Positions 1 to 64,000 of a stretch of DNA of 64,000 nucleotides are shown piece after piece. Under the pieces are notes generated by a model. The model was not told the origin of the DNA, made no database searches, and saw nothing but the letters and a program-made list of their open reading frames with translations. The DNA is taken from assembly GCA_025054935.1 (NCBI GenBank), contig JANWZD010000006.1, forward strand, positions 24,228 through 88,227, written 5' to 3'. A program made the translations under genes and the position numbers. This DNA comes from Dehalococcoidia bacterium. Its GTDB lineage: Bacteria > Chloroflexota > Dehalococcoidia > SpSt-223. Each line of letters starts with the position of its first letter. Positions within the stretch are counted from its first letter, which is position 1.

Positions 1-1029
1 ACGGACCGCTTCGTTCAACTTGCAATTGCGGCGGCGCGCCAAGCCGTCGACGATGCTGGCATCGAGGTGCGCGACCAGCCCGACATCGGCGCAATCGTCG
101 GCAGCGGCATCGGCGGAATCGCTACCCTCGCTGAGCAGATCCGCGTCCTCCACGAGCGCGGGCCAAGCCGCGTCAGTCCCTTCCTCGTACCGATGATGAT
201 CGTCGATATGGCGTCGGGGCAGGTCTCGATCCAGCTGGGATGCAAAGGCCCGAACTATGCCGTTGTTTCCGCCTGCGCAACGGGCGCGGATGCAATCGGC
301 GCCGCCTTTGAGACAATCCGGCGGGGCGATGCGCGGGCGATGATCGCCGGCGGCACCGAAGCGGCCATAACCCCTATCGGCATTGCGGGGTTCGCGGCCG
401 CCCGGGCACTGTCGACGCGCAACGACGACCCTCCCCGCGCCTCGCGCCCCTTCGACGCCGAACGTGACGGCTTCGTCATGGGAGAAGGAGCGGCCGTGCT
501 CGTCCTCGAGTCGCTCGAGTCTGCGCTGGCACGGGGGGCGAAGATCTACTGCGAACTCGCAGGCTACGCCGCAACTGCCGATGCCTACCATATCACCCAG
601 CCCTCCGAAGGAGGCGAGGGCGGCGTGCGAGCGATGCGCCAAGCTCTCCGTTCAGCTGGGCTGACCGCCGATGAGGTCGATTACATCAACGCCCACGGCA
701 CCTCCACCGAACTGAACGACAAGCTGGAGACCGTGGCGATTAAGACCGTGTTTGGGGAACGCGCCTACCAGATCCCCATCAGTTCCACGAAGTCGATGAC
801 TGGACATCTGCTGGGGGCTGCGGGGGCGTTTGAGGCCGTCGTCTGTGCCAAGACGATCGAGACCGGGTGGATCCATCCGACCATCAACCGGACAACGCCT
901 GACCCGGAGTGCGACCTCGATTATGTCGTGGAAGGAGCGCGTCAGGCGCGGGTGCGGGTGGCGCTCTCAAACTCGCTCGGTTTCGGCGGCCACAACGCAA
1001 CGCTTGTTTTCCGGGCGTTCGAGCAATAG
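1..1029 (+). CDS. fabF: beta-ketoacyl-[acyl-carrier-protein] synthase II, 5'-truncated by window edge (C-terminal ~340 aa present)
   Basis: Frame open from nt 1. Translation shows the KAS-II catalytic motifs [34 protein letters not shown] and [14 protein letters not shown]; stop at 1027-1029. Confidence 0.85.
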
Positions 1030-1093
1030 CGCCGAGGGGTGGTACAATCGCCGCGCCGACCTGCAAGTAATCATCGGCGGAGGGTAGGACCGT

Positions 1094-2164
1094 ATGACGA
1101 CCGAACCAACCGTGAGCCAACCCGGACTGGTGCTCGGTCCCGGCCCTGAAGGGTGGTGGGATTCGGAGCGCGTCTCCTCCCCTCAAGTGCTGCGCGATGA
1201 CGACGGCCTCTGGAAGATGTGGTACTACGGCCGCGACCCCGCTTTTGACCGGATGATCAATCTTCCTACCGGACGATGCGGCCTTGCGGTCTCCCGTGAC
1301 GGCGTCCACTGGGAGCGGGTCAAGGGCCCCCTGACGATGGGCGCAGTCTTCGAGCCGACCTCCGACCCGAACCGGTTCGACAACGCGCATGTGGGCGTCT
1401 CCGATATCCGCCGCGAGAACGGTCTCTACTGGATGTGGTACTTCGGCGGCGACCAGAGCACGATCGAACTGAAAATGGGGGAGCAGACGATCAAGGCGAA
1501 AGGGGTGCAGATGCGTCCCGGCTGCGCGATCTCGCGCGACGGGATCCATTGGGTGCGCCTCGACGGCCCTTACCGCGGCGCCTTCCTTGAGCCGGGCGCG
1601 CCTGGTGAGTTCGACGCGATGTTCTGCGCGTGGCCGCGCGTCATTCAGGTCGAGGATGGCAGCTACCTGATGTACTACCACACTCTCGACCGCGAGAAGG
1701 GATTTGTCGTCTGCCTCGCTTCGTCGCCCGACGGCTTCCGGTGGGAGAAGCGCGGTCCTATCCTTGGTCCCGGCGCACCCGGCTCGTTCGACGAGCGCGG
1801 CATCTCTTGCCGTCACGTTATCAAGCACGACGGCCAATACCTGATGTTCTACGAAGGCACCAACAACAGCAGCTATTACTGCATCGGCCTCGCCCTTTCT
1901 GACGACGGAATTCATTGGAGAAAGGACACCGAGGGCGAGCAGCCGGGCGGACCGGTCTTCTGCCATGCGCCGAAGGGCTCAGGGCGCTGGGATGCGCGCG
2001 CCGTCGGCACGCCCTGCGTCGTGAAGATGGACGACGGCAGTTTCCGGATGTACTACATCGGCGCGAATGAAGGCGGCTACGACGAGCTGTCCACCCAGCA
2101 CCAGATCGGGCTTGCCGTGAGCGATGGGCCGAACTACCGCCGCTGGCGACGCTGGGGGGAGTAA
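1094..2164 (+). CDS. glycoside-hydrolase-like 5-bladed beta-propeller protein (GH43/GH130/DUF377-type); exact family unknown
   Basis: 356 aa ORF with repeated propeller blades (GLAVSRDGVHWERV, CAISRDGIHWVRL, LASSPDGFRWEKR, LALSDDGIHWRKD, LAVSDGPNYRRW) typical of GH32/43/130-like folds. No signal peptide. SD-like GGAGGG upstream of the ATG. Confidence 0.5.
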   Translation: MTTEPTVSQPGLVLGPGPEGWWDSERVSSPQVLRDDDGLWKMWYYGRDPAFDRMINLPTGRCGLAVSRDGVHWERVKGPLTMGAVFEPTSDPNRFDNAHVGVSDIRRENGLYWMWYFGGDQSTIELKMGEQTIKAKGVQMRPGCAISRDGIHWVRLDGPYRGAFLEPGAPGEFDAMFCAWPRVIQVEDGSYLMYYHTLDREKGFVVCLASSPDGFRWEKRGPILGPGAPGSFDERGISCRHVIKHDGQYLMFYEGTNNSSYYCIGLALSDDGIHWRKDTEGEQPGGPVFCHAPKGSGRWDARAVGTPCVVKMDDGSFRMYYIGANEGGYDELSTQHQIGLAVSDGPNYRRWRRWGE

Positions 2165-3074
2165 CCACGCTGCTGGCGATGGGCCGGCGACAGCACCGCC
2201 CACCGTGACGATCACTCACGCCGACCGGCTGCTCTGGCCAGCAGAGGCGATTACCAAGGGTGACCTCGCCGACTACTACCGCGAGGTGGCGCCGCTCCTG
2301 CTCCGCTATGCCGCCGGCCGCCCGGCAACGTTGGTCGTCTTTCCGCGCGGCCGGGACGGCCCTTCCTACTACCGACGGGATCGCCCGAGCGACGCCCCAG
2401 CGTGGATCGGCAGTGTCTCCTATTCCCGGCGCTCTGCGCCGACCTCATCCACCCTCATCCTCCTCGCGCACCCCAATGACCTCCTCTGGTTCGTCAATCG
2501 GGGCGCGATCGAGGTGCATCTTTGGATGGCGCGGCTTCCTGACCTTGAGCATCCGGATCAGCTGGTGTTCGACCTTGACCCTGGAGACGATGCGCCCTGG
2601 GAAGCCGTGCTCGAATGCGGACGGCTGCTTCACGCCCTGCTCTCAGCGGCTGGCATCGAAAGCGTCGCAAAGACCAGCGGCGGCCGCGGCCTGCACGTCT
2701 ATGTGCCGATTGCGCCGGGCCCCTCGTTCGAGGAGGTTCGCCAGTGGGCGAAGGCAGTCGCCGATCATCTCGCCGCGGCGCGGCCCGACCTTGTCTCCGT
2801 CAGCGGAGGCGCGACCCACCGCGGGCAGCGTGTCACCATCGATTATGCGCAGAACAGCATCGGCAAGAATATGGCCGCGCCCTACACCGTACGCGCTCGG
2901 CCGGGGGCGCCGGTCTCAACCCCCCTTACTTGGGAGGAGGTGCACGCCGGAGCGGTGCACCCCAGCCAATTTACCGTGCGGACGATCCGCGACCGACTTG
3001 CGCAGGTCGGCGACGTGTTCGCCGCTGCGCTCAGCGCGCACCAGCGCCTGCCGGCGCCACCGCCTCCACCGTGA
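2124..3074 (+). CDS. LigD-type primase-polymerase domain protein (NHEJ PolDom), standalone
   Basis: RGLHVYVPI and DYAQN motifs and overall similarity to the LigD polymerase domain. Start uncertain: ATG 2124 overlaps the upstream gene by 41 nt, and an in-frame GTG at 2205 is an alternative. No ligase, nuclease or Ku gene adjacent. Confidence 0.65.
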   Translation: MGRTTAAGDAGGSNHAAGDGPATAPPTVTITHADRLLWPAEAITKGDLADYYREVAPLLLRYAAGRPATLVVFPRGRDGPSYYRRDRPSDAPAWIGSVSYSRRSAPTSSTLILLAHPNDLLWFVNRGAIEVHLWMARLPDLEHPDQLVFDLDPGDDAPWEAVLECGRLLHALLSAAGIESVAKTSGGRGLHVYVPIAPGPSFEEVRQWAKAVADHLAAARPDLVSVSGGATHRGQRVTIDYAQNSIGKNMAAPYTVRARPGAPVSTPLTWEEVHAGAVHPSQFTVRTIRDRLAQVGDVFAAALSAHQRLPAPPPPP

Positions 3075-5046
3075 AGCCCGCCATATATCCCTCGTAGATT
3101 GCAAGCTGCAAGCGGCGCGGCGCCACGCAATCGCCGGCGGCGAGAACGGGCAGACCATCGGCAGCGAGGGCACGCGCGAGAGAGTCGTTCGCCCGGTAGC
3201 CCGTGTTCAGCACCACGGTATCGACACCCGTCAGCACCCTCGTGCGTTTGCCAGACACCGACTCGAGGCGGACGGTGGTGCCCTCGATCGCGGTGACGAG
3301 CGTGAGCGGCATCAGCTCGACGCCGGCCTCTTCCAAGTCGGCAATGACATAGGGAAACTCGGCGGTGAAGAGCAGGTCAGGCACGCCAATGTGAGGCGCA
3401 GAAGTGACAAGGGTCACGGCGCGATTGAGGCGGGCGAGGAAGAGCGCGATGCTTGCGCCGGGAGCATAGGCTTCTTCGTCATAGACTAGGACCCGCTGCC
3501 CGATTTGCTGGGGAAAGAGCAAGGCGTCCCAGCTTGTCAGCACGTTCGGCTGGTCGACACCCGGGATCGCGCCGCCGTGGGGACGGAGGGGACTGACACC
3601 GTTCCTGAGCGGGAACGATCCCGTTGCGACGACAATCGCATCTGCCTCGCGCAGAACCGGGTCGCGCGGCACAATCGTCCGGTTGAGCCGCACCGTGACC
3701 CCGCATTGCCGCAGCTGCCGCTCCTGCCATGCCGTGAACGCGGCGAGCCGTTCCCGATGAGGCGCGAGGGCAGCGATTGCAACTTGGCCGCCCAGCCGGT
3801 CGGTCGCTTCGTAGAGCGTCACGTCATGGCCGCGCAGCGCTGCCACGCGCGCCGCCTCCATGCCCGCAGGCCCGCCCCCGACCACAACGACGCGGCGCCG
3901 CTGGCCGTGGGGAACGAGCTGCTCGACCCCAATCGCTGCTTCGTACCCGAACGCAGGATTGACAACGCACTGCGTCTCTTTCCGCTGGTTCAGCCGCGCA
4001 ACGCAGTGATTGCAGAAGATGCATGGCCGAATGTCGTCGGCGCGGCCTTCGCGCGCTTTCCGCGTCCATTCGCCATCCGCGAGATGCTCGCGAGCAAGCG
4101 CCACGAGGTCGGCTTTTCCCTCGCGCACGATCCGCTCCGCGAGCGCGGGCGTGTCGATCTTGCCGGAGACATAGACGGGAAGGTCCACCGCCGCTTTGAT
4201 CCGCGCTGCGGCCGCAATCGCGTTGCCATCCGGAACGCGCATCCCCGGGATAACCTGCATCAAGTCGTAGTAGGAGCCGACCATCACGCCGAGATAGTCG
4301 ATGAGGCGGCTGCCGGCGACAAGCTGGCAGAACTCGACCGCTTCGTCAAGCGAGAACCCGTGCGGCATCTTGTGATCGGCGCTTGTCCGGATCCCGACCG
4401 TGAAGTCGGGGCCGACTTCGCGGCGGATCGCCGCCAAAATTTCCAAGATAATGCGGGCGCGATTCGTGAGTGGTCCGCCGTACTCATCCTCGCGGATATT
4501 GAGGGCCGGCGAGAGGAACGAGCCGAGGAGGTAGTCAACCGAGGTCTGGATGTCGACTGCGTCGAGCCCCGCCGCCTTGATATTGGCCGCCGTCCGCGCA
4601 TAGTGCTCGACAAGGTCATCGATCTGCGCTTTGGTGATCGCGATCGGCATCTCGCGATAGCTGCTCTGGATCGCCGACGGCGCCCACGACGGCTTGTAGG
4701 TCTCGGTCGACCAGGCGTTGTGGCCGATGTGGAGGATGATCGCCGAGATCACGCCGCCGTGACGGTGGACCACCTCAGCCTGCTGCGCCAGCCACTCGTT
4801 CGCCGAGCCGTCCCAGCCCCGGCGGCCGATCGGCGCGCGGGGCGAAGTGGAGGGATGGACCGGGGGAGCGTTCGTCATGATCCAGCCGACGCCCGCCCGC
4901 GCCCGCTCCGCAAGGTAGTCGAGCATCCGTTTGCCCGGCTCCTCCCAATCGACCAGCCCGACAAAGCCGTGAGGGGTCATCATAATCCGGTTAGGGACAC
5001 GCATCCGGCCCACCGTGATCGGCGTGAACAGCCGTTCGTAGAGCAT
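3031..5046 (-). CDS. NADH:flavin oxidoreductase of the 2,4-dienoyl-CoA reductase / NADH oxidase family (OYE-like TIM barrel + 4Fe-4S + FAD/NAD(P) domain)
   Basis: 671 aa. N-terminal OYE-like region, cysteine cluster (CIFCNHCV), and a C-terminal dinucleotide-binding motif VVVVGGGPAGMEAA. Its 3' end convergently overlaps the LigD-pol gene by 44 nt. Confidence 0.75.
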   Translation of the reverse strand: MLYERLFTPITVGRMRVPNRIMMTPHGFVGLVDWEEPGKRMLDYLAERARAGVGWIMTNAPPVHPSTSPRAPIGRRGWDGSANEWLAQQAEVVHRHGGVISAIILHIGHNAWSTETYKPSWAPSAIQSSYREMPIAITKAQIDDLVEHYARTAANIKAAGLDAVDIQTSVDYLLGSFLSPALNIREDEYGGPLTNRARIILEILAAIRREVGPDFTVGIRTSADHKMPHGFSLDEAVEFCQLVAGSRLIDYLGVMVGSYYDLMQVIPGMRVPDGNAIAAAARIKAAVDLPVYVSGKIDTPALAERIVREGKADLVALAREHLADGEWTRKAREGRADDIRPCIFCNHCVARLNQRKETQCVVNPAFGYEAAIGVEQLVPHGQRRRVVVVGGGPAGMEAARVAALRGHDVTLYEATDRLGGQVAIAALAPHRERLAAFTAWQERQLRQCGVTVRLNRTIVPRDPVLREADAIVVATGSFPLRNGVSPLRPHGGAIPGVDQPNVLTSWDALLFPQQIGQRVLVYDEEAYAPGASIALFLARLNRAVTLVTSAPHIGVPDLLFTAEFPYVIADLEEAGVELMPLTLVTAIEGTTVRLESVSGKRTRVLTGVDTVVLNTGYRANDSLARALAADGLPVLAAGDCVAPRRLQLAIYEGYMAGFTVEAVAPAGAGAR

Positions 5047-5120
5047 TGTTCCCTCTCCCCTCTTTGCGAACGCCAGGCTCTGCTGCGCGATCGCGTGACG
5101 CCAGTCTACACTGTCCCCTG

Positions 5121-6143
5121 ATGGAGAGCGCTCGGCTTGGTTTCATGGTGAACGGGCAGCAGCCGATGGCACTCCGGATCGCGGCGGCGCGCGATGCGGA
5201 AGCCGCAGGGTTCGGCAGCGTCTGGACCGCCGACGGCGCGGGCGACGTCCTGATCACCCTGACGGCGTTCGCGCTCGCCACCCGCCGCATTCGCCTCGGC
5301 TCGGGCGTCTTAGTCTGGAACCGGCCTCCGGTCATCACTGCAATCGCAGCGGGGCAGCTGGCAGAGCTGACGGAGGGGCGCTTCATTCTCGGCCTCGGCG
5401 CCGGGCCGCGGGAATGGAACGAACAGTGGTGGGGCATCCCCTTCGATCGGCCAATCGGGCGAATGCGCGAATACGTCGAGGTAATCCGAGGCGCGCTTGC
5501 TGCCAGCCCAAACGAGCCCTACAGCTACCACGGGCGTCATTTTCAAATCGAGGGCCTCGTTCGCGCCTTCCAGCGCACGGGGCGGAGCCTTCCGGCGGTG
5601 CCGCCGATCTGGCTGGGGACAACCGGGCCCCAGATGACGCGACTGGCCGGCCAGATCGCCGATGGCGTCCTTCTCAATCCAGCGCTCTCGGCGCGCTACC
5701 TCGCGACGGTCGCGGTGCCCGCCCTCCTCGCCGGCGCTCAGCGGGCTGGCCGCGATCGCCGCGCGCTGACCATCGGCGCTCTTGTTTCCTGCGTCGTTGA
5801 CCCTGACGAGCGGACAGCGCTGCGGCGCGTCAAGGCGACCATTCTCGCCCAGATCACACGCGACTATTTCCTGCGCGCCTGGCAAGACGACGGCTTCGGC
5901 GCTGACATTGCCCGTGCCCAAGCGAGCTGGCACCGCGGCGATATCGCCGGCGCCTTCGACGCGATCTCGGATGAGTTCGCCGCAACGGTCTGCGTCGCCG
6001 GGACAGCCGACCGCTGCCGGCAGCGCGTGGCCGCGCTGCTGGAGATTGTTGACTGGGTCGTCCTCGTCGTCCCCACATTCCTCACCGACGAAGCGACGTG
6101 GCAAGCGAACTGCCGGGCGCTCTTTGAGACGTTTGGCAGCTAA
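5121..6143 (+). CDS. LLM-class (luciferase-like) flavin/F420-dependent oxidoreductase
   Basis: Start chosen at ATG 5121 (MESARLGF); the track ORF from 5046 is an N-terminal extension. Sequence typical of luciferase-like monooxygenase / F420-dependent reductases (GFGSVWTADG, FILGLGAG). Confidence 0.7.
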   Translation: MESARLGFMVNGQQPMALRIAAARDAEAAGFGSVWTADGAGDVLITLTAFALATRRIRLGSGVLVWNRPPVITAIAAGQLAELTEGRFILGLGAGPREWNEQWWGIPFDRPIGRMREYVEVIRGALAASPNEPYSYHGRHFQIEGLVRAFQRTGRSLPAVPPIWLGTTGPQMTRLAGQIADGVLLNPALSARYLATVAVPALLAGAQRAGRDRRALTIGALVSCVVDPDERTALRRVKATILAQITRDYFLRAWQDDGFGADIARAQASWHRGDIAGAFDAISDEFAATVCVAGTADRCRQRVAALLEIVDWVVLVVPTFLTDEATWQANCRALFETFGS

Positions 6144-6200
6144 AATAGAGCTCATCGTGCGTTCGGCCTGCGATCAATCGAAACCGCCCGGGAGAGTGCA

Positions 6201-7862
6201 ATGGCAGTGCGGCGGCTAGCAGAGATCACCGATCTACCGGCAATCGAGACACGGATGTTCATTGGGCACGGACCGGCTGATTCGGCGTCGGGGCGGCGCT
6301 TCGAGACCATCTACCCGGCGACCAATGAGGTGATCGCCCGATTACCCGACGCGAGCCCCGAAGATGTCGACCGCGCGGTCACGGCGGCGCGGCAGGCCTT
6401 CGACCGCGGGCCGTGGCGCCAGATGCCCGTTGAAGCGCGGGTCGGGATCCTCAACCGGTTTGCCGGGATGCTGATGGCGGCCGCCGACGAAATCGGGCGC
6501 ATCCATTGTCTCGACACCGGCAAGACCCTGCGCGAAGCGACGAGCGAAGTGCGGGCCGCCGCTTTCCGTCTGCTCGATTTCGCCAGCCTCGCCAACATGC
6601 TTCGCGGCGAGACAATGCCTGACCACCCCGATCTCGAGCGATCGAGCCGGCGCGAGCCGATCGGCGTGGTTGCCGGTCTGCTGCCCTTCAATGTGCCGAT
6701 GATCTTTGCCGGCGGCAAGGCCGGCGCGGCGCTCGCTGCTGGCAACTGCATCATCCTCAAGCCCTCCCCCCTCGCCTCCCTCGCTGCCATCAAGTTTGTC
6801 GAGATCGGCAATCGGGCAGGGCTGCCGCCCGGCGTCCTCCAAGTGGTGACGGGAGGAAACGAGACCGCCGCCGCGCTTGCTCGCCACCCCGGCGTCGACC
6901 TGATCTCGCTCACCGGTTCCGTGGCCGCCGGGACAGCGATGATGCAGTACGCGGCGCCGACGATCAAAAAAGTGATCCTCGAACTCGGAGGAAAAGGGGC
7001 GAATATTGTCTTCGCCGACGCCGACCTCGACCTCGCTGTCCGAGGCGCCCTCGCGGCCATCTTCCCCGACGCCGGCCAGCGCTGCTTCGCCGGCTCCCGG
7101 CTGCTGATTGAGCGCTCCATCTTCGACCAGTTTCTCGAGAAGATGAGCGTGCGCGCCAAGCGGATCCGTCTCGGCGATCCTTTCGCGCCGGAAACGCAGA
7201 TGGGCCCCCTGATCACCGAGGCAGCGTTCCAGCGGGTGGCGCGGCGGGTAGAAGACGCCTGCAGCGCCGGCGGGCACGTCGTGATCGGCGGCCGCCGCCC
7301 AGCGCATCTCGAGATCGGCAACTATTACGAGCCCACCATCCTTATCAATGTCCCGACCACCCACGAGGTGATGCGCGAGGAGATCTTCGGGCCGGTCGTC
7401 TGCGCTCTTCCCTTCGACAGCGAAGAGGAAGCGATCGCCATCGCCAACGACACCCCGTACGGATTAGCGAGTGGTGTCTGGACGACGAATGTCAACCGCG
7501 CCGCGCGCGTTGTCCGCGGCCTCCGCACGGGCTGGGTGTGGGTCAATACGTGGGCAGTTCAGCAGACAGGCACACCACTTGGAGGCTGGAAGCAGAGCGG
7601 GCTGCTCCAGGAGAATGGGCTCCGGGGGCTCGAAGAGTATACCGAGGTCAAGAGCGTCATCATGGATATCACCGGCAAGACAGTGCCGTGGCCGGAGTCA
7701 GACGACGAGCCGGCCGCTCCTGCCGGCCCGCCGCCGGGGGTGATGGGGGCGGGCGGTCCGCCGCCCGGCGTGATGGGCGCGGGCGGTCCGCCGCCCGGGG
7801 TGACAGGCGCAGGCGGTCCGCCTCCGTGGGTGACGGGGGGCGGAGCGCCGCGCGGCGGCTAG
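6201..7862 (+). CDS. NAD(P)-dependent aldehyde dehydrogenase family protein with an unusual C-terminal Pro/Gly-rich repeat tail
   Basis: ALDH catalytic region: ELGGKGANIVFADADLD (Glu active-site motif) and GQRCFAGSRLLIE (catalytic Cys). The last ~45 aa are GPPPGVMGAG repeats encoded by a 30-bp tandem repeat. Confidence 0.8.
   Translation: MAVRRLAEITDLPAIETRMFIGHGPADSASGRRFETIYPATNEVIARLPDASPEDVDRAVTAARQAFDRGPWRQMPVEARVGILNRFAGMLMAAADEIGRIHCLDTGKTLREATSEVRAAAFRLLDFASLANMLRGETMPDHPDLERSSRREPIGVVAGLLPFNVPMIFAGGKAGAALAAGNCIILKPSPLASLAAIKFVEIGNRAGLPPGVLQVVTGGNETAAALARHPGVDLISLTGSVAAGTAMMQYAAPTIKKVILELGGKGANIVFADADLDLAVRGALAAIFPDAGQRCFAGSRLLIERSIFDQFLEKMSVRAKRIRLGDPFAPETQMGPLITEAAFQRVARRVEDACSAGGHVVIGGRRPAHLEIGNYYEPTILINVPTTHEVMREEIFGPVVCALPFDSEEEAIAIANDTPYGLASGVWTTNVNRAARVVRGLRTGWVWVNTWAVQQTGTPLGGWKQSGLLQENGLRGLEEYTEVKSVIMDITGKTVPWPESDDEPAAPAGPPPGVMGAGGPPPGVMGAGGPPPGVTGAGGPPPWVTGGGAPRGG
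7725..7840 (+). repeat. 30-bp in-frame tandem repeat (~3.9 units; unit ggtccgccgcccggcgtgatgggcgcgggc) encoding GGPPPGVMGA repeats at the C-terminus of the aldehyde dehydrogenase
   Basis: Directly visible as adjacent 30-nt units at 7725-7754, 7755-7784, 7785-7814 and a partial unit 7815-7840, with a few substitutions. Confidence 0.8.
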
Positions 7863-7896
7863 GCGGCCGCTCTGCTTTGCCGAGCCGTGGCTTTTC

Positions 7897-9237
7897 CTAC
7901 TGCCCGCGCTGAATGAGGGTCAGGTCAACAAGCGAGTCGACCGAGGGCAGAACATCCAGGTCGGCAACTGCCGCGATCAGCGCCTCCACGCCGTCGGGAG
8001 AGAGCGGGAGTGCCCCTTCGAGAGCGCGAAGCCGCTCTCGCTCGGTCGCGAAATCCCACTTGAACTCCTCTCCGGTCATCTCATGCGTCAACGAGCGTCC
8101 ATCGACCGTGCGAATAGTGATGCGGGGAGCATACTGGCGGCGGGCGGCAGCGATGACGCGGGTGCGCCGAGCGAGCTCGGCGACGAGCGCAGGCATATCG
8201 AGCGGAGGGTCGGCGCCGCCGTAGGAGAGCCGGCGTCCCGTGGCGGGATAGCCTTTGGCGGCTAGAGCGGCGGCAGCAAAGTAGGGCGTGCTTCCGAAAT
8301 CCGCCGCAGCCGGCGGCAGGCGCGGAAAGCGGGGGCTCGGATAGACCGTCTCCCACGGGTTCATCTCGATTTCGATCGCCTCAACACGCTCGGGGACAAG
8401 CTCGTACTGCCGAGCGAGCCGCGCGACCGCTTCGATCACCGGCTGGTTGAAGCCTGCCGCCGAATAGATCTTCATCGTGACATCGAGGATCTCCCAGCGG
8501 CGGCCGAGATCGGCCGCAACGCTTGCCGGATCCCAGCGGGTCGCGCCCTCGAAACTGCCGCTCAACTCGCCGGCGGCGCTCCCCGTAAACGCGAAGAAGA
8601 ACCCGGCCGGTCCCTCGAGGCAGGTGGGAGCGCCCGTCGCCCCCGCACGGGCGAGCCGAGCAGCAAGCAGGCCGCTCAGGCAGAAAAGCGGCTCTTGATA
8701 CGTCATCTCGCGGCTGCCAGCACGGCTCGGCTCGAGAGGACCGCCGGCGTTCGCAACCGCAAGGGCGATCGCATGGGCCATCTCCTCGGGGCCAAGCTCA
8801 AGCATTCGCCCTGCCGCAACTGCCGCGCCGACGGCGCTGAAGACGGCGCTGGCGCGAAAGCCATGGTTTTGCACCGCCGGAACGATCTCGCGCGCGAGCC
8901 GGCATTGGACCTCGTATCCGGCGATGATGGCGGCGAGCAAGGCGCTGCCATCGCGCGGGCGGCGCTGCCCCTCGGCCAGAGCAGCCGGAAGGACAGCGGC
9001 ACCCGGATGGGTCAGCATGCGATAGGAGTCATCCTGCCCGCGGGCATGAAAGAGGAGGCTGGCGTGAAAGGCTGCCATCATCCGGCTCGCCGGCCGCCCC
9101 AGCCCGAGGAGACGTGCTGGGCCACCGGTCTCCTCGTCTGCGATCACCGCCAGCGCACGGGCAACGTCGGTGTCGCGGAGGCTGGCTAAGCCGACAAAAA
9201 GGGCGTGAAGCAGGACCGCCTTAGCCTTATCGACCAC
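7897..9237 (-). CDS. MmgE/PrpD family protein (2-methylcitrate dehydratase / cis-aconitate decarboxylase superfamily)
   Basis: 446 aa from GTG 9237. PrpD-like N-terminus (VVDKAKAVLLHALFVGLAS) and overall family pattern. Family-like sequence continues in frame upstream of 9237 with no canonical start (see findings). Confidence 0.75.
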   Translation of the reverse strand: MVDKAKAVLLHALFVGLASLRDTDVARALAVIADEETGGPARLLGLGRPASRMMAAFHASLLFHARGQDDSYRMLTHPGAAVLPAALAEGQRRPRDGSALLAAIIAGYEVQCRLAREIVPAVQNHGFRASAVFSAVGAAVAAGRMLELGPEEMAHAIALAVANAGGPLEPSRAGSREMTYQEPLFCLSGLLAARLARAGATGAPTCLEGPAGFFFAFTGSAAGELSGSFEGATRWDPASVAADLGRRWEILDVTMKIYSAAGFNQPVIEAVARLARQYELVPERVEAIEIEMNPWETVYPSPRFPRLPPAAADFGSTPYFAAAALAAKGYPATGRRLSYGGADPPLDMPALVAELARRTRVIAAARRQYAPRITIRTVDGRSLTHEMTGEEFKWDFATERERLRALEGALPLSPDGVEALIAAVADLDVLPSVDSLVDLTLIQRGQ

Positions 9238-9320
9238 CGCCGGCGGGCAGTCGTCGGGGCGGAGCGTCGCAGCAAAGGCGGCCAGTTGCTGACTGAGCGA
9301 CGGGGCTGACGTAGCGACGC

Positions 9321-9575
9321 CTACTCGACAACCTGAAAGCGGACGCGATCGCTGGGTGTTCGCAAGTAGCGAATCCGCTTGTTCTCGACGCGTGCTGCGT
9401 GATTCAGCCGATTCTTGATCGTCGCCTTCTTTTCGTGAGGTTCGAGGGTGATTTCCCCTCCCTCGCCTACCTGAAGGTCAGCGAGAAAGCCGCGATACTC
9501 CTCGAGATACGAATTTCGCGGACGACCTTGGCTCTTCGTAAATGCTTCGCGAGGCAATCGCTCGAAATGGGCCAC
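9321..9575 (-). CDS. small hypothetical protein (84 aa), basic, in a low-GC islet
   Basis: ATG at 9575 preceded by a strong SD (AAGGAGGGAG, 8 nt spacing). Lies in a ~0.5 kb segment of visibly lower GC than its surroundings. No recognisable domain. Confidence 0.4.
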   Translation of the reverse strand: MAHFERLPREAFTKSQGRPRNSYLEEYRGFLADLQVGEGGEITLEPHEKKATIKNRLNHAARVENKRIRYLRTPSDRVRFQVVE

Positions 9576-9900
9576 TCACTCCCTCCTTCACCGTTCTCCC
9601 TGCTTCTCGAACCGATCCAGCTGCAGACTGTGCACCTTGCCTGCACAGTTGCAGTGTATCACATAAGAAGGCGATAAGACGAGGGGAAGTTGCACACGAT
9701 CCTGCGTCATTTCGACAGCAGGTGCCGCAGACGTTTTCTCAACAACCGAGGGCGATGCCATGAGCGTGATCGGTCTTGAAGGTGGACGACCGAACGCTCG
9801 ACGTAATCTTCCGTTCCGCCGCACCTCCCCGCTTGACATGGCCGCTCCCTCTCTCGCACGATGCCGGTCGTACGTTCAGAGAGTGCGCGAGGAGGAGCTG

Positions 9901-10413
9901 ATGACCGTCAAGCCCGGATGGCAGGGCCGCTTCTTCGAGGATTTCCAAGTCGGCGATGTCTACCGCCACAACCTTGGGCGTACCATCACCGAGGCCGACA
10001 ACATCTGGTTTACCTTACTGACAATGAACACGAATCCATCACATTTCGACGCTGAATACGCAAAGGGCACCCCCTTCGGCAAGATGTTGGTCAATTCCTG
10101 TCTCACCTTGGCGATTGTCACTGGGCAGAGCGTCTCCGATGTCAGCGAAAACGCGCTCGCCAACCTCGGCTGGGATGAAGTCCGGCTTCCCAATCCGCTC
10201 TTCGTGGGAGATACGCTCTATGCCGAGAGCGAGGTGCTCGAAGTCCGCGAGTCGAAGTCGCGGCCGAATGCCGGGATCGTGACAATCCGAACCCGAGGCA
10301 TGAAGCAGGATGGCACCGTGGTGATCGAGTTCAAGCGGACGATGATGATCTATAAGCGAGGGCACTCGCCGAAGCAGGCGCTTCACCCCGCCGAGCGGAC
10401 CGTGACCTCGTGA
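9901..10413 (+). CDS. MaoC-like (R)-specific enoyl-CoA hydratase / dehydratase (hotdog fold)
   Basis: Start at ATG 9901 with SD GAGGAGGAG 5 nt upstream. The track's longer ORF from 9760 is an extension. MaoC motifs present (GRTITEADNIWFTLLTMNTNPSHFD...LGWDEVRLPNPLFVGDTLY). Confidence 0.75.
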   Translation: MTVKPGWQGRFFEDFQVGDVYRHNLGRTITEADNIWFTLLTMNTNPSHFDAEYAKGTPFGKMLVNSCLTLAIVTGQSVSDVSENALANLGWDEVRLPNPLFVGDTLYAESEVLEVRESKSRPNAGIVTIRTRGMKQDGTVVIEFKRTMMIYKRGHSPKQALHPAERTVTS

Positions 10414-11450
10414 CCGCGGTCGATTTCGAGATCGATGCGGCTGGCACCCTGCCCGTCGAGGCGATCCCGCGATTGGCGCGTCGTGCCGAGGAGGCAGGGT
10501 TTGCAGGGATCTGGAAGGGGGAAACCAACAACCGCGACCCAGTCGCGCTGCTCGCGGCCTGCGCTACTGCCACCTCCTCTCCCCTGCTGGGAAGCGCCAT
10601 CCTGCACCTGCTCGCCCGCTCCCCAGTCGCTGCCGGCATGGCCGCAGCAACGCTCAACGAACTGTCGGGCGGTCGGTTTGTCCTCGGGCTGGGGGTCGCC
10701 AACCCAACGCTCGCGCGGTGGCACGGTGTCCGCTTCCAGCGTCCCCTTGCCATGGCGCGCGATTATGTTGCGATCGTGCGCCAGGTGTATGCCGGCGAGC
10801 GCGTTACGTGGGCGGGTGAGGCGTTCTCAGCACACGACTTTCGTTTGGCGGGCGCGCGGCCTCGCTTTCCGCTGCGGATTGTGCTGGCAGCGCTCGGCCC
10901 CCGGATGAGCCGCCTGGCCGGCGAGATTGCCGACGGGGTTCTGATCAATATGGGAGTACCGTCAGCCGTCCGCGAGATCGCCGGCTGGGCGCGGGAGGGC
11001 GCGCTTGCCGCCGGAAAAGACCCCGCCACGCTCGACATCGTGGTCAAATTCCGGGTCGTGCTGACCGACAACCAAGCGGCTGGACGAGATGCCCTCCGCC
11101 CGACCGTCGCCGCCTACTGCCGCGCTCCCGGCTATCGCGAACTGCTTGCCCGGTCGGGGTTCGCCGCCGACCTGGAACGGATCGAAGCGGCGTGGCGCAG
11201 CGGCGGCTTCAGCGCCGCCATTCGCGCTGTCGATGATGCCATGCTCGAGCGCGTGCCCGCTGCTGTTGTCGCTGACCCGGCAGCCGTCCGTCCCCTGCTC
11301 GATGACTACCTTGACGCCGGAGCGACGCGCCTCCTCCTCCCCCTGATCCCCGTCAGCGACGATCCTGCTGCAGAGACCGAGCGCTTTCTCGCTGGCTGGC
11401 AGCGAGGAGAAGCGCAGGGCGATCAGCGAGAGACAACGCCCCCAGCATGA
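10410..11450 (+). CDS. LLM-class flavin/F420-dependent oxidoreductase
   Basis: GTG start overlapping the MaoC stop (GTGA). Luciferase-like monooxygenase family signatures (EAGFAGIWKGE, FVLGLGVANP). Confidence 0.7.
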   Translation: MTAVDFEIDAAGTLPVEAIPRLARRAEEAGFAGIWKGETNNRDPVALLAACATATSSPLLGSAILHLLARSPVAAGMAAATLNELSGGRFVLGLGVANPTLARWHGVRFQRPLAMARDYVAIVRQVYAGERVTWAGEAFSAHDFRLAGARPRFPLRIVLAALGPRMSRLAGEIADGVLINMGVPSAVREIAGWAREGALAAGKDPATLDIVVKFRVVLTDNQAAGRDALRPTVAAYCRAPGYRELLARSGFAADLERIEAAWRSGGFSAAIRAVDDAMLERVPAAVVADPAAVRPLLDDYLDAGATRLLLPLIPVSDDPAAETERFLAGWQRGEAQGDQRETTPPA

Positions 11451-11568
11451 GCCCGTGCGCGCCGACGAGAGCACACCCCTGAGCATGCTGCGGACGCGGG
11501 CTGACCGGCTGCAGCCTTCCTCCGCGCAAAGGAGGTTCCGGAACGAGGGGACGGGAGAAAGGGACCGC

Positions 11569-13248
11569 CTACTCTGATGGAGCAGCGACGGGAGGGGCGG
11601 CAGGCGCTTCGGTCTCGCTCAGGGTGCCAAGCGGCAGCTGATCGCCCTCGTGCAGCACCCGGATTGCCGCCGCAATGAAATCGCGATAGAGGGGATGCGG
11701 CCGCGTCGGCCGCGACTTGAACTCAGGATGGAACTGGACGCCGAGCATCCACGGATGCCCGACGATCTCGCTGACCTCGACGAGCCGACCATCGGGCGAG
11801 GTGCCGCTGATGCAGAGCCCGGCGCGGGTGAGGAGGTCGCGGTAGTCGTTGTTGAACTCGAACCGATGACGATGCCGCTCATAGACGACCCGCTCCCCAT
11901 AGGCTCGTGCCGCCAAGGTGTTGGGCACAAGATGGCAGGGATACTGGCCGAGACGCATGGTGCCGCCTTTCTCGGCCAGCCCTCGCTGCTCGGGAAGCAG
12001 GTCGAAGATCGGATGCGGCGTGGCGAAGTTCAGTTCGGTCGAATTGGCCTCCTCGCAGCCAAGGACCGCGCGCGCAAATTCAATCACCATGATCTGCATG
12101 CCGAGGCAGAGCCCGAGATAGGGGATCCGATGCGTGCGCGCATAACGCGCCGCCTTGATCATCCCTTCCGTTCCTCGGCTCCCGAAGCCGCCCGGCACAA
12201 CGATCCCATCGTAGCCGCGCAAGATCGGCTCGGGGTCTTCCCGCTCGAGGCGTTCGCTGTCGATCCACGCCAACTCGAGCGTGCGGCCGTGGAAGACGGC
12301 GGCGTGCTGCAGTGCCTCTTTGACGGAGAGATAGGAGTCCTGCAGATCAACATATTTGCCCACAAGCGCGATCCGCACTGCCTCTTTGGGCGCCTTGATC
12401 CGGGCGACGAGATCGCGCCACTCCGCAAGATCGGGCTCGTGCGCCGGAAGGTTCAGCCGCTCGACGAGCCTATCGCCGAGGCCTTGATCTTCGAGAATAA
12501 GCGGGACTTCGTAGATCGAGGAGACGGTCGGAAGCGTGATCACCGCCTCGACATCGACGTCCGTGAAGAGCGCAATCTTCTCCTTGAGATCATTCGAGAC
12601 CGGCACTTCAGAGCGGCAGATGATGACATCGGGCTGGATGCCCATGCTGCGCAGCTCCTTGACAGAGTGCTGGGTCGGCTTCGTTTTCAGCTCGCCGGTC
12701 GCCATGAGATACGGCAGCAGCGTGACATGGATGTAGAGAACGTTATCTCTTCCCGCATCTTTGCGCATCTGTCGGATCGCTTCGAGGAACGGCTGCCCCT
12801 CAATGTCGCCAACGGTGCCGCCCACTTCGACGATGATGACCTGCGCTCCGGTCTGCTTCGCGACGAGAGCGATCCGGTCTTTGATTTCGTTGGTGACATG
12901 CGGCACGACCTGGATCGTGCCCCCAAGGTAATCGCCGCGCCGCTCCTTGGCGATGACGCTGGTGTACACCTGCCCGGTCGTCACATTGCTCAGCCGGCTG
13001 AGCGAGACATCGATGAACCGCTCGTAGTGGCCGAGATCGAGGTCGGTCTCCGCTCCGTCATCGGTGACAAACACTTCGCCGTGCTGATAGGGCGACATCG
13101 TGCCCGGGTCGACATTCAGATAGGGGTCGAGTTTCTGCGCCGACACGGAAATGCCCCGGCTTTTCAAGACACGGCCGATCGAGGCGACGGTGATCCCCTT
13201 GCCGACCGAACTGGCAACGCCGCCCGTCACGAAGATGTACTTCGGCAT
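11569..13248 (-). CDS. pyrG: CTP synthase
   Basis: 559 aa. N-terminal [25 protein letters not shown]; synthetase domain and C-terminal glutamine amidotransferase domain (GLCLGMQ, HPEF). Confidence 0.95.
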
Positions 13249-13439
13249 GCTACTCCTCGCTCAAGCAGGCTGGCCACGGATTGTACGGTTCGAGGTCCTG
13301 CCGCTCTAGCAGCTCCGCTGAGCGAGGAAAGAGGAAAAAAGAGCCGGCCACGAACGGCAGCAGGAGAGGAGACAGCCCAGCGGTCAGAGAACAGGCGGGG
13401 GACCAGTGGGCATCGCGACACAGCGAAGTGTATCACGCC

Positions 13440-14381
13440 CTACCGCCGAACTAACAGGGGCTCGATATCGCGCCACGAGAGGATCGCGCGCCGCTGAATT
13501 CGCTGCCGCTGCTGAAGCACCACCGCCACTTCCCGGAGCACCGCCAGCCGGCCTCGAAGCGGGGCGGTCTCCCCCCGAAGCAGCCCCCGCGCCACCGCCG
13601 CCCCATCGAGCAGCGGCGCGGCGAGCAGCGCGAACGTCAGGCCGGGCTGGGGCATATTTTTCAGCACGCTCAGCAGCCGGTTGCGCCCGAGGAGAAATTG
13701 CTTCGTCGCGGGAAAGCGCCCGCCGGTTCCCGAATGGGCATGACGCACCACAGCGTTCGGAATGTAGCGCCCCGGCCAGCCGCGCAACTGCGCCCGCCAC
13801 GCTAGGTCGACATCTTCGTAGTAGCTTCCGAAGCGCTCGTCGAACAGCCCCACGTCTTCGAGCATGCTGCGGCGATAGAGCGCCGCGCCGGCGCAGGCGC
13901 CGAACACCGGGCAGGGCGCCTCTCGCTCCGGCACCCGCTCACCGGCACGCAGGTTCCACGCAAAGCCGAAGCGGTCGGGCGCGATCCCCGCCGAGTCAAA
14001 GACCGTCGGGTCATCCAGCCGGACCATCCGTGAGGCCGCCATCGCGAGGTTGTTATCTGCCTCGCAGGCATCAACCAACGCGGCAAGCCAATCCGGCTCG
14101 GCGATCGCGTCGTTGTTGAGCGTGGCAAGATAGTGACCGCGCGCCGCGGCCATTCCTTGGTTTGTCGCCGCCGCAAAGCCGCGGTTGCGCCGGTTGCGAA
14201 TCAGACGGACGCGCGGAAAGGCGCGCTCGATGAACTCGACGGTGCTGTCGGTGGAGCCGTTATCGACAACGATCGTCTCGAACCGGACACCGCGCTGCGC
14301 TTCTACCGCCGGCAGGCAGCGTTCGAGCCACTGCCGGCCGTTCCATGTCACGATGATCACCGAGGCAAGCGGTTCTGTCAC
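13440..14381 (-). CDS. glycosyltransferase family 2 protein
   Basis: Real gene is the C-terminal 313 aa of the track's 840 aa ORF. GTG start at 14381 overlaps the upstream gene's TGA (GTGA coupling). GT2 signatures: SVIIVTWNGRQWLERCL, TIVVDNGSTDST, LNNDAI. Confidence 0.75.
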   Translation of the reverse strand: MTEPLASVIIVTWNGRQWLERCLPAVEAQRGVRFETIVVDNGSTDSTVEFIERAFPRVRLIRNRRNRGFAAATNQGMAAARGHYLATLNNDAIAEPDWLAALVDACEADNNLAMAASRMVRLDDPTVFDSAGIAPDRFGFAWNLRAGERVPEREAPCPVFGACAGAALYRRSMLEDVGLFDERFGSYYEDVDLAWRAQLRGWPGRYIPNAVVRHAHSGTGGRFPATKQFLLGRNRLLSVLKNMPQPGLTFALLAAPLLDGAAVARGLLRGETAPLRGRLAVLREVAVVLQQRQRIQRRAILSWRDIEPLLVRR

Positions 14382-16540
14382 GGAGCATCCAGCCGATAGA
14401 GGTCGACTGTAAACCGAAGCCGCTCCCACTGGCGCGGCAGCCGGTCGAGAGGACGTTCGAGCGCCGGGACATCGAACGCCACAGTGGCGATCGGCTCGCG
14501 GACCGTCGGAGCCGGCGGAAGGCTCCGCTCGCGCAAATACAGCACCGGCCGTCCCTCGGCGTGCCAGCGACGGACCGCCGCGGTAAGGCCAGGGTCGTGA
14601 AATGCCTTCTCTTCGATGGCGAAGACTGTCCGCCCGTAGGCGAAGTGGAGCGGCATCGCCAGCCGTTCGGCAGCAGGGCTCCAGGCGAGCAGCACCACGG
14701 CGTCCGCCGGGATCGCCTCGGCGAGCGCGTCGAGCTGACGGCGCGCGCCCCCATACTCTGTCTCGCCTAGGATCGGACGCGCCTGCCAGAGCAGCATCAG
14801 GGCGAGCACGCCGCCAAGCGCAATGCTGAGCAGGCGATCCCGCCGCGACCGAGCAGAGTGCGCAAGGGCAAACAGCAAATAGGCGATGCCGAGCGAGAAG
14901 ACCGGCACCACGAGCGGAAGATAGCGACGAAACGCCCAGAAATGGGTGGGAGTGACAAGCGACTGCGTGAGCAAGATCAGCGCGGAGATCGCGCCTGCTC
15001 CCGCAAAGAGGAGCAGCACCGGATGCGGCCGCGCGATACCGATCGCGGTCACCCCCGCAACTGCGGCGGCAAGCCCGAGCGGGGTGAAGTACCAGCCAAG
15101 CTGGACAAAGCTCTCTCGGTTTGCGAGCACTACTGCGCGCACGGCAGGGTCGGCTGGGAGGTCGGTGTCTACCACGATCGGGCGGATGAAGAATGCCCAA
15201 AAGCTGAGCGCCGCGACACTCCCTGCAAGCGCGAGATTGAGCCGCGGCGATTCTGGGAGCCGCAGCCAAGGCGCTCGGCCGCGCAGCAGCAGCATAAGCG
15301 CAAGAACGAGGAGGAGGACGCCGGCAGGCCCGACAAAGACCCACCAGTTTGCGGCCGCCAGCCGTCCCAGCTGCTCGAGCGCGAACGGACGGTCGAGGTT
15401 CGCCGTGTCGAGCGCCCGCAGGTCGAGCGCGGAGCGCACGCCCGCAACCGCCGCGAGGTCGAGAGCAATGCGGAGGAGATAGAAGCGCGCAAAGAGTAGC
15501 GCGTGAGCAGCGGCCTGCGCCACAACCAGCAGATAGGCGACCAGCAGCGCGGTCTCGCACCGAGACCAGCGGCCGCGGACCCACTGCCATCCCAGCGCGG
15601 CCGCAAGCGCAGCCGGAAGCACGACGAGATCGATCTTGGCAAGATGGACCAGCCCGAAGCTCGCGCCCGCAAGCGCCGCGAACAGGGGCGAATGGCGGGT
15701 TGCGGCGAAGGCGAGCAGCGCGAAGCCGGTCAGCGCCATCGTCTGCGCCATCAGGTCTGCCATCGGGTAGCGTCCGAACCAGATCTCGCCCACATTGAGC
15801 CCGAGAAAGAGCGCGCCGCCAACCCCCACCGCCGGGTGAACGAGTAGCCGACCGATGAGATAGAGGGCGCCCAGCGCTCCAAGGTAGAGGGTTGGCGCGC
15901 CCCACAGCGGATTCCCGCCCAGCGCCCAGATCGCCATCCAAGCGGGAAAGAGGTGAAACCATTCCGGTTCGAGCAGCCCGCGCTCGGCATCATGCACCGT
16001 CACAAACGGCATGCCAGAGCGATGCCACGGCGCCGGGACGTTGCCGAACAGAGCGCGCCGCTCTTCGGCGGTCAGCCGCGGGAGCTCCGGGTCAGGCACG
16101 AGCAGCGCGCCCGTCCGCGCCATGGCAAGCGCCGTGTTGACATAGACGCCCGGGTCGTAGATGCCGAAGACATATTCCGCCGGGCGGTGCGCCAGCGCCG
16201 CCCCAAGCAGCAGCACGAGGCCCATCATCGCGCTCCACCGCCCGACCACGACGGTGCCGAACGGCAGCGCGCGCCCGCGTGCCGCGGCAATGCCGCCTGC
16301 GGCGCCGAGCGCCGCCCAGACGGCCACGAAGATGGGGAGACGCAACAGTCCCAGTTCGGCGAGCGTGAGCGCAAGCCACGAGTTGAATGCGATCGACAGG
16401 ATCAGCGCAGTGAGAGCGACGTCGACAAGCTCAGTGCGGCAGCCTGCGCGCGCTAGAGGAAGACGGCAGAGGAGGAGCAGAGCAAAGCCCGGCAGCAGCA
16501 GCGCACAGGGTGAGAGGAGGAGAAGCGAGAGCAGGTTCAC
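14378..16540 (-). CDS. large polytopic membrane protein, putative GT-C-type (lipid-linked sugar dependent) glycosyltransferase
   Basis: 720 aa, >12 predicted hydrophobic segments by eye. ATGA start/stop overlap with the upstream paralog; TGA overlaps the GT2 start. Family assignment is inference from architecture and context. Confidence 0.55.
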   Translation of the reverse strand: MNLLSLLLLSPCALLLPGFALLLLCRLPLARAGCRTELVDVALTALILSIAFNSWLALTLAELGLLRLPIFVAVWAALGAAGGIAAARGRALPFGTVVVGRWSAMMGLVLLLGAALAHRPAEYVFGIYDPGVYVNTALAMARTGALLVPDPELPRLTAEERRALFGNVPAPWHRSGMPFVTVHDAERGLLEPEWFHLFPAWMAIWALGGNPLWGAPTLYLGALGALYLIGRLLVHPAVGVGGALFLGLNVGEIWFGRYPMADLMAQTMALTGFALLAFAATRHSPLFAALAGASFGLVHLAKIDLVVLPAALAAALGWQWVRGRWSRCETALLVAYLLVVAQAAAHALLFARFYLLRIALDLAAVAGVRSALDLRALDTANLDRPFALEQLGRLAAANWWVFVGPAGVLLLVLALMLLLRGRAPWLRLPESPRLNLALAGSVAALSFWAFFIRPIVVDTDLPADPAVRAVVLANRESFVQLGWYFTPLGLAAAVAGVTAIGIARPHPVLLLFAGAGAISALILLTQSLVTPTHFWAFRRYLPLVVPVFSLGIAYLLFALAHSARSRRDRLLSIALGGVLALMLLWQARPILGETEYGGARRQLDALAEAIPADAVVLLAWSPAAERLAMPLHFAYGRTVFAIEEKAFHDPGLTAAVRRWHAEGRPVLYLRERSLPPAPTVREPIATVAFDVPALERPLDRLPRQWERLRFTVDLYRLDAP

Positions 16541-18360
16541 GGCGCCCGGTCAAGCAGCTGATAGACCACATCGTCGCCGAACCGCGCCACCTCGGCGAGC
16601 GGCAACGACGGCGCCGTCATGTCGAAACGTGCCCGCGCTTGCTCATCGAGCGACGCCCGATGGACCACGAGGTAGCGCACCCCGCGCTCGCGCAGCAGTG
16701 CGAGGGCAGCCGGGGTTGGTCCCTCCGCCAGTTCGCGAGAGAGCGCCACAAGATCCGCAGGCCGGTAGGCGCTCGTCCCATTGACAATCGGCCGGCCATG
16801 GCGAAGCGCCGCCAGCATCCGAACGCTCTCCAGCCATGCCCGCTCGGTGTGGAGCAGCATCGGCAGCACCGCCACCGCCCCGGGTTCCGGCGCCGTCGCC
16901 AGCCACTCCTCGGCCGCTGTCGAGGCAGGAGCGAGCGCGCGCGGATTGCGTCCGAGCGCGGGGTAGTCATCGGTGGAATGCGCGACGGCGCCTTCCCCAA
17001 GCCAGACCGGCACGGCATAGCTCGCTGGATAGGAAGCGCTTTCCGCGACAATCAGCAGGCCGAGTGCGGCAGCAAGCGCAGGGGGCAGCCAGCGATGCGG
17101 GAGCGAGCGCACTGCCGAGAACAGCGCCGCCAGCCCGAACCCCGCGGTCAGCGCCAGCGCTATCTGCACAATGCCGCCGGCGCGCGCCGGGACGCGCAGG
17201 CCCGCGAAACCAGGAACATGCTCATACAGCCAGCCATACCACTGCAACCCGAGCGGGAGGCTGGGATTGAGCCCGAACGAGAGGCCGAGATTAACCGCCG
17301 CAACAGCGAGCAGCGCAAGCGCAATGCTGCGCGACGGTCCTCGCCGCGCGAGCGCCGTGCCCGCTCCTGCCGCTGCGAATATGAGCACGACGAGGCCGGG
17401 GAACAACGACCGCTCCGACCACTGGTCCGGCCGCAGCGGCGCCACGAGCCGACCCAAGAGGAGATTGCTCGGCGGAACAACGAGGTAGTCAGTCAGCGAG
17501 GCACTGTAGGTGCGCACCTCGTCGGGAGCGCGCGTAAAGGCCATCCGCTCGCTCACAGCGAGATAGCGGAGCGCAAGCGGGAGATTGAGCGCGAGCGAGA
17601 GCGCGGCCACCGCCCCCAGCAGCAGCAAGCGCCTCGGCCACAGGGCCGACCGCACCATCTGGTCCGTCGCCGCCCGGACAAGGACCCACACCCCCAGCGT
17701 CACTGCAACGAGCGGCGCAAGGTTGTATGAGGAGAACAGCAGCACATTCACTCCGCCGGCGAGCAGGAGCGCGTCCCGCCCGCGGCTGCTGACCAAGAGC
17801 CGGTCGAGAAACAGCAGAACAAAGGGGAGCCAGTGCAGCCAGAGCAGGTTGAGATGGCTGACATGGGCGATGCGAAAGGGGCTGAAGGCGACCGCGAGCC
17901 CGACGAGGAAGGCAGCAAGAGGTGAGCCGGTGAATTGCCGCGTCAGCAGATAGCCGCCGAGCGCAGCGAGGGTGAAGGAGAGCAGTGTGAGCAGATTAGC
18001 GGCAAGAACAGGGTTGCCGGTGAGCTGGATAATGGGCCACGCAGCGAGCCCCTGCGCGAGCAGATGGTCGTGAAAAAGAAGAACGTCTCGGTGCGGGAAG
18101 AAGAACGGCGCATCCAGCACGCCGCCGAGGTTGCGCGGGATCGTCCGCGCATACCAGGCGAGGTACCAGACCATAACGAGCGGGTCGCCGAAGTCGGGCA
18201 CCCCCTGCGTCAGATCGAGAGCGACGGGATAGGTGAGGATAAGCGTCCCAAGAGCGTAGGCGGCTGCCACGCCGAGGATGCCGGCATAGCGGCGAACAGA
18301 CAGGCGGATGGAGGCGACCGCCAAAGACGCCCGCTTGTCACCCGCCAGCGTCACGCTCAA
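16537..18360 (-). CDS. large polytopic membrane protein, putative GT-C-type glycosyltransferase (paralog of 19403-21535)
   Basis: 607 aa. Its N-terminal ~150 aa align motif-for-motif with the 710 aa protein upstream (TYP..L...VP..GD...W.LAWYA...P..L...P.F.P.......D.H..AQ...AWPII.LTG.PVLA.NLL). ATGA coupling at both ends. Confidence 0.55.
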   Translation of the reverse strand: MSVTLAGDKRASLAVASIRLSVRRYAGILGVAAAYALGTLILTYPVALDLTQGVPDFGDPLVMVWYLAWYARTIPRNLGGVLDAPFFFPHRDVLLFHDHLLAQGLAAWPIIQLTGNPVLAANLLTLLSFTLAALGGYLLTRQFTGSPLAAFLVGLAVAFSPFRIAHVSHLNLLWLHWLPFVLLFLDRLLVSSRGRDALLLAGGVNVLLFSSYNLAPLVAVTLGVWVLVRAATDQMVRSALWPRRLLLLGAVAALSLALNLPLALRYLAVSERMAFTRAPDEVRTYSASLTDYLVVPPSNLLLGRLVAPLRPDQWSERSLFPGLVVLIFAAAGAGTALARRGPSRSIALALLAVAAVNLGLSFGLNPSLPLGLQWYGWLYEHVPGFAGLRVPARAGGIVQIALALTAGFGLAALFSAVRSLPHRWLPPALAAALGLLIVAESASYPASYAVPVWLGEGAVAHSTDDYPALGRNPRALAPASTAAEEWLATAPEPGAVAVLPMLLHTERAWLESVRMLAALRHGRPIVNGTSAYRPADLVALSRELAEGPTPAALALLRERGVRYLVVHRASLDEQARARFDMTAPSLPLAEVARFGDDVVYQLLDRAP

Positions 18361-19373
18361 TGTTTCCCGAACACCTCGAACATCAGCCGCTGTGCTTCTT
18401 CGCGGCGCGATTGATCCATCAAAATGCCGGGGACCTGAAAGGTCGGCAGATCGACAACATCTTTGTACGCCTCGAACTTTTTCCGGACTTCGTCGGGCGT
18501 GCCGGCGATGCTCATTGCGTCGATCATGTCGTCCGTCACGGCGTCGATCATCGCCGTCATATCATGCTTGACATGGAATGCCTCTTGGATCGCCATCCGC
18601 TGCTTGGTCCATCCTTGCGAATCGGGGATGTGGCTGTAACTGCGGGTGGTGAGATAGAAGGCGATCTGGGCAGCCGCTTCGCGCCGCGCTTGGGCGCGGT
18701 CATTCGAGATCGCCGTCAAGATCCAGGTCGAAAGGGTGAAGTCCTCCCGCTTTCGGCCAGCCCGGCGGAGCCCGATGGCGAGGTTCGGCTCGATGAACTC
18801 CTTGATAAACCGGATCGAGTTGACCGGGTGTCCCGCTAATCCTTCACACAGTTCACCCGTCAGCTGAAGCATCTTCTCGCGGACCGCTGCCATGTAGATC
18901 GGAATTGTCGGCTGGTAGACCTTTGCGCGCCGGAACTGCCGGAGATCGATCTGGTAAAACCGCCCCTCATACTTGATCCGCTGCGGCTCGTGCGCCGCCC
19001 AGCAGCGGCGCAGGATCTCAATCAGTTCGCGCATCTGCGGGACCGGATGCTCAACAGTCACCGAACTTTCGACTTGGTTTTGGCGCGGCGTCCCCCCGGC
19101 AAGGCCGAGGACAAACCGCCCCTCGGAGATTTCGTCAAGGTCGGCAGCGGCAACTGCAGTGACAGTACAGGCACGCACAAAGGCGCGCGCGATTCCGGAG
19201 CCGAGACCGATCTTCTTGGTGTTGAGCGCCATTGCGGTGAGGCCGATGAAGCCGTCGACCCCGGTATTGTCATTGAACCAGACGAGGTCAAAGCCGGCGT
19301 CTTCTGCCTGCTGCGCTGCTTTGACAGCGTCTGCGATCGTCCGTCCGCCGACGGACACCGCTCGTTTCTGCAT
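18357..19373 (-). CDS. LLM-class flavin/F420-dependent oxidoreductase embedded in the glycosyltransferase operon
   Basis: 338 aa. Luciferase-like family signatures (AEDAGFDLVWFNDN, FVLGLAGG). Its stop overlaps the downstream GT-C start (ATGA). Confidence 0.75.
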   Translation of the reverse strand: MQKRAVSVGGRTIADAVKAAQQAEDAGFDLVWFNDNTGVDGFIGLTAMALNTKKIGLGSGIARAFVRACTVTAVAAADLDEISEGRFVLGLAGGTPRQNQVESSVTVEHPVPQMRELIEILRRCWAAHEPQRIKYEGRFYQIDLRQFRRAKVYQPTIPIYMAAVREKMLQLTGELCEGLAGHPVNSIRFIKEFIEPNLAIGLRRAGRKREDFTLSTWILTAISNDRAQARREAAAQIAFYLTTRSYSHIPDSQGWTKQRMAIQEAFHVKHDMTAMIDAVTDDMIDAMSIAGTPDEVRKKFEAYKDVVDLPTFQVPGILMDQSRREEAQRLMFEVFGKH

Positions 19374-19402
19374 GGACCCTCCTGCTGATTGCCGGAAGCA
19401 TT

Positions 19403-21535
19403 CTACCGGAGCGAGAGTAGGTAATCCTGCTCAAGGCGCAGCCCGCTCCCCGCAAGCTCGCCCTGCGCCTCCAGCAGCAGCCGAACCGGCCCGGTCCAGC
19501 GGGGAACGTCGATCAGGATGGGAAGTTCGACGGCGTCGCCCGCAGGAACAAGAAGCGGTTGGTGCACGGCGACCGTCTGCTCGGCAATGCGGCGTCCTTC
19601 GGCGAGCCAGCGCACGGAAAGACGATACGGCTCCGCGATGCGCGGCACAAACGGCGCGTGGTCGGCGTTGGCGAGGATAAGCCACGCTTCGGCGCGCTCC
19701 CCAGCGCGCGCGTGCTGAGGCGCCTCAAGGGCGAGGGTTACCTTATCCCGCGCCGCCAGCGGCGCCTCCGGCACTCGGTAGACGAGGGCTGTGTCGAAGG
19801 TCGCCGCCGGCGCCATGCCGCGCGCCTCCGCCCGGCGGAGAAGCGCTTCAAACGACGTCGGCGGCATCTCGCCGCGATGAACGACGACAAATTCGACCCC
19901 AAGGCCATACAGGACTGCCAGCGTGTCATCATCGGGGAAGCCCGCCATTCGCCGCGAGAGGTCTTTTAGGGTCGGGGGAATGAACCCTCGGTAGCCGTTG
20001 AGCAGCGGCCGCCAGTGGAGCGTTCCCCGCAGCATCCGGGAGGTCTCGTACCATTGCTCCCTTGTGTGAAGCAGCATCGGCAACTCAACGATCGGCGCGC
20101 GGCCCGGCTGCTCGGCCAGCCATCGCGAGACGGCGGGAGGGTGGTCGTCGATCCGCTCCTCAGGGCGGAGAAACGGCAGCGAGAGCGACTCGGTGACCGC
20201 AAACCCCGTGATCAGCAGCGCGGCAACCGCAGCCCCTCCTATGCCGAGGGAATGGCCGGCCCGCTGCAGCGGCGGCCAAGCGGCGAGGCGGGGCAGCAGC
20301 CATGCGAGCGCGAACCCCGCAAGGAGAGCGAGCGCGAGCGTGACGAAGACTGCTGCTCGTGCCGGAACGCGGACGCCGCGGGTGACCGGCAGGAGATCGT
20401 AAAGAAGACCATAGACCCGAACATCGGGCAAGGGCGGGGGGAGCGGCGCAAGCCCCAGCGAGAAATTCCCCGTCACTCCCGCGACCGCCACAGCAGCGAG
20501 GAGAAGCCCCCGGCGGCCGCGGCTGACTGGCAGCGCGAGCGAGAGCGCGCCGATGGCGCCGAGCGTGAGCAGCGTGATCCCCGGGAAGAGCGAGTGCTCG
20601 GTCCATGCCGGATGACGCCACGGCGCCGTGAGCGATCCGTACAGCCAGCTGAACGGTGAGGCGACGAGATAGTCGAGCGGCGAGGCGCTGTACAGCGCAG
20701 TCTCAGCAGCATCGCGGGTGAAGCCGAGCTGCTCGCTCAGCCGAAGATAGAGGAGGCCGAGCGGCGCGTTGACGAGCGCAATCACGCCCGCCGCCGCGGC
20801 CAGCCCTCCAAGCGTCCGGCGGGTGATCAGGCGCGGAGCCGAGAGCAGGCGGACGAGGCACCACACGCCCACCGTGAGCGGGTAGACCAGAACGAAGTTG
20901 TAGGCGGAAAGCAGCTGCGCCGTTGCGGCGAGCGTGAACCCCGCAAGGTCGCGGAGGCGACCGACGGCGATCCAGCGGTCGAGCAGCCAGAGCGAGAACG
21001 GCACCCACTGCACCGACAAGATATGGAGATGGCCGGCATGCACAAGGCGGACGCCGCTGAACGAAAAGAGCGCGCCGGCCGCAAAGGCCGCCCAGCGGTT
21101 TCCTGTCCAGCGGCGGACGAGCAGATAGACCCCAACGGCGCTGAGCAAGAAGGTGGAGAGCAGCAGAAGGTTGTACGCGAGGACGGGGCTGCCTGTCAGC
21201 TTGATGATCGGCCACGCCTGAACCGCCTGCGCAAAGAAATGCTCGTCGTACAGCATCGTGAGCTGGTAGGGGTAAAAAATCGGACCCGTCAAGATCGTCT
21301 CAAGCCGGCTGGGAAAGGCCGCGGCGTACCACGCGAGCGCCCAAGCGGTCAACATCCCGTCGCCGGAGGGCACAAGCGTGGTCGGAAAGCGCAGCAGCGG
21401 ATAGGTCACGACGAGAGTGAGGAGGAGGTAGCCGGCAGCGACAAGGCCCCACTCGCGGAGCGCCCAGCTCGATCGCACGCCCGAGGCAGACTGGGCTCCT
21501 GCCGCCTTCTCTGCCGCTGTCAGAACGCCGCTCAT
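19403..21535 (-). CDS. large polytopic membrane protein, putative GT-C-type glycosyltransferase (paralog of 16537-18360)
   Basis: 710 aa. Same conserved N-terminal membrane-domain motifs as the 607 aa paralog, plus a long C-terminal (likely extracytoplasmic) domain. First gene of the minus-strand operon. Confidence 0.55.
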   Translation of the reverse strand: MSGVLTAAEKAAGAQSASGVRSSWALREWGLVAAGYLLLTLVVTYPLLRFPTTLVPSGDGMLTAWALAWYAAAFPSRLETILTGPIFYPYQLTMLYDEHFFAQAVQAWPIIKLTGSPVLAYNLLLLSTFLLSAVGVYLLVRRWTGNRWAAFAAGALFSFSGVRLVHAGHLHILSVQWVPFSLWLLDRWIAVGRLRDLAGFTLAATAQLLSAYNFVLVYPLTVGVWCLVRLLSAPRLITRRTLGGLAAAAGVIALVNAPLGLLYLRLSEQLGFTRDAAETALYSASPLDYLVASPFSWLYGSLTAPWRHPAWTEHSLFPGITLLTLGAIGALSLALPVSRGRRGLLLAAVAVAGVTGNFSLGLAPLPPPLPDVRVYGLLYDLLPVTRGVRVPARAAVFVTLALALLAGFALAWLLPRLAAWPPLQRAGHSLGIGGAAVAALLITGFAVTESLSLPFLRPEERIDDHPPAVSRWLAEQPGRAPIVELPMLLHTREQWYETSRMLRGTLHWRPLLNGYRGFIPPTLKDLSRRMAGFPDDDTLAVLYGLGVEFVVVHRGEMPPTSFEALLRRAEARGMAPAATFDTALVYRVPEAPLAARDKVTLALEAPQHARAGERAEAWLILANADHAPFVPRIAEPYRLSVRWLAEGRRIAEQTVAVHQPLLVPAGDAVELPILIDVPRWTGPVRLLLEAQGELAGSGLRLEQDYLLSLR

Positions 21536-22370
21536 GACGCGCCGAGCATTCTAGCAACCGGAGCCGACAGTAGCTGGCTGTGCATGGACCTGCTTCCGCT
21601 AGGCCGCCGGCAAAGAGCAGCACAATGTCGGCGGCAGGACTGACCACTGTCTCTCCTCGTCAGCGTCCCCCAACTCGGAGTTCTCGCGGCAGGGAGCGTC
21701 CACGACATGCAGCCCATGAGCGCGCTCGATGCTGGACGAGGCGCGTGTCCGCCTCGATGAGTGCGATACGACCTCGGCGTGGGCAGGCAACGGCTGCCGC
21801 TCCAGTTCGGTGCGCAGCCAGCGCTTCGCGGCAGTCCGGCGCCTGCCCGCAAGGGAGCGCGGCGCAGTTCCGCGCCCCTGCAGACGGAACGCGGCTGGAG
21901 CGCCGGGCATCCGACAGCCTAGCAGGGGTCCGCGCTAGGGGAGGAGCATGCCGCGCGGAGGACATCTTGGCCGTTCGTCCGGCGGACCGACAATCGTCAG
22001 GGATCGAGATGCGGCGCCGCCCTGCAAGCCGTCGCGTGCGGCACTGCCCGAGGCCGAGAGCGCGCTTCGCCCGCAGCAGCGCCGCGACAGGCGGCTGCGC
22101 TGCCGCAACGCGCCGAGATGACGGGGAGGAAGTAGCGTCGCCGTCCTGCAGAGCCGAGGAGGAGGGCAAGCGCCAAGCGCGCTCGTTCGGACTGCTGCCG
22201 CTGAGAGCCGGTCCGCCTTTCGGCGCACGATGCGCGAGGAAGCAGGACGCAGCCCGCAATCGCGCGGGCCGCAGGGAGGCAGGGGAGCGTCAGCCGACGA
22301 GGCGCCGCGCTGCGCAGCAACGCGATCGCCTCACGCCGCTGCGAGGGAGACGCAGCCGCAAGGCGCTCGA

Positions 22371-24383
22371 TCACCCTCGACTGCGCAGCAGCGCCGCCGG
22401 CACGAAGGAATGATGCATCGGACCAGGAGTGGGGAGATCGACCGAGTTCGGGATGATACGCGGCGGGGACACGCTCGCTGCGAGGGCGTCTGCCGGCTCG
22501 AAGATGATCGTGACCGGCGTCCCTGGCGGCACCGACGACGGAATGGCGCTCAAGTCGACCTCGATCTTCGCAATCGGCTGCATCGACGATGTGACGAACT
22601 CAACCAGCGGGGTCACGGTCACCCAGCGCCTGGGGTCGACATCCGGAATGCCGGGCGGCAAGACGAACCGGAACCGGAACCGGATCGGGCGCGGGGCGGT
22701 CGTTCGCGCGGAGAAGAAATACGGCGCGCCCAAGGCGATCGGAGGCACCCGCAGCGAGGTCGGCGGCAGATAGCCTGTTCGGCCGGCGTCGAGGTGGAAC
22801 ATCGGCCATTCGGTTGTCGGCGGCAGATGACGCAGGATCCACTTATATACCCAGCCATTGGTCGCGTCGGTCCCAGGGGTCTCGAAGAGGTTGCCCCCGA
22901 CGACATACAGCTCCAATTGCCCATCGCCGTCGAGGTCGCCGATCGCCGGGCTCGCCTGAACGATAAAGTTCGTGTGATAGCTCGCGATCTGGTTGCCCGC
23001 TGCGTCGAACTCGGCAACACCCCAGTCGACAGCCTGAAAGATGTGCCCCCCTGCGATCACCGGCGAGGTGCGCAGCCCGTCGGTCTTGTTATCGCGGTCA
23101 ACCGGCCGGCGCGACCAGAGCTCTCGCCCGTCCGAATCTACGAGCAGCAGCCGGCTGTTTTCGAACTGGGTGTGGCCAGTCCCATACGCAACCGCAATCT
23201 GGTAGGTCGGCAAGCCAAGGGCAGAGGTCCGGCCACGCAGGTTGGCAAGCGCCGGCGAGCTGTATCCTCCAAACCCCTCAAAGCGGACCCGCCACTTCTC
23301 GGCGCCGGTCGCTGCGCTGACGCAGATAAGATGATTGTCCGGCCGCGGGGTCTGCTGGCCGACGCGACGCGAGGCTCCCGTTTCGCGGTAGAACGGCCCG
23401 GTCGCGAAGACTACTTCAAGGTCCCCGTCGCCGTCAATGTCCGCAACGGCCGGCGCGGCGAAGATCGTATCTTCATAGAAGTTGCGCCAGAGCAGTGTTC
23501 CGTCCGGCCGAAAGGCGTTAAGAAAGCCGCCGCCAAGCTGCTCGACGCCCCCCGCTACCGAGGGGCCGATATCTTGGCCGATGAAGAAGTGATAGCGCCC
23601 CGGCACCGATGCGGCGCTCCACGTGCGATTGACGCTCAGGTCGCCGATGGCGGGCGTCGACCAGACGGAGTCGGCGGCGTGGAACTCCCACAGTTTCCGG
23701 CCGGCGGCGTCAACGAGGTAAATCCAGCGGTCCCACCCGCCGTACATGATATCGAGGGTCGGGCCTTGATAGCGGGATGCAAGCACCGCCGAGCCATAGA
23801 CGGGGTCACGGATGCCGTCTCCTCGCCCTGCCGGCCAGTCATCATGACCGGTGTCGAAATTCCACAGCAGTTCGAAGCGGCGCGTCTGCCGGTTGAAGCG
23901 GTAGCAGTGCATGCCGTTGTCGGGAGCAATGTTATCGTCCACATCACCGCCGACCGGCACGAGCACGCACGGGTCGGCGCCCGGCTGGAGCGCTCCTACC
24001 GAGACAGCCCCGTTGATCGGCCCGATCGTCGGCTGCTCGGCGACAATCTCGAGGGTGTTCGCGCCGCTGCTTCGGACGACAAACACCTTCGCTTCGCCGC
24101 GCCGGTCGTAGGCGCCGCTGACCAAGCGAGCGCGCGTCGTCCCGAAGATCAACTCGGGGCGACCGTCGCCGTCGATGTCATACACCGCAGGAGAACTGCG
24201 GCCGACAAGACCGGCAGGAAGCCGCAGCGTTGCGTCCGGGCGGCTGTTGGAGACGGGCGCCGCCTCTGCCCGGCCTGCGCCTCGCAGCGCAGCCGCGCCT
24301 ATGCCCGCTGCCGCTGCGGTCAATACCGTTCGCCGTGGAATCTGCTGGCGCCGGAAGGATGGTCCGTCGGTTCGTCGCGCCAT
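22371..24383 (-). CDS. Tat-secreted FG-GAP / VCBS repeat beta-propeller protein
   Basis: 670 aa. Twin-arginine signal (RRQQIPRRTVLTAAAAGIGAAAL). Multiple FG-GAP-like Ca-binding loops (DIDGDGRPELIFG, DIDGDGDLEVVFATG, DLDGDGQLELYVVGGN). Confidence 0.7.
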   Translation of the reverse strand: MARRTDGPSFRRQQIPRRTVLTAAAAGIGAAALRGAGRAEAAPVSNSRPDATLRLPAGLVGRSSPAVYDIDGDGRPELIFGTTRARLVSGAYDRRGEAKVFVVRSSGANTLEIVAEQPTIGPINGAVSVGALQPGADPCVLVPVGGDVDDNIAPDNGMHCYRFNRQTRRFELLWNFDTGHDDWPAGRGDGIRDPVYGSAVLASRYQGPTLDIMYGGWDRWIYLVDAAGRKLWEFHAADSVWSTPAIGDLSVNRTWSAASVPGRYHFFIGQDIGPSVAGGVEQLGGGFLNAFRPDGTLLWRNFYEDTIFAAPAVADIDGDGDLEVVFATGPFYRETGASRRVGQQTPRPDNHLICVSAATGAEKWRVRFEGFGGYSSPALANLRGRTSALGLPTYQIAVAYGTGHTQFENSRLLLVDSDGRELWSRRPVDRDNKTDGLRTSPVIAGGHIFQAVDWGVAEFDAAGNQIASYHTNFIVQASPAIGDLDGDGQLELYVVGGNLFETPGTDATNGWVYKWILRHLPPTTEWPMFHLDAGRTGYLPPTSLRVPPIALGAPYFFSARTTAPRPIRFRFRFVLPPGIPDVDPRRWVTVTPLVEFVTSSMQPIAKIEVDLSAIPSSVPPGTPVTIIFEPADALAASVSPPRIIPNSVDLPTPGPMHHSFVPAALLRSRG

Positions 24384-24454
24384 CTTCGCTCCACTGCGCT
24401 CCGCTCGGGCAGCAAGCGCGCGCTGTCCCTACCCGAGCGACAGAAATGTGCAAA

Positions 24455-24499
24455 GCTGCTTAAAGATTCTATCGTCGAGCAGTGCAGCAGCCTCGATAG
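24455..24499 (-). terminator. candidate intrinsic terminator downstream of hflX (hairpin CTATCGAGG...CTCGACGATAG followed by AATCTTTAA on the minus strand)
   Basis: Inverted repeat with arms at 24469-24479 and 24492-24499 (plus-strand coordinates), followed on the minus strand by a T-containing tract. The same AT-richer patch may also carry the FG-GAP gene's promoter. Confidence 0.25.
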
Positions 24500-24523
24500 C
24501 GAAGTCGAGCTCGGCGAAGAGCG

Positions 24524-25705
24524 CTACGCCGCGAACGGCGCGAGGGCGCCCGCGAGGTCCGGGGGAACCCGCGCTTCGAGGCAGATGCCGCGGTCGGTGT
24601 AGTCTTCACGGTCGACTCGACCGCGCTGCCGGACCTGGCTGACAATGCCTTCCTGCCCATAGGGAATCGTAACGCGCACTCGCTGCCAGCCCGCGACGAG
24701 CGCCTGCTGTACTGCCGCAAGCAAGCGGTCGAGCCCCCATCCCCGCGCCGCCGCAATCGGGACGACGCCAGGACCGCCATACTCCCGCTCGGCGAGACGG
24801 AGCGCGCCTTCGCCGGCGTCGGGGTAGAGCAGATCGACTTTGTTGAGCACAAGAACGGTCGGCGTGCGGTCGACCCCGAGCTCACGCAGCACTTGCTCAA
24901 CAGTCGCCCGATGCTGCTCCGCGTTGGGGTGAGAGATATCGAGCACATGCAGGAGGACATCAGCGTCTTCCAGTTCTTCAAGGGTGGCGCGGAAAGCCGC
25001 GACGAGGGTCGCCGGCAGTTTCTGGATGAAGCCGACTGTGTCAGAGAAGAGCACCGTCTGCTGGCCGGGCAGCGTCACCTGCCGCGTCGTCGGGTCAAGA
25101 GTGGCAAACAGCTTGTCTTCGGCCAGCACGCCGGCGTCGGTGAGGGCGTTGAGTAGGGTGCTCTTGCCGGCGTTGGTATAGCCGACGATCGCCACGACGG
25201 GAATGCCGTGCCGGCGGCGATTTTGGCGATACAGCTGACGATGCCGGCGCACCTCCTCGAGTTCGCGCTTCAGGTGCGCGATGCGGTCGCGCGCAAGGCG
25301 CCGGTCGGTCTCAATCTGGGTCTCGCCGGGCCCGCGGGTGCCGATGCCGCCGCCCAGCCGTTCGAGGTGAGACCACTGGCCCGCCAGGCGCGGCAAAAGG
25401 TACTCGGTCTGCGCGAGCTCGACTTGAAGCCGGCCTTCGCGCGTGCGGGCGCGGCGGGCGAAGATGTCGAGGATGAGGGCGGTCCGGTCTATCACCTTGA
25501 TGCCGAGCGCCTTCTCCAGATTGCGCTGCTGGGTCGGCGACAGCTCATCGTCGAAAATGGCCACTGTCGCGCCCGTCTCCTCGCAGCGCGCCTTCACCTC
25601 CTCGACTTTTCCGGCGCCGAGATAGGTCGCCGCATCCGGCCGATGGCGGCGCTGGAACACCGCATCCACGACCTCCGCCCCGGCGGTGGCAGCGAGCTGC
25701 GCCAA
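24524..25705 (-). CDS. hflX: GTPase HflX
   Basis: G-domain motifs IVGYTNAGKSTLLNALT, DTVGF and NKVD, plus HflX N-terminal domain. HflX-like sequence continues in frame upstream to ~25815 with no canonical start codon (see findings). Confidence 0.85.
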   Translation of the reverse strand: MAQLAATAGAEVVDAVFQRRHRPDAATYLGAGKVEEVKARCEETGATVAIFDDELSPTQQRNLEKALGIKVIDRTALILDIFARRARTREGRLQVELAQTEYLLPRLAGQWSHLERLGGGIGTRGPGETQIETDRRLARDRIAHLKRELEEVRRHRQLYRQNRRRHGIPVVAIVGYTNAGKSTLLNALTDAGVLAEDKLFATLDPTTRQVTLPGQQTVLFSDTVGFIQKLPATLVAAFRATLEELEDADVLLHVLDISHPNAEQHRATVEQVLRELGVDRTPTVLVLNKVDLLYPDAGEGALRLAEREYGGPGVVPIAAARGWGLDRLLAAVQQALVAGWQRVRVTIPYGQEGIVSQVRQRGRVDREDYTDRGICLEARVPPDLAGALAPFAA

Positions 25706-25834
25706 CTCTTCCAGCGAGTCCTCGACGCTGAAGAGCGTCGGCTTCTCCGTCTCAACGGCAATCAGCAGGGCGCGCTCGCGCGGCGGCTCAACAGGATGGA
25801 CAGTGCGCGCGATAGGTTCCCTCCTTACTCTCGC

Positions 25835-27016
25835 TTATGACGCCGCGAGCGCCTCCTCCGGCTTCCAAGCGGCGAGGCGCCGCATCGCTTCCTCGATCCG
25901 CTCGGTCGGAGCGGTCAGCGAGATCCGGACATAGCCTTCGCCGCTCGGTCCGTAGCCGATCCCCGGCGTGACGAAGACCGCCGTTTCCTCGACGAGGCGA
26001 GCGGAAAAATCGATCGACTTCACGCCTGCCGGCAACGCCGCCCAGACGTAGAGGCTCGCCTTCGGCTTCGGCGCCCGCAGCCCAATCTTGTTCAGCACCT
26101 CGCAGACCAGGTCGCGACGATACTGGAGGATGGCGTTGTTGCGGAAGACCGCATCCATCGGCCCGTTCAGCGCCGCGATCGCCATCTCCTGAATGGCTTG
26201 GGGAATGCCGCTGTCGAGGTTCGACTTGACCCGCAGCAGCGCATCGATGATCCGCGCGTTGCCGACCGCCATGCCGACGCGCCAGCCGGTCATGTTGTAG
26301 GTTTTCGACAGCGAATGAAACTCGACGCCGACGTCGCGAGCACCGGGCACCTCGAGGAAGCTGTGGGGCCGGTAGCCGTCGTAGGCGACCTCGGTATACG
26401 GCGCGTCATGGAGGACGGCGACATCGTATTTCTTGGCAAAGTGAACGCAGCGCTCGAAGAAGTCGAGCTCAGCAACCGCGCCGGTCGGATTATTCGGGTA
26501 GTTGATCCAGAGCACCTTTGCCTTCCGCGCCACCTCCTCCGGAATGGCATCGAGGTCGGGCTTCCAGCCGCGCTCCTCCGTCAAGGGCAGCCAGTAGGTC
26601 TCGCCGCCGGCGAACATCGTGCCGACCGAATAGACCGGATAGCCGGGGTCGGTCACGAGGGCGAGGTCCCCGGGATCGATAAAACAGAGCGCGATATGGC
26701 CGATCCCCTCTTTGGAGCCGATCAGCGGCAGCACTTCCTTGTTCGGGTCGAGCCTCACCCCGAAGCGGCGCTCATACCATCCTGCGATCGCCTCGCGCAG
26801 CTGCGGGAGCCCGTCGCTCTCCGGGTAGCGATGATTGGCCGGCACGCGTGCCGCCTCCACAAGGCGGTCAATGATGTAGTCTGGAGTGGGGATGTCGGGG
26901 TCGCCGATGCCGAGGCTGATCACATCGCGGCCCTCGGCGCGCATGCGGTTGATCTTGCGGGTGACCTCGACGAAGAGGTACGGCGGCAGCTTCTCAATGC
27001 GCTGGGCAAATCGCAT
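25835..27016 (-). CDS. dapL: LL-diaminopimelate aminotransferase (class I aminotransferase)
   Basis: 393 aa. N-terminus [13 protein letters not shown]-lysine region [14 protein letters not shown], and adjacency to dapF support DapL rather than a generic aminotransferase. Confidence 0.75.
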
Positions 27017-27058
27017 CCTTATCCTCTCTGCTGTGCTGTGAGGCGCCGGAAGAATAGC

Positions 27059-27907
27059 TCAGCGGTCGAGCGGCCACTCCCCGCGGAAGACGAACGCTGC
27101 TGGACCGCGCATCTGCACGGAGCCTCCGTCCCACCGAATAACGAGCGCGCCGCCCGGAAGTCGGACGTCGACCTCTTCGTCGACTAGGCCGTGGAGGCGC
27201 GCCGCCACGACAGCCGCGCACGCCCCGGTCCCGCAGGCGAGCGTCAGCCCTGCGCCGCGCTCCCACACGCGGACATCGAGGCGGCGGCGGTCGCGCACCC
27301 GCGCCACCTCGAAGTTCACCCGCTGCGGGAAAAAGGGGTGCCGCTCCACTTTTGGTCCGAGCGTCTCGAGGGGAACAGCCGAGAGATCCTGTTCAACGAA
27401 GGTGACAGCGTGCGGATTGCCCATCGAGACACAGGTGACCGGGAGGGTCTCGCCGTCGACGACGAGGGGGTAGTCGACAACGCGGGCATCGGCAAGACGC
27501 GTCGTGTCGACCGGGATCTCGGCGGGATCGAGCCGCGGCGGGCCCATGTCGACCGACACCGCTTCGACCACGCCGTCGCGGCGATGCGCCATGACCGTCA
27601 GCACGCCGGCGCCGGTTTCCACCGTGAGCTCATCGCGCGGCGGCACCAGCCCTTCTTCCAAAACAAACTTGGTGTAGCAGCGAATGCCGTTGCCGCACAT
27701 CTCGGCTTCGGAGCCGTCGGGGTTGAAGATGCGCATCCGCAGATCCGCCCGCTCCGACGGCAGGACGAGGATCAGGCCGTCAGCACCGACGCCGTAGTGA
27801 CGGTCGCAGATTGCCTTCGCCAAGGCAGGCCAATCGGCATCGACCGCGCGGGCATCGACCATTACGAAGTCGTTTCCGATGCCGTGCATCTTGGCAAAGC
27901 GCACCAA
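27059..27907 (-). CDS. dapF: diaminopimelate epimerase
   Basis: N-terminus MVRFAKMHGIGNDFVMVD matches the DapF consensus (MxFxKMHGxGNDF). Second catalytic Cys region also present (CGNGIRC). Confidence 0.9.
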   Translation of the reverse strand: MVRFAKMHGIGNDFVMVDARAVDADWPALAKAICDRHYGVGADGLILVLPSERADLRMRIFNPDGSEAEMCGNGIRCYTKFVLEEGLVPPRDELTVETGAGVLTVMAHRRDGVVEAVSVDMGPPRLDPAEIPVDTTRLADARVVDYPLVVDGETLPVTCVSMGNPHAVTFVEQDLSAVPLETLGPKVERHPFFPQRVNFEVARVRDRRRLDVRVWERGAGLTLACGTGACAAVVAARLHGLVDEEVDVRLPGGALVIRWDGGSVQMRGPAAFVFRGEWPLDR

Positions 27908-28836
27908 CTCCTCCGCAGATGAGCGACGACCGCATCGACGAGGTCGGGGCGGTCAGCCGCGAACCATGTGATCGCCGGGTCGTCCAATCGGAACCAAGTA
28001 TACTGCTGCCGCACGAGACGATGGGTTGCCCGCTTGATCCGCTCTTTCGCCTCCTCGAGGCTGAGCGTCCCCGCTACTACTGCCAGCAGCTCACGGTAGC
28101 CGTGGCTGCTCATCGCGGGGGCAGCGGGGGTCAGTCCGGCGTCACGGAGCCGCCGCACTTCGTCCAGCCAGCCGGCGGCGAGCATCGCCTCAACGCGCGC
28201 ATCGACCCGCGCATACAGCGCCGACCGCTCGAGGGTCAAGCCGATCACGGCGGTCTGGTAGGGCGGGGGCTGCACCCGGCCCTGTTCGGAGAACGGCCGG
28301 CCCGTCTTGCGGATCACTTCGATCGCGCGGATCACGCGGCGCAGATTCCGAGGATCGATTTTCGCCGCTGCCGCAGGGTCCCGCTCTGCGAGCTCGCGCA
28401 CCAGGAGGGCGGGGTCGCGGCGCGCGACCTCCTCGAGTTGAGAGCGCAGGGCAGGGTCAGGCGGCACCGGCGGCGGCGCCAGCCCCTGGATCACAGCGCG
28501 AACATACAGCCCGCTCCCGCCGACGAGGATAGGCCGCCGCCGGCGCGCGGCGATGCCGGCGATCGTCGCGCGGGCCGCCGCCAAATATTCTGCCAGCGAA
28601 AACGGCTCCGACGGGTCGCGGTAGGTATACAAATGATGGGGGACGCGCCGTCGCAGCTCGGCAGGGGGCGCCGCAGTCCCGATTTCCATCCCGCGGTAGA
28701 CCTGGCGGCTGTCGGCGTTGACAATCTCTCCGTCCACCTGTTCTGCCAGCGCAACCGCAAGCGCCGACTTGCCGGTTGCCGTCGGCCCGACAATGGCCAC
28801 AAGCGGGATCTGCGGGGGGGAAAGAACGGCACTCAC
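27862..28836 (-). CDS. miaA: tRNA dimethylallyltransferase
   Basis: P-loop IVGPTATGKSALAVALA plus DSRQVYRGMEIGTA. GTG 28836 preferred over ATG 28890, which would overlap the divergent rhodanese start. 46 nt overlap with the dapF 5' end. Confidence 0.8.
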   Translation of the reverse strand: MSAVLSPPQIPLVAIVGPTATGKSALAVALAEQVDGEIVNADSRQVYRGMEIGTAAPPAELRRRVPHHLYTYRDPSEPFSLAEYLAAARATIAGIAARRRRPILVGGSGLYVRAVIQGLAPPPVPPDPALRSQLEEVARRDPALLVRELAERDPAAAAKIDPRNLRRVIRAIEVIRKTGRPFSEQGRVQPPPYQTAVIGLTLERSALYARVDARVEAMLAAGWLDEVRRLRDAGLTPAAPAMSSHGYRELLAVVAGTLSLEEAKERIKRATHRLVRQQYTWFRLDDPAITWFAADRPDLVDAVVAHLRRSWCALPRCTASETTS

Positions 28837-28877
28837 ATACGCAATTGTGCGCCATAATCGGGAGGCAAGGAGGAACG

Positions 28878-29741
28878 ATGGAGCTGGCACACCCCGAGTA
28901 TCTGGTCGACTGCGCCTGGCTGCGCGATCACCTGAATGACCCGGCGGTACGCATTCTCGAATCGACGGTGCACCTGCGCCGCGAAGGCGACCAGATGATC
29001 CGGATCAGCGGGCGCTCCGAGTTTGAGACAGGCCATATTCCAGGCGCCCAATTCGCCGACCTCATCGAAGCGCTCTCCGACACTTCCAACCCGCTGCCCT
29101 TCATGTTGCCCTCGCCCGAGCAGTTCGCCCGCGAGGTCGGCCGTCTCGGGGTGAGCAACCGCCACCGCGTGATCTGCTATGACCGCGCTCACGGCACGTG
29201 GGCGACACGCTTATGGTGGATGTTCCGCGCTTTCGGGCACGACAACGTGGCAGTCCTGAACGGCGGCTATCGCGCGTGGCTCGCCGGCGGACATCCGGTC
29301 GAGACGGGAACAGTCCCGCCGTCGCCGGCCGTCTTCACTCCCCGCCTGCGGCCAGAGCTCGTTGCCGGCAAGCGTGAGGTGCTCGCCGCAATCGAGGATG
29401 GCGCTGTCTGCACGATCAACGCCCTCGCTCCCGAAGTGCATCGAGGGGAGACCGGGACGTATGCCCGGCGCGGACGCATCCCGAACAGCGTCAATGTGCC
29501 GGCGATGAGCCTGGTCGACCCCGAAACTTGCCTGCTCCGCCCCCCCGAGGAACTGAAGGCGCTGTTTGACGCCGTCGGCGCGCTGTCGCGGGAGCGGGTG
29601 ATCCTCTACTGCGGCGGCGGGATCGCGGCGACAATGGACGCCTTCGTCCTGACGCTCCTCGGGCATGACAATGTCGCAGTCTACGACGGCTCCCTCACCG
29701 AGTGGATGGCTGACGAATCGCTCCCGGTGGAGGTGGGCTGA
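28878..29741 (+). CDS. sseA: thiosulfate / 3-mercaptopyruvate sulfurtransferase (tandem rhodanese domains)
   Basis: ATG 28878 with SD GGAGGCAAGGAGG. Two rhodanese domains; active-site Cys in LYCGGGIAATM. Confidence 0.8.
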   Translation: MELAHPEYLVDCAWLRDHLNDPAVRILESTVHLRREGDQMIRISGRSEFETGHIPGAQFADLIEALSDTSNPLPFMLPSPEQFAREVGRLGVSNRHRVICYDRAHGTWATRLWWMFRAFGHDNVAVLNGGYRAWLAGGHPVETGTVPPSPAVFTPRLRPELVAGKREVLAAIEDGAVCTINALAPEVHRGETGTYARRGRIPNSVNVPAMSLVDPETCLLRPPEELKALFDAVGALSRERVILYCGGGIAATMDAFVLTLLGHDNVAVYDGSLTEWMADESLPVEVG

Positions 29742-29835
29742 GCGCGCCGGTCCGGCCGGCGCGCTCCTCTCCAAGGCGTGGGCGCGCCCTCTCTGCCGCT
29801 CGGAGGCGCGCGCCCGCAGCAGAGCGAAGCGCTGC

Positions 29836-31014
29836 TTACTTGACGGCGACCCGGTTCGGGATCCAGAACTCGGGCTTGTAGCTCTCGATCACCTGCCGGA
29901 AATAGCGGCGCAGCTCGCCGTGGAAGTCGGATTCGACGAACTCCTGAGCGTAGGGCTCGCCGTTGTCGCGGTTGTCGAACTCACGGAAGTAGCGGCTGAT
30001 AAGCGAGGTCGGCTTCGGCTGATTCGAGGGGAAATCGAACACCGCGAAGACCCCGCCCGGACGCAGGATGCGGTGGACCTCAGCAACAACCTGCTTCGAG
30101 ATCTCCCACGGAATTTCGTGGAAGAGCAGGTAGACGAGAACAATATCGAAATGATTGTCGGGGAAGCCGGTCCGTTCGGCAAGCCGCTGGGCGAAATGGA
30201 CCTCGATCCCAAGGTCGACCGCCCGCTTGTGGGCATAGCGCACCATGGGCGCGCCCAAATCGATTCCCCACACCTCCGCCTGCGGAAACCGTTCCTTGAA
30301 GGCGGTCGTGGCTTGGCCGACCCCACACGCAAGATCGAGAACGCGCTCCACGCGCCCGTCCGCCGGAACGGGCACCGCCTCAACGATCTCACGGTGGATG
30401 CCGTCGTTGTTGTTTTTGCCCGTATAGAACACTCGGGTTGCGACATGATAGAGGTAACCCGTCAGCGGGTCAGCGAAGTAGCCGCCGGGCTGGATGTGAA
30501 ATTCCACCCGCGAGAAATAGTCGGGATAGGGGAAGTTCGGGTCGTATTCGACTGTTCCCGGCCCCGAACGATCGGCGATCTCTAGTTCGCGCAGCAACTG
30601 CGGCTCCCGCTTGCGGAGCGCCTCGAGCGCGCCAGACCACATCATTTCTTGGTCCGACCGATGGAAGCGCGACCGGACCGCCATGATCGGCAATCGATCC
30701 AAGATCGCCTTGACTTCGAGAATATCCTCGAATTTCCGGCCGGCAAGACGTTCCGCCTCGGCGAGCGCCTCCTGCCCTTTCTGCCGCGCAACTGGATCGA
30801 GCTTTGCGAGGTTGAAGACCCGCAGCCCCTCCGCAAAATCGAGATACGCATCATCGTCTCGTTCTGCGCTGAGAGGAGTTGTTCCGAGAAAGCCCCGGTC
30901 GATCATTTGTCCCTCCGACGTCTCGCCGTCCCCCCGGAGACTGTACGATCCCTTGTCTTCGCCGGTCAATTGAACACATCGGAACATTTCGAGCGCGAAC
31001 TGGATGATCTTCAC
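29836..31014 (-). CDS. class I SAM-dependent methyltransferase with an N-terminal domain of unknown function
   Basis: 392 aa. SAM-binding motif VLDLACGVGQ in the C-terminal half. GTG start at 31014; the N-terminal ~180 aa is unassigned. Confidence 0.6.
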   Translation of the reverse strand: MKIIQFALEMFRCVQLTGEDKGSYSLRGDGETSEGQMIDRGFLGTTPLSAERDDDAYLDFAEGLRVFNLAKLDPVARQKGQEALAEAERLAGRKFEDILEVKAILDRLPIMAVRSRFHRSDQEMMWSGALEALRKREPQLLRELEIADRSGPGTVEYDPNFPYPDYFSRVEFHIQPGGYFADPLTGYLYHVATRVFYTGKNNNDGIHREIVEAVPVPADGRVERVLDLACGVGQATTAFKERFPQAEVWGIDLGAPMVRYAHKRAVDLGIEVHFAQRLAERTGFPDNHFDIVLVYLLFHEIPWEISKQVVAEVHRILRPGGVFAVFDFPSNQPKPTSLISRYFREFDNRDNGEPYAQEFVESDFHGELRRYFRQVIESYKPEFWIPNRVAVK

Positions 31015-31089
31015 CCGGATCAGGCCTGCGCCGGCAGAAGCGGGTCGCTACAATGAGGCGGCGGCACAGCGCTGCAGCAGGAGAGAAGG

Positions 31090-33477
31090 ATGGATGAGGA
31101 ACGAGCGCTCGCGCGGCTCCGCGTGCTCGACCTGACAGGACCAGCGGGGAGCTATGCGGGAAAGTTGTTCGCCGAGCTTGGGGCGGATGTTCTGAAAGTC
31201 GAGCCGCCCGGCGGGGATCCTGGCCGCACCTACGCGCCGCTCTCGGGCGAGCGGTCGCTCCACTGGTGGTATCACAACACCTCAAAGCGATCGGAGATCA
31301 TCGACCTCACCACCCCAGCCGGCCGCCAGCGGCTGTGGCAGCTCGTCGAAACGGCCGACGTGCTCCTCGATACCGACCCGTGGGTCCTAGAGGCTGCGGG
31401 CTTCACGGAAGAAGCGGTCGCGCGCCGAAACCGGCGGCTGATTTGGGGCAGCCTCACCCCCTTCGGGTTGACGGGCCCGCGACGCCACTGGAAAGCAACC
31501 GACCTTATTGCCTCGGCGCTTGGGGGGCTGCTCTATCTCGGCGGCATGCCCGACCGTCCGCCATCGTGGCCGGGAGGGGAGCAGTCCTACCTGCTCGGAG
31601 CGAATGCGTTAGCGGTCGGGGTGATGCTCGCGCTCCTCGCCCGGATCAAAACTGGCGAAGGGCAGCGCGTTGACGTCTCGCTGCAGGAAGCAACCCTCGT
31701 CGCGACCGAGAATGCGATCGGCTTCTGGACCTTTCTCGGTCAGGTGCGCAGGCGCCTTGGAACGCGCAGCTTTGGCGGCCCGAAGATGATCTGGTCGACC
31801 GCCGACGGCTGGGTTGCCGCCCATATCGGCGGCCGCTGGGATGACCTGCTCGACTGGATGGAGACGCACGGCGTCGAGACACGCCGGTTCCGTTCTCCAG
31901 AATGGTACGACAACGACTACCGGCGCGCTCACTTCGACGAATTCGAACCCGTGCTCCAAGAGATGCTCAACCGGCTGCCCAAGGAGCAAGCGTACGCCGA
32001 GGGACAGCGGGCGCGGATCGTCTTCGGTCCCATTCGCACCATGGCCGAAGTGCGGCAGGATATCCAGCTGAACGCGCGCGACTTCTTTGTCGACCTGCCG
32101 ACCCCCGAGGGGCCCGTCACGAGCGCCGGCGCTCCCTATCGGCTCTCTGTCACCCCGTGGCGGCTTGGCGGCCCCGCCCCTGCTCCCGGCGAGGGGGCTG
32201 GAGACTGGCGGGAACCTCCTGTCGACGAGCCCGTTCGCCCCAGCCCTCCCGATGCGTTCGGCCGGCTCCCCTTGAGCGGCATCCGCATCGTCGACTTCGG
32301 CACCAACGTCGTCGTTCCCCTCACCTGCAAGCTGCTTGCCTCATTCGGCGCCGAGGTGATCAAAGCCGAAGGACGCTCTCGGCCCGAAGGCCAGCGCAAC
32401 ACCCCGGTGCCCCGCTCGCCGCGCGCCGATACGCTGAATACGAACTGGCTGTTCCTCAATGTCAACACTGACAAGCGGTCGCTCGCCGTCAACATGACCG
32501 TGCCCGAGGCGCAGCAGCTGGTCAGGGAGATCATCGCCCAATCGGATATTGTGATCGACAACTTCGGCGTCGACCCTCTGCCGAAGTGGGGCATGAGCGC
32601 CGAGGAGCTTTTCCGCCTCCGGCCAGACCTGATCATCGTCCGCTGCTCGGTGCACGGGCGGACAGGACCGCTCTCGAACTACGTCGGGCTGGGCAACTCG
32701 ATCATGGCAGTCGCCGGGCTGAACTCGATCACCGGCTTCGCGGGCGACCCGCCGGTCGGAACGTGCACCGCCCATCCCGACTACAGTTCAAACGCCCACC
32801 ACGCCCTCTTCTCCATCCTCGCAGCGCTGTACTACCGCGAACGGACAGGCCGCGGACAGGTGATCGACCTCTCTCAGACCGAATCGACGGTCGCTTGGCT
32901 CGGGCCGGCGCTGCTCGAATACACGGTGAACCATCGCGTTCCGGGGCAGCCGAACAACCGCCATCCCCAGATGGCGCCCCATGGCGTCTATCCCGCTGCC
33001 GGCGACGACCGCTGGATCGCCATCGCCTGCCCCAGCGACGCAGAATGGCGCGCGCTTGCCGCTCAGATCGATCCCGCTCTGCTCGATGATCCGCGCTTCC
33101 GTACCCTCGCCGACCGCAAGGCAAACGAAGACCTGCTCGACGCCCTCATCCGGGATTGGACGGTCTCCCAGGAGCCGTTTGCGCTGATGGAGCGCCTGCA
33201 GGCAGCGGGGGTCCCTGCCGGCGTCGCCCAGACCGGCCAAGATCTCGTCGAGCGCGACGAGCACCTTGCGGCGCGAGGCGCTTTCACTCTCCTCGACCAT
33301 GAAGAGGCGGGACCCGTGACGGTTATCTCGCCGCACTTCCGCCTGTCGCGGACTCCGGGGCGGATCGGCGCGCCGCCGCCGCTCCTCGGCGAGGATAACG
33401 ACTGGGTCCTGACCGAACTGCTGGCGCTCGACGAGGAGCGGGTCGCCCAGCTCTACATCGCCGGCGCAGTCGAGTAG
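31090..33477 (+). CDS. tandem-fused double CaiB/BaiF family III CoA-transferase (two complete CoA-transferase domains in one 795 aa protein)
   Basis: Two copies of the family III N-terminal signature: LRVLDLTGPAGSYAGKLFAELGADVLKVEPPGGDPGR (aa ~12) and IRIVDFGTNVVVPLTCKLLASFGAEVIKAEG (aa ~400). Each is followed by a full-length domain. Confidence 0.75.
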   Translation: MDEERALARLRVLDLTGPAGSYAGKLFAELGADVLKVEPPGGDPGRTYAPLSGERSLHWWYHNTSKRSEIIDLTTPAGRQRLWQLVETADVLLDTDPWVLEAAGFTEEAVARRNRRLIWGSLTPFGLTGPRRHWKATDLIASALGGLLYLGGMPDRPPSWPGGEQSYLLGANALAVGVMLALLARIKTGEGQRVDVSLQEATLVATENAIGFWTFLGQVRRRLGTRSFGGPKMIWSTADGWVAAHIGGRWDDLLDWMETHGVETRRFRSPEWYDNDYRRAHFDEFEPVLQEMLNRLPKEQAYAEGQRARIVFGPIRTMAEVRQDIQLNARDFFVDLPTPEGPVTSAGAPYRLSVTPWRLGGPAPAPGEGAGDWREPPVDEPVRPSPPDAFGRLPLSGIRIVDFGTNVVVPLTCKLLASFGAEVIKAEGRSRPEGQRNTPVPRSPRADTLNTNWLFLNVNTDKRSLAVNMTVPEAQQLVREIIAQSDIVIDNFGVDPLPKWGMSAEELFRLRPDLIIVRCSVHGRTGPLSNYVGLGNSIMAVAGLNSITGFAGDPPVGTCTAHPDYSSNAHHALFSILAALYYRERTGRGQVIDLSQTESTVAWLGPALLEYTVNHRVPGQPNNRHPQMAPHGVYPAAGDDRWIAIACPSDAEWRALAAQIDPALLDDPRFRTLADRKANEDLLDALIRDWTVSQEPFALMERLQAAGVPAGVAQTGQDLVERDEHLAARGAFTLLDHEEAGPVTVISPHFRLSRTPGRIGAPPPLLGEDNDWVLTELLALDEERVAQLYIAGAVE

Positions 33478-33492
33478 GAGAGGCGGCGGACA

Positions 33493-35268
33493 CTATGCCG
33501 GCCGTCGGGGAAGACGAGGCAAGCGGAGCCGGCTGACCATCCTGCCGCTCCCCCGCTGGCGGTCCTCAGCCGCTCCCGAGCGCCGCCGGGCCGCTCTGAC
33601 GATGAGGACGGCGAGCGCGACCGCAACGAGAAGTGCGCCGAGCTCTACGCGGGGGATGAAGAGGAAGACGCCGAGGAGGAGGAGCAGGAAGCGGCTGGCA
33701 GCGCCGAGCGGCGCGCGGGTTCCAAGCGCGAGGCCGACCGCCAGCGCCGCCGCGCCTTCGACGACGAGGATCAGGGCGGCATCGGGCCCCCGCTCGAGAA
33801 ATGCCGCACGCGTCGCCACAAGCGCTGCGAGCAGCAGCGGTATCGCCCAGACAATGCGGCCGAAGAGGGCGCGCGCTTTCCATCGTCCGGCGAGGACACT
33901 CGCTCCGCCAATCCAGAAGAGCGCCGCCACGATTGCGCCCGGCGGGTCGGGGAGCGCACCCCAGCTGATGAGAATGACAACGCCGACCGCCGCTGCCGGC
34001 AGGAACAGCAGTCCCGCTATCAGCGCGAGGAGGCTGAAGAGCAGCGCTTCCATCATGGGCGCAACGCTGAACCAGCGCTGGCCAAGCGCAGCCAGCAGCC
34101 CGCTCACCTCGTTCAGCCGCTCGACCAGAGCGAGGAAGAGCAGAAGCGCGCCCGCAAGCGGCACGTGCCGAGCCGCCCAGCCGAGGCCGGCGAGCAGGTC
34201 GCGCACAGTCGCCCACCGCGGCCGGGCGATCAGCGCGCCGCCGGCAGCAATCGCCGCCGCTGTTCCGAAACTGACCGCGGGGGAAAGCAGAGCGAGCAGG
34301 CCGAGCAGCGCGGCCGGCGCGGCAAGGACCATCGCTATCCCGAGCGTGGCCGGCGCGAGCGGCGGAAGGGCCGGGAGCGGCGGCGGCCAAACCCAGCGCC
34401 AGCGATCGGCGCGCCGCCGCCCGACGACGATCAGGAGAGCGAGCGCTGCCGGCGGCACGAGGCGCCACGCGATCTCTCCGACCCCGCCGAGCGCCTGCCC
34501 TGCGAGCAGCGCGCCGAGCCCAAGCGCAGGCGGGGTGAGCGGAAGCAGCGCGTACAGGGTCGGAAGGGCACCCGCGCCGGCACGGCCGTCCGGCGCGACG
34601 AGGAACGGCGCGCTGAGCGCCGTCGCCGCCGGCGCGGCGCCGTAGGGACGAAGGAGGGCAGCCAAGCGTGGAACAAGCCGCGCCCCCACCATGCTGCCGG
34701 CAAAGAGGACGATGGGCGCGACCCACTCGCTGAGCAGAGCGAACGACGAGGCGAAAAGCCCGCCCGCGCCGTAGAACAGCGCGGATGCCTCAGCGACAAG
34801 ATCGAGCGGGGCAGCGCGCAGCGGCTCGGGCAAGCGGTCGCGGAAGGCCAAGGCGGCGGTCCAGCCGACCACGCCAAGCAGCGCCGGCCAGCCTGCCGCG
34901 CGCCGCCCCGCTTCAGCAAGCGCAAGCAGGAACACAGCCGCCACCAGCGTGTCGGTCCAACTGGGCACGCCGCCGGCGCCGAGGCGGAGGAGCGCCTCAT
35001 GCCGATAGGCGAGAGCGCCGACAACCAGCGCCGCAAGCAGCAGGTCGAGGGGGGCGATCGCTCCGCGCTGACCGGTCGGTGCCGCAGCAAGGAACGTCGC
35101 CACGAGCGCCCCGCCGATAAGCACCGTCGGATCCTGCTCGCCCGCGAGGATCAGCAGCAAGAACCCGACCGCGCCAAGCGCGGCGAGCCAGCGTCCTGCC
35201 TTCCCCACGAGGCTGCTCTCTGCCGGAGGAGGCGGCTGCAAAGCCGGGAACGGGCGAACGCGACCCAT
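33493..35268 (-). CDS. polytopic membrane protein (Ala/Leu/Gly-rich; possible transporter permease, family unassigned)
   Basis: Very hydrophobic ~590 aa product. Start set at internal ATG 35268 (MGRVRPF...), because the track start 35436 would overlap the divergent cupin gene. Function unknown. Confidence 0.4.
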   Translation of the reverse strand: MGRVRPFPALQPPPPAESSLVGKAGRWLAALGAVGFLLLILAGEQDPTVLIGGALVATFLAAAPTGQRGAIAPLDLLLAALVVGALAYRHEALLRLGAGGVPSWTDTLVAAVFLLALAEAGRRAAGWPALLGVVGWTAALAFRDRLPEPLRAAPLDLVAEASALFYGAGGLFASSFALLSEWVAPIVLFAGSMVGARLVPRLAALLRPYGAAPAATALSAPFLVAPDGRAGAGALPTLYALLPLTPPALGLGALLAGQALGGVGEIAWRLVPPAALALLIVVGRRRADRWRWVWPPPLPALPPLAPATLGIAMVLAAPAALLGLLALLSPAVSFGTAAAIAAGGALIARPRWATVRDLLAGLGWAARHVPLAGALLLFLALVERLNEVSGLLAALGQRWFSVAPMMEALLFSLLALIAGLLFLPAAAVGVVILISWGALPDPPGAIVAALFWIGGASVLAGRWKARALFGRIVWAIPLLLAALVATRAAFLERGPDAALILVVEGAAALAVGLALGTRAPLGAASRFLLLLLGVFLFIPRVELGALLVAVALAVLIVRAARRRSGAAEDRQRGSGRMVSRLRLPRLPRRPA

Positions 35269-35352
35269 TGGCGGGATTATGCCGTTCCCCGCTCCCGCTC
35301 GTCGCCTGTTGACAGCGCGTGCCGCCGTCGGTAGCCTCCTCTCGGAGGCACG

Positions 35353-36120
35353 ATGACCCGCCCGCTGATCGATTTCATCCACGTTGACTCGCTGCCGTGG
35401 CAGCAAGAGCGCTCGCCGAGCGCCAATCAGCCTCACCGCTATCGGCGTCTCAGCGAAGACGAGGAAACGGGAGAGCAGACGCTGCTCGTCGAGCTTCCGG
35501 CCGGCTGGCGCATGACGGACGATGGGTGGCTCGACGTCGATGACGAACTGTTTCTTCTCGGCGGCGACCTCACGCTGAACGGCGAGCGCCTAACGAAGTA
35601 CAGCTATCTCTTCATCCCTGCCGGCCAGCTGCGGCGCGGTGTCCGGAGTGAGGGAGGAGCGCGCCTGCTTCAATTTCGACGCGCCGCCGCAGCCTTCCAC
35701 CCGGCAGCGGCGGACAGCCCCCAAGCTGACCTGACGCGAGCGATTGGCCCGCTCAATCTCCGAACGATGCCGTACGAGCGGCCCCAGACGCCCAACTTCC
35801 CTGCCGGAGCAGGCCGCAAGACGCTCCGACGCGACCCCGTGATGGGCGACGGCTTCTGGGTCATCGCGCTGCTGCCGCATTGGATCAGCCCGTTGACGGA
35901 GAAGCACACCTTCAGCGAGGAGAACTACGTCCTCGAAGGCGAGATCGAGACGAGCGTCGGCGTGATGACGCCCGGCGCCTATCTCCATCACCCGCCGGGG
36001 GCCGTTCATGGACCGATGCGCTCGCGGCCCGGCTGTCTCATCATCACGCGGGCGGGCGGGCCGTTCCACACCGACTACGAGCCTGTTTCCGGCGACTACG
36101 CCTTTCCGGAAGAAGTGTGA
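35353..36120 (+). CDS. cupin-fold protein (ChrR-like / DUF4437-like bicupin)
   Basis: ATG 35353 with GGAGG SD. Cupin-type motifs (GDLTLNGERL...YLFIPAG; GEIETSVG...HHPPGAVHGP). Its stop overlaps the next gene's start (TGATG). Confidence 0.5.
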   Translation: MTRPLIDFIHVDSLPWQQERSPSANQPHRYRRLSEDEETGEQTLLVELPAGWRMTDDGWLDVDDELFLLGGDLTLNGERLTKYSYLFIPAGQLRRGVRSEGGARLLQFRRAAAAFHPAAADSPQADLTRAIGPLNLRTMPYERPQTPNFPAGAGRKTLRRDPVMGDGFWVIALLPHWISPLTEKHTFSEENYVLEGEIETSVGVMTPGAYLHHPPGAVHGPMRSRPGCLIITRAGGPFHTDYEPVSGDYAFPEEV

Positions 36121-37064
36121 TGAACGCGGTCCGATTCGGGACGCGCCTCGAAATGGGGCTGCCGAACTACGAAGCGGTGCGCGACCATGCCCGGCTTGCC
36201 GAGCGGCTTGGCTACGAAGCGGTCTGGGCACGCGACCACGTCTCCCTAGAAGATGTCACCGGCGAAGCGACCTGTCTCGAGTGCTGGACCGTCCTCTCGG
36301 CGCTTGCCCGCGACACGACGTCGATCCTGCTCGGAAGCTTGGTCCTCTGCGTGCCCTTTCGGAATCCGGCGCTGCTCGCCAAGATGGCGTCGACCCTGCA
36401 GCTTGCGAGCAACGGACGGCTCATTCTCGGCCTCGGCGCTGGGCATGTCCGGTCTGAGTTCGACGAATACGGCTACGACTTTCCCTCGCCCGGCGACCGC
36501 GTGCGGATGCTCCAGGAGGCAGTCGAAATCATCCGGCTGATGTGGACGGAGCGGCGGCCGAGCTACAGAGGGCGGTTTTTTCGAATCGCCAACGCGCTGA
36601 ACGAGCCGAAGCCGACCCCGATCCCGCCGCTCATGATCGGCGCGACCCGACCGCGCGCCCTGCGCGTTGTCGCCCGCCACGCCGACCTGTGGAACAGCCC
36701 CGACGATATCGAGGGTTTTCTCGCCGGCCGCGAAGAACTGCTGCGCGCTTGCGAGGAAGTCGGACGCGATCCTGCCGAGATCCGCATGGTCGCCCGCCTC
36801 TCCGTCATCGTCGACCGAGACGAGGCAGCCGCCAAACGCCGCCATGAGCGGGTGTGTGAGGCGCGCACAGGGCAGCCGTACTTGCGCCATCGCATTCTCG
36901 TTGGCACGCCGGAGCAGATTGCCGAGCGGGTGGCCCCCCTCGTCGCTGGCGGCGTGCGCGACTTCATCACCGCTTTCTGGGAGACCGACCGCCAAGCCGA
37001 GTGCCTCGAACAGTTCATGACCGAGGTTGCGCCCCTCATCCGCCAGCACGCTGCCGCCCGATAG
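36120..37064 (+). CDS. LLM-class flavin/F420-dependent oxidoreductase
   Basis: ATG 36120 (MNAVRFGT). The track's longer in-frame ORF from 35880 is an artefactual extension. Signatures LGYEAVWARDH and LILGLGAGH. Confidence 0.7.
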   Translation: MNAVRFGTRLEMGLPNYEAVRDHARLAERLGYEAVWARDHVSLEDVTGEATCLECWTVLSALARDTTSILLGSLVLCVPFRNPALLAKMASTLQLASNGRLILGLGAGHVRSEFDEYGYDFPSPGDRVRMLQEAVEIIRLMWTERRPSYRGRFFRIANALNEPKPTPIPPLMIGATRPRALRVVARHADLWNSPDDIEGFLAGREELLRACEEVGRDPAEIRMVARLSVIVDRDEAAAKRRHERVCEARTGQPYLRHRILVGTPEQIAERVAPLVAGGVRDFITAFWETDRQAECLEQFMTEVAPLIRQHAAAR

Positions 37065-37135
37065 CAGCTGCGAATACTTTACACCGCACGTTCCGCGGAG
37101 TAGAGTGAGCAGCAAAGAAGGGAAATGGGGGAACG

Positions 37136-37540
37136 ATGAGAAGCATAGCACGGCTTCGGCTGGAAGCGCTGAGCGCATTTGCGCGCCTGCTGCGCTCGTT
37201 TAGCGACCACGGCCTCGGGGCGCTGGAACGAGCCGCGCGCGACGCTCGGCTGGTCCGGGGCGTCTGGTCCGCTGCGGACGCCGGGTGTCCGCTCTCCTGC
37301 GCCGATGGCGTGCTGGGACGGAGCGGCGCGCGGCGCTTCTTCTGGCAGGCTCACGACCGCAACCGTTTTGTCACCGCGTGGGACGCCGGGCTTGTCTCCG
37401 CTGCCGACGTGGCGGCGCTCGTCCAGCTCGAGCGCGAGCGGCGAGCGCGCGCTTGGCAGCGGCGAGCGCGCATCCGGTCCCTTGCCCGCCGCCTTGCTGA
37501 ACGCTTCAGCCCTGCGCCCTCACCACCGGCACACGCCTAG
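37136..37540 (+). CDS. hypothetical protein (Arg/Ala-rich; doubtful)
   Basis: 134 aa ORF with a weak SD and no recognisable domain. May be non-coding or part of a decayed gene region. Confidence 0.2.
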   Translation: MRSIARLRLEALSAFARLLRSFSDHGLGALERAARDARLVRGVWSAADAGCPLSCADGVLGRSGARRFFWQAHDRNRFVTAWDAGLVSAADVAALVQLERERRARAWQRRARIRSLARRLAERFSPAPSPPAHA

Positions 37541-37559
37541 AGCAGGTCGCGCCGCGCGC

Positions 37560-37865
37560 GTGACGTCGGCACCGCGGCAGGCGCACCTTCAGGCGTCATC
37601 GCGGACAACGCCCAAACGATCAACGGGCTCCGCTCCGGTGAGCTCGACCTTGCGCTCCTGCACACTCGACCCGGCCCTCGGCGAGCGCGACCCAGCGCGC
37701 CGGGCAGAGCTGTATCGACAGGCTGTCCGCCTCGAGCGCGACGCCGTCACGGTCATTTATACCGTGCTCGTCCATCAGTTCCACGTCCACCCGCCGTCGA
37801 TCGCGGGGCTCCAGATCCCCCTTGGGGTCTACTTCCATCTCGACTCCGCCTACCGCACGCAATAG
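37560..37865 (+). pseudogene. remnant of a family-5 (peptide/nickel) ABC substrate-binding protein gene; C-terminal ~75-100 codons only
   Basis: The frame ending at TAG 37863-37865 encodes DPALGERDPARRAELYRQAVRLERDAVTVIYTVLVHQFHVHPPSIAGLQIPLGVYFHLDSAYRTQ. This matches the characteristic C-terminus of SBP_bac_5 proteins. No N-terminal 450 aa, signal peptide or permease genes are present. Confidence 0.35.
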
Positions 37866-37928
37866 CCGCGATCGTGCTCCGGAGGCGCTTCTTCGCCGAG
37901 GGCGAGCGTCCGGCCCGAGCGGAGCGGC

Positions 37929-39188
37929 CTAGAACGCCGGCTGGTTGATGCCGGCAATCAGCCGCGCCGCATACTCCAGCAGCACGTTCCGCCGCGCTTC
38001 TTCCACTCCTCGTGCCTTGAGATACAGTTCCAGCGCCTCGAGGGGGGCGAGCTGCTCGGCGAGCACGTCGGGCAGAGCGTGTGCCGGCGCGGACTCGACG
38101 ATGCGGGCGATCGCGGCGACATAGTGCGCCTCGCGGAGCGCGCGACGGACATCGGCGACGCGAAACTGGCGCTCGTTCTCACTCGACAACCGCACGCGGA
38201 CGCGCACCACGGCTTCTTGGATCTGGTCAGCGTGCTGCTCGATCTGCTTGAGCACGAGGCGGGTCGGATCATCGGCCTGCGAGGCGTCGACGCTGAGGGT
38301 GAAAAACCGGCGCGCGGCCGCGCTCGGCACGAACCGCCAGCGCACGGTATAGGGACGGTCGCCCGCCGAGTGAGGCTCGAAGCTGAGGCGGAGGAACCCC
38401 TTCTCCTCGCCCTCCTCGCTGAAGTCGGCGCGCTGGAGCGACCCGGGGTAGATCGCCGGGGGATGGTCGTGCACCTGCTGCATCTTATGGATATGCCCGA
38501 GCGCAACATAGTCAAAATGGGTGAGGCAGAGATCGCCGAGGGAAAGGATGTAGTCGTGGCCGAGGGTCGTTGCGCGTTCGGAGCCGAAGGTCGCGCCGTA
38601 GACCTGAGCATGGATGGCGAGGATCGAGGGGAGGCGCGGATCGAGGTCGGCCACCCGGAGCCGAACGAACTCCGTCAGTTTCTGCACTAGGCGCTGGTTC
38701 AGTTCGTCAAGAGTAAGGTTCCTCGCCTCGTCCTGCCGGAGGAGACGGCTGCGCGGCGCCCACGGCAGGGCGAGGACCTGCACCGGGCCGGCCTTTGTTT
38801 CAATCCGGAGCAGGGTGGGGCGGCCCGCGACATAGACGCTCGTGAGCGGCAGCGCCTCGAACACTTCGATGGAATGGGCGCGCACGGGCGAATTGGGGAG
38901 ATCATGATTGCCCACCAGCATGAACAGGGGCACGCCCTCGCGACAGAGCCGAGCGATCCGCTTGGCCAGCTCGCGCTGATGCGTTGGGCTGGGGTCGCGG
39001 CTCTTATACATATCGCCAGTGAAGAGCACAAGATCGACCTGCTCCTCCAGCGCCGTGTTGACGACTTCGTCGAGCGCTCTCAGGCAATCGACAAGACGGC
39101 TAGGAAGCCCGGTGTCAGTATCTATCCGGCTGTAGTTTTCGAGCCCAAGATGGACATCGGAAAAATGCAGGACCTCTAGCCGGCGCAT
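37929..39188 (-). CDS. sbcD: Mre11/SbcD-family DNA repair exonuclease (calcineurin-like metallophosphoesterase)
   Basis: Phosphoesterase motifs [19 protein letters not shown] and GNHD in the N-terminal half; 419 aa. Start overlaps the glyQS 3' end by 13 nt. No sbcC-like ATPase gene adjacent. Confidence 0.7.
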
Positions 39189-40537
39189 GCTGCCGCCTTC
39201 TCTGCCAGAAGTCCTTCGAGGGTCGGGACAAGCTCGGCGATCGGGACGCGGATTTGCGCCATCGTATCGCGGTCGCGAATGGTCACCGCCTGGTCGTTTA
39301 CGGTCTCGAAGTCGACGGTGACGCAGAACGGCGTCCCGATCTCGTCCTGGCGCCGATAGCGGCGGCCGATCGCCTGCGTGTCGTCATACTGGACCGTCCA
39401 ATGGCGGGCGAGATCCCGCCGAATGCGCCGCGCGATGTCGGTCAGCGGCTCCTTTCTGCTCAAGGGCAAGACGGCAACTTTGACCGGCGCCAGCACCGGA
39501 TGAAGCCGCAGCACAACGCGGACCCCTTCTTTGTCAGGCTCTTCATCGTAGGCATCCACTAGAGCCACGAGCACGCCACGGTCCACCCCAGCTGACGGTT
39601 CGATGACGTAGGGGAAGTAATGCTCGTTCGTCTCCTCATCGAAATAGGTGAGGTTCTTCCCGCTGAACTCGCTATGACGGCGCAGGTCGTAGTCTGTCCG
39701 ATTCGCGATCCCCTCGATCTCACCCCATCCTTTTGAGAGCCAGCCATCGGGAAAGCGATATTCGATGTCGCTTGTCGCTTTGGAATAGTGGGAGAGCTCA
39801 TTCGGTTCGTGAGCGCGAACGCGGAGATTTTCGCGGCGGATCCCGATCGAGTAGTACCAGGCAAGGCGATCTTCGATCCAGCGGCGGTGCCACTCTTCGT
39901 CGGTGCCCGGCTTGACGAAATACTCAACCTCCATCTGCTCAAACTCGCGCACCCGAAAGAACGACTTGCCGATCGTAATCTCGTTGCGGAACGCCTTGCC
40001 GTACTGACCGATGCCGAAGGGTAATTTGCGCCGCATCGCGCTGCGCACATTTTCGAAGTTGACGAAGATCCCTTGCGCTGTCTCAGGCCGAAGATAGACC
40101 TTATAGCCGCTCTCCTGGATCGGGCCGATCGTCGTCTCGAACATCAAGTTGAAGTTGCGCGCTTCGGTGAACTGGTTCGGGCAGGGAGGCTGGGGACAGA
40201 CCCGCTCATCGAGCTGGTCAGCGCGGAACCGCTGGCGGCACTTGAGGCAATCGACAAGCGGGTCGGTGAAATTCTCAACGTGACCGCTCGCTTCCCAGAC
40301 GCGCGGATGCATCAGAATGGCGGAGTCGAGGCCGACCACGTCGTCGCGCTCCTGGATGACGGCGCGCCACCACGCTTCCTTATAGTTGCGCTTCAGCTCG
40401 GCGCCGAGCGGCCCGAAATCCCAGACGCCACCTAGGCCGCCGTAAATCTCGCTACTCTGGAAGACAAACCCGCGGCGCTTACAGAGCGAAACAAATTTGT
40501 CGATATCAAGCGGCGTCGTGGATACGCGCGGGATCAT
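39176..40537 (-). CDS. glyQS: glycine--tRNA ligase (alpha2 homodimeric type)
   Basis: Start at ATG 40537 ([34 protein letters not shown]) with SD GAGGAG. The track ORF from 40828 is an upstream extension. Class II aaRS motifs throughout. Confidence 0.9.
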
Positions 40538-40747
40538 GTTCTCCTCATCAGTCGGCGGGTGGGTCACCGCGAAGTATACCTGCTCTCCGTGCAGCCGAAC
40601 TGCCCGCAGCGCTCGAGAATACTTCGGCCGAGGCGAAAAGGTAGACCCGGCTAGGCCGCACCCGCTACAGTTCCGGTGCAGGGCTCGCAGCGCAGTGCAG
40701 GCTGCGGCCGGTCCACCGTCAGGCACTCTCCATCGCGAGGAGGCGTA

Positions 40748-42373
40748 ATGCCTTCGGCTCGAAAGCACTCTTTTTTCCTCATCGTTGCCGCGGCAGCCGT
40801 TGCCCTTGCTGGCTGCCTTCTCCCTCAAACCGGCGGGGGGCGCTCTCCAGAAAGTTCACCTCCTCCCCGTGGCGGCAGCTTTGTCCGCGTGAATCCTTCC
40901 GACGGCTCAACGATGAACCCCCTCTTGGCCTCCGACAGTTATTCGCGCGGCTACGCGGAGATGGTGTACAACGCTCCCTTGCTGCGCATGAACCCGGAGA
41001 CGCTCGAGTGGGACACCAAGGATGGCGCTGCCGAGTCGTTCGAACTGTCGCCAGACGGCCTGATCATTCGCTATCGACTGAAGCCGAACCTGCAGTGGAG
41101 CGATGGCACGCCGATTACGTCGGCTGATTATCTCTTCACCTTCGAAAAGATGCTCGACCCCGCTGTGGACTATCCGTTTCGAGCAAACCTCGCCTTCATC
41201 GCCGGCGCGCGAGCGCCCGACCCGCGAACGATCGAGTTCACCTTCCGCGAGCCGTTCTGCCCCGCAATCGAATACACCAACATCAATCCGATCCCGAAGC
41301 ATATTTTCGAGCATCTCAACATCAACGATAACCCCGAAAACCTGCGCCCGACAGTCGGTTCGGGGCCGTGGCTGCTGCGCGAGTGGGTGCGCGACAGCCA
41401 TGCGACGTTTGTTGCGAATGAGAAGTTCTATCTCGGGCGGCCCTATCTCGACACCTACACCATCCGGATCGTACGAACGAGCGCCGTCGCCTTCTCTCTG
41501 CTTAAGAACGGAGAGGTCGACCAAGTCAGCTTGCGTCCTGACGAATGGGAAGAGGCGAAGCGGCTTCCCCACGTTACCACGATCAGCTTCTATCCCGCCG
41601 GATCGAGCTGGGTCTACATCGGCTTCAACCTCCGCAGCCCGCTGGTCAGCGACCTCCGGGTCCGCCAAGCGTTCGCGGCCGCAGTGCCGCGTCAGGAGAT
41701 GATTGAGCGCATTCGCCTCGGGCGCGCCCGGCTGATTAACTCGATCTACGGCCCGAGCTCGTGGGCGCACGACCCGACGCTGCAGGGCATCGACTATGAC
41801 CCGGAGCGCGCCCGCCGCCTCCTCGACGAGGCAGGGTGGCGCACCCCGCCGGGCAACCCGAGCGGCATCCGCCAGAAAGACGGCCGCGAACTGAAGCTCC
41901 GCCTCTTCTACAACGTCAGCAACCGCGATGCCGAACAGGTTGCGGTCATCACCCAGGCAGCGCTGCGCCAGATCGGCGTCGACCTGCAGGTGATCGGCGA
42001 AGAGCTGAGCACGCTGCTCAATCGGACAAACCGCACTCGCGACCTCGAAATGTGGGTGAATACGTGGATCTCGCCGATTGAGCCGCACAGCCGCTTCAAT
42101 GCGTGGAAGAGCAGCGACAATGCCACCGGCTTCGCTGACCCGGTGGTCGACGAACTGTTCGCCCGCGCAGCTTCTGTTCCCGGGTGCAAGATCGCCGACC
42201 GCGCGCCGATCTACCATGAGATTCAGCGCCGCATTGCCGCCGAAGTGCCCTACATTTTCCTCTGGGAGATCGAACTGCTGTACGGGGTGAACAACCGGAT
42301 CGTGACGAACCCGGTGACCAGCCTCGGTTTCTGGTATCGCGAGTGGGAGTGGTACTCGAAGACGGGGAAATAA
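40748..42373 (+). CDS. ABC transporter substrate-binding protein, family 5 (peptide/nickel/oligosaccharide type), lipoprotein
   Basis: ATG 40748 with SD GAGGAGG. Signal peptide plus lipobox (VALAGC). SBP_bac_5 architecture. No permease or ATPase genes adjacent, so it is an orphan SBP. Confidence 0.8.
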
Positions 42374-42952
42374 TCAGAGCGTGCCCGCCTTCAGGCGGTC
42401 AATCGCCTCGGACGCTTGCCGCTTCGTCATCTCTGCCGGCGGCCGGCCGTAGAGCGCGCGGATCCGCTCGTCGACCTCGCTCTCGCTCAAGCGATGCTCG
42501 TTGCGGCCGATGACGTAGATCGCTTTCACCTGCGCCGGCGTCGCCCGCTGCCTCTCATCGTCGGAGCGGGCGCGGCCGCGCAGCGGCGTCGGCGGGATCT
42601 CTTCCGCGAGCGGCTCAGCATCCTCGGGCGGCAGCTCCTCAAACGCGACCGTCGCTACGTTAATCGCGTCGCGCAGCGCGCGCGCTTTGGCGCGGGTCTC
42701 CGCCATCCGAACAAGACAGGTGCGCATCGGCGCCGCGACGTTGTTTGGGGCAGCATCTCCGATGCCGGAGTAGGTCCCCGTATCAAGCTCGACCGTCGCC
42801 CGCACGATCGCCGTCTGTCCGTTCTCCTCACGCGGCGCTTGGAGGAGCTCCGTGCGGATGCTGCGCAGACCTCGCTGGTGCGCTTCGTCAAGCAGCCCAG
42901 CGTAGAGAACGAAGGTTTTCCCCTGCCGCTCGATAATGTACTCCTTCTTCAT
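42374..42952 (-). CDS. hypothetical protein with ERF/Rad52-like single-strand-annealing features, putatively LexA-regulated
   Basis: Start placed at ATG 42952 (MKKEYIIERQGK...) with SD GGGGAGGG, rather than ATG 42985, which lies inside the SOS-box palindrome. The segment MRTCLVRMAETRAKARALRDAINV resembles the conserved helix of ERF/Rad52-family SSAPs. Function unverified. Confidence 0.5.
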   Translation of the reverse strand: MKKEYIIERQGKTFVLYAGLLDEAHQRGLRSIRTELLQAPREENGQTAIVRATVELDTGTYSGIGDAAPNNVAAPMRTCLVRMAETRAKARALRDAINVATVAFEELPPEDAEPLAEEIPPTPLRGRARSDDERQRATPAQVKAIYVIGRNEHRLSESEVDERIRALYGRPPAEMTKRQASEAIDRLKAGTL

Positions 42953-42978
42953 CGCGCCCTCCCCTGCGCCCTCAGATA

Positions 42979-42992
42979 TGAACATTTGTTCG
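42979..42992 (-). promoter_or_regulatory. candidate LexA (Cheo-box type) operator CGAACAAATGTTCA at the 5' end of the ERF-like gene
   Basis: Minus-strand sequence CGAACAAATGTTCA matches the Gram-positive/Chloroflexi SOS-box consensus CGAAC-N4-GTTC(G/A). It sits ~25 nt upstream of the SD-preceded ATG 42952, in an AT-richer patch. Confidence 0.45.
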
Positions 42993-43269
42993 AATTCTAG
43001 CCCGCTCCTGCGCTCTCGTCAAGCCAGCGCGTTCCGGCCGCGACCGTTGCCGCCCGACGCGGTCTTCTCCACCATCCACAGCACGCGGAAGCGCGAACCG
43101 AGTAGACTGGGAGTTGGAGGTTTGAGATGCGCATCCCTCTTCCGGTTCTCCTCTCCCCGGACGAGCGCGAGGCGCGGAAGGGGCACGGTCTGCGGTTTAC
43201 AGCGGCCTCTCCGGCCGCAGCGCTCGTCATCAGGCGCGGGCGGGACGAAGACCTGCCGCGAGGCGAGGC

Positions 43270-43953
43270 ATGATCCCGGTCGGCGACGAGAACGAGCATC
43301 ACGGCCCCGCAGTCGTTACGCTGACCTTGATCGGGTTGAACCTTGCGGCGTTCTTCCTTCAGCTGCTGTTCGGCACGCCGTTTACCTATGCGTTCAGCTT
43401 CATTCCTGCCGAACTCACCCTCTTCCTTCTCGGGCGGGCCCCAAGCGAGGTGCTTATCACGCTCTTCACCGCAATGTTTCTTCACGCGAGCCTCGGCCAT
43501 CTTTTGGGAAATCTCCTCTTTCTTTGGGTCTTCGGCGATAACGTCGAGCATCGTCTCGGGTCGTTCCTGTTCCTCGTCTTCTATGTTGTCTGCGGCCTCG
43601 CCGCCACCTTCACCCAGTACTTGACCGACCCGACATCCACCATTCCGAACCTCGGGGCGAGCGGCGCGATCTCGGGTGTCCTCGGCGCCTACTTCGTGCT
43701 CTTTCCCGCCAACCTAGTCCGGGTGTTCATCTGGCCGTTCTCACTCTTCCTCGGCACTGTCCCCATCCCGGCGCTCGTTATGCTCGGGCTCTGGTTCCTT
43801 CTTCAGCTGTGGGGCGGAGTGAGCGAGTTCGGCCAGCTGAGCACGGGGGGCGTCGCCTTCTGGGCGCATGTCGGCGGTTTTGTCGCTGGCATGGTGCTTG
43901 GCATGCCGTTCCGCGGCCGACGGCGACGCTCCCTCCCCTACCCGCCCTTCTGA
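43270..43953 (+). CDS. rhomboid family intramembrane serine protease
   Basis: 227 aa with 6-7 TM segments. Catalytic GASGAISG (Ser) and a downstream His in the last TM (AHVGGF). Confidence 0.85.
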   Translation: MIPVGDENEHHGPAVVTLTLIGLNLAAFFLQLLFGTPFTYAFSFIPAELTLFLLGRAPSEVLITLFTAMFLHASLGHLLGNLLFLWVFGDNVEHRLGSFLFLVFYVVCGLAATFTQYLTDPTSTIPNLGASGAISGVLGAYFVLFPANLVRVFIWPFSLFLGTVPIPALVMLGLWFLLQLWGGVSEFGQLSTGGVAFWAHVGGFVAGMVLGMPFRGRRRRSLPYPPF

Positions 43954-44246
43954 CCGGCCGCAGGCGAGGGGGCCGCCTTCCGCGCGCGGGCGCCACTGCT
44001 GCAGCGCGGCCGCCTCAGCGCTCTCAAAGAGGCGGGCAGCGCTCTTCCGCTGCTGGATACCGCAGCCTTGGCGTTCGAACCAGCCATCCCCACGTGGACC
44101 CAGCAGTGCGGAACGAGGGAGATGCTCCGCGCTGCGTTTGCAGTTGGTCGCAGGAGCGGGCAAGGATGCCGTGGAAGACGGCGCGAGTGACAAAGCGGCT
44201 CGCGGGCGACAGAGCGCCGCCGGCAACTCTGGACGCGTTTCGGGCG

Positions 44247-44690
44247 CTAGAACGGCTTCGCGACCATTAACCAGACAATCGCGAGAAAGCCGACCGTCTC
44301 ATAGCCGGCGACAACGAGCGGGAGCGGCGAGCGGCGCAGGCGCTCAATGTCAGCGTGCCTCCCTGTGCGGATTGCCCGCCGGAGCCGCGCAAAGACGATG
44401 GCGAGCGGAACCGCGCCGACGAGCAAGAGCACCAAGAGCGCAAGCGAGAGCCAGATCCATCCCGTCTGCCACCATCCGCCGGCCCAGCCAGCGGCAATGC
44501 CCCCGATGAGCAAGAGCGCGAGGCCAGCATACTGCGCCGGCCGGGCGCCGGCGCCAAGTTCGAGCAGCCGCGCCAGCTGGAGCGGGTCCGGCTCATCGCG
44601 GATGGCCAGCGCGACGGCTCCCGGCACGCCGTGCGCCGCCGCAAACAAGAGCGCCCCAGCGATATGGAGGAACACGAACAGTTCGTACAT
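44247..44690 (-). CDS. small integral membrane protein (DUF2269-like; function unknown)
   Basis: Start at ATG 44690 (MYELFVFLHIAGALLF) with a GGAG SD. Four hydrophobic segments. Confidence 0.4.
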   Translation of the reverse strand: MYELFVFLHIAGALLFAAAHGVPGAVALAIRDEPDPLQLARLLELGAGARPAQYAGLALLLIGGIAAGWAGGWWQTGWIWLSLALLVLLLVGAVPLAIVFARLRRAIRTGRHADIERLRRSPLPLVVAGYETVGFLAIVWLMVAKPF

Positions 44691-46124
44691 CAGCTTCGCT
44701 CCAGCGTGTTCTTCGCGTCCTGCGCGCAGGCCGGGCTCCCTCCGCTGCAGAAGGGCGCGCGCACCGCCGCCCTCGCCCGATCGTACCAAGAGCGTAACGC
44801 CGCTCCGCCTCGGCGATAGCCAACGCGCCTAACGAGCCCGCCCCTCGCCCAGGAGTTCGCCCTCGCCTTTCACCCCCTCAATCGCCTGATGATGACGCTC
44901 CGACCTGTCCCGGGAACCGCCCCGGCACCGCTCCCGAAGCGCGGCCGCTCCCGGCCAGAGAGATGACCGCCCAGACCCGCTCGCCGGCGCGGCGGCCAGC
45001 TGCTCCCGCCGCCCGACACGAGGCGGCGTTCGTCTCGGTACGCCCCCTCGAGAGTTGCTGCTCGCCGCCCTAACGCGCGTCCCCCTCCCTTCCTGCGCCG
45101 AAGCCCGCTTGTTGAGAGCAGGTACGGCGAGCAAGGAGGACAGACCTCGTCGGGGAGGTGACCAGCGAAACGGCGACACCCCCTCCGCCCGGAGACACGT
45201 ACCGCCTGGGCGAGCGCCGCAGCATTCTCGCCGGAGAAGACGGCGCTGCCCTCTCCTCGCTCGGCGAACGGCCTCGAGCGCGGCGCCACAGCGGCGCGAC
45301 AACGATCGCGCCCGCAGCGGTCTGGCACAACGCTGAGACGACGAGCAGGGCGCCGAGCGGAGCATGTCTCACCGCGAGCGCCGCCTCGACAACCACCCGG
45401 ACGATCAGCCCGCCATTGAGAAGGGCGTAGGCGAGAAAGGCGGCCGGCTCGGAGTAGGAGAGCGGATTGTCTGCCGAACGTCGCCGCGGAAGGAGCCAAT
45501 AGGCAACTCGAAGCGCAAACTGGAGCAGCTACCCGACGAAGAGCCCAGGGGCGTACCCTCTTCCGAGCGGCGGCAGCCGCAAGGGAGCGCAAGACCAGCA
45601 TGCGCCAGCATCAGCCCGCCAAGGCTGCTGCCAGCGAGAAGATGCAGGAAGCTCGTCCGCGCCATCCGAACCGAGAATCGGTCCGCCAGTACTCCGTTTT
45701 CCTCCTCGGCCAGACCGCCTTCAGCAAGGAGGTGCGCTCTTCCCGACGGGTGAGACGACGGCGCTGTCGGCGCTCGCCCGCTGCAGCGGCGTCCGCGATA
45801 CTGCGCCCCAGCGTGGCGGAAGGAGCATAGCGCCGCCTCGCGCTCGCCGAACCTTCGCTCCGCTGGAGCGCGACCGCGCCTCGCTGCTCTCCGACCATCG
45901 CCGCGCGCCGGCCGCTTCGGCCCGCCGCTCACCCGCCAGCCCCTTGCGCCGACGACGGGCGCCGCCAGGGCGACACCGCTCCGACTGTCGCTTTCTCGTT
46001 CTTGCGGAAGGGGAGGGGGAACGGGCGTGCCGGCTTCCGCTCGTCGCTGCGCCGCGGGATGCGGCCGACGTGCGCCTGCGTTCCCCGCTCTCTTCGCGCT
46101 GATGAACTGAGCCTAATGTTTTTT

Positions 46125-46160
46125 TCCTGTTGACACGATGCGGTATAGTGCAGGTGGCCT
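46125..46160 (+). promoter_or_regulatory. AT-rich promoter-like element (TGTTGACA ... TATAGT) upstream of 46196 gene
   Basis: tttttttcctgTTGACAcgatgcggTATAGTgcagg is the only AT-rich patch in ~1.4 kb of GC-rich sequence. The -35/-10-like hexamers are only 8 nt apart, so this is not a canonical sigma-70 geometry. Confidence 0.2.
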
Positions 46161-46195
46161 CGCAGGGTCCTGGCCCGAACGGGGAATGAGCGATT

Positions 46196-47716
46196 ATGCG
46201 ACGACGACGACGACGCGGCCGCCTCTGGCTCTGGCCCCTCGTCTTCCTGACCTTCGGGGCGGTGGCGCTCCTCGTTCCACGCCTTGTCGACGCGCTTCCC
46301 CAGCCGTGGCAGCGCGGCCGCGTTGTCGATGAGTACAGCGGCCAGCCGATCGCGGGCGCGGTGATCCGTTCCGCGACCGGCTCCGCAACGAGCCGCGAGA
46401 ACGGCGCGTTCTCCCCCCCACCCGGCGACCGGTTCACCATCGAAGCAGAGGGGTACCTCCCTCGCGAGGTTGCCGCCGACGAACTGACGAACGTCACCCT
46501 GCGTCCCGCCATTCTTGCCGGCGGGGTGGTCAATGCGAGCGACGGGCAGCCGATCGCCGGGGCAACGATCGCGATCGGCTCCACCGTGGTTCGCTCGAGT
46601 GCGGAGGGGATCTATCGTCTCCCCAACACCGATCCCGAGCCGGTCGTGGTGGTCAAAGCGCCGGGCTACGCGCGGAGCATTCTCCGCCCCTCACGCGTCT
46701 CGCGGCTCGATATCCAGCTCACCCGTCAGCCCGTGCGCGCGGTCTACATGAGCGCCGCGACCCTCGCCTACCCCCCAGGCCGGGAGCAGCTGCTCGCATC
46801 GCTCAGCCGCAACGGGCTCAATGCCATCGTCATTGATGTAAAGACGGACCGTGGGACCCTCTCCTATCCGAGCGCTGTGCCGCTCGCGCGGGCGATCGGA
46901 GCGTCGGGGAGCGGCGACCTCGCCGCGGTAGTGAAACGGCTGAAGGAACAGGACATCTATGTCATCGGCCGGGTCGTCGTCTTCCGAGACCGCGTCCTCG
47001 CTCAAGCGCGTCCGGAGTGGGCGATCAAAGACCGGCGGCGCGGCGATGCCATCTATACCGACCCCGAAGGGGGACAGTGGATCGACCCCTTCCGCCGCGA
47101 GGTGTGGGAGTATCACGCAGCGCTCGCCGAGGAGGCGGCTGCCCTCGGCTTCGATGAGATCCAGTTCGATTACCTCCGCTTCCCCATCGACGGGACGGGC
47201 GACCATTTCGTCTACTCCGCTGCGTCCACTGCCGAGAGCCGCTTAGCCGCGATCCAAGGTTTTCTGACCCTTGTCCACGAGCGGGTTCGACCGACCGGGC
47301 TCTATATCTCGGTCAATGTCTTCGGCTACCTGATCTGGAACGGCGGCGAACTCGGCTACGGACACGATCTCGAGCATCTCGCCGCGCACGTCGATTACCT
47401 GTCGCCCACGCTCTATCCGTCGACCTTCGGCGGCGGCATCCCCGGCCTCGGGGATCGGAACGGCGCCATCGCCAACCCCTATGAACTGGTCCGCCGCAGC
47501 CTCGAGGAAGCAAAACGGCGGCTGAAGGGCGATGCGGCGCGGCTGCGGCCGTGGCTGCAATATTTCGACGATTACCCGTACCAAACCGGCAAGCGCTTCG
47601 ACGCCCCCGAGATCACGGCCCAGCTGCGCGCTGCCGTCGATGCCGGCGCTTCAGGCTGGATGTTCTGGGACCCGACAAACCTTTACGCCCGCGGGGGGTT
47701 CGAGCGTCGGCCCTGA
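46196..47716 (+). CDS. secreted/membrane-anchored glycoside-hydrolase-like TIM-barrel protein (GHL10/GHL15, DUF4015-type) with two N-terminal carboxypeptidase-regulatory-like domains
   Basis: Poly-Arg n-region plus hydrophobic signal anchor (MRRRRRRGRLWLWPLVFLTFGAVALL). Two CarbopepD_reg-like repeats (DEYSGQPIAGAVI...; NASDGQPIAGATIAIGSTVV). Motifs NAIVIDVKTD and EIQFDYLRFP are typical of GHL families. Confidence 0.6.
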   Translation: MRRRRRRGRLWLWPLVFLTFGAVALLVPRLVDALPQPWQRGRVVDEYSGQPIAGAVIRSATGSATSRENGAFSPPPGDRFTIEAEGYLPREVAADELTNVTLRPAILAGGVVNASDGQPIAGATIAIGSTVVRSSAEGIYRLPNTDPEPVVVVKAPGYARSILRPSRVSRLDIQLTRQPVRAVYMSAATLAYPPGREQLLASLSRNGLNAIVIDVKTDRGTLSYPSAVPLARAIGASGSGDLAAVVKRLKEQDIYVIGRVVVFRDRVLAQARPEWAIKDRRRGDAIYTDPEGGQWIDPFRREVWEYHAALAEEAAALGFDEIQFDYLRFPIDGTGDHFVYSAASTAESRLAAIQGFLTLVHERVRPTGLYISVNVFGYLIWNGGELGYGHDLEHLAAHVDYLSPTLYPSTFGGGIPGLGDRNGAIANPYELVRRSLEEAKRRLKGDAARLRPWLQYFDDYPYQTGKRFDAPEITAQLRAAVDAGASGWMFWDPTNLYARGGFERRP

Positions 47717-47730
47717 GCGCGCTCTTTCCC

Positions 47731-50685
47731 CTACTCGCGCAGCAGCCAATTGAGGATGCCGCCGAGCAGCGCCGCCCTGTCTCCTTCTGCAACCTGTTCG
47801 AGACCGAACGCCAGCACCGCCGAGCGGTACGCGAATTTGGGCCGCCCCTCGGGCCCCTCGGGATCGGAACGCCGCACCAGCGCGACCGGACGATCATCGG
47901 CGAGCAGCGCGGCTTGAACGGTTTCCGGCGCGAGATAGGTGTCGGAGTCCTCGCGGTAGGCATCGAGCACCGCGAGGTCACCGCTCCCGCTCAGCGAGAA
48001 CTGGCGGCCGGCAAGCGGCGACCCTGCCGGACCGCGGACAGTCGCGGGGAAGGGAACAGTGGCCCGCACAACCGCGCCAAGGTAGCCATGAAACAGCCGG
48101 GAACGGCCATAGAGCGCATCCTGCATAGCGAAGTTGACGTCGAGCGCCTCCGCCACCCGGTTGCCGGCAACGAGGATCGCCCCTCCCTCGTTGAGATATT
48201 CGTTCAAGATGTCTTGGTCCTGCTCGGTGAGCGAGATCCGGCCGCGCTCGACCGGCGAGTCGCGGCTTCCCGTGAACAGGATGACCACGCGGTAGCGCTG
48301 AAGCGCGCTCAAAGGCGGCACGCCGCGCTGGCCCGGCCGGCGCGCCTCGTCGGCATCGAAGAGGTCATAGGGGATTTTCAGCTGATCCAAGGCTGCGCGA
48401 TACGCTGCCGCCGTGTTCGGGCGCCCTCCATCTTCTGACCCATCGTTGTCGAGCAGCAAGACGAAGCGGTCGCGCGGAGGAACGACCCGCAGCCAGATAG
48501 GGATGCGCGCCTCGGCTGCCCCCTCAAGCACGAGGTCGCCGCCGTAGTCGCCTGCCGGCAGCCCCGCGGCAGACAGCCGGAGGGTCAGTTCGACCGTCTC
48601 ACCGCGGCCGACCGACAGCACCGCAGGCTCGACCGCTACCGGGAGCGGAGCGCCGACACTGGAGAAGCGGAGCCGATAGGTCCCGGCGGCCAGCGCCGTC
48701 ACGCGGACCGTGCGCGTCACCTCCTGTCCGGCGCTGACCCCGCCGAAGGCGAGGCTTGGCGGGTCCGCCAGCAGCGGAGCGGCCGCCGCCTTCGCCACGT
48801 CGATCCGTCCTGCTCCTCGCGCGAGGGGCGGCAGGAGCGCGCCTTCGGCGTCGCGAACCTCCGGCGAGGCCGTCGCCATCAACGCCGCGCGGACCTGGGC
48901 CGGCGACCACTCAGGACGAGCTTGCCGCAGGAGGGCCGCTGCGCCCGCGACGTGCGGAGCAGCCATACTGGTGCCGGACACCTGACCAAACCCTGCCAAC
49001 GGGTTCGGCGCGGGCCCGTAGCCCGCCGCGACGATATTGACGCCGGGCGCCACCACGTCTGGCGTGAGGGTGCGGTCTGCAGACGGGCCCCGGCTGCTGA
49101 ACTCAGCAAGGAGATTTGGGGTCGAAGAAACCGCTGTTGGGCGCGGGTCGATCCGCAGCTGCGCCGCCTCGCCTACCATCTCGACCCAGCGTTGCAGGCG
49201 CTCGCCGGCGCTCCGCCCGATCATTCCGACAGGAATGCGGATCTCTTCGGCCTGTCCGCCGAACCCCTCGATCGGCTGCTCCCCGCTATTGACAATCAGC
49301 ACCGCGGCAGCGCCGGCCTCTTGCGCATGACGCGCTTTCTCGACAAAGGGGCAGATACCGCGCGCGATGATCGCGACCCGGCCGGCGAGCGAGCCAGCCG
49401 GCAGGGGGTCGCAGGCTGCGCGCGGCTCAGACGGCTGCACGAGCGCAATCGGCAGCGGCCCGATCGGTGCGGTCAGGCGCGGCCCGAAGGCCGCCCGGCT
49501 GGAACGGACCCTCGCTTGGTCGGCCGGCTCATAGCCAACGAGTTCAACCGACTGGCGAGCGATTTCTCGGCTCGTTGTCACTGCGCCGACCGAGATCACG
49601 CCGCGAGCGTTTGAGGGGCTGTTTGTGGTCGCCACCCCTGGGCCGCTGTTGCCCGCGGCATTGACAACGACCACCCCTGCCCGGACAGCCGCTTCGACAG
49701 CACGCACCATCGGGTCGGCCCAGCCGTAGGTCGCGGCGTACGACGAGCCCCAAGAGTTGTTGATGACATCTGCTCCATCCCGCACGGCATCCTCGAGCGC
49801 CGCCACCAACTCGACAGTGAACGCATTGCCGTTGACGAAATCGCTCTCACTCCGCGAGGGATAGAAGACCCGGTAGTTCATCAGATAGGCGCCGGGCGCC
49901 ACGCCGCTGATCTCAACGCGGACCCCGTCGACGGTGGCAACGACGCCGGCATTGCCGGCGACGATGCTCGCGACATGGGTGCCGTGGCTATCGCCGTTGG
50001 GACCAGGAAGCGGGGTGTCCTCACCGGGACGCGGGGGATCATCGGGTCGAAAGTAGGCGCGCGCGGCGATCACCTTGGGTGTTGTAAAGCGGGTATCGCC
50101 TTTCGGGAAGCCCGGGGGATAGGCATAGCCCGTCGGATCGAAAGACGGGTGCGTCGTGGCGATCCCGCTATCGATGATGGCGACTTTAACCCCGCGGCCA
50201 GCATCGCGCGGGCTGCCGCCGACCTGGCGCCACAGCTCCGGGGCACCGATTTGCACGATATCCGGCGCGTTCGCCAGCCGATACGGGCGGTCCGGCGTGA
50301 CCGCGCGCACTCCGGGCACTCGGGAGAGCGGGCCTGCCGCGGCGACCGGCGCGCGGACGGCCAGCGCGTTGAGAAGGACGCCATAGTGGCGCTCGACCGT
50401 CGTTCCCGGCACCGCCGCCATCGCCCGGCGCGCTACCTGCTGCTGCTGCGCGGCGATCTGCTCGAAGACAGCGCGGGCCGGCGGCGAGTCGAAATCGGGC
50501 CGGGCGACCGGCGCGGGCCGGCCAAGTCCGGCGCGCCCCTCAGCGGCGAGCAGGAGGTCGACCGCGGCCGGCGCATCCAGTTCGACCAGAAAGCGAGCGA
50601 GCGGTGACGCCGCAGCATGGCCGGGCGGCAGGAAAGCAGCGAGAAGAAGGAACGCCAGCAGGGGTGCGAGGGCGCGCCAGGTCAT
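47731..50685 (-). CDS. secreted subtilisin-like S8 serine peptidase with inserted PA domain and large C-terminal domain
   Basis: Start at ATG 50685 (MTWRALAPLLAFLLLAAFLPPGHAAAS signal peptide). The track ORF from 50895 would run into the upstream gene. Catalytic triad motifs VAIIDSGI (Asp), HGTHVAS (His) and GTSMAAPHVAG (Ser). ~984 aa. Confidence 0.85.
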   Translation of the reverse strand: MTWRALAPLLAFLLLAAFLPPGHAAASPLARFLVELDAPAAVDLLLAAEGRAGLGRPAPVARPDFDSPPARAVFEQIAAQQQQVARRAMAAVPGTTVERHYGVLLNALAVRAPVAAAGPLSRVPGVRAVTPDRPYRLANAPDIVQIGAPELWRQVGGSPRDAGRGVKVAIIDSGIATTHPSFDPTGYAYPPGFPKGDTRFTTPKVIAARAYFRPDDPPRPGEDTPLPGPNGDSHGTHVASIVAGNAGVVATVDGVRVEISGVAPGAYLMNYRVFYPSRSESDFVNGNAFTVELVAALEDAVRDGADVINNSWGSSYAATYGWADPMVRAVEAAVRAGVVVVNAAGNSGPGVATTNSPSNARGVISVGAVTTSREIARQSVELVGYEPADQARVRSSRAAFGPRLTAPIGPLPIALVQPSEPRAACDPLPAGSLAGRVAIIARGICPFVEKARHAQEAGAAAVLIVNSGEQPIEGFGGQAEEIRIPVGMIGRSAGERLQRWVEMVGEAAQLRIDPRPTAVSSTPNLLAEFSSRGPSADRTLTPDVVAPGVNIVAAGYGPAPNPLAGFGQVSGTSMAAPHVAGAAALLRQARPEWSPAQVRAALMATASPEVRDAEGALLPPLARGAGRIDVAKAAAAPLLADPPSLAFGGVSAGQEVTRTVRVTALAAGTYRLRFSSVGAPLPVAVEPAVLSVGRGETVELTLRLSAAGLPAGDYGGDLVLEGAAEARIPIWLRVVPPRDRFVLLLDNDGSEDGGRPNTAAAYRAALDQLKIPYDLFDADEARRPGQRGVPPLSALQRYRVVILFTGSRDSPVERGRISLTEQDQDILNEYLNEGGAILVAGNRVAEALDVNFAMQDALYGRSRLFHGYLGAVVRATVPFPATVRGPAGSPLAGRQFSLSGSGDLAVLDAYREDSDTYLAPETVQAALLADDRPVALVRRSDPEGPEGRPKFAYRSAVLAFGLEQVAEGDRAALLGGILNWLLRE

Positions 50686-50687
50686 CG

Positions 50688-51401
50688 CTACCGACGGTAT
50701 TTCAGCCGCTTGAAGGCCTCCGCGTACGCGAAGCCGGGCACCTCGCCGATATTCGCGGCGCCCTCGCGGATACGCTCGGCAAGCCCTTCCCCTGACCCGA
50801 CTTGGCTGACGTGGCAGCGCAGCGCCGCGATCTTCTTCTCGATAAAGTCGGTGATATCGACATAGACATCCGGATGCTCGGCGCCCATCACCCACGCCTC
50901 GGCCGTCTTGTGCGGTTCCAGCCCTTCAGCGATCTGCTCGGGAAAATACAGGTGATCGCGCGCGGCAGGAAAGACCGAGTCGAGCGCAACCGACCCCGCC
51001 ACGCGGTGGTCGCGATGCTGCGCAAAGAGGCTGAGCCGACGCACCGGGTCTTGGCAGACGACAACATCGGGCCGGTACGTCCGGATCGCCCGGACGATGT
51101 CGCTTTGGAATTGGGGAGTGTCAGCCAGAAAGCCGTCGGGATAGCCGAGGATTTTGAACTCCTTGATCCCGAGCACCTTGCAGGCCTCCGCCTGCTCTGC
51201 TGCCCGAATCTTGGCCAGGCGCTCGCTGGTCATCGAACGGTCGCTGCTCCCTTTGTCGCCGTTGGTCGCGATCACGAGAAAGACATCGCGGCCTTCCGCG
51301 CACCATTTCGCGACCGACCCGCCGCAGCCAAACTCCATATCGTCCGGATGAGCCGTGATCACCAGGATCGACCGGTATTCCTCGGGCATTTCGGACATCA
51401 A
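50688..51401 (-). CDS. PIG-L/LmbE family N-acetylglucosaminyl deacetylase
   Basis: ILVITAHPDDMEFGCGG zinc-binding signature; HRDH also present. 237 aa. Confidence 0.8.
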   Translation of the reverse strand: MMSEMPEEYRSILVITAHPDDMEFGCGGSVAKWCAEGRDVFLVIATNGDKGSSDRSMTSERLAKIRAAEQAEACKVLGIKEFKILGYPDGFLADTPQFQSDIVRAIRTYRPDVVVCQDPVRRLSLFAQHRDHRVAGSVALDSVFPAARDHLYFPEQIAEGLEPHKTAEAWVMGAEHPDVYVDITDFIEKKIAALRCHVSQVGSGEGLAERIREGAANIGEVPGFAYAEAFKRLKYRR

Positions 51402-51470
51402 CCCTTTCTCCGCTCGTGGTGGTTCAGCAAAAACGGCGGCCAGCTGGGGCTGCCATCCCTCTAGTCTACG

Positions 51471-51941
51471 TCACGTTGGCCGCTTCCTGACCAGCAGCGT
51501 ATGCTGAAACGTAAGCACAGTCTCGCCACGTTGGTTAACAATGCGGTTGTCAAGCCGGATCACCCCCCGGTCTGCCCGGCTCGTCTCGCGGGTCTCAGTG
51601 ATCGTCACTTCATTGTGAATGGTGTCCCCCGGGCGCACCGGGCCGTGATAGCGCACGCTCTCGACGCCGAGCAAGGCGAGCAAGGTGCCGGTCACCAACG
51701 GCTCTGTCGACGCGAGGCCGATCGAGAGCGCGAGCGGACCAGGCGCGATGCGCCCCCCAAAGGGCGACGCGGCAGCGTATTCCTCATCGAGGAACTGCGG
51801 ATTGTTGGCGCCGATAAGGCCGGCGAAGAGCACGATATCCGCCTCGGTGATGGTGCGGCCGTCGGTTCGAAAGCGCTCGCCGACGGCAAACTGGTCGAAC
51901 CAGCGACCGAAGCGCACTGGCTGTGCAGCCGGATGGTCCAT
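51471..51941 (-). CDS. MaoC-like dehydratase (hotdog fold)
   Basis: 156 aa. GRTITEADIVLFAGLIGANNPQFLDEEYAA matches the MaoC dehydratase N-terminal motif. Confidence 0.75.
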   Translation of the reverse strand: MDHPAAQPVRFGRWFDQFAVGERFRTDGRTITEADIVLFAGLIGANNPQFLDEEYAAASPFGGRIAPGPLALSIGLASTEPLVTGTLLALLGVESVRYHGPVRPGDTIHNEVTITETRETSRADRGVIRLDNRIVNQRGETVLTFQHTLLVRKRPT

Positions 51942-51974
51942 CGCGCTCAGTGTAGCGAAAGCGCGGCGCCTCCG

Positions 51975-54320
51975 TCAGTGAAGCGCGCGCCACGTCAGCC
52001 AGTCGCGGAGCGCGTCGAGCCGGCGCGTGGGGATGGGGTCGTGCCAGTCAAGGTCGTAGCGGTTTTCACTGATCAGGATGCCCTGCCGGCTGACGCGGAG
52101 CACCATCTCTCCGGTGCTGGGAAGCCGGACGGCCACCTCGCCAAGGCACGTCGCCGCGTTCGGAGCGGCGACAGCCGTTCGCCGGAAGAGCTGATGCCCG
52201 TTCAGTTCGGCGACAACCTCCAGCCTGTCGAGCGCGGCAAGCGTGTCGTTCACGATCCAGAGCGTTCCCCGCAGTTCGTCGCCGGCCCGGTAGGGGCGCA
52301 GCGGATATTCGACTGAGGCGAGGACTGGCGCGTACCATCCCTTGAGACAGCGGAACGCGCGCTTCGGCCGCCCGAAGTAGTCGATGACCGACCAGCTGAT
52401 CGCGGGCCAGGGCTCATTCAGCTGCCAGAAGATCGTGCCGGTCGCGGCGCCCGCGCATCGACGCATATGCTCGATCGCGACCTGCAGTCCATTCGCTTGC
52501 GCTCGCTGGGTAGCAGCGGCAAAGGCCGTGAGATCATCGAGGCGAGCCTGCGCATAGCGCTGGAGCTTGTCGAGCTGCGCAGAATGCCGTTCCCACTCCG
52601 GCCCCGGGGCAGGGTCGTCGGGTAAGGCTGCCCAGAGCGTCTCCACCGCGGGTGCTGCCTGCAGGCCGAATTCCGAGAGGAGCGGCGCGCGCTCGAGCCG
52701 GTAGTCGGCCACGTTCGCCTTGGCGTGCCAGACCCGCCAGTTGTGCCGTTCCCCCGCGCTCGGCGAGGCAGCGCGAAAGGGCCGGCTGCCGTCCTCACGC
52801 GCGACCGCATTGGCGATGGCGGCGACGACCGGACGGTTCCGGTTCGGATTGAACTCGTTGCCCCCGCACCAGATCACTACCGACGGATGGTTCCGGAGAG
52901 CGCGGACGATCCCGCGGCACTCCTCTTCGACAAACGCCGCATACGCGCGGTCACGCGGAAAGTGGTCGAAGAAAGCGACCGAAAACGGAAACTCTTGCCA
53001 GACCAGCATCCCCAGTTCGTCGCAGATGCGATAAAACGCCTCGCGCTCCCGTAGGCCGCCGCCCCACACCCGCAGCAGATTGACGCCCGCCGCTTTCGCC
53101 TCTTCGATACGGGCGCGGTACTCCTCCTCGCCTAGTCGGCTAAGGAGCGAGTCGTTCGGCACCCAGTTGGCGCCCCGGATAAAGAGCGTGCGGCCATTGA
53201 CGACGAGCCGAACGCAGTCATCGGCAGGTGCGCCGCGCCCGCGGTGGCTTGGCGCTCCCATCTCAACCGTTCGAATGCCGACACGCTCGCTCCACCGGTC
53301 AGAGAGCGCCCCGTCAGCGGCAAGCCGCACCTCGAGCCGGTAGAGCGCCGGCCGGCCGCGCTCCCACGGTTCCCAGCGTCTCGCTTCCGCGAGGGAGAGG
53401 CGCAAGCGCCGCAGCGAGCTGCCGGCAGGAGCAGCCCACTGCGCCTCCGTCTCCGCCACGTTCGCGCCAGCATCATCGGTGAGGCAGGCGACAGCAGTCA
53501 GGGTGGCGGGACGCTCGAGGTCGAGTTCGAGGTCGAGCGTGACGAGGGCGCTTGCGGCGCAGGGACGCGAGCGCACCGCAAGAGCCACGATCGCCGCCGG
53601 CCCCGTCGTCTGGAGCAGAATGTCATCCCAGAGCCCGATCGTCGGGAGGGGCGGCGCAAAATCCCAGCCGTATGTCATCTGACACTTGAGCGTGGCGAGG
53701 CGAGGAGGAAAGAGGGTGCTGCCGAAAACGTGGCGGAACGCCCATGCCATCAGGCGTTCGCGTCTCCCAAGGCGCGGCGTCGGCAGGGTCAGGGGCGCAG
53801 CGCAGCGGACGGTGAGCGTGCCTCCCGCCGCGGGGAGCGCGACCCTGCGCTCACTGAACATGCCTCGGAACCGCGCAACCACCTGCGTATCGATCGCGAT
53901 CTCGCCCTGATAGTCGATCCCCTTGAAGCGCAGAAAGCGCCGGTGCGGAGCGGGCGGGATCGAGCGGCGAAAAATCCAGTCCCGCTCTGCGACCCACTGC
54001 GACTCGCTGGCTTGGCGGCCGACGAGCGGGTCCGGAATGCGGCCGGCAGCGAGAAGGGAGAGACGCACATCCCCCGGGAGCACTGCCGGAAGCCATTCTT
54101 CTGGAGGGCCACCTGGGCGCGCCGGAGCGCACTCCCAGCCATCGTGCAGCGGAACGATCTCGCCCAGTTGCGAACTTGCAGGAGCCAATCGTCGCCCGAA
54201 ACGGAGGAGGTCTTGGACGATAGGAAATCGTAATACGTTTTGTCTTGCCGGGCGAGTGAGGGGGTGATAGAGTTGCGGTCGCTTCGGACGGGACGACCGG
54301 GCGTCGGCCGCAGCCTCCAC
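51975..54320 (-). CDS. glycoside hydrolase family 2 protein (beta-mannosidase / exo-beta-glucosaminidase-like)
   Basis: GH2 N-terminal sugar-binding domain (VPLHDGWE...), a TIM barrel with LRVWGGGLREREAFYRICDELGMLVWQEFPFS and NEFNPN (catalytic Glu). GTG start at 54320; exact start uncertain. Confidence 0.7.
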   Translation of the reverse strand: MEAAADARSSRPKRPQLYHPLTRPARQNVLRFPIVQDLLRFGRRLAPASSQLGEIVPLHDGWECAPARPGGPPEEWLPAVLPGDVRLSLLAAGRIPDPLVGRQASESQWVAERDWIFRRSIPPAPHRRFLRFKGIDYQGEIAIDTQVVARFRGMFSERRVALPAAGGTLTVRCAAPLTLPTPRLGRRERLMAWAFRHVFGSTLFPPRLATLKCQMTYGWDFAPPLPTIGLWDDILLQTTGPAAIVALAVRSRPCAASALVTLDLELDLERPATLTAVACLTDDAGANVAETEAQWAAPAGSSLRRLRLSLAEARRWEPWERGRPALYRLEVRLAADGALSDRWSERVGIRTVEMGAPSHRGRGAPADDCVRLVVNGRTLFIRGANWVPNDSLLSRLGEEEYRARIEEAKAAGVNLLRVWGGGLREREAFYRICDELGMLVWQEFPFSVAFFDHFPRDRAYAAFVEEECRGIVRALRNHPSVVIWCGGNEFNPNRNRPVVAAIANAVAREDGSRPFRAASPSAGERHNWRVWHAKANVADYRLERAPLLSEFGLQAAPAVETLWAALPDDPAPGPEWERHSAQLDKLQRYAQARLDDLTAFAAATQRAQANGLQVAIEHMRRCAGAATGTIFWQLNEPWPAISWSVIDYFGRPKRAFRCLKGWYAPVLASVEYPLRPYRAGDELRGTLWIVNDTLAALDRLEVVAELNGHQLFRRTAVAAPNAATCLGEVAVRLPSTGEMVLRVSRQGILISENRYDLDWHDPIPTRRLDALRDWLTWRALH

Positions 54321-54525
54321 CGACCTCGCCGTTCCTCACCACCAAGTCGTGGCACGCGGCCACGATGGCGTGGCCGCCCGAAGCGAGGCGCTCCCACTGC
54401 TCTCGCGAGCGATGAGGAGCGCTTCGCCGCTATTCCGGATGCTTCGGAAACGCCAGAGCGTGGTGGGTTCGCGCCTTTTGGAAATCTGAACGCGTGGTTC
54501 TCCCACGCCGCGTGGAGGGTCGTGC

Positions 54526-55906
54526 GATGGTGAACGGCGTCGGGCCAGCGCGGACAGCGCGCGAGATCTGGCAAACCGCGCTGGGGCAACTCGAACTCCA
54601 AGTCAACCGGACCAGCTACCTCACCTATCTGAAAGACACGACCGGGTACAGCTTCGACGGACAGTGCTTCACGATCGTCGCCCCGAACACTTTTGCCCGA
54701 GATTGGCTTGACGGCCGCCTCGCCTCGACCGTGAAGCGGACGCTCATCGACATCGTGGGCGCTCCGGTTGATGTCCGCTTTGTCGTGCGGCCAGAGGAGA
54801 CAACCTCGCGCGCCCCCTCCACCCCCCTCGAAGAGTGGGCGGACTCTCAGCCGCTTGCCGTGCGCAAAGCGCGGCTGAACCCTCGCTACACCTTCGACTC
54901 CTTCATCGTCGGCGCGAGCAACCGCCTCGCTCATGCCGCTGCCGAAGCTGTCGCCGCCCAACCGGGGAGCGCCTACAACCCCCTCTTCATCTGGGGGGGC
55001 GTCGGGCTGGGCAAAACGCATCTCCTCCACGCGATCGGGCACCGCGTCGAAGCGCGGGGGCTATCGGTGATCTATGTCACCTCCGAAACGTTCACGAACG
55101 AGTTCATCCGAGCGATCCGCGACCGGCAGAACGACGCCTTTCGAGAAAAATACCGCAGCGTCGACTTGCTTCTCATCGACGACATTCAGTTCCTCGCCAC
55201 CAAAGAGCAGACGCAGGAAGAGTTTTTCCATACCTTCAACGACCTGCATAGCAATGGCAAGCAAATCGTCATCACCTCAGACCGCTCGCCGAAGGTGATG
55301 CCGTCTCTCGAAGATCGGCTGCGATCGCGGTTCGAATGGGGACTGATCGCCGATATCGAAGCGCCCGACTTCGAGACAAGAGTGGCAATCCTCGAAAAGA
55401 AGGCGCGCGACTGCAACGCCCAAGTACCTCGCGAAGTGCTCGAGCTGATCGCGCACAAGTTCCAGAACAACATCCGCGAACTGGAAGGCTCGCTTAACAA
55501 GGCGCTGATGTTCGCGCGCACCCACGGCGTCCCGCTCACGCTCGAGGTCGCGCATCAAGCGCTCTTGGGGGGCACCCAGACAATCAACCGCCGGCGGGTC
55601 ATCACGCCGCGGCTCGTCATTGAAACTGTCGCCGCCTATTACCGTGTCGACCCGAGCGACCTCCGCGGCAAGCGCCGGGATCAGCACATCACTCATCCGC
55701 GCCACGTCGCGATGTACATCATCCGCGAAGAGACGCAGTGCACCTATCAGGAGATCGGGGCTGAGCTCGGCAAGCGCGACCACTCCACCGTTATGCACGG
55801 CTGCGAGCGGATTGCCTCAGAGCTGAAAACAAACCAGCAGCTTGTGCGCGAGGTGAACGAGATCCGCACGCTGCTCTATCAGCAAGGGAGCGGGGGGATC
55901 AAATAG
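54526..55906 (+). CDS. dnaA: chromosomal replication initiator protein DnaA
   Basis: ATG 54526 (MVNGVGPARTAREIWQTALGQLELQV); an in-frame GTG at 54494 is an alternative. AAA+ motifs GGVGLGKTHLLHAIGH and LLIDDIQFL. C-terminal DNA-binding domain (HGCERIASELK). Confidence 0.9.
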
Positions 55907-57311
55907 CCGGGCGCGCAAGGGCGACAATGTCGACCGGCAGACCCCGCTCGTCAAGCGCGAGGATCGCCTCCGCGAGCTGTTCGGCGCGTTCCGCAGTGAC
56001 AAGCCGCGTCGCGTTGATCATGAATTTCAGGCGCAATTCTTCGGGGGAGAGCGGGTTGTCTGGCCCGCCGCGGTTTGCCATCACTCGTTCCTCAACCACC
56101 CGGCCATCGCGGAAGTGGACCCGCACGATCGCGGGAAACTGGTACGGATAGATCGCGTCTGCCTCCGGGTCGGCATACGGCTCGACCTTCGCGGCAAGCG
56201 CAAGCACCCGGGGGTCGCGCGCCTTTTCATCGGTGAAATCGTCGAACGAAACCCCAAGCCCGCTCCCGCCGAGGAGGGCGGTTGCGACTGTGAACGGTCC
56301 GCTGAACTGCGCATGGTAGCCGCTCTGGGGGCGGATCTTCTCCTCGCGCGGCTGACCGATCGTCCGGAGGGTCGGGCCGGCAACGCCAAGCTCGATCCGC
56401 TCGACTTGGTCGGGGTCGAGCGGACCATACTTTCGCCGGATTGCGATGGCGGCGTCGATCCCGCCGTGGGTGTAGTGGTTGGCAGGATAGGGCTTGTAGA
56501 AGATCTTCGGGATTGACCACTCCTCGCCCAGCCCGCCGACGACATTCGCCGGGTCGAACCGAGCATCGATGAACGCGTTATAGAGGCCGAACCGGCCTTC
56601 TAGGACGGTCGGCGGCCCGGTATAGCCCGCTTTGGCCAAGAAGGCAGCGAGGAGCCCGCTGTGCGCCGCCCAGCCGCAGTGCAGCCGCTTGACCGACCCG
56701 CCAGTGCGGTTCGCCTCGATCACGCCGCTCGCGAAGCTGGCAGCGATCCCAAGCGCGTTTCGAATGCCATCCACGCCGAGCCCAAGCAGCTTCGCCCCAA
56801 GGGCAGCCGCGCCCATCGTTCCGCAGATCGCGGTGGTATGCCATCCTCTGTCGAACCAGACATTCCCCTCCGGCAGCTGCCCGCCCATTCCGATGCGAAC
56901 GCAGACCTCGATCCCCACTGCGGCGGCAGCGATCGCGTCGCGCCCGCTCGCCCCAACCGCTTCTGCCAAGGCGAGCGTTGCCGGAACAATCGACGCGCTC
57001 GGATGGAGAATCGACGGGAGATGGGTATCGTCGAAATCGAGGCTGTGAGCGAGCGTGCCGTTCACCTGCGCCGCGACCGGCGCGGGGAAGCGGCCGGCCC
57101 GCCCGACTATCCCCGCCTCCTCCCGTCCCCCCCACGCCTCCGCGAGAGCGATCACGCCGTCGGCCAGCCCTTCAGCGGCAGCGGCAAGACAGATGCCGAT
57201 GGTGTCGAGGATCCGATCTTTGACACTGCTCACCACTGGCGGGGGCAGCGTTTCAAAGGTGACGGAGGCAGCAAATTCGGCGAGCTGGTGGCTGAGCGTC
57301 CGGTCGGTCAT
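55899..57311 (-). CDS. MmgE/PrpD family protein (second copy)
   Basis: 470 aa. N-terminus MTDRTLSHQLAEFAASVTFETLPPPVVSSVKDRILDTIG is the classic PrpD-family start. Its 3' end overlaps the dnaA stop by 8 nt convergently. ATGA-coupled to the upstream cyclase gene. Confidence 0.8.
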   Translation of the reverse strand: MTDRTLSHQLAEFAASVTFETLPPPVVSSVKDRILDTIGICLAAAAEGLADGVIALAEAWGGREEAGIVGRAGRFPAPVAAQVNGTLAHSLDFDDTHLPSILHPSASIVPATLALAEAVGASGRDAIAAAAVGIEVCVRIGMGGQLPEGNVWFDRGWHTTAICGTMGAAALGAKLLGLGVDGIRNALGIAASFASGVIEANRTGGSVKRLHCGWAAHSGLLAAFLAKAGYTGPPTVLEGRFGLYNAFIDARFDPANVVGGLGEEWSIPKIFYKPYPANHYTHGGIDAAIAIRRKYGPLDPDQVERIELGVAGPTLRTIGQPREEKIRPQSGYHAQFSGPFTVATALLGGSGLGVSFDDFTDEKARDPRVLALAAKVEPYADPEADAIYPYQFPAIVRVHFRDGRVVEERVMANRGGPDNPLSPEELRLKFMINATRLVTAERAEQLAEAILALDERGLPVDIVALARPAI

Positions 57312-58120
57312 GCCGCCACCGCCAGCGGCCGCACCGGGCAGCCTGTCGCGCCGACAAGGCGAAGCGGAATGCAGATGAAGAGAAACTCGTAGACGCCCGC
57401 TGCCGCCAGTGCCTCGAGGTTCACGTTTTCGAGGATATAAATGCCGGCGTCGACGAGGAGCACTTTATGAGCAGGCAGCAGGCTATGCCCTGCTCCTGGC
57501 GCCAGCCATTCGTAGGCCATCGAGTCATGGCCGGTCGCGCGCACCCGGCGCTCGGCCAGCCATTCGGCCGCCGAGACATCTGGCCCCGGCACGCCGCTCT
57601 CGTGGCCGAGATAGGTCTCCGGCTCGCTCCAGTGCCGCGCCCAGCCCGACCGGATCAGCACCACATCCCCGGGCTGGGGCTCCCCGATCCCTTGCCGACG
57701 CGCCACCGCGCGCAGCTCCTCGGCCGTGATTTTCTCCGCCGGCGGGAGCGTGGCGACGCCGCGCGCCCCCGCGACATCGAGCAGGAGGCCGCGGCAGAGC
57801 ATCGGCGCGATCGTCTCGACCCCGAGCTGCTTGAACCGCCCCCCAGTCTGCGCCTCCGCCGCATCAACGCCGCCATGCAGCATGCCCCTAAAGCCGACGT
57901 GGGCCAGGGCATCGATGTGCGTGCCGGTATGACCACCAAGCACCATCATCTCGTTCGCGGCGGTCACCCCGTCGGCGCGCACCGAGTCGCCATGACGCCG
58001 AAGCAACGCCATTCGGAAGCCGGGATGGTTCGGCGAGACCGGGATCGTCGGCTCGAGCGGGTGACTGAGGTCGAACACCCGACTGGATTGCAGAAGCGTT
58101 TGCCAGGAGGCTCCTGTCAT
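57308..58120 (-). CDS. cyclase family protein (kynurenine formamidase-like metal-dependent hydrolase)
   Basis: 270 aa. HTGTHIDALAH motif of the putative cyclase / arylformamidase family. Confidence 0.7.
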   Translation of the reverse strand: MTGASWQTLLQSSRVFDLSHPLEPTIPVSPNHPGFRMALLRRHGDSVRADGVTAANEMMVLGGHTGTHIDALAHVGFRGMLHGGVDAAEAQTGGRFKQLGVETIAPMLCRGLLLDVAGARGVATLPPAEKITAEELRAVARRQGIGEPQPGDVVLIRSGWARHWSEPETYLGHESGVPGPDVSAAEWLAERRVRATGHDSMAYEWLAPGAGHSLLPAHKVLLVDAGIYILENVNLEALAAAGVYEFLFICIPLRLVGATGCPVRPLAVAA

Positions 58121-58230
58121 CGTCCACTCCGTTCACGCGAAGTCGTGGTCGGATTGTACGGGCGGTGCGCGTACACTCACGCCGACGCCTCGGTTCAGCG
58201 CTCTCGCGGCGCAGGGCAGCGCGAGCGCAA

Positions 58231-59127
58231 TTACGTGCGGTCAGCCGCGCCGAGGCGGGCAGCAAGCGCAAGGAGCGCGCGGGCGCGCTCGACAACGGGC
58301 AGGTCGACAAACTCACCGCTCGGAAGCCGGAGCGCGCCGATGCCGTGGTCTTCCGCCTGCTCGGCAGCCTCAACGATCGCATGAGCCGCTTCCAGTTCAG
58401 CGTCGCTCGGCGTGTAGACCCGGTTGATAATCGGAAGCTGACGAGGGTGGATGGCGCTCTTGCCGAAGAAGCCGAGCGCCCGTCCGGCGCGGGTGTCGCG
58501 CTCGAGGCCCGCTTCGTCGTCAAGCCGCGGGTAGACGCTATCCACCGGAGCGCGGACCCCCGCGACGCGCGAGGCGAGGACAAGCCGAGATTTGGCATAG
58601 AGCAGCTCTCGCCCGTCGGGCGACTCCGGGCGAGCGTCGATATCGGCGGCAAAATCGACAGCGCCGAAGGCGAGCGCTAAGACCCGCGAGTCGGCCTCGG
58701 CGATCTCAGCTGCGCGCCAGACGCCGACCGCGCTTTCAATGCCGAGGACAAGCTTGACCGAGCCAGCGGGGAGCCCCGCCGCTGCTTCGGCATCGCTCAC
58801 CCAGTCCGCGACGAGCCGAACCGAACGCGCGCTCTCCATCTTCGGAACGCGGATCCCCGCCAGCCCCGGCCGCACGACGGCGCGCACTTCCGCCTCGGTC
58901 AAGCCCGTCTCGGGGTGGTTCACCCGCACAAAGACGAGCGGTCCGCCAGAACCTGCCCGTGCCGCGACCGCCTCCGCGACCATCGCGCGCGCCCGCTCTT
59001 TCTCGCCGCGCGGCACCGAGTCCTCGAGGTCGAAGATGACTGCGTCTGCCTCCGACTGCGGCGCCCGTTCAAGAAGCTTGGCGTTGTTGCCCGGGGCGTA
59101 GAGCCAGCTCCGAATTGGAGGGATCAC
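58231..59127 (-). CDS. HpcH/HpaI-family CoA-ester lyase (CitE-like; citramalyl-CoA / malyl-CoA lyase type)
   Basis: 298 aa. N-terminus RSWLYAPGNNAKLLERAPQSEADAVIFDLEDSV is the CitE / malyl-CoA lyase signature. Start overlaps the stop of the upstream CoA-transferase by 1 nt. Confidence 0.75.
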   Translation of the reverse strand: MIPPIRSWLYAPGNNAKLLERAPQSEADAVIFDLEDSVPRGEKERARAMVAEAVAARAGSGGPLVFVRVNHPETGLTEAEVRAVVRPGLAGIRVPKMESARSVRLVADWVSDAEAAAGLPAGSVKLVLGIESAVGVWRAAEIAEADSRVLALAFGAVDFAADIDARPESPDGRELLYAKSRLVLASRVAGVRAPVDSVYPRLDDEAGLERDTRAGRALGFFGKSAIHPRQLPIINRVYTPSDAELEAAHAIVEAAEQAEDHGIGALRLPSGEFVDLPVVERARALLALAARLGAADRT

Positions 59128-60329
59128 TAGATGACCCCCTTCGCTTTCAGCTCGGCGAGGCGCTCCGGTCCGATCCCGAGTTCTCCGTAAACCGCCTCGT
59201 TATCCTGCCCGAGGCGACGCCCCGCCCAGCGAATCCGTCCTGGGGTCTCCGACATGCGGAACATGACGTTCTGCATTTTGATCGGGCCAAGATCTTCATC
59301 TTGAACGGTGACGATCGAGTTGAGCGCCTGATACTGCGGGTCATTGAAGATATCGGCGATGTCGTAAATCGGCGCGACTGCTGCCTCCGCCGCCTCAAAC
59401 TTCTCCATGACCTCTTTCAGATCATGCTGGGCGATCCAGCCGCCCACATATTCATCGAGAAGATCCGCATGCTTGGCGCGCTCCGCGCCGCTCTTAAACC
59501 ACGGCTCATCGATCACCTCCGGATGGCCCACAAGGCGCATAACGCGCTCCGCGATGTTCTGGGCGCTTGTGCTGATCGCCACCCATTTGCCATCGCGCGT
59601 CCGGTAGATATTGCGCGGCGCGTTGTTCACGGAGCGGTTGCCCGAGCGCTGCTGGATGATTCCAAGCTGGTCGTAGACGATCGGCTGAGGGCCAAGGATG
59701 CTGAAGATCGGCTCGATGATCGCCAAGTCGATCACTTGGCCTTTGCCGCCGCGAGCATCGCGATAGTAGAGCGCCATCAGGATCGCATTCGCGCCCGCCA
59801 ACCCAGCGATCCCGTCCGCCAAGCCAAACGGCGGCAGGGTGGGCGGTCCATCGGGTTCGCCAGTGATCGCCGCAAACCCGCTCATCGCCTCGGCGAGCGT
59901 CCCGAAGCCCGGCCGCTGGGCATAGGGACCGAATTGGCCGAAACCGGTTGCCCGCATCACTATCAAGCGCGGGTTGACAGCGAGCAGCCGGTCCGGCCCG
60001 AGGTTCCACTTTTCGAGGGTGCCGGGGCGGAAGTTCTCGATAAAGACATCCGCCGTTTCCACCAACTTGAGCAGGATCTCCTGCCCTTCCGGATGACTGA
60101 AGTTCAGCGTGATCGCGCGCTTATTCCGGCTGACGATCTTCCACCAAAGACCGTGCCCCTGCTTGGTGTAGCCATGCGTGCGGAGACTGTCGCCGCGCGG
60201 GTGCTCTATTTTGATGACATCGGCGCCGAAATCCCCGAGATACATCGCCATCAGCGGGCCCGCGAGGATCGTGGCGGCGTCCAAGACGCGAATGCCCTCT
60301 AAGGGCAGTGGACGCCCGTTGGTCGTCAT
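59127..60329 (-). CDS. CaiB/BaiF family III CoA-transferase
   Basis: 400 aa. GIRVLDAATILAGPLMAMYLGDFGADVIKIE signature; conserved Asp region (GLADGIAG). Confidence 0.8.
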   Translation of the reverse strand: MTTNGRPLPLEGIRVLDAATILAGPLMAMYLGDFGADVIKIEHPRGDSLRTHGYTKQGHGLWWKIVSRNKRAITLNFSHPEGQEILLKLVETADVFIENFRPGTLEKWNLGPDRLLAVNPRLIVMRATGFGQFGPYAQRPGFGTLAEAMSGFAAITGEPDGPPTLPPFGLADGIAGLAGANAILMALYYRDARGGKGQVIDLAIIEPIFSILGPQPIVYDQLGIIQQRSGNRSVNNAPRNIYRTRDGKWVAISTSAQNIAERVMRLVGHPEVIDEPWFKSGAERAKHADLLDEYVGGWIAQHDLKEVMEKFEAAEAAVAPIYDIADIFNDPQYQALNSIVTVQDEDLGPIKMQNVMFRMSETPGRIRWAGRRLGQDNEAVYGELGIGPERLAELKAKGVI

Positions 60330-60420
60330 CAGTTCTGTCCCCCGTGCGAAGTGGATACGAACCGGCGCGTTCCAGTGCTAGAAGTAGGATACTGCACCGG
60401 TGCCCGCTCTTCATGGTCGC

Positions 60421-61197
60421 CTACCGGCTGCCGAGCCGCTCCCGCAGCCGCGCTGCCGCAGCGACCGGGTCGCTCGGCAGATGCAGCGCCCACGGCGGCG
60501 CGCTCTCCCCGATCACGCCGACGAGAGGCGCGGCGCCGCGCAGACGGTCGAGCGCGCCTGCCCCTTCCACGAGGAGCGCGGGCGCGTCGAGCCGCTGCGC
60601 GAGCCGCGCCACAATTGCGAGGGGAACGCATTCGCCGAGGGAGAGCACCGGCACGCCGTCGCGCGCGAGCAGCACCCCAACGGCGAGCGCCCCGATATCC
60701 GTGCCCATCAGCCCGGCGAGGATCACGGGCGCCCCTTCGCGCTCGAAGGCACCGAGCAGCCGAATGAGACGGGCACGCAGCACCTGGCCGGCAAGGTGGG
60801 CCGCCTCGGCGGGCACGTCGTCGCGCTGCAGGATGATCGCGCGCGCCGCCCTCGCCACCCACTCCTCGAGCGAAAGAAGCGCCCCCAGTTCCTCGAGGCG
60901 GCGGAGCAGCATGGCGTAATCCGCCTGCCGCAGCGCGGTCGCAAGCGCCGCCTCCGTCTCCGGCGGCGCCGCGCGCGTGGCGACCGCCGCCGCCGCCTGC
61001 GCGGCGCTCGTTCCACGCTCGCGAAGCTGGCGGATGATCGCCAAGTCTGCCTCAGAATAGAGCCGGCGGCCGCTGGCGGTCCGCTGCGGTCGCGGCACGC
61101 CGTAGCGACGTTCCCAGGCGCGGATCGTATCGGCGGGGACCCCCGTCCGCTTCACGACTGCGCCGATCGTCAGCAGCGGCGTCGATGATTCGCTCAT
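60421..61197 (-). CDS. MerR-family transcriptional regulator with a C-terminal B12-binding-like (Rossmann) domain lacking the canonical DxHxxG His
   Basis: N-terminal MerR HTH (LLTIGAVVKRTGVPADTIRAWERRYGVPRPQRTASGRRLYSEADL). C-terminal VILAGLMGTDIGALAVGVLLARDGVPVLSLGECVP mirrors the cobalamin-binding-domain architecture, but with GTDIG in place of DxHDIG. Confidence 0.65.
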   Translation of the reverse strand: MSESSTPLLTIGAVVKRTGVPADTIRAWERRYGVPRPQRTASGRRLYSEADLAIIRQLRERGTSAAQAAAAVATRAAPPETEAALATALRQADYAMLLRRLEELGALLSLEEWVARAARAIILQRDDVPAEAAHLAGQVLRARLIRLLGAFEREGAPVILAGLMGTDIGALAVGVLLARDGVPVLSLGECVPLAIVARLAQRLDAPALLVEGAGALDRLRGAAPLVGVIGESAPPWALHLPSDPVAAAARLRERLGSR

Positions 61198-61407
61198 ACG
61201 CCCGCCTCGCCGACCGGCAGCCCAACGCGCCGCATTAAGCGGAGGGCGTTGGTCGAGGGAGCAAGGCCGTGCCGCAGCCGATAGTCGAAGCGCCTCACCG
61301 CCTCTTCACCGCTCTACTCAACCTGCTCGCGGAAGTGCACGCGCCGCCCCACCCCCGCAAGCTGAGATGCGGACGCGACTGTCACGTCGTCGAGCGCTCC
61401 AATCGCT

Positions 61408-62121
61408 CTACCGGCGACAAGATACGCCATGACCCGGCGCACCGCGAACTGCCGCTCGGCCATGTTCGTCTCCAACCAGCGGCGCCGGGAGCGCCGCGGC
61501 GTTCCCCCGCCCACGCGACGAGCGCTCGAGACTTCCTCTCAACTCGGCAGCAAGACGAGCGAGCAGAACCAGCGGCTTCTGGAGCTCGACCTTCGGCGCG
61601 AGTTCGCGGACCGCCGCTTGCCGGCGGCGCGCCTCCTCAAGCGGTGCCGGAGGGAGCAGCCAGCGCGCAAGCACCGGCTCGGCAGGCGTCCCCCCGACGC
61701 AGTCGAGGAGATAGAACTGCGGCGCGCGTCCGACCAGGCCGAGGTTGGCGGCAGCGGGGTGCCCCTCCGGCGGGCGGGGTCGATGGCGGACCGGAACCTC
61801 CTCCCCTCGGCGCAAGAAGCGCAACTCCGCCTCTGCGTTCAGCTGCTCGAGCAGGCGCAGGCGTCGCCGCCGGCCTTCAAGGCGGCCGCGGACCAGAACG
61901 AGCGCCGCTGGTCCGCCCGCTGCCGCCGCACGGGAGACGTTCTGGACGAGAACCCCGCCGACGACGAGAACCGCCGCGCCCAGCCGGCCGTTCGCGACGA
62001 GGCTCCAACGCCGTTCCACCCTCAGCTGCTCGGCCCGATAGCGGGCGCTCCGTCCGCAGTAGAAGGAAGCTGCCGGGAACGCAGCCGCCGCCGAGGGGGT
62101 GGCTGTCTGGAGGAGCGACAT
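61408..62121 (-). CDS. doubtful ORF (Ala/Arg/Leu-rich hypothetical protein); possibly non-coding or a decayed partner gene of DUF3090
   Basis: The only long open frame between the DUF3090 and MerR genes. Composition (very few Asp/Lys/Ile/Asn) resembles an alternative-frame artefact of GC-rich DNA. Confidence 0.15.
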   Translation of the reverse strand: MSLLQTATPSAAAAFPAASFYCGRSARYRAEQLRVERRWSLVANGRLGAAVLVVGGVLVQNVSRAAAAGGPAALVLVRGRLEGRRRRLRLLEQLNAEAELRFLRRGEEVPVRHRPRPPEGHPAAANLGLVGRAPQFYLLDCVGGTPAEPVLARWLLPPAPLEEARRRQAAVRELAPKVELQKPLVLLARLAAELRGSLERSSRGRGNAAALPAPLVGDEHGRAAVRGAPGHGVSCRR

Positions 62122-62132
62122 TCTTGTGCGCG

Positions 62133-62636
62133 CTACTCCATCGCGAAGTGCCCATTCGCTCGAACGCAGACATGACCGTCCGGGTTGATCGGCGCGCCGC
62201 AGAGGGGACAGCGCGGGCGACCGGCCGCGACGATCTCCTCAATCTGGCGGCTCAAATTTTTCAGCATTGCGCGGTTCGCACGGCAGACGAAATCTGGTGC
62301 TTCGTTCTCGCTGGTTTCGGGAAGATAGACAACAACGACGAAAAGGTCGCTCGATTCATCGAAGCCGAGCCCCAGCCGCCCGACCGGCGCGTCGATCGTT
62401 TCGAACGTGGAAGCGCTTCCCGTCGGCACCATGCCTTCGCCCGCATGTTCATCCATCTGGGCGAGGAGCTGCTCAATGGCCAAGCCGAGCGCTTGGAGCT
62501 GCTCCTTTTCGATCCAGAGGGAAGCCAATTCCTGCTCGTTCGCGATCAGCAGCCGGAAGGTGCGACGGCCCGGCGGGCCATAGGACTCGGCGTCTAAGCG
62601 GACGACCGGCCCAAAATCGCGTGGTGTGCTCGCCAT
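62133..62636 (-). CDS. DUF3090 domain-containing protein
   Basis: Start at ATG 62636 (MASTPRDFGPVVRLDAESYGPPGRRTFRLLI). C-terminal CPLCGAPINPDGHVCVRANGH zinc-ribbon-like tail, typical of DUF3090 (TIGR03847-like). Confidence 0.65.
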   Translation of the reverse strand: MASTPRDFGPVVRLDAESYGPPGRRTFRLLIANEQELASLWIEKEQLQALGLAIEQLLAQMDEHAGEGMVPTGSASTFETIDAPVGRLGLGFDESSDLFVVVVYLPETSENEAPDFVCRANRAMLKNLSRQIEEIVAAGRPRCPLCGAPINPDGHVCVRANGHFAME

Positions 62637-62744
62637 CGGTCGCGAGTTGTCCCTTCGCCAAAATTCCGCCGCGCCCGAGGATGCAGTCGTCCCCGGCTGT
62701 CGGCAATTATACGGAACCATCTTGGATCTCCTGGGAGGGCGGCA

Positions 62745-63502
62745 TGGCGGGCATCCGGCGAGGCTACCTGCGCCTTGAACACGGCCTCGTGCACCTTCGC
62801 TATGGAGGACGCGGCGCGCCGCTCATCGTCCTCCACGACGCTGGGCAGTCCTCGGCGACCGCAGAGCGCCACAATCTGCTCGCCCAGCTGGGAGACCGGT
62901 TCCGCGTCTACGCCCCTGACCTCCCCGGCCACGGCAGAACTGACCCTTGGCCAGTTCCACCGACGCTGGCCGACCTCGCCGACTTCGTGCGCGCTGTCGC
63001 CCACGAGATGGGCGACCCGTCGGTGCGCGTTCTCGGCATCGGGCTCGGCGCCCTGATCGGCGCGCAGCTTGCTGGGAGCGCTCCTCATGCTGTAGAAGCG
63101 CTGGTCTGCGCCTTCCCCCCGGCCTTCCCCCGCGAGCAGTGGTCGATCGACAGCGACGGGGAGCGCCTTAGGAGGAATTTTGCGCATTGGCACGCGCGCT
63201 TAGCCGACCAGCCGAACGGGCTCGCCGAAGCGACCTCCCTGACCGTCGAAGAGGCCGAGGCAGGAGCGCACGGCGCTCAGGCCGCTGAGCTCAGCCGCGC
63301 AGCCGACCGTCGGCGGCTGTTTGGGAAGCTCGAACGATCGACACTGCTGATGGCAACGCTCGGCGACCCCCAGTTTGACCTTCTGAACGACCTTGCAGAC
63401 GGCAACCCGCGCCTTGAACTCGCTCTTGCCCCCCCGGGACCGCTGTTCGGCGCCTTCGAGCCGGCAACGTTCCGGGCAACGGTTGAAGATGTCCTCTGGT
63501 AA
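62745..63502 (+). CDS. alpha/beta-hydrolase-fold protein lacking the nucleophile serine (GIGLG in place of GHSxG); possible pseudo-enzyme
   Basis: Alpha/beta-hydrolase N-terminal pattern (GAPLIVLHDAGQSSATAERHNLLAQLGDRFRVYAPDLPGHGRT). At the nucleophile-elbow position the sequence is VLGIGLGALIGAQLA. Confidence 0.55.
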
Positions 63503-63528
63503 CATCGACACCACCGCAAGGAGGCGCG

Positions 63529-63914
63529 ATGGCAACTCTCCCCGCCACAGCGATCGTCGCCGCATTCAGCGACGCGGTCTGGCGCAAGCGCGATCTCGAC
63601 GCTATCGACCGGTATTTCGGGGACGACTACGAGGACCCCGAGATCACCGGCGAGCCCCGGGCAGGATTGAAACAGTTTTTCTCCGCCTACTTCGCGGCCC
63701 GCCCAGACTTCCAGCTGACCGCCGAGGACTACATTACCGAAGGCGACCGCGTCGTGCAGGTGATCAGCGGAGAGTTCACGAACACGGATGAGCCCGCGCC
63801 CCCGTCGGCGTGAAGATGATGATGCGCGAGATCAACATCTTCACCGTTCGAGACGGCAAGATTGTCAGCCGGTTCGGCATCGGTCGCTCGCTGCCGGCAG
63901 AGGGCGCTGCGTAG
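63529..63914 (+). pseudogene. SnoaL-like polyketide-cyclase / NTF2-like ester cyclase family gene interrupted by a 1-nt frameshift in a C5 homopolymer
   Basis: N-terminal 94 codons end at TGA 63811. A +2-frame continuation VGVKMMMREINIFTVRDGKIVSRFG... runs to TAG 63912-63914. Adding one C to the CCCCC run at 63799-63803 restores a single ~127 aa SnoaL-like ORF (…EFTNTDEPAPPVGVKMMMREINIF…). Confidence 0.55.
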
Positions 63915-64000
63915 GGAGGCTAGGCGATCCTCCTAGCCTGGGGCGGCGCGTTGCGAGGACCGCTCTGCCCTCCCGAGAAGCGCGGCGAGCTCTCGAACTG

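Follow-up and report, generated by a model that had tools for sequence, protein, structure and literature searches.

Does an oxidoreductase whose gene lies inside an operon for glycosyltransferases take part in glycosylation, or is it only transcribed together with them? This question is raised by a locus on contig JANWZD010000006.1 of an uncultured hot-spring Chloroflexota bacterium, of which we analysed a stretch of 64,000 nt (hereafter the window). An earlier note had described here a GT2 glycosyltransferase, three large GT-C-like membrane proteins and an LLM oxidoreductase, and had compared their arrangement with the mycobacterial arabinan pathway. The explanation that we favour, with a probability of about 50%, is an operon for cell-envelope glycosylation that is restricted to one clade, belongs to a thermophilic, uncultured lineage of the class Dehalococcoidia and has the LLM enzyme as a working part.

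Organisation of the operon

The five minus-strand ORFs of the earlier note were recovered with coordinates and lengths unchanged (313, 720, 607, 338 and 710 aa), and the gene caller of the public assembly predicts the same five genes. Their GC3 of 0.75-0.80 is typical of real genes (window GC, 67%). The features of the locus are the following.

13440..14381, minus strand: GT2 glycosyltransferase (PF00535), 313 aa, GTG start, final gene of the operon
14378..16540, minus strand: memC, 720 aa, GT-C-fold membrane glycosyltransferase of the PMT_2/ArnT-like kind
16537..18360, minus strand: memB, 607 aa, GT-C-fold membrane glycosyltransferase with a C-terminal alpha/beta domain
18357..19373, minus strand: LLM oxidoreductase (PF00296), 338 aa, cytoplasmic, probably F420-dependent
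19403..21535, minus strand: memA, 710 aa, GT-C-fold paralog of memB (by BLASTP to memB)
21536..22370, no strand: GC-rich stretch of 836 nt located 5' of memA, apparently non-coding
22371..24383, minus strand: FG-GAP beta-propeller protein, 670 aa (FG-GAP and PQQ_2 matches)

All five genes had been described as chained by start/stop overlaps, and this holds for four of them. The 4-nt overlap between memC and GT2 is GTGA (14381-14378), as first read, and those between memB and memC (16540-16537) and between LLM and memB (18360-18357) are GTGA and TTGA rather than the ATGA originally given, the memB start being a TTG at 18360. An alternative memB start, the GTG at 18354 chosen in the public gene call, yields a protein of 605 aa and a 2-nt gap after LLM. 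memA does not belong to the chain: 29 nt separate it from LLM, whose ATG is preceded by a Shine-Dalgarno sequence, GGAGGG. Overlaps of 4 nt are also frequent elsewhere in the window (e.g. at 10410-10413 and 57308-57311).

The large membrane proteins are GT-C-fold enzymes

memA and memB are paralogs, as had been proposed, with 39% identity over 587 aa (E = 2e-80) and a common N-terminal block (TYP..VP.GD..W.LAWYA..AWPII.LTG.PVLA.NLL). memA carries an additional C-terminal domain of ~110 aa, which is homologous to the extension found in the single-copy memB orthologs of the related loci L004 and L017. memC is the divergent member, showing no BLASTP similarity to memA or memB and a weak profile-profile link (hhalign probability 71%, E = 3.6e-5, ~83 columns).

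All three are GT-C-fold enzymes, which fall into two unrelated-looking families. Both predicted membrane-protein models are confident (pLDDT about 90, pTM 0.92), and their strong structural matches are all solved GT-C enzymes, with none to transporters. OST, ArnT and PMT enzymes fit the models at least as well as arabinosyltransferases do. At the sequence level, the Pfam families GT87/DUF2029, PMT (PF02366) and Emb-type arabinosyltransferase were not matched at E <= 1. memA, memB and memC all stay below the curated thresholds of Pfam and NCBIfam, and searching the PDB with sequence profiles gave no matches; these two results would be compatible with transporters or other non-glycosyltransferase proteins. 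However, this possibility is already contradicted by the searches with the predicted folds, in which MFS-type transporters gave a TM of about 0.1 and a probability <= 0.33, and all weak sequence matches across GT-C family members (YfhO, PTPS_related, PMT_2, DUF6541 and DUF6044) lie in the GT-C clan. We regard it as extremely improbable; placement in a non-glycosyltransferase family, which the earlier note had named as grounds for abandoning its proposal, was not found.

Among these matches, that of memA to PTPS_related is weak (0.0012). memB scores 11.8 bits against YfhO (PF09586; gathering threshold 28.5), its ortholog P0002 (74% identity) 27.4 bits, and YfhO is matched weakly by 6 of the 41 memB-family members. 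memC has no match to PMT_2 (PF13231) at E <= 1, but its homologs P0083 (31% identity to memC, E = 9e-57), P0094 and P0100 score 33.8, 30.9 and 40.1 bits, above the gathering threshold of 26.1; memC is thus placed in the PMT_2/ArnT-like family by transitive homology only.

Residue conservation is consistent with a glycosyltransferase function. Of 38 ungapped sequences, 33 keep D59 of memB; an acidic residue, D or E, occupies position 98 in 35 of 41, and R389 and R393 are invariant, the two arginines being candidate phosphate ligands of a lipid-linked donor. In memC, D129 is present in all 35 sequences, of which 33 have D at position 150 and the other two E. The loop with the conserved acidic residues of memB and memC follows a transmembrane helix that is preceded by an Arg/Lys-rich segment, and by the positive-inside rule this loop would lie outside. 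Moreover, some memB-family members are fused to carbohydrate-binding domains (F5/8 type C, NedA-like and PA14), comparable with the modules on Emb, AftD and ORF12, and a distant memC homolog is found among the GT4, GT2, Wzx and pyruvyl transferase genes of a classical polysaccharide cluster.

GT2 and the comparison with known donor pathways

GT2 is a soluble GT-A-type Leloir enzyme. It matches PF00535 (E = 1.8e-34) and has no transmembrane segment, as no hydrophobic stretch reaches a Kyte-Doolittle value >= 1.6. Its best NCBIfam matches are of the MftF, EpsD and PgaC types, and models of the MftF, EpsD, HpsN and GlfT1 types cover most of its GT-A domain. ArnC (PRK10714; E = 2e-4, residues 8-112), PgfS (E = 7.5e-5) and, in the PDB search, DPMS (6e-8) match its N-terminal half only, and GtrB is not among its PDB matches. 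Nothing in these matches marks the enzyme as a polyprenyl-phosphate synthase (GtrB/CsbB/ArnC-like), and the earlier suggestion that it could make a polyprenyl-phosphate sugar is weakened.

In the three-component systems CsbB-GtcA-YfhO, GtrA/B/C and GacI/J/K/L, a GT-A (GT2) gene likewise lies beside GT-C genes (PMC8035078); here memC overlaps the GT2 start. The GT-C proteins of these systems have an Asp in the first outer loop, for which memB and memC have candidates, and YfhO, although below threshold, is the best Pfam neighbour of memB. However, the window combines three GT-Cs of two families with one GT2 that is not GtrB/CsbB/ArnC-like, and no flippase of the GtrA, Wzx, MATE or SMR type is present in 13440-24383 or in the other window ORFs scanned. 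Since the flippase of three-component systems is often shared and lies at another locus, and since some of their GT-A enzymes are soluble, like GacI, which has no membrane anchor (PMC8035078), the analogy is weakened for GT2 but not excluded.

The comparison with arabinan synthesis fared less well. According to it, GT2 would make a polyprenyl-phosphate sugar, LLM would epimerise it in an oxidation and a reduction step and the three GT-Cs would polymerise the product like Emb/Aft. The mycobacterial DPA and GT136 pentofuranose systems resemble the locus in gene content, having several GT-Cs together with a cytoplasmic redox/epimerase step, and redox epimerases are precedented within GT-C donor pathways (PMC11127046); AftA and AftD of the arabinan pathway are also among the structural neighbours of memB. 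However, the UbiA-type PRPP transferase, the phosphatase, DprE1 (FAD) and DprE2 (SDR) are absent from the operon and the window ORFs scanned, the operon contains no SDR epimerase, and its redox enzyme is a TIM-barrel protein, probably F420-dependent, with no pointer to a pentofuranose donor. Only L004 has a UbiA gene in the vicinity, ~9-10 kb upstream of the operon and not belonging to it. Two-step epimerisation by a single hydride-transfer enzyme is not known either, and the models do not favour arabinosyltransferases over OST, ArnT or PMT. As GT2 is not GtrB/ArnC-like and the operon has no flippase, UbiA-type or DprE-type gene, the analogy is unsupported, and we consider it quite unlikely.

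A conserved four-gene core

The packing of the core LLM-memB-memC-GT2 suits translational coupling and is conserved. The same tight coupling is found in six related Dehalococcoidia-class contigs, in all of which memB comes directly after LLM, either overlapping it by 4 nt or starting 2 nt behind it. Overlaps or gaps of these sizes recur in the orthologous loci L002, L003, L004, L017 and L019, which argues that the packing is not accidental. The memC-GT2 pair is kept in L002, L003, L004 and L017, and the operon packing persists down to identities of 47% for memC, 55% for memB and 68% for GT2 (68-83% among GT2 orthologs). The gene linkage, whose absence from related genomes would have counted against the earlier note, is thus present in them.

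LLM is the first gene of an ancestral four-gene operon, and is the promoter-proximal core gene in L004/L014 and in L019/L020. In the latter, a different, divergent PIG-V/PMT_2-like GT-C that is unrelated to memA lies upstream, so LLM has a GT-C gene on either side in two different arrangements. memA and the Tat-secreted FG-GAP propeller are additions of one sublineage: they co-occur in the window, L002 and L003, and both are absent from L004 and L014.

We find the linkage only within one narrow clade of the class Dehalococcoidia (three GTDB species in the LLM scan). At the clade edge, identity to LLM drops from 71% to 49%, that to memB from 55% to 36% and that to memC from 47% to 31%. No LLM gene lies beside the distant homologs of memB and memC, and the linkage is also absent around distant LLM homologs; at 34-40% identity to LLM, no GT-C or GT2 gene was found within 10 kb. 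Since all carriers are close relatives, most of them sharing the flanking synteny from hflX to pyrG, these contexts do not constitute independent observations.

LLM as a possible working part of the operon

LLM matches PF00296 (Bac_luciferase TIM-barrel) over residues 11-305 (E = 4.9e-58, 197.4 bits). Its ten best NCBIfam matches are all F420 LLM families, each below its cutoff (best TIGR03617, 195.6 bits against 278.15), and its nearest solved structures are F420-dependent Mer enzymes (E = 3e-32), whereas FMN-dependent families score far lower (e.g. SsuD, 3.4e-8). Judged from these similarities, the enzyme is probably F420-dependent, in line with the earlier description of the two soluble proteins as a GT2 and an F420-type LLM. 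The scan of window ORFs showed no F420 biosynthesis gene (cofC/D/E/G/H, fbiC); that Chloroflexi in general can produce F420 is established (PMC8498797). The PF00296 fold is common to Mer, to Fgd and Fsd, which act on sugar phosphates, and to fHMAD and fPKR, which act on envelope lipids (PMC8498797). LLM differs from them in falling under every curated subfamily cutoff, and its next relatives outside the clade, at ~47-49% identity, have an AMP-ligase and a MaoC dehydratase as neighbours. To our knowledge, no characterised F420 LLM member is linked to glycosyltransferases.

The earlier note had found an F420-type oxidoreductase inside a glycosylation operon unusual. This remains true of its role, but the adjacency itself is less surprising: the window holds four LLM genes among ~60 called genes, so that a chance neighbourhood is not negligible, together with CoA-transferase III, MmgE/PrpD, MaoC and aldehyde-dehydrogenase paralogs. 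Large LLM expansions are known in related Chloroflexota, and this catabolic paralog pattern has been described for SAR202 (PMC5395668). LLM could thus be a metabolic oxidoreductase under strong constraint, from an expanded repertoire, that is co-transcribed at the head of a glycosylation operon without any role in glycan synthesis. The acyl-CoA-type neighbourhoods of the closest outgroup LLMs and the distant GT-C homologs without LLM nearby agree with this, and the adjacency may be simply inherited with the flanking synteny. Moreover, three relatives have pyrG as well, and among these LLM is 91-96% identical, pyrG 90-93% and hflX 76-84%; a conservation equal to that of pyrG also fits a housekeeping enzyme. 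However, LLM and memB are coupled in every ortholog context seen, including L019/L020 with their other upstream GT-C. No LLM ortholog was seen outside a GT-C operon context (the contigs of P0134, 77%, and P0135, 71%, are too short to show any), and the orthogroup is as clade-restricted as the GT-Cs. We consider the bystander role a serious but lesser possibility.

The same clade-restricted distribution shared with memB and memC, the invariable succession LLM-memB, the GT-C neighbours on both sides in two arrangements and the promoter-proximal core position all speak for LLM as a functional part. In glycan loci, precursor enzymes are usually far more conserved than the transferases. LLM fits this pattern, with 78-96% identity among orthologs compared over full length (78% in L019), and 84% for the 190-aa portion in L017, against 47-74% for the GT-Cs. 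We put the odds that LLM tailors the sugar donor, and is not a co-transcribed bystander, at about even.

Proposed function of the locus

Most likely, the locus decorates the cell surface. The GT-C fold, the matches within the GT-C clan, the fused carbohydrate-binding domains, the conserved residues and the packing all point to glycosylation. We propose that GT2, at the cytoplasmic face, would use a nucleotide sugar either to form a polyprenyl-(di)phosphate-linked sugar or to lengthen one, and that a flippase encoded elsewhere would move it outward. The GT-C enzymes would then draw on lipid-linked donors to glycosylate an acceptor outside the cytoplasm, which may be a glycan of the wall or a secreted protein, for example the Tat-exported FG-GAP propeller encoded nearby. 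The candidate Asp of the first outer loop, i.e. D59 in memB and D129 or D150 in memC, could take part in catalysis.

Before export, the cytoplasmic LLM might tailor the sugar donor or the lipid carrier by hydride transfer, a role resembling that of DprE1/DprE2 or of the SDR epimerase in pentofuranose three-component systems, with a different fold and cofactor. The specific form of this proposal, F420-dependent redox tailoring of a polyprenyl-phosphate sugar, a nucleotide sugar or the carrier to give two uncharacterised GT-C families a donor of their own, is tentative and in itself rather doubtful. If correct, it would add to extracytoplasmic glycosylation a redox step that is new, with the role of DprE1/DprE2 taken by an unrelated fold and an unrelated cofactor. 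It would also be the first function assigned in the very large GT-C family of memB, which comprises >14,000 sequence clusters and is without a characterised member. We know of no counterpart, among the described three-component systems, to an LLM translationally coupled at the operon head.

The FG-GAP protein and the upstream gap

The FG-GAP protein carries an N-terminal twin-arginine-like signal, read from its sequence (..IPRRTVLTAAAAGIGAAAL..AEA), and is possibly an accessory or acceptor protein. Its presence raises the alternative of protein O-glycosylation, in which memC, and perhaps memA and memB, would modify secreted proteins such as this one. The actinobacterial Ppm1 GT2 and Pmt GT39 likewise combine a soluble or peripheral GT2 with a PMT-like GT-C and an adjoining secreted protein, memC relatives pass the PMT_2 gathering score, and the exported propeller co-occurs with memA. 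However, L004 and L014 carry the core operon without the propeller and memA, PMT_2 also includes ArnT-like lipid and glycan transferases, and the carbohydrate-binding modules on memB-family members point to glycan acceptors. Unlike Pmt, memC has neither MIR domains nor the PMT (PF02366) match, GT2 is DPM1-like in its N-terminal half only, and the window has two further GT-Cs and LLM. Protein O-glycosylation thus appears very unlikely, and decoration of the envelope with LLM as a working part remains our preferred explanation.

The 836-nt gap upstream of memA shows no codon-phase GC signal, no blastn match in the relatives or elsewhere in the window and no Rfam match, and its ORFs have no Pfam match. 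The orthologous gap in L002 measures 74 nt, and in the window lineage the long gap presumably holds a promoter.

Organisation of the operon

The window belongs to a metagenome-assembled genome (MAG) of an uncultured member of the Chloroflexota (Dehalococcoidia-class). Positions 13440-21535 are occupied by five minus-strand ORFs of 313, 720, 607, 338 and 710 aa, with a GC3 of 0.75-0.80 for a window GC content of ~67%, and the same five genes are found in the public gene call for an identical metagenome contig. The surroundings are of the housekeeping type, with miaA, dapF, an aminotransferase gene and hflX upstream and pyrG downstream.

Genes of the operon and their junctions
19403-21535 (-), memA, polytopic membrane protein
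29-nt spacer (-), memA/LLM junction, containing a GGAGGG ribosome-binding site
18357-19373 (-), LLM, luciferase-like oxidoreductase
18360-18357 (-), LLM/memB junction, TTGA; an alternative GTG start at 18354 leaves a 2-nt gap
16537-18360 (-), memB, polytopic membrane protein
16540-16537 (-), memB/memC junction, GTGA overlap, read from the sequence
14378-16540 (-), memC, polytopic membrane protein, annotated as RMM58_08415 on a 473,687-bp contig of the MAG
14381-14378 (-), memC/GT2 junction, GTGA overlap, read from the sequence
13440-14381 (-), GT2, soluble glycosyltransferase

The earlier note had placed ATGA overlaps at the memB/memC and LLM/memB junctions and had chained all five genes by overlaps; neither junction is ATGA, the sequences being GTGA and TTGA, and memA is not overlapped. 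Its view of an operon with close packing and probable translational coupling was right in substance, and the packing is also conserved in relatives. Rfam and promoter/terminator scans of the operon region gave nothing useful.

The three membrane proteins are related to GT-C enzymes

The envelopes of Chloroflexota are poorly understood, and GT-C enzymes carry out the last, surface-side step in many envelope glycan pathways. The 39% identity of memA and memB (E 2e-80) identifies them as paralogs, in agreement with the shared ancestry proposed for two of the membrane proteins. None of the three reached a curated family threshold, and HMM profiles of these proteins retrieved no solved structure by sequence. 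In structural comparisons, memC scored 22.6 with STT3B, 22.1 with PglB, 21.5 with ArnT and 21.0 with ALG12. Foldseek gave a consistent picture: all 22 matches at E <= 0.001 were GT-C enzymes, the TM value for transporters being ~0.11. Thus, the placement among transporters that the earlier note had named as evidence against its GT-C proposal was not observed, and transporters were rejected as an identity for these proteins on the basis of the fold searches. Moreover, memC homologs passed the PMT_2 gathering score. Members of the memB family gave scattered weak matches to YfhO, PTPS_related, PMT_2, DUF6541 and DUF6044, and some of them carry carbohydrate-binding modules (F5/8 type C, NedA-like or PA14).

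In the family alignment of memB, R389 and R393 are invariant, and 33 of 38 ungapped sequences retain D59. The memC alignment shows an invariant D129, and its position 150 carries D in 33/35 sequences and E in the other two. These residues would be compatible with a GT-C active site. The memB and memC families show only a faint relationship to each other (hhalign probability of 71%).

At E <= 0.001, a profile search with the memB/memA family alignment retrieved 70,077 cluster representatives, of which a cutoff of E <= 1e-30 left 14,651 (clusters at 50% identity). Among ten members from the top of the ranking, nine did not reach any Pfam-A gathering score, and one, P0260, was just over the DUF6044 cutoff (30.0 bits versus 27). 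The memB/memA family is therefore a very large GT-C family with little curated coverage and without a characterised member, and the conserved operon context is among the few handles on its function.

GT2 is unlikely to be a polyprenyl-phosphate sugar synthase

The assignment of GT2 is solid (PF00535, E 1.8e-34). The earlier note had suggested that this enzyme could make a polyprenyl-phosphate sugar, and the sequence comparisons speak against it. GT2 has no hydrophobic segment; the ArnC and PgfS-type models match its N-terminal half only (E 2e-4 and 7.5e-5); GtrB is absent from the matches of the PDB search, in which DPMS matches residues 6-118 only. Most of the domain was aligned by models of the MftF, EpsD, HpsN, GlfT1 and rhamnosyltransferase type. 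GacI is one example of a soluble GT-A protein that is partnered with a GT-C enzyme (PMC8035078), so the working analogy with GT-A plus GT-C systems survives.

Next to a distant memC homolog (contig L005) lies another GT2 gene, the product of which shares just the generic N-terminal 110 residues with the GT2 of the window; long-range co-travel of GT2 with the memC family was rejected on this ground.

Taken together, there is good support for reading the locus as an operon that serves extracytoplasmic glycosylation and belongs to the known GT-A plus GT-C kind (PMC8035078), with three GT-C proteins from two uncharacterised families. A pathway similar to mycobacterial decaprenyl-phosphate arabinose (DPA) and arabinan synthesis, the comparison made in the earlier note, is very improbable: neither the operon nor the scanned ORFs of the window yielded a UbiA-type transferase, a DprE1/DprE2 homolog or a flippase. 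We consider protein O-glycosylation just as improbable.

The LLM and its paralogs in the window

The LLM was confirmed as a luciferase-like enzyme (PF00296, E 4.9e-58) and is probably F420-dependent. Its ten best NCBIfam matches are all F420-dependent LLM families, each below the curated cutoff, and the nearest solved structures are F420-dependent Mer enzymes. Three additional LLM genes are present in the window:

Additional LLM genes
5046-6143 (+), luciferase-like oxidoreductase
10410-11450 (+), luciferase-like oxidoreductase; 4-nt overlap with a MaoC/mesaconyl-CoA hydratase gene
35880-37064 (+), luciferase-like oxidoreductase

The four proteins share just 27-34% identity, so the embedded LLM is no local duplicate, and its origin as a recent copy of a neighbouring gene was rejected. 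Other paralogs in the window include two CoA-transferase III genes, two MmgE/PrpD genes, MaoC hydratases and an aldehyde dehydrogenase. Catabolic paralog families are dense at 3031-9237, 31090-33477 and 51471-60329, regions which also contain an old-yellow-enzyme fusion, an HpcH aldolase and a cyclase. This set resembles the paralog expansion described in SAR202 Chloroflexota (PMC5395668). In a genome with such an expansion, an LLM beside any operon is less remarkable than in most genomes.

The LLM-memB linkage is conserved in close relatives

A scan of genome contigs with the LLM as anchor identified just three related species, and further contigs came from metagenomes. The linkage evidence concerns a handful of closely related MAGs.

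Related loci (identities to the window proteins)
L002, KatS3mg060: LLM 96%, memB 74%, memC 72%, GT2 82%
L003, STL-CHL33: LLM 91%, memB 64%, memC 57%, GT2 78%
L004 / L014, KatS3mg061 / HOT.Cluster.3: LLM 91%, memB 60%, memC 57%, GT2 83%
L017, metagenome contig: LLM 84%, memB 55%, memC 47%, GT2 68%
L019 / L020, metagenome contigs: LLM 78%; memB 59% (L019) and 53-58% (L020); contigs end before memC and GT2

The expected linkage in related genomes was found: LLM-memB-memC-GT2 occurs with the same coupling in L002, L003, L004/L014 and L017, and the LLM-memB coupling is unchanged in six of six related Dehalococcoidia-class contigs. Across these relatives, the LLM retains 78-96% identity over its full length, versus 47-74% for the GT-C proteins.

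The upstream part of the locus is variable. The window, L002 and L003 are the only loci in which memA occurs, each time together with a gene for an FG-GAP / beta-propeller protein with a twin-arginine-like signal peptide (IPRRTVL...AEA; 22371-24383, minus strand, in the window). L004 and L014 lack both genes, and the LLM heads the operon there; memB of these two contigs retains the C-terminal extension that memA carries in the window. As memA and the FG-GAP gene come and go together, they may form one module that is gained or lost as a whole. In L003 (6824-8957) the memA ortholog is divided between two ORFs, 535 and 181 aa long, that overlap at 8412-8431, either by a frameshift (possible pseudogene) or by an assembly error.

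In L019 (2-772, minus strand) and L020 (2-283, minus strand), a divergent gene for a PIG-V/PMT_2-like GT-C protein (45.3 bits for a cutoff of 22.4) lies ~200 nt upstream of the LLM ortholog, and this gene has no counterpart in the window, L002-L004 or L014. The LLM is thus flanked by GT-C genes in two arrangements, with memA upstream in the window and a different GT-C in L019/L020.

Between the FG-GAP gene and memA, the window contains an 836-nt stretch of 71% GC (21536-22370) without codon-phase signal. It gave no Pfam or Rfam match, and blastn found no similar sequence in the relatives or in the rest of the window. As the corresponding gap in L002 measures just 74 nt, the stretch may be an insertion specific to this lineage or the remnant of a degraded gene.

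A possible role of the LLM in glycosylation

We estimate the probability that the LLM has a functional role in the glycosylation pathway at about 0.5. Several observations argue for this role: the invariant coupling to memB in six related contigs, the promoter-proximal place in the core operon, the GT-C genes on both sides in two arrangements, and an LLM orthogroup as clade-restricted as the GT-C proteins. In glycan loci, precursor enzymes are normally much better conserved than the transferases. There are precedents for redox steps acting on GT-C donors (PMC11127046) and for F420-dependent LLMs with sugar phosphates or envelope lipids as substrates (PMC8498797).

The rival reading, in which the LLM is a bystander beside a glycosylation operon, is less favoured and still credible. 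This genome is rich in LLM paralogs, the related loci do not count as independent cases (most have common flanking synteny), and the conservation of the LLM, at the level of pyrG, fits a housekeeping enzyme equally well. The nearest outgroup LLMs (47-49% identity) also point this way, as they adjoin an AMP-ligase and a MaoC dehydratase, an acyl-CoA-type context. No LLM lies near the distant homologs of memB (L006, L007) or memC (L005, L018), and L005 is a classical polysaccharide cluster (GT4/GT2/Wzx/pyruvyl-transferase). A metagenome scan with the single LLM gave no matches; with the LLM ortholog alignment, it gave mainly relatives of 30-40% identity, and no GT-C or GT2 was present within 10 kb of those at 34-40%. 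The LLM/GT-C link vanishes outside the clade.

Literature searches, which also covered DUF6311 and links involving GT-C or LLM proteins of Chloroflexi, yielded no description of this system. Its novelty beyond known GT2/GT-C operons consists at most of the conserved co-translated LLM and the missing GtrB-type synthase and flippase. If the LLM tailors the donor, lipid-linked glycan donors would join sugar phosphates and mycobacterial lipids as substrates of F420 (or flavin) LLM chemistry, and the LLM would be a new kind of accessory enzyme for three-component glycosylation systems. If it is a bystander, the locus is just another GT2/GT-C glycosylation operon, uncharacterised and from an uncultured lineage.

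Other features of the window

33493-35436 (-), polytopic membrane protein of 647 aa, very hydrophobic, with an Arg-rich N-terminus and no Pfam match
50688-51401 (-) and 62133-62720 (-), PIG-L family gene (GlcNAc-PI de-N-acetylase / MshB-BshB-like) and DUF3090 gene
54494-55906 (+), dnaA

The cumulative GC skew declines steadily over the second half of the window. The presence of dnaA suggests that the chromosomal replication origin is probably nearby.

Follow-up and report, generated by a model that had tools for sequence, protein, structure and literature searches.

The analysis of a 64-kb stretch of DNA (the window) led to the proposal, for which we see about an even chance, that a chromosomal gene on its minus strand is controlled by a LexA operator and encodes an annealase or end-protection protein with the Rad52-superfamily fold. 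The proposal was based on the sequence anatomy of the locus, the conservation of the operator, the predicted fold, the occurrence of phage relatives in replication/recombination modules and the non-prophage context of the gene. Its 192-aa product is probably a repair factor that is induced by damage and has not been described before, and Slr1353_N, the family to which it belongs, is plausibly a new SOS-regulated Rad52-fold family.

The coding sequence, comprising 192 codons and a stop, was located on the minus strand at 42374–42952, and its product was a member of Slr1353_N (Pfam PF27148). It ended with a TGA codon, read directly at 42376–42374, and both its base composition and its GC3 (0.80) were native to the window. 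The open reading frame of the track began earlier, at the ATG 42985–42983, which fell in the 4-nt spacer of the palindrome described below; the first-pass annotation had likewise placed it inside the palindrome. This codon was rejected as the start, and since all 36 of the 36 aligned homologues started at the MKKE/VKRE position, the ATG at 42952 was taken as the true one. A Shine–Dalgarno sequence, GGGGAGGG (minus strand, 42957–42964), was read directly 4 nt ahead of ATG 42952–42950, and GGAGG-like sequences occurred at the equivalent position in the orthologue loci. The same annotation had preferred this later start because of its Shine–Dalgarno sequence and had expected a protein of about 190 residues; both points held.

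The downstream neighbour was a convergent ABC family-5 SBP gene (40676–42373) and the upstream one a divergent rhomboid gene (43270–43953, PF01694). A search of the window for prophage signs revealed no phage genes, tRNA or GC anomaly, and no exonuclease partner gene adjoined the 192-aa gene. The earlier description of a gene outside any prophage, placed between an ABC SBP and a rhomboid protease rather than phage genes, was thus borne out by its native composition and its flanks. An RNA element was considered in the 317-nt intergenic region and rejected, as neither an Rfam match nor a longer inverted repeat was found there.

A sigma-70-like promoter was predicted on the minus strand upstream of the gene, with a −35 hexamer TTGACG (43017–43022) and a −10 hexamer TAGAAT (42994–42999, also read directly) separated by a 17-nt spacer and agreeing at 10 of 12 positions in the promoter scan. 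It was the sole promoter-like match in 42200–43400, where 0.2 were expected. A Cheo-type (GAAC-N4-GTTC) palindrome, CGAACAAATGTTCA, was confirmed by direct reading at 42979–42992 of the minus strand, where a CGAAC-N4-GTTC box lying over the presumptive promoter had been claimed; its matrix score and conservation likewise marked it as a putative LexA operator. The palindrome began one base past the predicted −10, leaving two bases between the hexamer and the G of GAAC, covered the expected transcription start and stood 27 nt ahead of ATG 42952.

A 16-nt matrix was derived from 20 sites of the family, 19 at orthologues and the window's own box, and at a threshold of at least 12 bits CGAACAAATGTTCA was the single match in 64 kb, with 22.3 bits. 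The loose CGAAC-N4-GTTC pattern was not significant alone: the window held 2 matches where 0.63 were expected, a count that 15 of 100 shuffles also reached. This last result favours a different explanation, which we consider improbable, namely that the palindrome serves a dimeric regulator other than LexA, or arose by chance or for structural reasons, and that the gene lies outside the SOS response. The second loose match (5026–5038) spanned the first codons of the ORF 3031–5046, scored below the matrix threshold and was treated as a chance occurrence.

Further, the palindrome was followed across the orthologues. An exact GAAC-N4-GTTC was present within 150 nt upstream in 19 of 80 orthologue loci, and of the 30 exact copies counted in all 780 kb of these loci, the other 11 fell elsewhere, a background of 11 in about 760 kb. 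An upstream box, mostly right after the −10, was recorded in 28 of the 30 loci labelled as Chloroflexota: 17 were exact, 7 had one mismatch at the same place and 4 were symmetric variants (CGCAC-N4-GTGCG/T, CGTAC-N4-GTGCT), the remaining 2 loci having none. A TAGAAT, TAAAAT or TATCAT hexamer stood just upstream of the box in loci L001–L017, and TTGACA-type −35 boxes were observed at the equivalent place in orthologue loci. With such conservation between the compared sequences, a chance origin of the box is untenable. Because the box was kept while the genes neighbouring the orthologues varied between the loci examined, it was assigned to the 192-aa gene and not to the divergent rhomboid gene.

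Control by a regulator other than LexA would agree with the altered half-sites of some lineages (GATC, GCAC, GTAC) and with the quite different palindrome of the Rubrobacterales orthologues; Dehalococcoides LexA, moreover, is reported to bind few promoters. However, the constant position of the box in the 28 Chloroflexota loci argues against it, and so do the half-site changes: the two halves changed symmetrically in L041 and nearly so in L019 and L021, a pattern that co-evolution with a dimeric repressor would produce. The GAAC-N4-GTTC box was absent upstream of the Rubrobacterales and Chthonomonadales orthologues, and SOS control is therefore not universal for the Slr1353_N family.

In Firmicutes and Actinobacteria the published LexA motif is GAAC-N4-GTTC, and variants of it occur in Chloroflexi (PMC4951493). 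The core of CGAACAAATGTTCA is identical to this motif of the neighbouring phyla, which upheld the first-pass identification of a Gram-positive/Chloroflexi SOS box and again speaks against an unrelated regulator. The geometry of the site was compared with that of 112 lexA promoters, taken as a control from 120 lexA loci that a metagenome pattern scan (Cheo box, GDSM and TVKR) had yielded. In 59 of the 112, a −10 hexamer preceded GAAC by 2–3 nt, the same geometry as that of CGAACAAATGTTCA, whose two-base gap was the commonest arrangement; such a −10/+1 placement at real lexA genes is a further point in favour of LexA. The largest cluster of the metagenomic loci was Solirubrobacterales/Actinomycetota, other identified ones were Acidimicrobiales, Enterocloster (Firmicutes), CSP1-3 and Myxococcota, and none of the 120 could be assigned to Chloroflexota. 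A tblastn search with E. coli LexA and RecA queries found no lexA or recA in the window and the orthologue loci; over all fetched loci, LexA-like and RecA-like genes were detected on viral contigs only. None of the DNA covered for this lineage contained lexA, recA or uvrA. Further strong matrix matches in the 780 kb of orthologue loci were few, none of them adjoining recognisable repair genes.

The membership of the 192-aa gene in an SOS regulon is thus putative and is drawn from the identity and position of the motif. In common with the Cheo-box LexA/DinR regulons of Firmicutes, Actinobacteria and Chloroflexi, the site has the same core palindrome with an AT-rich spacer and overlaps the −10/+1 region of a predicted sigma-70-type promoter, as at lexA. 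The gene itself, however, falls outside the usual SOS set of those regulons (lexA, recA, uvrAB, dinB and imuAB-dnaE2). A literature search yielded no LexA regulon with a chromosomal SSAP-like gene among its members.

The protein was divided into three parts. The N-terminal domain (aa 1–107; minus strand, 42632–42952) comprised a beta-hairpin, a helix, a three-stranded sheet and a long basic helix, RMAETRAKARALRDAINV, forming a Rad52/SSAP-like core. It was followed by an acidic, proline-rich linker (aa 108–136; 42545–42631) of variable length among homologues, with pLDDT below 50 at residues 102–119 and 123–128. A C-terminal domain of three predicted helices (aa 137–192; 42377–42544; ATPAQVKAIY...TKRQASEAIDRLK) resembled DUF3072/GemA, in keeping with the C-terminal helical tail noted earlier; viral, Rubrobacter and Chthonomonadales members have a different domain in its place or none. 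SSAPs are laid out as an N-terminal core, a linker and a variable C-terminal domain (PMC11783212), and the same layout was found here, with a disordered linker between the core and the separate three-helix domain.

The AF2 model had a mean pLDDT of 81.6 and the order beta-beta-alpha-beta-beta-beta-long alpha. This predicted order gives the arrangement described for Rad52-superfamily SSAPs (PMC11783212), in which a long alpha-helix crosses an antiparallel sheet of three beta-strands. SSAPs also have a beta-hairpin and a stabilising helix N-terminal to the sheet, and the hairpin is what tells them apart from dsRBDs. Here it was placed at residues 6–9 and 12–15 and the first helix at 17–26, residues 1–20 being modelled at a pLDDT of only 59–67, which weighs against the proposal. 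The best PDB match in Foldseek was RAD52 (5xs0, E = 4e-4). In BFVD, 71 matches were obtained at E < 1e-3, and among the 50 matches listed all the named ones were SSAPs except one PDDEXK-exonuclease-domain protein. On the crossing helix, R82, R87 and R91 were invariant and R94 was nearly so. The first-pass annotation had likened the helix ETRAKARALRDA to the conserved SSAP helix. In the top hhalign alignment, RMAETRAKARALRDAIN was aligned with the RAD52 helix KEAVTDGLKRALRSFGN, pairing R91 with R153 and R94 with R156, yet the probability was 0.35% and the alignment non-significant. In RAD52, K152, R153 and R156 are basic residues with a functional role on the crossing helix.

The searches by sequence gave a different picture. 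Pfam, NCBIfam and PHROGs were searched with the single protein and with 37 or 32 members, and the only matches were the unannotated phrog_22961 and weak ones to DUF3072 and GemA on the C-terminal domain. For the 37 members no match to Rad52_Rad22 (PF04098), ERF, RecT or SSAP_Sak in Pfam was obtained at E up to 10, a PDB profile search retrieved no SSAP, and hhalign against phage p2 Sak3 alone and a 20-sequence Sak alignment gave probabilities of 0.1–0.4%. Hence, the predicted link of the protein to SSAPs is at the level of fold only: the ERF/Rad52-like SSAP-type assignment stood as far as the model and its match to RAD52 are concerned, but found no counterpart at the sequence level.

The missing sequence link to any SSAP family is also the first argument for a second explanation, which accepts the operator and its control by damage but takes the protein for a dsRBD-like nucleic-acid binder instead of an annealase. 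Such a binder could act in end protection, in replicative helicase loading or restart, in RNA or duplex binding, or in regulation through its GemA/DUF3072-like C-terminal domain. We consider this rather unlikely, although the fold core does match that of dsRBDs, the C-terminal domain resembles phage Mu GemA and not a known SSAP tail, and a Rubrobacter taiwanensis paralogue directly follows DnaD-like and DnaC/IstB-like loader genes. The structure alignments weigh against it, since SSAP matches extended over ~90–100 residues including the hairpin versus ~65–78 for dsRBD, a difference of about 20 residues that is consistent with the hairpin being matched; RAD52 was ranked first among solved structures, and the viral structural neighbours named among the 50 listed were SSAPs with the single PDDEXK exception. 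In addition, no Pfam dsrm match was found for the 192-aa protein and the 37 members. The family differs from dsRBD and the N-terminal domain of ribosomal protein S5 by its predicted extra N-terminal hairpin and its much longer C-terminal helix of the fold, of 32 residues, and its genomic associations are with DNA and not RNA metabolism.

The genes around the phage relatives bear on the same choice. The N-terminal domain was detected in 77 contigs of IMG/VR and also in 3 isolated phages. In Paenibacillus phage API480 the homologue stands between a Mu-Gam-like gene and SSB, and in some of the phage proteins the last residues, DDDLPF or EDKPPF, form an acidic tip like that of SSB, indicative of ssDNA transactions; both observations agree better with an annealase than with a dsRBD-like protein. 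The neighbours in 70 viral contigs included helicases, SSB, DnaB, DnaD-like loaders, primases, exonucleases and Gam. Of these 147 neighbours, SSB and exonuclease accounted for only 2 each and Gam for 1; helicases, loaders and primases dominated over exonuclease–SSB pairs, which favours the dsRBD-like binder. The homologue of Rossellomorea phage phiT1 was annotated as a DNA repair and recombination protein.

The spread of the domain in viruses, together with a Cheo box 144 nt upstream of the phiT1 copy, would also suit a gene left behind by a phage recombination module, inert in the host and still under its LexA-sensitive phage promoter. This explanation was judged very improbable. The family is represented by 355 loci across GTDB species representatives and ~4,100 clusters at 50% identity, with full-length conservation and many invariant residues. 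The gene has the native composition given above, the examined flanks contain no phage genes or tRNA, and the housekeeping neighbours vary. Furthermore, only a single one of the 77 viral loci had the box accompanying the gene, compared with 28 of the 30 Chloroflexota loci, and the operator wiring therefore looks like an acquisition of the host.

For the preferred LexA-controlled Rad52-fold protein, the following sequence of events was proposed. In undamaged cells, a LexA dimer bound to CGAACAAATGTTCA would block RNA polymerase. Upon DNA damage, RecA-stimulated self-cleavage of LexA would clear the promoter for expression of the 192-aa protein. Its N-terminal domain would oligomerise and most likely bind ssDNA through the basic helix (R82, R87, K89, R91, R94) and the beta-hairpin. 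The protein may then anneal complementary strands, or protect 3' ends at resected breaks or gaps, while the flexible linker and the helical C-terminal domain may recruit a lineage-specific partner, as the C-terminal regions of other SSAPs do. In this scheme we infer LexA as the binder, the induction by damage, the binding of ssDNA, the annealing and the recruitment of a partner.

Compared with the Rad52-superfamily SSAPs (Rad52/Mgm101, Sak/Sak3, ERF, Red-beta/RecT), the family has a similar predicted hairpin and three-stranded sheet crossed by a long basic helix, a similar succession of annealing-type domain, flexible linker and small variable C-terminal domain, and phage members in replication/recombination modules, once beside SSB and Gam. 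It differs in the shorter core of ~105 aa without detectable homology to curated families, in the DUF3072/GemA-like C-terminal domain and in being mostly a single chromosomal gene with no adjacent exonuclease. To our knowledge, bacterial SSAPs are viewed mainly as phage or prophage proteins, Deinococcus DdrA being the notable cellular exception. DdrA is a chromosomal, non-phage Rad52-fold protein with damage-linked expression; it matches Pfam Rad52_Rad22 and is controlled by DdrO/PprI through the RDRM motif and not by LexA. The present protein is likewise chromosomal and non-phage, with a predicted Rad52 fold and a putative LexA box as its link to damage, whereas its family has no Rad52_Rad22 match and carries a Cheo-type box.

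The SOS regulons are, as far as we know, poorly charted outside Proteobacteria, Firmicutes and Actinobacteria, with almost nothing known for Chloroflexota. We suggest only tentatively that Slr1353_N has been inherited vertically as a core part of the LexA regulon throughout Chloroflexota, and that it is the first example of an SSAP-type protein that is cellular, not prophage-borne, and directly under SOS control. If true, break repair in Chloroflexota would include a branch induced by damage and working by strand annealing or end protection, and a different operator would govern the relatives in Rubrobacterales, where the family is also present and which are radiation- and desiccation-tolerant. 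A search of the literature returned no functional description of Slr1353_N, so that the component is undescribed as had been claimed, except that its domain already has the Pfam entry PF27148. Were this confirmed, the DNA-damage response of bacteria would gain a new effector in the form of a single-gene Rad52-fold protein under LexA throughout a phylum, and a domain family of several thousand members would acquire a function.

The 14-bp operator and the 192-aa protein make an easily testable system, and the family could be a source of compact annealases with which to recombineer hosts that are thermophilic or of high GC content. The symmetric GAAC/GTTC to GCAC/GTGC half-site variants of one sublineage would offer a natural case for studying repressor–operator co-evolution.

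The gene of the 192-aa protein was read on the minus strand as an ORF of 192 codons, from the ATG at 42952 to the TGA at 42376-42374, with the Shine-Dalgarno (SD) sequence GGGGAGGG at 42964-42957. Upstream on the same strand, a −35 element TTGACG (43022-43017) was followed after a 17-nt spacer by a −10 element TAGAAT (42999-42994), and a single T separated the latter from the palindrome CGAACAAATGTTCA (42992-42979). In the promoter scan, TTGACG-17-TAGAAT was the sole sigma-70-like site in 42200-43400 (10/12 matches against 0.2 expected). The first-pass annotation had claimed a palindromic SOS-type box lying over the presumptive promoter; the palindrome was recovered, and the predicted promoter ended one base before it. 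The ATG at 42985, which opened the mechanical ORF, fell inside the palindrome spacer and was ruled out as the start, because all 36 of the 36 aligned homologues began at the MKKE/VKRE position. The earlier preference for ATG 42952 with its SD was thus borne out.

Taken alone, the bare pattern was not significant, since the window contained two CGAAC-N4-GTTC sites where 0.63 were expected, and two were reached in 15 of 100 shuffles. The comparison across orthologues decides the question of chance. One genome per GTDB species was scanned, 355 loci encoded a relative, and the best 80 of the 355 were fetched (780 kb; retrieved loci carry L-numbers). The exact GAAC-N4-GTTC occurred 30 times in these 780 kb, 19 of them within 150 nt upstream of an orthologue. 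Upstream regions were read in the 30 loci labelled Chloroflexota, Chloroflexi, Dehalococcoidia, Chloroflexia or Thermobaculum. The exact core was present in 17, one mismatch was found at the same place in seven (AGATC-N4-GTTC in L004-L007; also L016, L023 and L064), and symmetric or near-symmetric variants occurred in four (CGCACATATGTGCT in L019 and L021, CGCACAAACGTGCG in L041, CGTACAAATGTGCT in L060). The palindrome was absent from two upstream regions (L018 and L053). In most of these loci it stood 1-8 nt after a TTGACA-16/17-TAnnAT promoter, and the three closest relatives (L001-L003, ~70-79% protein identity) carried the TAGAAT/TAAAAT-NN-GAAC arrangement exactly as in the window.

A 16-nt matrix made from the 19 orthologue sites and the box itself reached 12 bits or more at one place across the window, namely at the box (22.3 bits). 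In the 780 kb of orthologue loci, only four other matches scored 13 bits or more, and no recognisable repair gene was found beside those four. The second CGAAC-N4-GTTC of the window, CGAACGGCTGTTC at 5026-5038, lay across the first codons of the minus-strand ORF 3031-5046 and was probably a chance match, because its spacer was GC-rich and its score was under the matrix threshold. The genes flanking the box differed between the loci examined (an ABC solute-binding protein and a rhomboid in the window, a methyltransferase and YfhO in L083, an unknown gene and an enoyl-CoA hydratase in L085), therefore the operator belongs to the 192-aa gene.

In one sublineage, both half-sites were altered symmetrically from GAAC/GTTC to GCAC/GTGC directly after the −10 element, as in L041, while L023 and L060 were mixed intermediates between the half-site types (L019, L021, L041, L060 and L023 are Dehalococcoidia/Chloroflexota MAGs). 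Such a change suggests that a dimeric repressor and its site have evolved together; if so, the lexA promoters of the variant-site genomes should carry the same variant.

The LexA motif established for Firmicutes and Actinobacteria is GAAC-N4-GTTC. Variants have been reported in Cyanobacteria and Chloroflexi, for which Erill and colleagues cite the Dehalococcoides study (PMC4951493). Neither lexA, recA nor uvrA was found within the window or any orthologue locus. Metagenomes were scanned for a Cheo-type box with the LexA motifs GDSM and TVKR correctly spaced after it, which gave 120 lexA loci; the identifiable ones belonged to Solirubrobacterales, Acidimicrobiales, Enterocloster, CSP1-3 and Myxococcota, and Chloroflexota was not among them. 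A set of 112 of these promoters served as a geometry control, the position of the box being fixed by the search pattern and that of the promoter being free. A TTGnnn-16..18-TAnnnT promoter ended 2-3 nt before the G of GAAC in 59 of the 112, and the corresponding gap in the window was 2 nt (TAGAAT-tc-GAAC). The putative operator agreed with a Cheo-type LexA site in every testable respect, and judging from motif identity, operator position and conservation, LexA probably binds it. In the high-GC Actinomycetota lexA promoters, CGAAC-N4-GTTCG stood 1-2 nt after the −10 element in about half (L224, L280, L237, L210 and 108 other loci of L166-L285), and this stereotyped autoregulatory geometry could serve as a search template.

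The 192-aa gene and an ABC family-5 solute-binding protein gene converged, their stop codons abutting at 42373/42374 with zero intergenic bases, and an intrinsic terminator was detected for neither of them. A rhomboid gene (43270-43953) was divergent from the 192-aa gene. The nearby genes scanned (SbcD-like phosphoesterase, DUF2269, DUF4015, subtilase, GH2 and CoA-transferase) were housekeeping or metabolic, and a GlyRS was recognised by sequence, which confirmed the earlier statement that the neighbours are not phage genes. No tRNA genes were found in the window and no base-composition anomaly over its 36-50 kb region, and the GC3 of the 192-aa gene (0.80) was similar to that of its neighbours. 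The SbcD/Mre11-like phosphoesterase gene (PF00149, 37929-39188) lay ~3 kb away and shared 13 nt with the 3' end of ORF 39176-40828, which lies upstream of it and is GlyRS-like by sequence. Downstream of it, the large ORFs in 33493-37178 had no Pfam match, and coding-like GC3 was seen there on both strands.

The family comprised 4,262 matches in a 90%-clustered collection and 4,136 representatives at 50% identity with E ≤1e-3, 1,019 of them with E ≤1e-30. Its precomputed label was PF27148 'Slr1353_N'; no functional description for PF27148 or slr1353 was found in the literature searched. In the alignment, aa 1-107 formed a conserved N-terminal domain, in which the RMAETRAKARALRDAxNV helix was invariant and a GxGDA loop was present. 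A linker that varied in length joined it to a conserved C-terminal domain (ATPAQVxAIY...KRQASExI). The N-terminal domain had no match in local Pfam, NCBIfam or PDB sequence searches, and the only PHROGs match was the unannotated phrog_22961. The C-terminal domain of longer relatives matched DUF3072 (E = 9e-7) and Mu GemA (E = 3e-5). AlphaFold2 on the family alignment (mean pLDDT 81.6) predicted a hairpin (strands 6-9 and 12-15, pLDDT 59-67), a helix (17-26), strands 31-38, 48-56 and 59-67, a helix 74-105 (core pLDDT 89-97), a disordered stretch 102-128 and three helices over 139-189 (pLDDT ~95).

The fold comparison returned three figures for each structure: 7.6, 70 and 2.9 Å for dsRBD; 7.4, 71-94 and 5.5-15.9 Å for ribosomal S5; 7.4 and 7.3, 100-101 and ~16 Å for RAD52, therefore not one rigid superposition; 6.6, 88 and 3.0 Å for Sak; 6.3, 91 and 2.9 Å for the Red-beta N-terminal domain; 6.1, 90 and 3.2 Å for Mgm101; and 6.3, 58 and 2.2 Å for the Red-beta C-terminal domain (8tfu), aligned to the C-terminal helices. 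Foldseek against PDB placed RAD52 first (5xs0, E = 4e-4; 5xrz, E = 1.6e-3), with dsRBDs behind. Because the Rad52 core itself counts as dsRBD-like, dsRBD matches were expected. Against predicted viral structures, 71 matches at E < 1e-3 were obtained. The two best were family members, including ORF018 of Bacillus phage 0305phi8-36, and the other named matches among the 50 listed were all annealing proteins ('DNA single-strand annealing protein', RecT family, three SAK3, two ERF, Rad52/59/22 and 'DNA repair protein') except one with a PDDEXK exonuclease domain. The ~20 extra aligned residues and the predicted element order correspond to the Rad52-superfamily signature of Al-Fatlawi et al. (PMC11783212).

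With hhalign, nothing was found against Sak and Sak3, and the top alignment to human RAD52 (sequence verified identical to 1KN0) had a probability of 0.35%. It ran topologically as expected, strand for strand, between family residues 31-98 and RAD52 87-160, placed RMAETRAKARALRDAIN over KEAVTDGLKRALRSFGN, and paired the invariant R91 with R153 and the near-invariant R94 with R156. R153 and R156 are ssDNA-binding residues of RAD52, and the pairing is regarded as a lead. The ERF/Rad52 likeness noticed originally was supported at the level of the predicted fold and was not demonstrable in sequence, where no curated single-strand annealing protein (SSAP) family was matched.

Three isolated phages encoded homologues: Rossellomorea phiT1, Paenibacillus API480 and Bacillus 0305phi8-36 (ORF018). 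The phiT1 gp34 (L081, 4992-5645), annotated 'DNA repair and recombination protein', lay between a regulator and the replicative helicase. In API480, gene 49 was flanked by a Mu-Gam-like gene (PF07352) and SSB, with primase and Pol I downstream, and the lactococcal phage p2 has the same order with Sak3 then SSB. IMG/VR gave 77 contigs with the N-terminal domain (31-64% identity), most without this C-terminal domain. Their neighbours were helicases, SSB, DnaB, DnaD-like loaders, primases, repair exonucleases, SbcD-like proteins and Gam. The gene thus sits in modules for DNA replication and recombination, with no dominant exonuclease-SSAP pair. Two phage members (L126 from IMG/VR and phiT1 gp34) ended in DDDLPF or EDKPPF, tips similar to the acidic C-terminal end through which bacterial SSB recruits partner proteins. 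A Cheo box near the gene was found in only one of the 77 viral loci (phiT1, at −144, upstream of the phiT1 promoter), which suggests that the operator was acquired by the host; viral hosts with other LexA motifs would also give box-free loci. A full-length LexA homologue of 219 aa (1585-2244), sharing 35% identity with the E. coli protein, was encoded on a viral or mobile-element contig (L106, IMG/VR UViG 3300028837_004134). It lay 2.7 kb upstream of the family member at 4977-5540, and no Cheo box was found nearby.

From the anatomy, conservation, predicted fold and genomic associations, we infer that LexA binds, that the gene is induced, and that the protein binds ssDNA, anneals it and recruits a partner. 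LexA would repress the gene by occluding the −10/+1 region, and DNA damage would lead to RecA-dependent LexA cleavage, derepression and production of the protein. This protein would oligomerise, bind ssDNA and either anneal strands or protect ends, while its C-terminal helical domain would tether a partner. An SSAP-type function is somewhat more likely than not, and the whole reading, operator and function combined, has about an even chance of being correct. The proposed mode of action is like that of Rad52-superfamily SSAPs, whereas sequence membership failed for every curated SSAP family. The regulatory logic resembles that of Deinococcus DdrA, which has a different regulator from that proposed here. 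More generally, thousands of SSAP-like proteins without annotation have been picked out by structure-based screens (PMC11783212). The suggestion of an undescribed SOS component held in part: the literature searched contained no description of the family's function or of a LexA-controlled cellular SSAP, but the domain is already catalogued in Pfam.

The Cheo box was absent from the Rubrobacterales and Chthonomonadales orthologue loci. The Rubrobacterales loci L028-L077 shared an inverted repeat CTCACT-N4/5-TCAGTGAAGA with a T-run before it, ~45-65 nt upstream (e.g. L063 5930-5960), which may either serve another regulator as its operator or form a hairpin in the 5'-UTR. They also shared a conserved upstream gene ending in ...YTYERIA (a 202-aa protein in L063). 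A second paralogue in Rubrobacter taiwanensis (L079 4503-7477, NZ_SKBU01000020) directly followed two genes that by motif look like a DnaD-like gene and a DnaC/IstB-like AAA+ loader gene, and preceded a metallo-beta-lactamase/ComEC-like gene. Its upstream gene end was shared with L052, L066, L067 and L080, and the arrangement resembles a replication or helicase-loading module.

Follow-up and report, generated by a model that had tools for sequence, protein, structure and literature searches.

A conserved CoA-transferase, lyase, cyclase-family hydrolase and PrpD-family gene module in a Chloroflexota bacterium, probably for the breakdown of masked dicarboxylates

Four minus-strand genes in a 64-kb window (the whole stretch of DNA analyzed, from a Chloroflexota bacterium) encode, in order, a family III CoA-transferase, a CitE-like CoA-ester lyase, a cyclase-family metallohydrolase and a PrpD-family protein. 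On balance, and with confidence only a little above even, we regard these genes as one translationally coupled catabolic operon, which would be the local four-gene core of a wider module. Judged from its genes, the module is probably a breakdown pathway for an amide-, imide- or lactone-masked diacid with a four-carbon backbone.

Operon layout and genomic context

The operon and the regulator gene upstream of it comprise the following features:

55899..57311, minus strand: MmgE/PrpD-family protein, CAD/IDS-epimerase branch, 470 aa (Pfam MmgE_PrpD_N + MmgE_PrpD_C)
57308..58120, minus strand: cyclase-family (PF04199) metal-dependent hydrolase, 270 aa (Pfam Cyclase, E 5.9e-30)
58231..59127, minus strand: CitE-like acyl-CoA (beta-hydroxyacyl-CoA) lyase, 298 aa (Pfam HpcH_HpaI, E 1.4e-48)
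59127..60329, minus strand: family III (CaiB/Frc-type) CoA-transferase, 400 aa (Pfam CoA_transf_3, E 1.6e-122)
60421..61197, minus strand: MerR-family regulator, 258 aa (Pfam MerR_1/MerR helix-turn-helix only)

ORF calling recovered the four ORFs and the MerR ORF where the initial annotation had placed them, and gene prediction run independently on this contig gave identical gene limits. All four operon proteins and MerR are assigned by Pfam well above the gathering scores, and 100%-identical database proteins exist for the operon's ORFs. The coupling described earlier is borne out by 1 nt in common between the CoA-transferase stop and the lyase start and by a 4-nt overlap between the cyclase stop and the PrpD-family start; the lyase and cyclase genes are separated by 110 nt. 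MerR lies 91 nt upstream of the CoA-transferase gene on the same strand, and the 3′ end of the PrpD-family gene overlaps the convergent dnaA by 8 nt, the module being surrounded in the window by housekeeping genes. Since promoter and terminator scans gave no signal above background, the operon structure is drawn solely from spacing and synteny.

Four further genes in the window belong to related families:

7897-9237, minus strand: second PrpD-family gene
9760..10413, plus strand: Ich-like MaoC hydratase, outside the module (RipB_Ich 221.5 bits, cut-off 340; Pfam MC_hydratase/MaoC)
31090-33477, plus strand: fused double family III CoA-transferase
51471-51941, minus strand: MaoC gene

The second PrpD-family gene and the fused transferase had been reported before and were found again, as were both MaoC genes, although the first of these starts at 9760 rather than at 9901. 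This Ich-like MaoC gene adjoins the second PrpD paralogue, lies 45 kb from the module, and shares 50% identity with the MaoC encoded in the methylsuccinate-type cluster of a Rhodococcus gordoniae plasmid.

Over its full length, the MerR protein weakly resembles CarH (91 bits, cut-off 400), and no B12-ligand His motif of the CarH kind is visible in its sequence. A MerR orthologue with 51% identity occupies the same position at related locus L089 and is absent from L088. The description of the cluster as MerR-headed holds for this genome and its nearest relative, to which the link between MerR and the module is confined; elsewhere the usual regulator in this role is IclR, which is not present at this genome's locus.

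Conservation across phyla

Neighborhoods of PrpD-family orthologues (50-83% identity) from Chloroflexota, Acidobacteriota and Actinomycetota were compared, and presence was counted in the 67 loci with enough flanking DNA. Of these 67, 64 have the cyclase gene no more than 9 kb away from the PrpD-family orthologue; the lyase gene is found in 61 and the CoA-transferase gene in 60. All three genes stand directly upstream of the PrpD-family gene, on the same strand, at 39 of 89 loci. Taken together, these counts place the arrangement far beyond chance. No pair in the module is conserved more tightly than the cyclase and PrpD-family genes, a point missed in the initial annotation, as was the hydantoinase-like ring-opening amidohydrolase that joins them in most relatives (41/67). 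This accessory protein is hydantoinase/allantoinase-like (1nfg, 1.7e-58), with all NCBIfam equivalogs under cut-off. The amidohydrolase gene motivates the idea of an N-heterocyclic substrate, but neither the 64-kb window nor either of the two nearest relatives has it.

An IclR regulator accompanies the module in 35 of the 67 full-flank loci; 19-26 loci have a Liv-type ABC system, and 10-11 have an MFS transporter. Such regulators and uptake systems beside the module indicate catabolism. A MaoC-like gene was seen in only one of 86 related loci, and acyl-CoA dehydrogenase is not among the conserved module genes. The R. gordoniae plasmid pDND3A carries the genes as two divergent operons, one with an FAD protein, a dihydroorotase-family protein, a CoA transferase and an MFS transporter, and the other with IclR, a CoA ester lyase, the cyclase and MmgE/PrpD. 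A Streptomyces plasmid carries the four-gene core without the amidohydrolase, and Burkholderia carries a CoA-transferase, lyase and PrpD set without the cyclase, so that the lower three steps would act on the free acid. Carriers of the module also include streamlined freshwater Actinomycetota and many uncultured lineages. The module is kept together in at least three bacterial phyla, and the earlier suggestion of lineage-specific pathways, drawn from the paralogous sets, fails for this cluster.

The four enzymes

By sequence, the PrpD-family protein matches IDS epimerase (5e-43) and CAD (~1e-39) in the PDB far better than true PrpD (1e-8); in fold comparison, TM scores are 0.79-0.85 for CAD, 0.79-0.83 for IDS epimerase and 0.65-0.76 for 2-methylcitrate dehydratases. 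CAD/IRG1 and iminodisuccinate epimerase are its closest solved relatives, at 27-28% identity. The initial annotation had proposed comparing the active site with those of cis-aconitate decarboxylase and the dehydratases. The carboxylate-binding and catalytic His, Asp, His, His, Lys and Lys of CAD and the epimerase are kept as H89, D92, H103, H158, K208 and K273, the family-wide 1,4-dicarboxylate-binding set, and are invariant in 84 orthologues. However, His277 and Tyr318 of CAD are replaced by N278 and T317, and the second-base Tyr145 of the epimerase by F153, which is Phe in 84/84 orthologues. The genomic partners of CAD and IDS epimerase are also wholly unlike those found here. Every known substrate of the PrpD family has a 1,4-dicarboxylate backbone and undergoes C2 enolate chemistry (PMC12290011).

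The cyclase carries the classical motif H64-x3-H68-x-D70-x3-H74 (GGHTGTHIDALAH), which is invariant, along with several arginines, in 19 orthologues. This is the metal-binding motif HxxxHxDxxxH of amide- and lactam-hydrolyzing PF04199 members, and the fold family is common to kynurenine formamidase, isatin hydrolase, trans-dienelactone hydrolase and esterase MGS0169 (PMC5341072). In contrast to these known hydrolases, the operon's cyclase belongs to an orthogroup of its own, in which arginines are invariant, and a carboxylated aliphatic substrate is indicated by the genes that accompany it. The arylformamidase model reaches 37.9 bits, far under its cut-off of 223. [quoted passage not shown]

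Within the module, the CoA-transferase shows the strongest conservation (59-86% identity to orthologues in related loci). The NCBIfam models that it matches best all describe dicarboxylate CoA-transferases, and in each case the score is under cut-off: succinate-glutarate (230.9 bits, cut-off 750), the formyl-CoA transferase subfamily (208.6, cut-off 442) and succinyl-CoA:mesaconate (201.5, cut-off 700); in the same profile search of the module proteins, the mesaconyl-CoA transferase/isomerase model scores 53 (cut-off 725). Its PDB relatives are YfdE, SUGCT and formyl-CoA transferase. For the lyase, the citE model scores 229.6 bits (cut-off 443.4), RipC_Ccl, the second-best, 171.6 (cut-off 375), and malyl-CoA lyase 69 (cut-off 500). 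In the PDB, the lyase matches 1sgj ("citrate lyase, beta subunit") best, then CLYBL, malyl-CoA lyase, and the "acyl-CoA lyase beta chain" entry 8khl. A role as a subunit of a citrate lyase complex, which the initial annotation had named as the outcome that would speak against its assignment, was rejected: the citE score is far under cut-off, and neither citD nor citF is among the genes called over a span reaching about 6 kb to one side and 4 kb to the other. All four operon proteins fall short of the curated score for any named enzyme.

Proposed pathway

The best explanation of the module as a whole, which we hold to be slightly favored over all others together, is a coupled catabolic sequence of hydrolase, PrpD-like enzyme, CoA transfer and lyase cleavage. 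Gene content, translational coupling, synteny and active-site residues were observed directly; the order of the steps, the type of PrpD-like reaction and the class of substrate are the parts that we infer. The cyclase-family metallohydrolase would cut an amide, lactam, anhydride or lactone bond, freeing a substituted dicarboxylate with a succinate or maleate backbone. The PrpD-family enzyme would then carry out a one-base protonation or deprotonation at C2, most likely hydrating a cis-unsaturated (alkyl)maleate-type acid to a 2-hydroxy (alkyl)malate-type acid, with decarboxylation or double-bond isomerization as alternatives. Since both its sequence and its fold place the enzyme nearer decarboxylases and epimerases than known dehydratases, hydration is argued from pathway completeness rather than homology; PrpD-type enzymes that interconvert hydroxy acids and substituted maleic acids or anhydrides provide a precedent (PMC8697804). 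The CoA ester would be formed by the family III CoA-transferase and split by the CitE-like lyase into an acyl-CoA and a 2-oxo acid. The earlier view of a catabolic unit that ends in dicarboxylate CoA activation and C–C cleavage of a CoA ester is supported.

Alternative readings and known systems

The initial annotation had assigned the cluster to an itaconate/mesaconate/citramalate-type C5 route. In such a route, the CoA-transferase would act as Ict and the lyase as Ccl, the Ich-like MaoC at 9760-10413 would supply the hydratase step in trans, and the PrpD-like protein would feed in as a decarboxylase or isomerase. The pairing of a family III CoA-transferase with a CitE-like lyase is indeed the known Ict/Ccl pattern, RipC_Ccl ranks second for the lyase, an Ich-like MaoC lies in the window beside the second PrpD paralogue, and the R. 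gordoniae module lies a few kb from a MaoC, CoA transferase, PrpD and acyl-CoA dehydrogenase cluster. The itaconate-methylsuccinate cluster of pseudomonads and Cupriavidus (Ict, Ich, Ccl, Mcd, Msi) likewise combines these two families with an MmgE/PrpD protein, in one case a methylsuccinate isomerase, and converts branched succinate-backbone dicarboxylates to acyl-CoA and a 2-oxo acid, as is proposed here (PMC12290011). However, the module lacks the itaconyl- or mesaconyl-CoA hydratase that the route requires (86 of 87 fetched loci are without MaoC) and the acyl-CoA dehydrogenase that methylsuccinate isomerase genes always adjoin; its PrpD-like protein has Phe153 for the second catalytic Tyr; the lyase fails the RipC/Ccl and malyl-CoA lyase models, and the CoA-transferase fails every named model and shares only 28% identity with the enzyme in the Ict position of the R. 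gordoniae methylsuccinate-type plasmid cluster. Methylsuccinate isomerases are, moreover, 96% from Pseudomonadota (PMC12290011), whereas the module occurs in Chloroflexota, Acidobacteriota and Actinomycetota. The near-universal cyclase gene and the usual amidohydrolase would be left without a role, and we consider the assignment as stated unlikely, although the Ich-like MaoC in the window leaves an in-trans itaconate route a small probability in this genome.

The same families could also run in reverse in biosynthesis, the lyase condensing an acyl-CoA with a 2-oxo acid and, after CoA removal, the PrpD-like enzyme dehydrating the product to a dialkylmaleate whose anhydride the cyclase closes or transfers. 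This would mirror the tautomycin/tautomycetin anhydride genes, the Ttn proteins presumably being CitE-like, CaiB-like and PrpD-like. TtnMOPR is credited with making dialkylmaleic anhydride from 2-oxoglutarate and propionate (PMC11350588), and maleidride monomers are made with similar logic by 2-methylcitrate-dehydratase homologues, PrpD-type dehydratases that turn a hydroxy-dicarboxylate into a substituted maleic acid or anhydride (PMC8697804). Those genes, however, sit inside polyketide clusters, whereas the loci with identified flanking genes hold no polyketide synthase or other tailoring genes; here the neighbors are IclR regulators, uptake transporters and ring-opening hydrolases, so that the reactions would run the opposite way. 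Carriage by streamlined freshwater Actinomycetota and many uncultured lineages, and the position next to dnaA among housekeeping genes, make a biosynthetic role improbable. Slightly less probable still is a malyl-CoA/citramalyl-CoA-type module that assimilates glyoxylate or acetate in the manner of the 3-hydroxypropionate bi-cycle or related Chloroflexota cycles: the host is a Chloroflexota bacterium, and malyl-CoA lyases share the lyase's superfamily and are among its PDB matches, but the corresponding lyase and transferase models score very low, the module is equally conserved, with IclR and uptake transporters, in non-autotrophic Actinomycetota and Acidobacteriota, and the cyclase and PrpD-like proteins would have no role. 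That the genes are neighbors without a common function, or artefacts of high-GC DNA, which gives many long spurious ORFs (shadow ORFs were seen), is hardly credible and already contradicted by strong Pfam matches for all four ORFs, identical database proteins, and orthologues that keep their order across phyla.

The catabolic reading also has a parallel in Blastobacter, in which cyclic imides are transformed by an imidase and then a half-amidase to a dicarboxylate; as in the extended module, a cyclic amidohydrolase opens the ring and a second amide hydrolase frees a succinate- or maleate-type diacid. The Blastobacter enzymes belong to other families, and that pathway is not known to include PrpD-like, CoA-transferase or lyase steps. 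The gene combination was not found described in the literature searched, and the module appears to be uncharacterized so far. In most relatives, an upper branch with the hydantoinase-like cyclic amidohydrolase, sometimes with a fumarate-reductase/TcuA-like flavoprotein, would feed the core, and the full pathway would then probably start from a cyclic imide- or ureide-type ring. The amidohydrolase suggests that the precursor is of the amide or imide type and not a free C5 diacid, and, because the upper branch is not nearby in this genome, its lineage would start from a half-amide or an already opened compound.

Gene organization and surroundings of the module

The initial annotation placed the regulator gene and the four module genes on the minus strand, and the positions are borne out by the ORFs and by unambiguous Pfam matches.

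Regulator and module genes, each called as an ORF with a Pfam match
55899–57311, minus strand, PrpD-family protein
57308–58120, minus strand, cyclase-family protein
58231–59127, minus strand, lyase
59127–60329, minus strand, CoA-transferase
60421–61197, minus strand, MerR regulator

An independent gene call on the same contig reproduced the limits of the module genes. The CoA-transferase and lyase genes have 1 nt in common and the cyclase and PrpD-family genes overlap by 4 nt, while the remaining two gaps, lyase–cyclase and MerR–CoA-transferase, are 110 and 91 nt. Each of the four proteins has a 100%-identical database entry, named merely "MmgE/PrpD family protein", "cyclase family protein", "CoA ester lyase" or "CoA transferase", and none of them is named by a curated family model. 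The PrpD-family gene is convergent with a full-length dnaA (54494–55906, plus strand; TIGR00362, 521 bits) and stops 8 nt inside its 3′ end; therefore, the operon unit terminates there. The window DNA, from an uncultured Chloroflexota (Dehalococcoidia) bacterium, has a high GC content (63–71%). Scans of the operon and its surroundings for consensus promoters, terminators and inverted repeats did not rise above background, and a MerR-type operator was not found.

At the dnaA gene, no adjacent dnaN is among the called genes, the gene on the upstream side encodes a GH2 glycosidase, and the cumulative GC skew shows no turning point. Upstream of MerR lie a DUF3090 gene and a 237-aa gene without a family match (61408–62720, minus strand); DUF3090 is likewise found upstream of MerR in L089, the locus of an 83% relative, with a MutS_V-domain gene in between.

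The MerR gene is common only to the window and L089, where a 51%-identical regulator occupies the same position. The protein resembles the CarH model over its whole length at 91.2 bits against an NCBIfam cut-off of 400 (score pairs are given below as bits/cut-off). A B12-binding Pfam domain was not found in it even at E 0.1, nor is ExH or DxHxxG, which we take to be the B12 histidine-ligand motifs of CarH-type regulators, visible in its sequence. CarH-like control of the operon by light or B12 was rejected, as the B12-binding domain is missing; the regulator may have a degenerate or repurposed sensor domain.

Conservation across phyla

Among the candidates scored, 4912 relatives of the PrpD-family protein were found at E <= 1e-30. 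Scanning a single genome of each species with aligned orthologues as the query confirmed at least 575 relatives, not all of which need belong to the same orthogroup; the best 80 loci were kept and, together with further loci, compared by tblastn and by clustering of all ORFs. The best 80 loci come from Chloroflexota, Acidobacteriota (Vicinamibacteria) and Actinomycetota, the last including Amycolatopsis, Streptomyces, Nocardia, Micromonospora, Rhodococcus, Pseudonocardia and the freshwater Planktophila. Cultivated carriers include Rhodococcus, Amycolatopsis, Streptomyces, Micromonospora and Nocardia.

In the 67 loci with enough flanking DNA, a cyclase orthologue lies within 9 kb in 64, the lyase in 61 and the CoA-transferase in 60, and at 39 of 89 loci all three immediately precede the PrpD-family gene on its own strand, the arrangement seen in the window. 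Identity to the window proteins is 59–86% for the CoA-transferase, 48–83% for the cyclase-family, 50–83% for the PrpD-family and 31–81% for the lyase orthologues. The suggestion in the initial annotation that such pathways are lineage-specific does not hold for this module, which keeps its gene partners in at least three phyla and is no local oddity.

The PrpD-family protein

Sequence and fold alike place the PrpD-family protein in the branch of cis-aconitate decarboxylase (CAD) and IDS epimerase, and not among the 2-methylcitrate dehydratases. Its PDB sequence matches are IDS epimerase (5e-43), CAD (about 1e-39) and PrpD (1e-8), and the predicted model (pLDDT 84) superposes on CAD and IDS epimerase with TM scores of 0.79–0.85, compared with 0.65–0.76 at 17–20% identity for PrpD/MmgE. 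Both NCBIfam PrpD models, which describe 2-methylcitrate dehydratase, are missed (70.4/950 and 35.3/575). Membership of the MmgE/PrpD superfamily is shown by its two domains, its fold and its six 1,4-dicarboxylate-coordinating residues.

The PrpD-family protein of a pseudomonad itaconate cluster was reported to be an (S)-(R)-methylsuccinate isomerase (Gonner et al., PMC12290011), and the same study argues for a 1,4-dicarboxylate backbone as the common ligand of the whole family and for catalysis via a C2 enolate. The residues used are, in IDS-epimerase numbering, His85, Asp88, His99, His150, Lys198 and Lys266, to which IDS epimerase and methylsuccinate isomerase add a second base, Tyr145/148 (PMC12290011). 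In the window protein the six residues correspond to H89, D92, H103, H158, K208 and K273, all invariant among 84 orthologues, whereas the position of the second-base Tyr is Phe153 in 84/84. The isomerase further differs in its adjacent methylsuccinyl-CoA dehydrogenase gene, which is not matched here; no acyl-CoA dehydrogenase is a conserved part of the module among the related loci. The six invariant residues and the Phe153 for Tyr replacement predict a diacid substrate with a succinate/maleate backbone, on which the enzyme would act by a one-base mechanism.

The initial annotation had proposed distinguishing a decarboxylase from a dehydratase by active-site residues. Eight residues are essential in human CAD/IRG1, i.e., Asp93, Thr97, His103, His159, Lys207, Lys272, His277 and Tyr318 (PMC6789909). 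The window protein keeps six of the eight (D92, T96, H103, H158, K208 and K273), while His277 is replaced by Asn278 and Tyr318 by Thr317, both changes being invariant in the 84 orthologues. Fungal CAD also departs at four of the eight positions (PMC6789909), so decarboxylase activity is possible for the PrpD-like protein. The orthogroup is defined by an active-site signature comprising the six family residues, Phe153, Asn278-His279 and Thr317, and the protein is an orthologue of no characterised member.

The cyclase-family hydrolase

The cyclase-family protein possesses the metal site His-x3-His-x-Asp-x3-His (H64, H68, D70 and H74), which is invariant in 19 orthologues, as are several arginines. 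This motif is that of the amide- and lactam-hydrolysing members of PF04199, such as kynurenine formamidase and isatin hydrolase, in a family which also includes dienelactone hydrolase (PMC5341072). The arylformamidase model TIGR03035 is missed (37.9/223.05), and among solved structures the metal-dependent esterase MGS0169 is the nearest overall. An amide would be the favoured bond cleaved, with an ester, lactone or anhydride as possible alternatives.

The CoA-transferase and the lyase

The CoA-transferase resembles dicarboxylate-specific family III enzymes (succinate-glutarate, oxalate/formyl, mesaconate, YfdE and SUGCT) and falls below every cut-off, including those of succinyl-CoA:mesaconate CoA-transferase (201.5/700) and the mesaconyl-CoA isomerase-type transferase (53.3/725). 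The lyase is about equally far from citE, RipC/Ccl, CLYBL and malyl-CoA lyases; it misses RipC_Ccl, the (S)-citramalyl-CoA lyase model (171.6/375), and matches PDB 8khl ("acyl-CoA lyase beta chain") at just 2.4e-30. It also misses citE (TIGR01588, 229.6/443.4), its neighbours are the CoA-transferase and cyclase-family genes, and no CitD or CitF family member is encoded in the called genes, which reach about 6 kb to one side and 4 kb to the other; a citrate lyase complex (CitDEF), which the initial annotation had named as one outcome that would overturn its reading, was rejected on these grounds. Enzymes of the 3-hydroxypropionate bi-cycle were likewise rejected, since the lyase reaches only 69/500 against malyl-CoA/beta-methylmalyl-CoA lyase and both transferase scores fail.

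Elsewhere in the window, a 795-aa ORF (31090–33477, plus strand) carries two complete family III CoA-transferase domains in one protein. For either half the top-scoring models are those of dicarboxylate transferases (succinate-glutarate, 300.8 bits in total), still under every cut-off. It is unusual to find CaiB-type domains fused in tandem; DddD is an example.

Accessory genes and variant loci

A hydantoinase-like amidohydrolase of about 480 aa accompanies the module in 41 of the 67 loci with enough flanks, and an IclR regulator in 35. The amidohydrolase is of the hydantoinase/allantoinase/dihydropyrimidinase-like type, with D-hydantoinase 1nfg as the best PDB match (1.7e-58), and lies below all NCBIfam cut-offs. 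An FAD_binding_2 flavoprotein similar to fumarate reductase, TcuA and KstD occurs in 15 loci and directly adjoins the amidohydrolase in seven, as well as on the Rhodococcus gordoniae plasmid pDND3A. A Liv-type ABC uptake system is found in 19–26 loci, an MFS transporter in 10–11 and, frequently in Actinomycetota loci, a second PrpD paralogue (26–39% identical). Other accessory genes, each in 5–8 loci (an Asp/Glu-racemase-like protein, aldehyde dehydrogenase, a thiolase-like protein and DUF4437), did not point consistently to any substrate.

The full form is seen on pDND3A as two divergent operons, one encoding the FAD protein, a dihydroorotase-family protein, the CoA transferase and an MFS transporter, and the other IclR, the CoA ester lyase, the cyclase and MmgE/PrpD. 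There (locus L090, 11454–21347), the module adjoins an amidase and an ATP-type hydantoinase A/B pair, together with a MaoC–CoA transferase–MmgE/PrpD–acyl-CoA dehydrogenase cluster built like the published methylsuccinate cluster; the region looks like a catabolic island for branched diacid derivatives.

No amidohydrolase homologue is present anywhere in the 64-kb window or in the loci of the two nearest relatives (L088 and L089), a Streptomyces plasmid carries the four-gene core alone, and Burkholderia has the transferase, lyase and PrpD genes without the cyclase gene. Thus, the four genes constitute a self-sufficient lower pathway, and an upper branch, made up of the amidohydrolase alone or together with the flavoprotein, is optional. 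In the Burkholderia loci examined for context, whose plasmid records are unannotated, the chosen ORFs were mostly uninformative. In L088, the locus of an 81% relative, a 6-kb insertion (3182–9122) parts the lyase gene from the cyclase gene; its cargo, an MFS transporter, a DUF485/SSF (ActP-like) symporter pair and a two-component system of a GAF/LytS-type kinase and a LytTR regulator, suggests small-carboxylate uptake and sensing in that lineage.

A second catabolic island is found in the window at 3031–11450.

Genes of the second catabolic island
3031–5046, minus strand, OYE/2,4-dienoyl-CoA-reductase-like flavoprotein
6201–7862, plus strand, aldehyde dehydrogenase
7897–9237, minus strand, divergent PrpD paralogue with a weak C-terminal domain
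9760–10413, plus strand, Ich-like MaoC
10410–11450, plus strand, luciferase-like monooxygenase

The AT skew is strongly positive (0.27–0.36) at 14000–22000 and 34000–36000, where the long ORFs 14378–16540, 16537–18360, 19403–21535 and 33493–35436 (all minus strand) have no Pfam match and adjoin a family 2 glycosyltransferase fusion (13440–15962).

Proposed pathway and alternatives

Most likely, the module encodes a linear route that uses each conserved gene once. In the step order that we infer, an upper branch, absent in the window, would begin with the flavoprotein adjusting the ring saturation and the cyclic amidohydrolase opening an imide- or ureide-type ring. The cyclase-family hydrolase would then take off the remaining amide, or open an anhydride or lactone, to give a substituted diacid, which the PrpD-like enzyme would convert to a 2-hydroxy diacid; the CoA-transferase would activate this product, and the lyase would cleave it to an acyl-CoA and a 2-oxo acid. 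The PrpD-like step would be the hydration of a cis-(alkyl)maleate, the reading that leaves no enzyme missing, with decarboxylation or allylic isomerisation as possible alternatives. Hydration has precedent in the family: PrpD-type dehydratases interconvert alkylcitrates and substituted maleic acids, the latter in equilibrium with their anhydrides (PMC8697804), and the dialkylmaleic anhydride of tautomycetin is derived from 2-oxoglutarate and propionate (PMC11350588). The tautomycetin anhydride enzymes (Ttn) are reportedly members of the same three families as the module. Gene content, coupling, synteny and the residue pattern are observed directly, whereas the reaction type and the substrate, like the step order, are inferred.

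The initial annotation had instead read the genes as a candidate module for C5-dicarboxylate catabolism of the itaconate type. Ict/Ccl is indeed genuinely paralleled by the combination of a family III transferase and a CitE-type lyase, and an Ich-like MaoC (221.5/340) is present in the window beside the second PrpD paralogue, 45 kb from the module, so that the hydratase might act in trans. However, the operon lacks this obligatory hydratase, a MaoC-like gene is found in just one of 86 related loci, no acyl-CoA dehydrogenase accompanies the PrpD-like gene, and the equivalog scores all fail. Moreover, on the R. gordoniae plasmid the methylsuccinate-type MaoC–CoAT–PrpD–ACAD cluster lies a few kb from the module, and the module transferase is only 28% identical to its Ict-position enzyme, which is placed by cluster architecture and is not a verified Ict. 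While the parallel stands, an in-trans route of this kind in the window organism is rather unlikely. A biosynthetic direction, malyl-CoA-type assimilation and chance adjacency all fit poorly with the regulators, transporters and phylogenetic spread. The dialkylmaleic anhydride set (TtnMOPR/TtmMOPR) lies in a polyketide cluster, and no polyketide synthase is among the identified neighbours of the module. Dihydroorotate/carbamoyl-aspartate, hydantoin-acetate and tricarballylate/citrate (isonicotinate-type) routes were set aside by reasoning, since in them the CoA-transferase and lyase, or else the PrpD-like step, would not be needed.

Within the preferred linear route, one specific and quite unlikely proposal is that the module and its hydantoinase-like partner mineralise dialkyl-maleimide or dialkyl-maleic-anhydride rings. 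Candidate substrates would be maleimides from chlorophyll, haem or bilin breakdown (hematinic acid, methyl-ethyl-maleimide) and microbial or plant dialkylmaleic anhydrides. The cyclic amidohydrolase would open the imide, after which the cyclase-family enzyme would remove the amide or open the anhydride, the PrpD-like enzyme would be the first alkylmaleate hydratase of its family, and the CoA-transferase and lyase would produce an acyl-CoA plus a 2-oxo acid; of this route, the window would hold the lower half.

Significance

The gene combination was not found described in the literature covered by a full-text search. New are the two tightly conserved partners and the optional ring-opening branch, which are added to the known CoA-transferase/lyase type of dicarboxylate pathway. 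MmgE/PrpD homologues occur in about a fifth of prokaryotic species and are mostly uncharacterised (PMC12290011); here, one coherent orthogroup is delimited by its fixed active-site signature and fixed gene partners, which converts what was an anonymous pairing of an "MmgE/PrpD family protein" with a "cyclase family protein" into a pathway hypothesis that can be tested. A new reaction is likely for each of these two poorly understood enzyme families, and, if the substrate is an abundant environmental compound, the module would represent a missing route of carbon and nitrogen turnover in soil and water.
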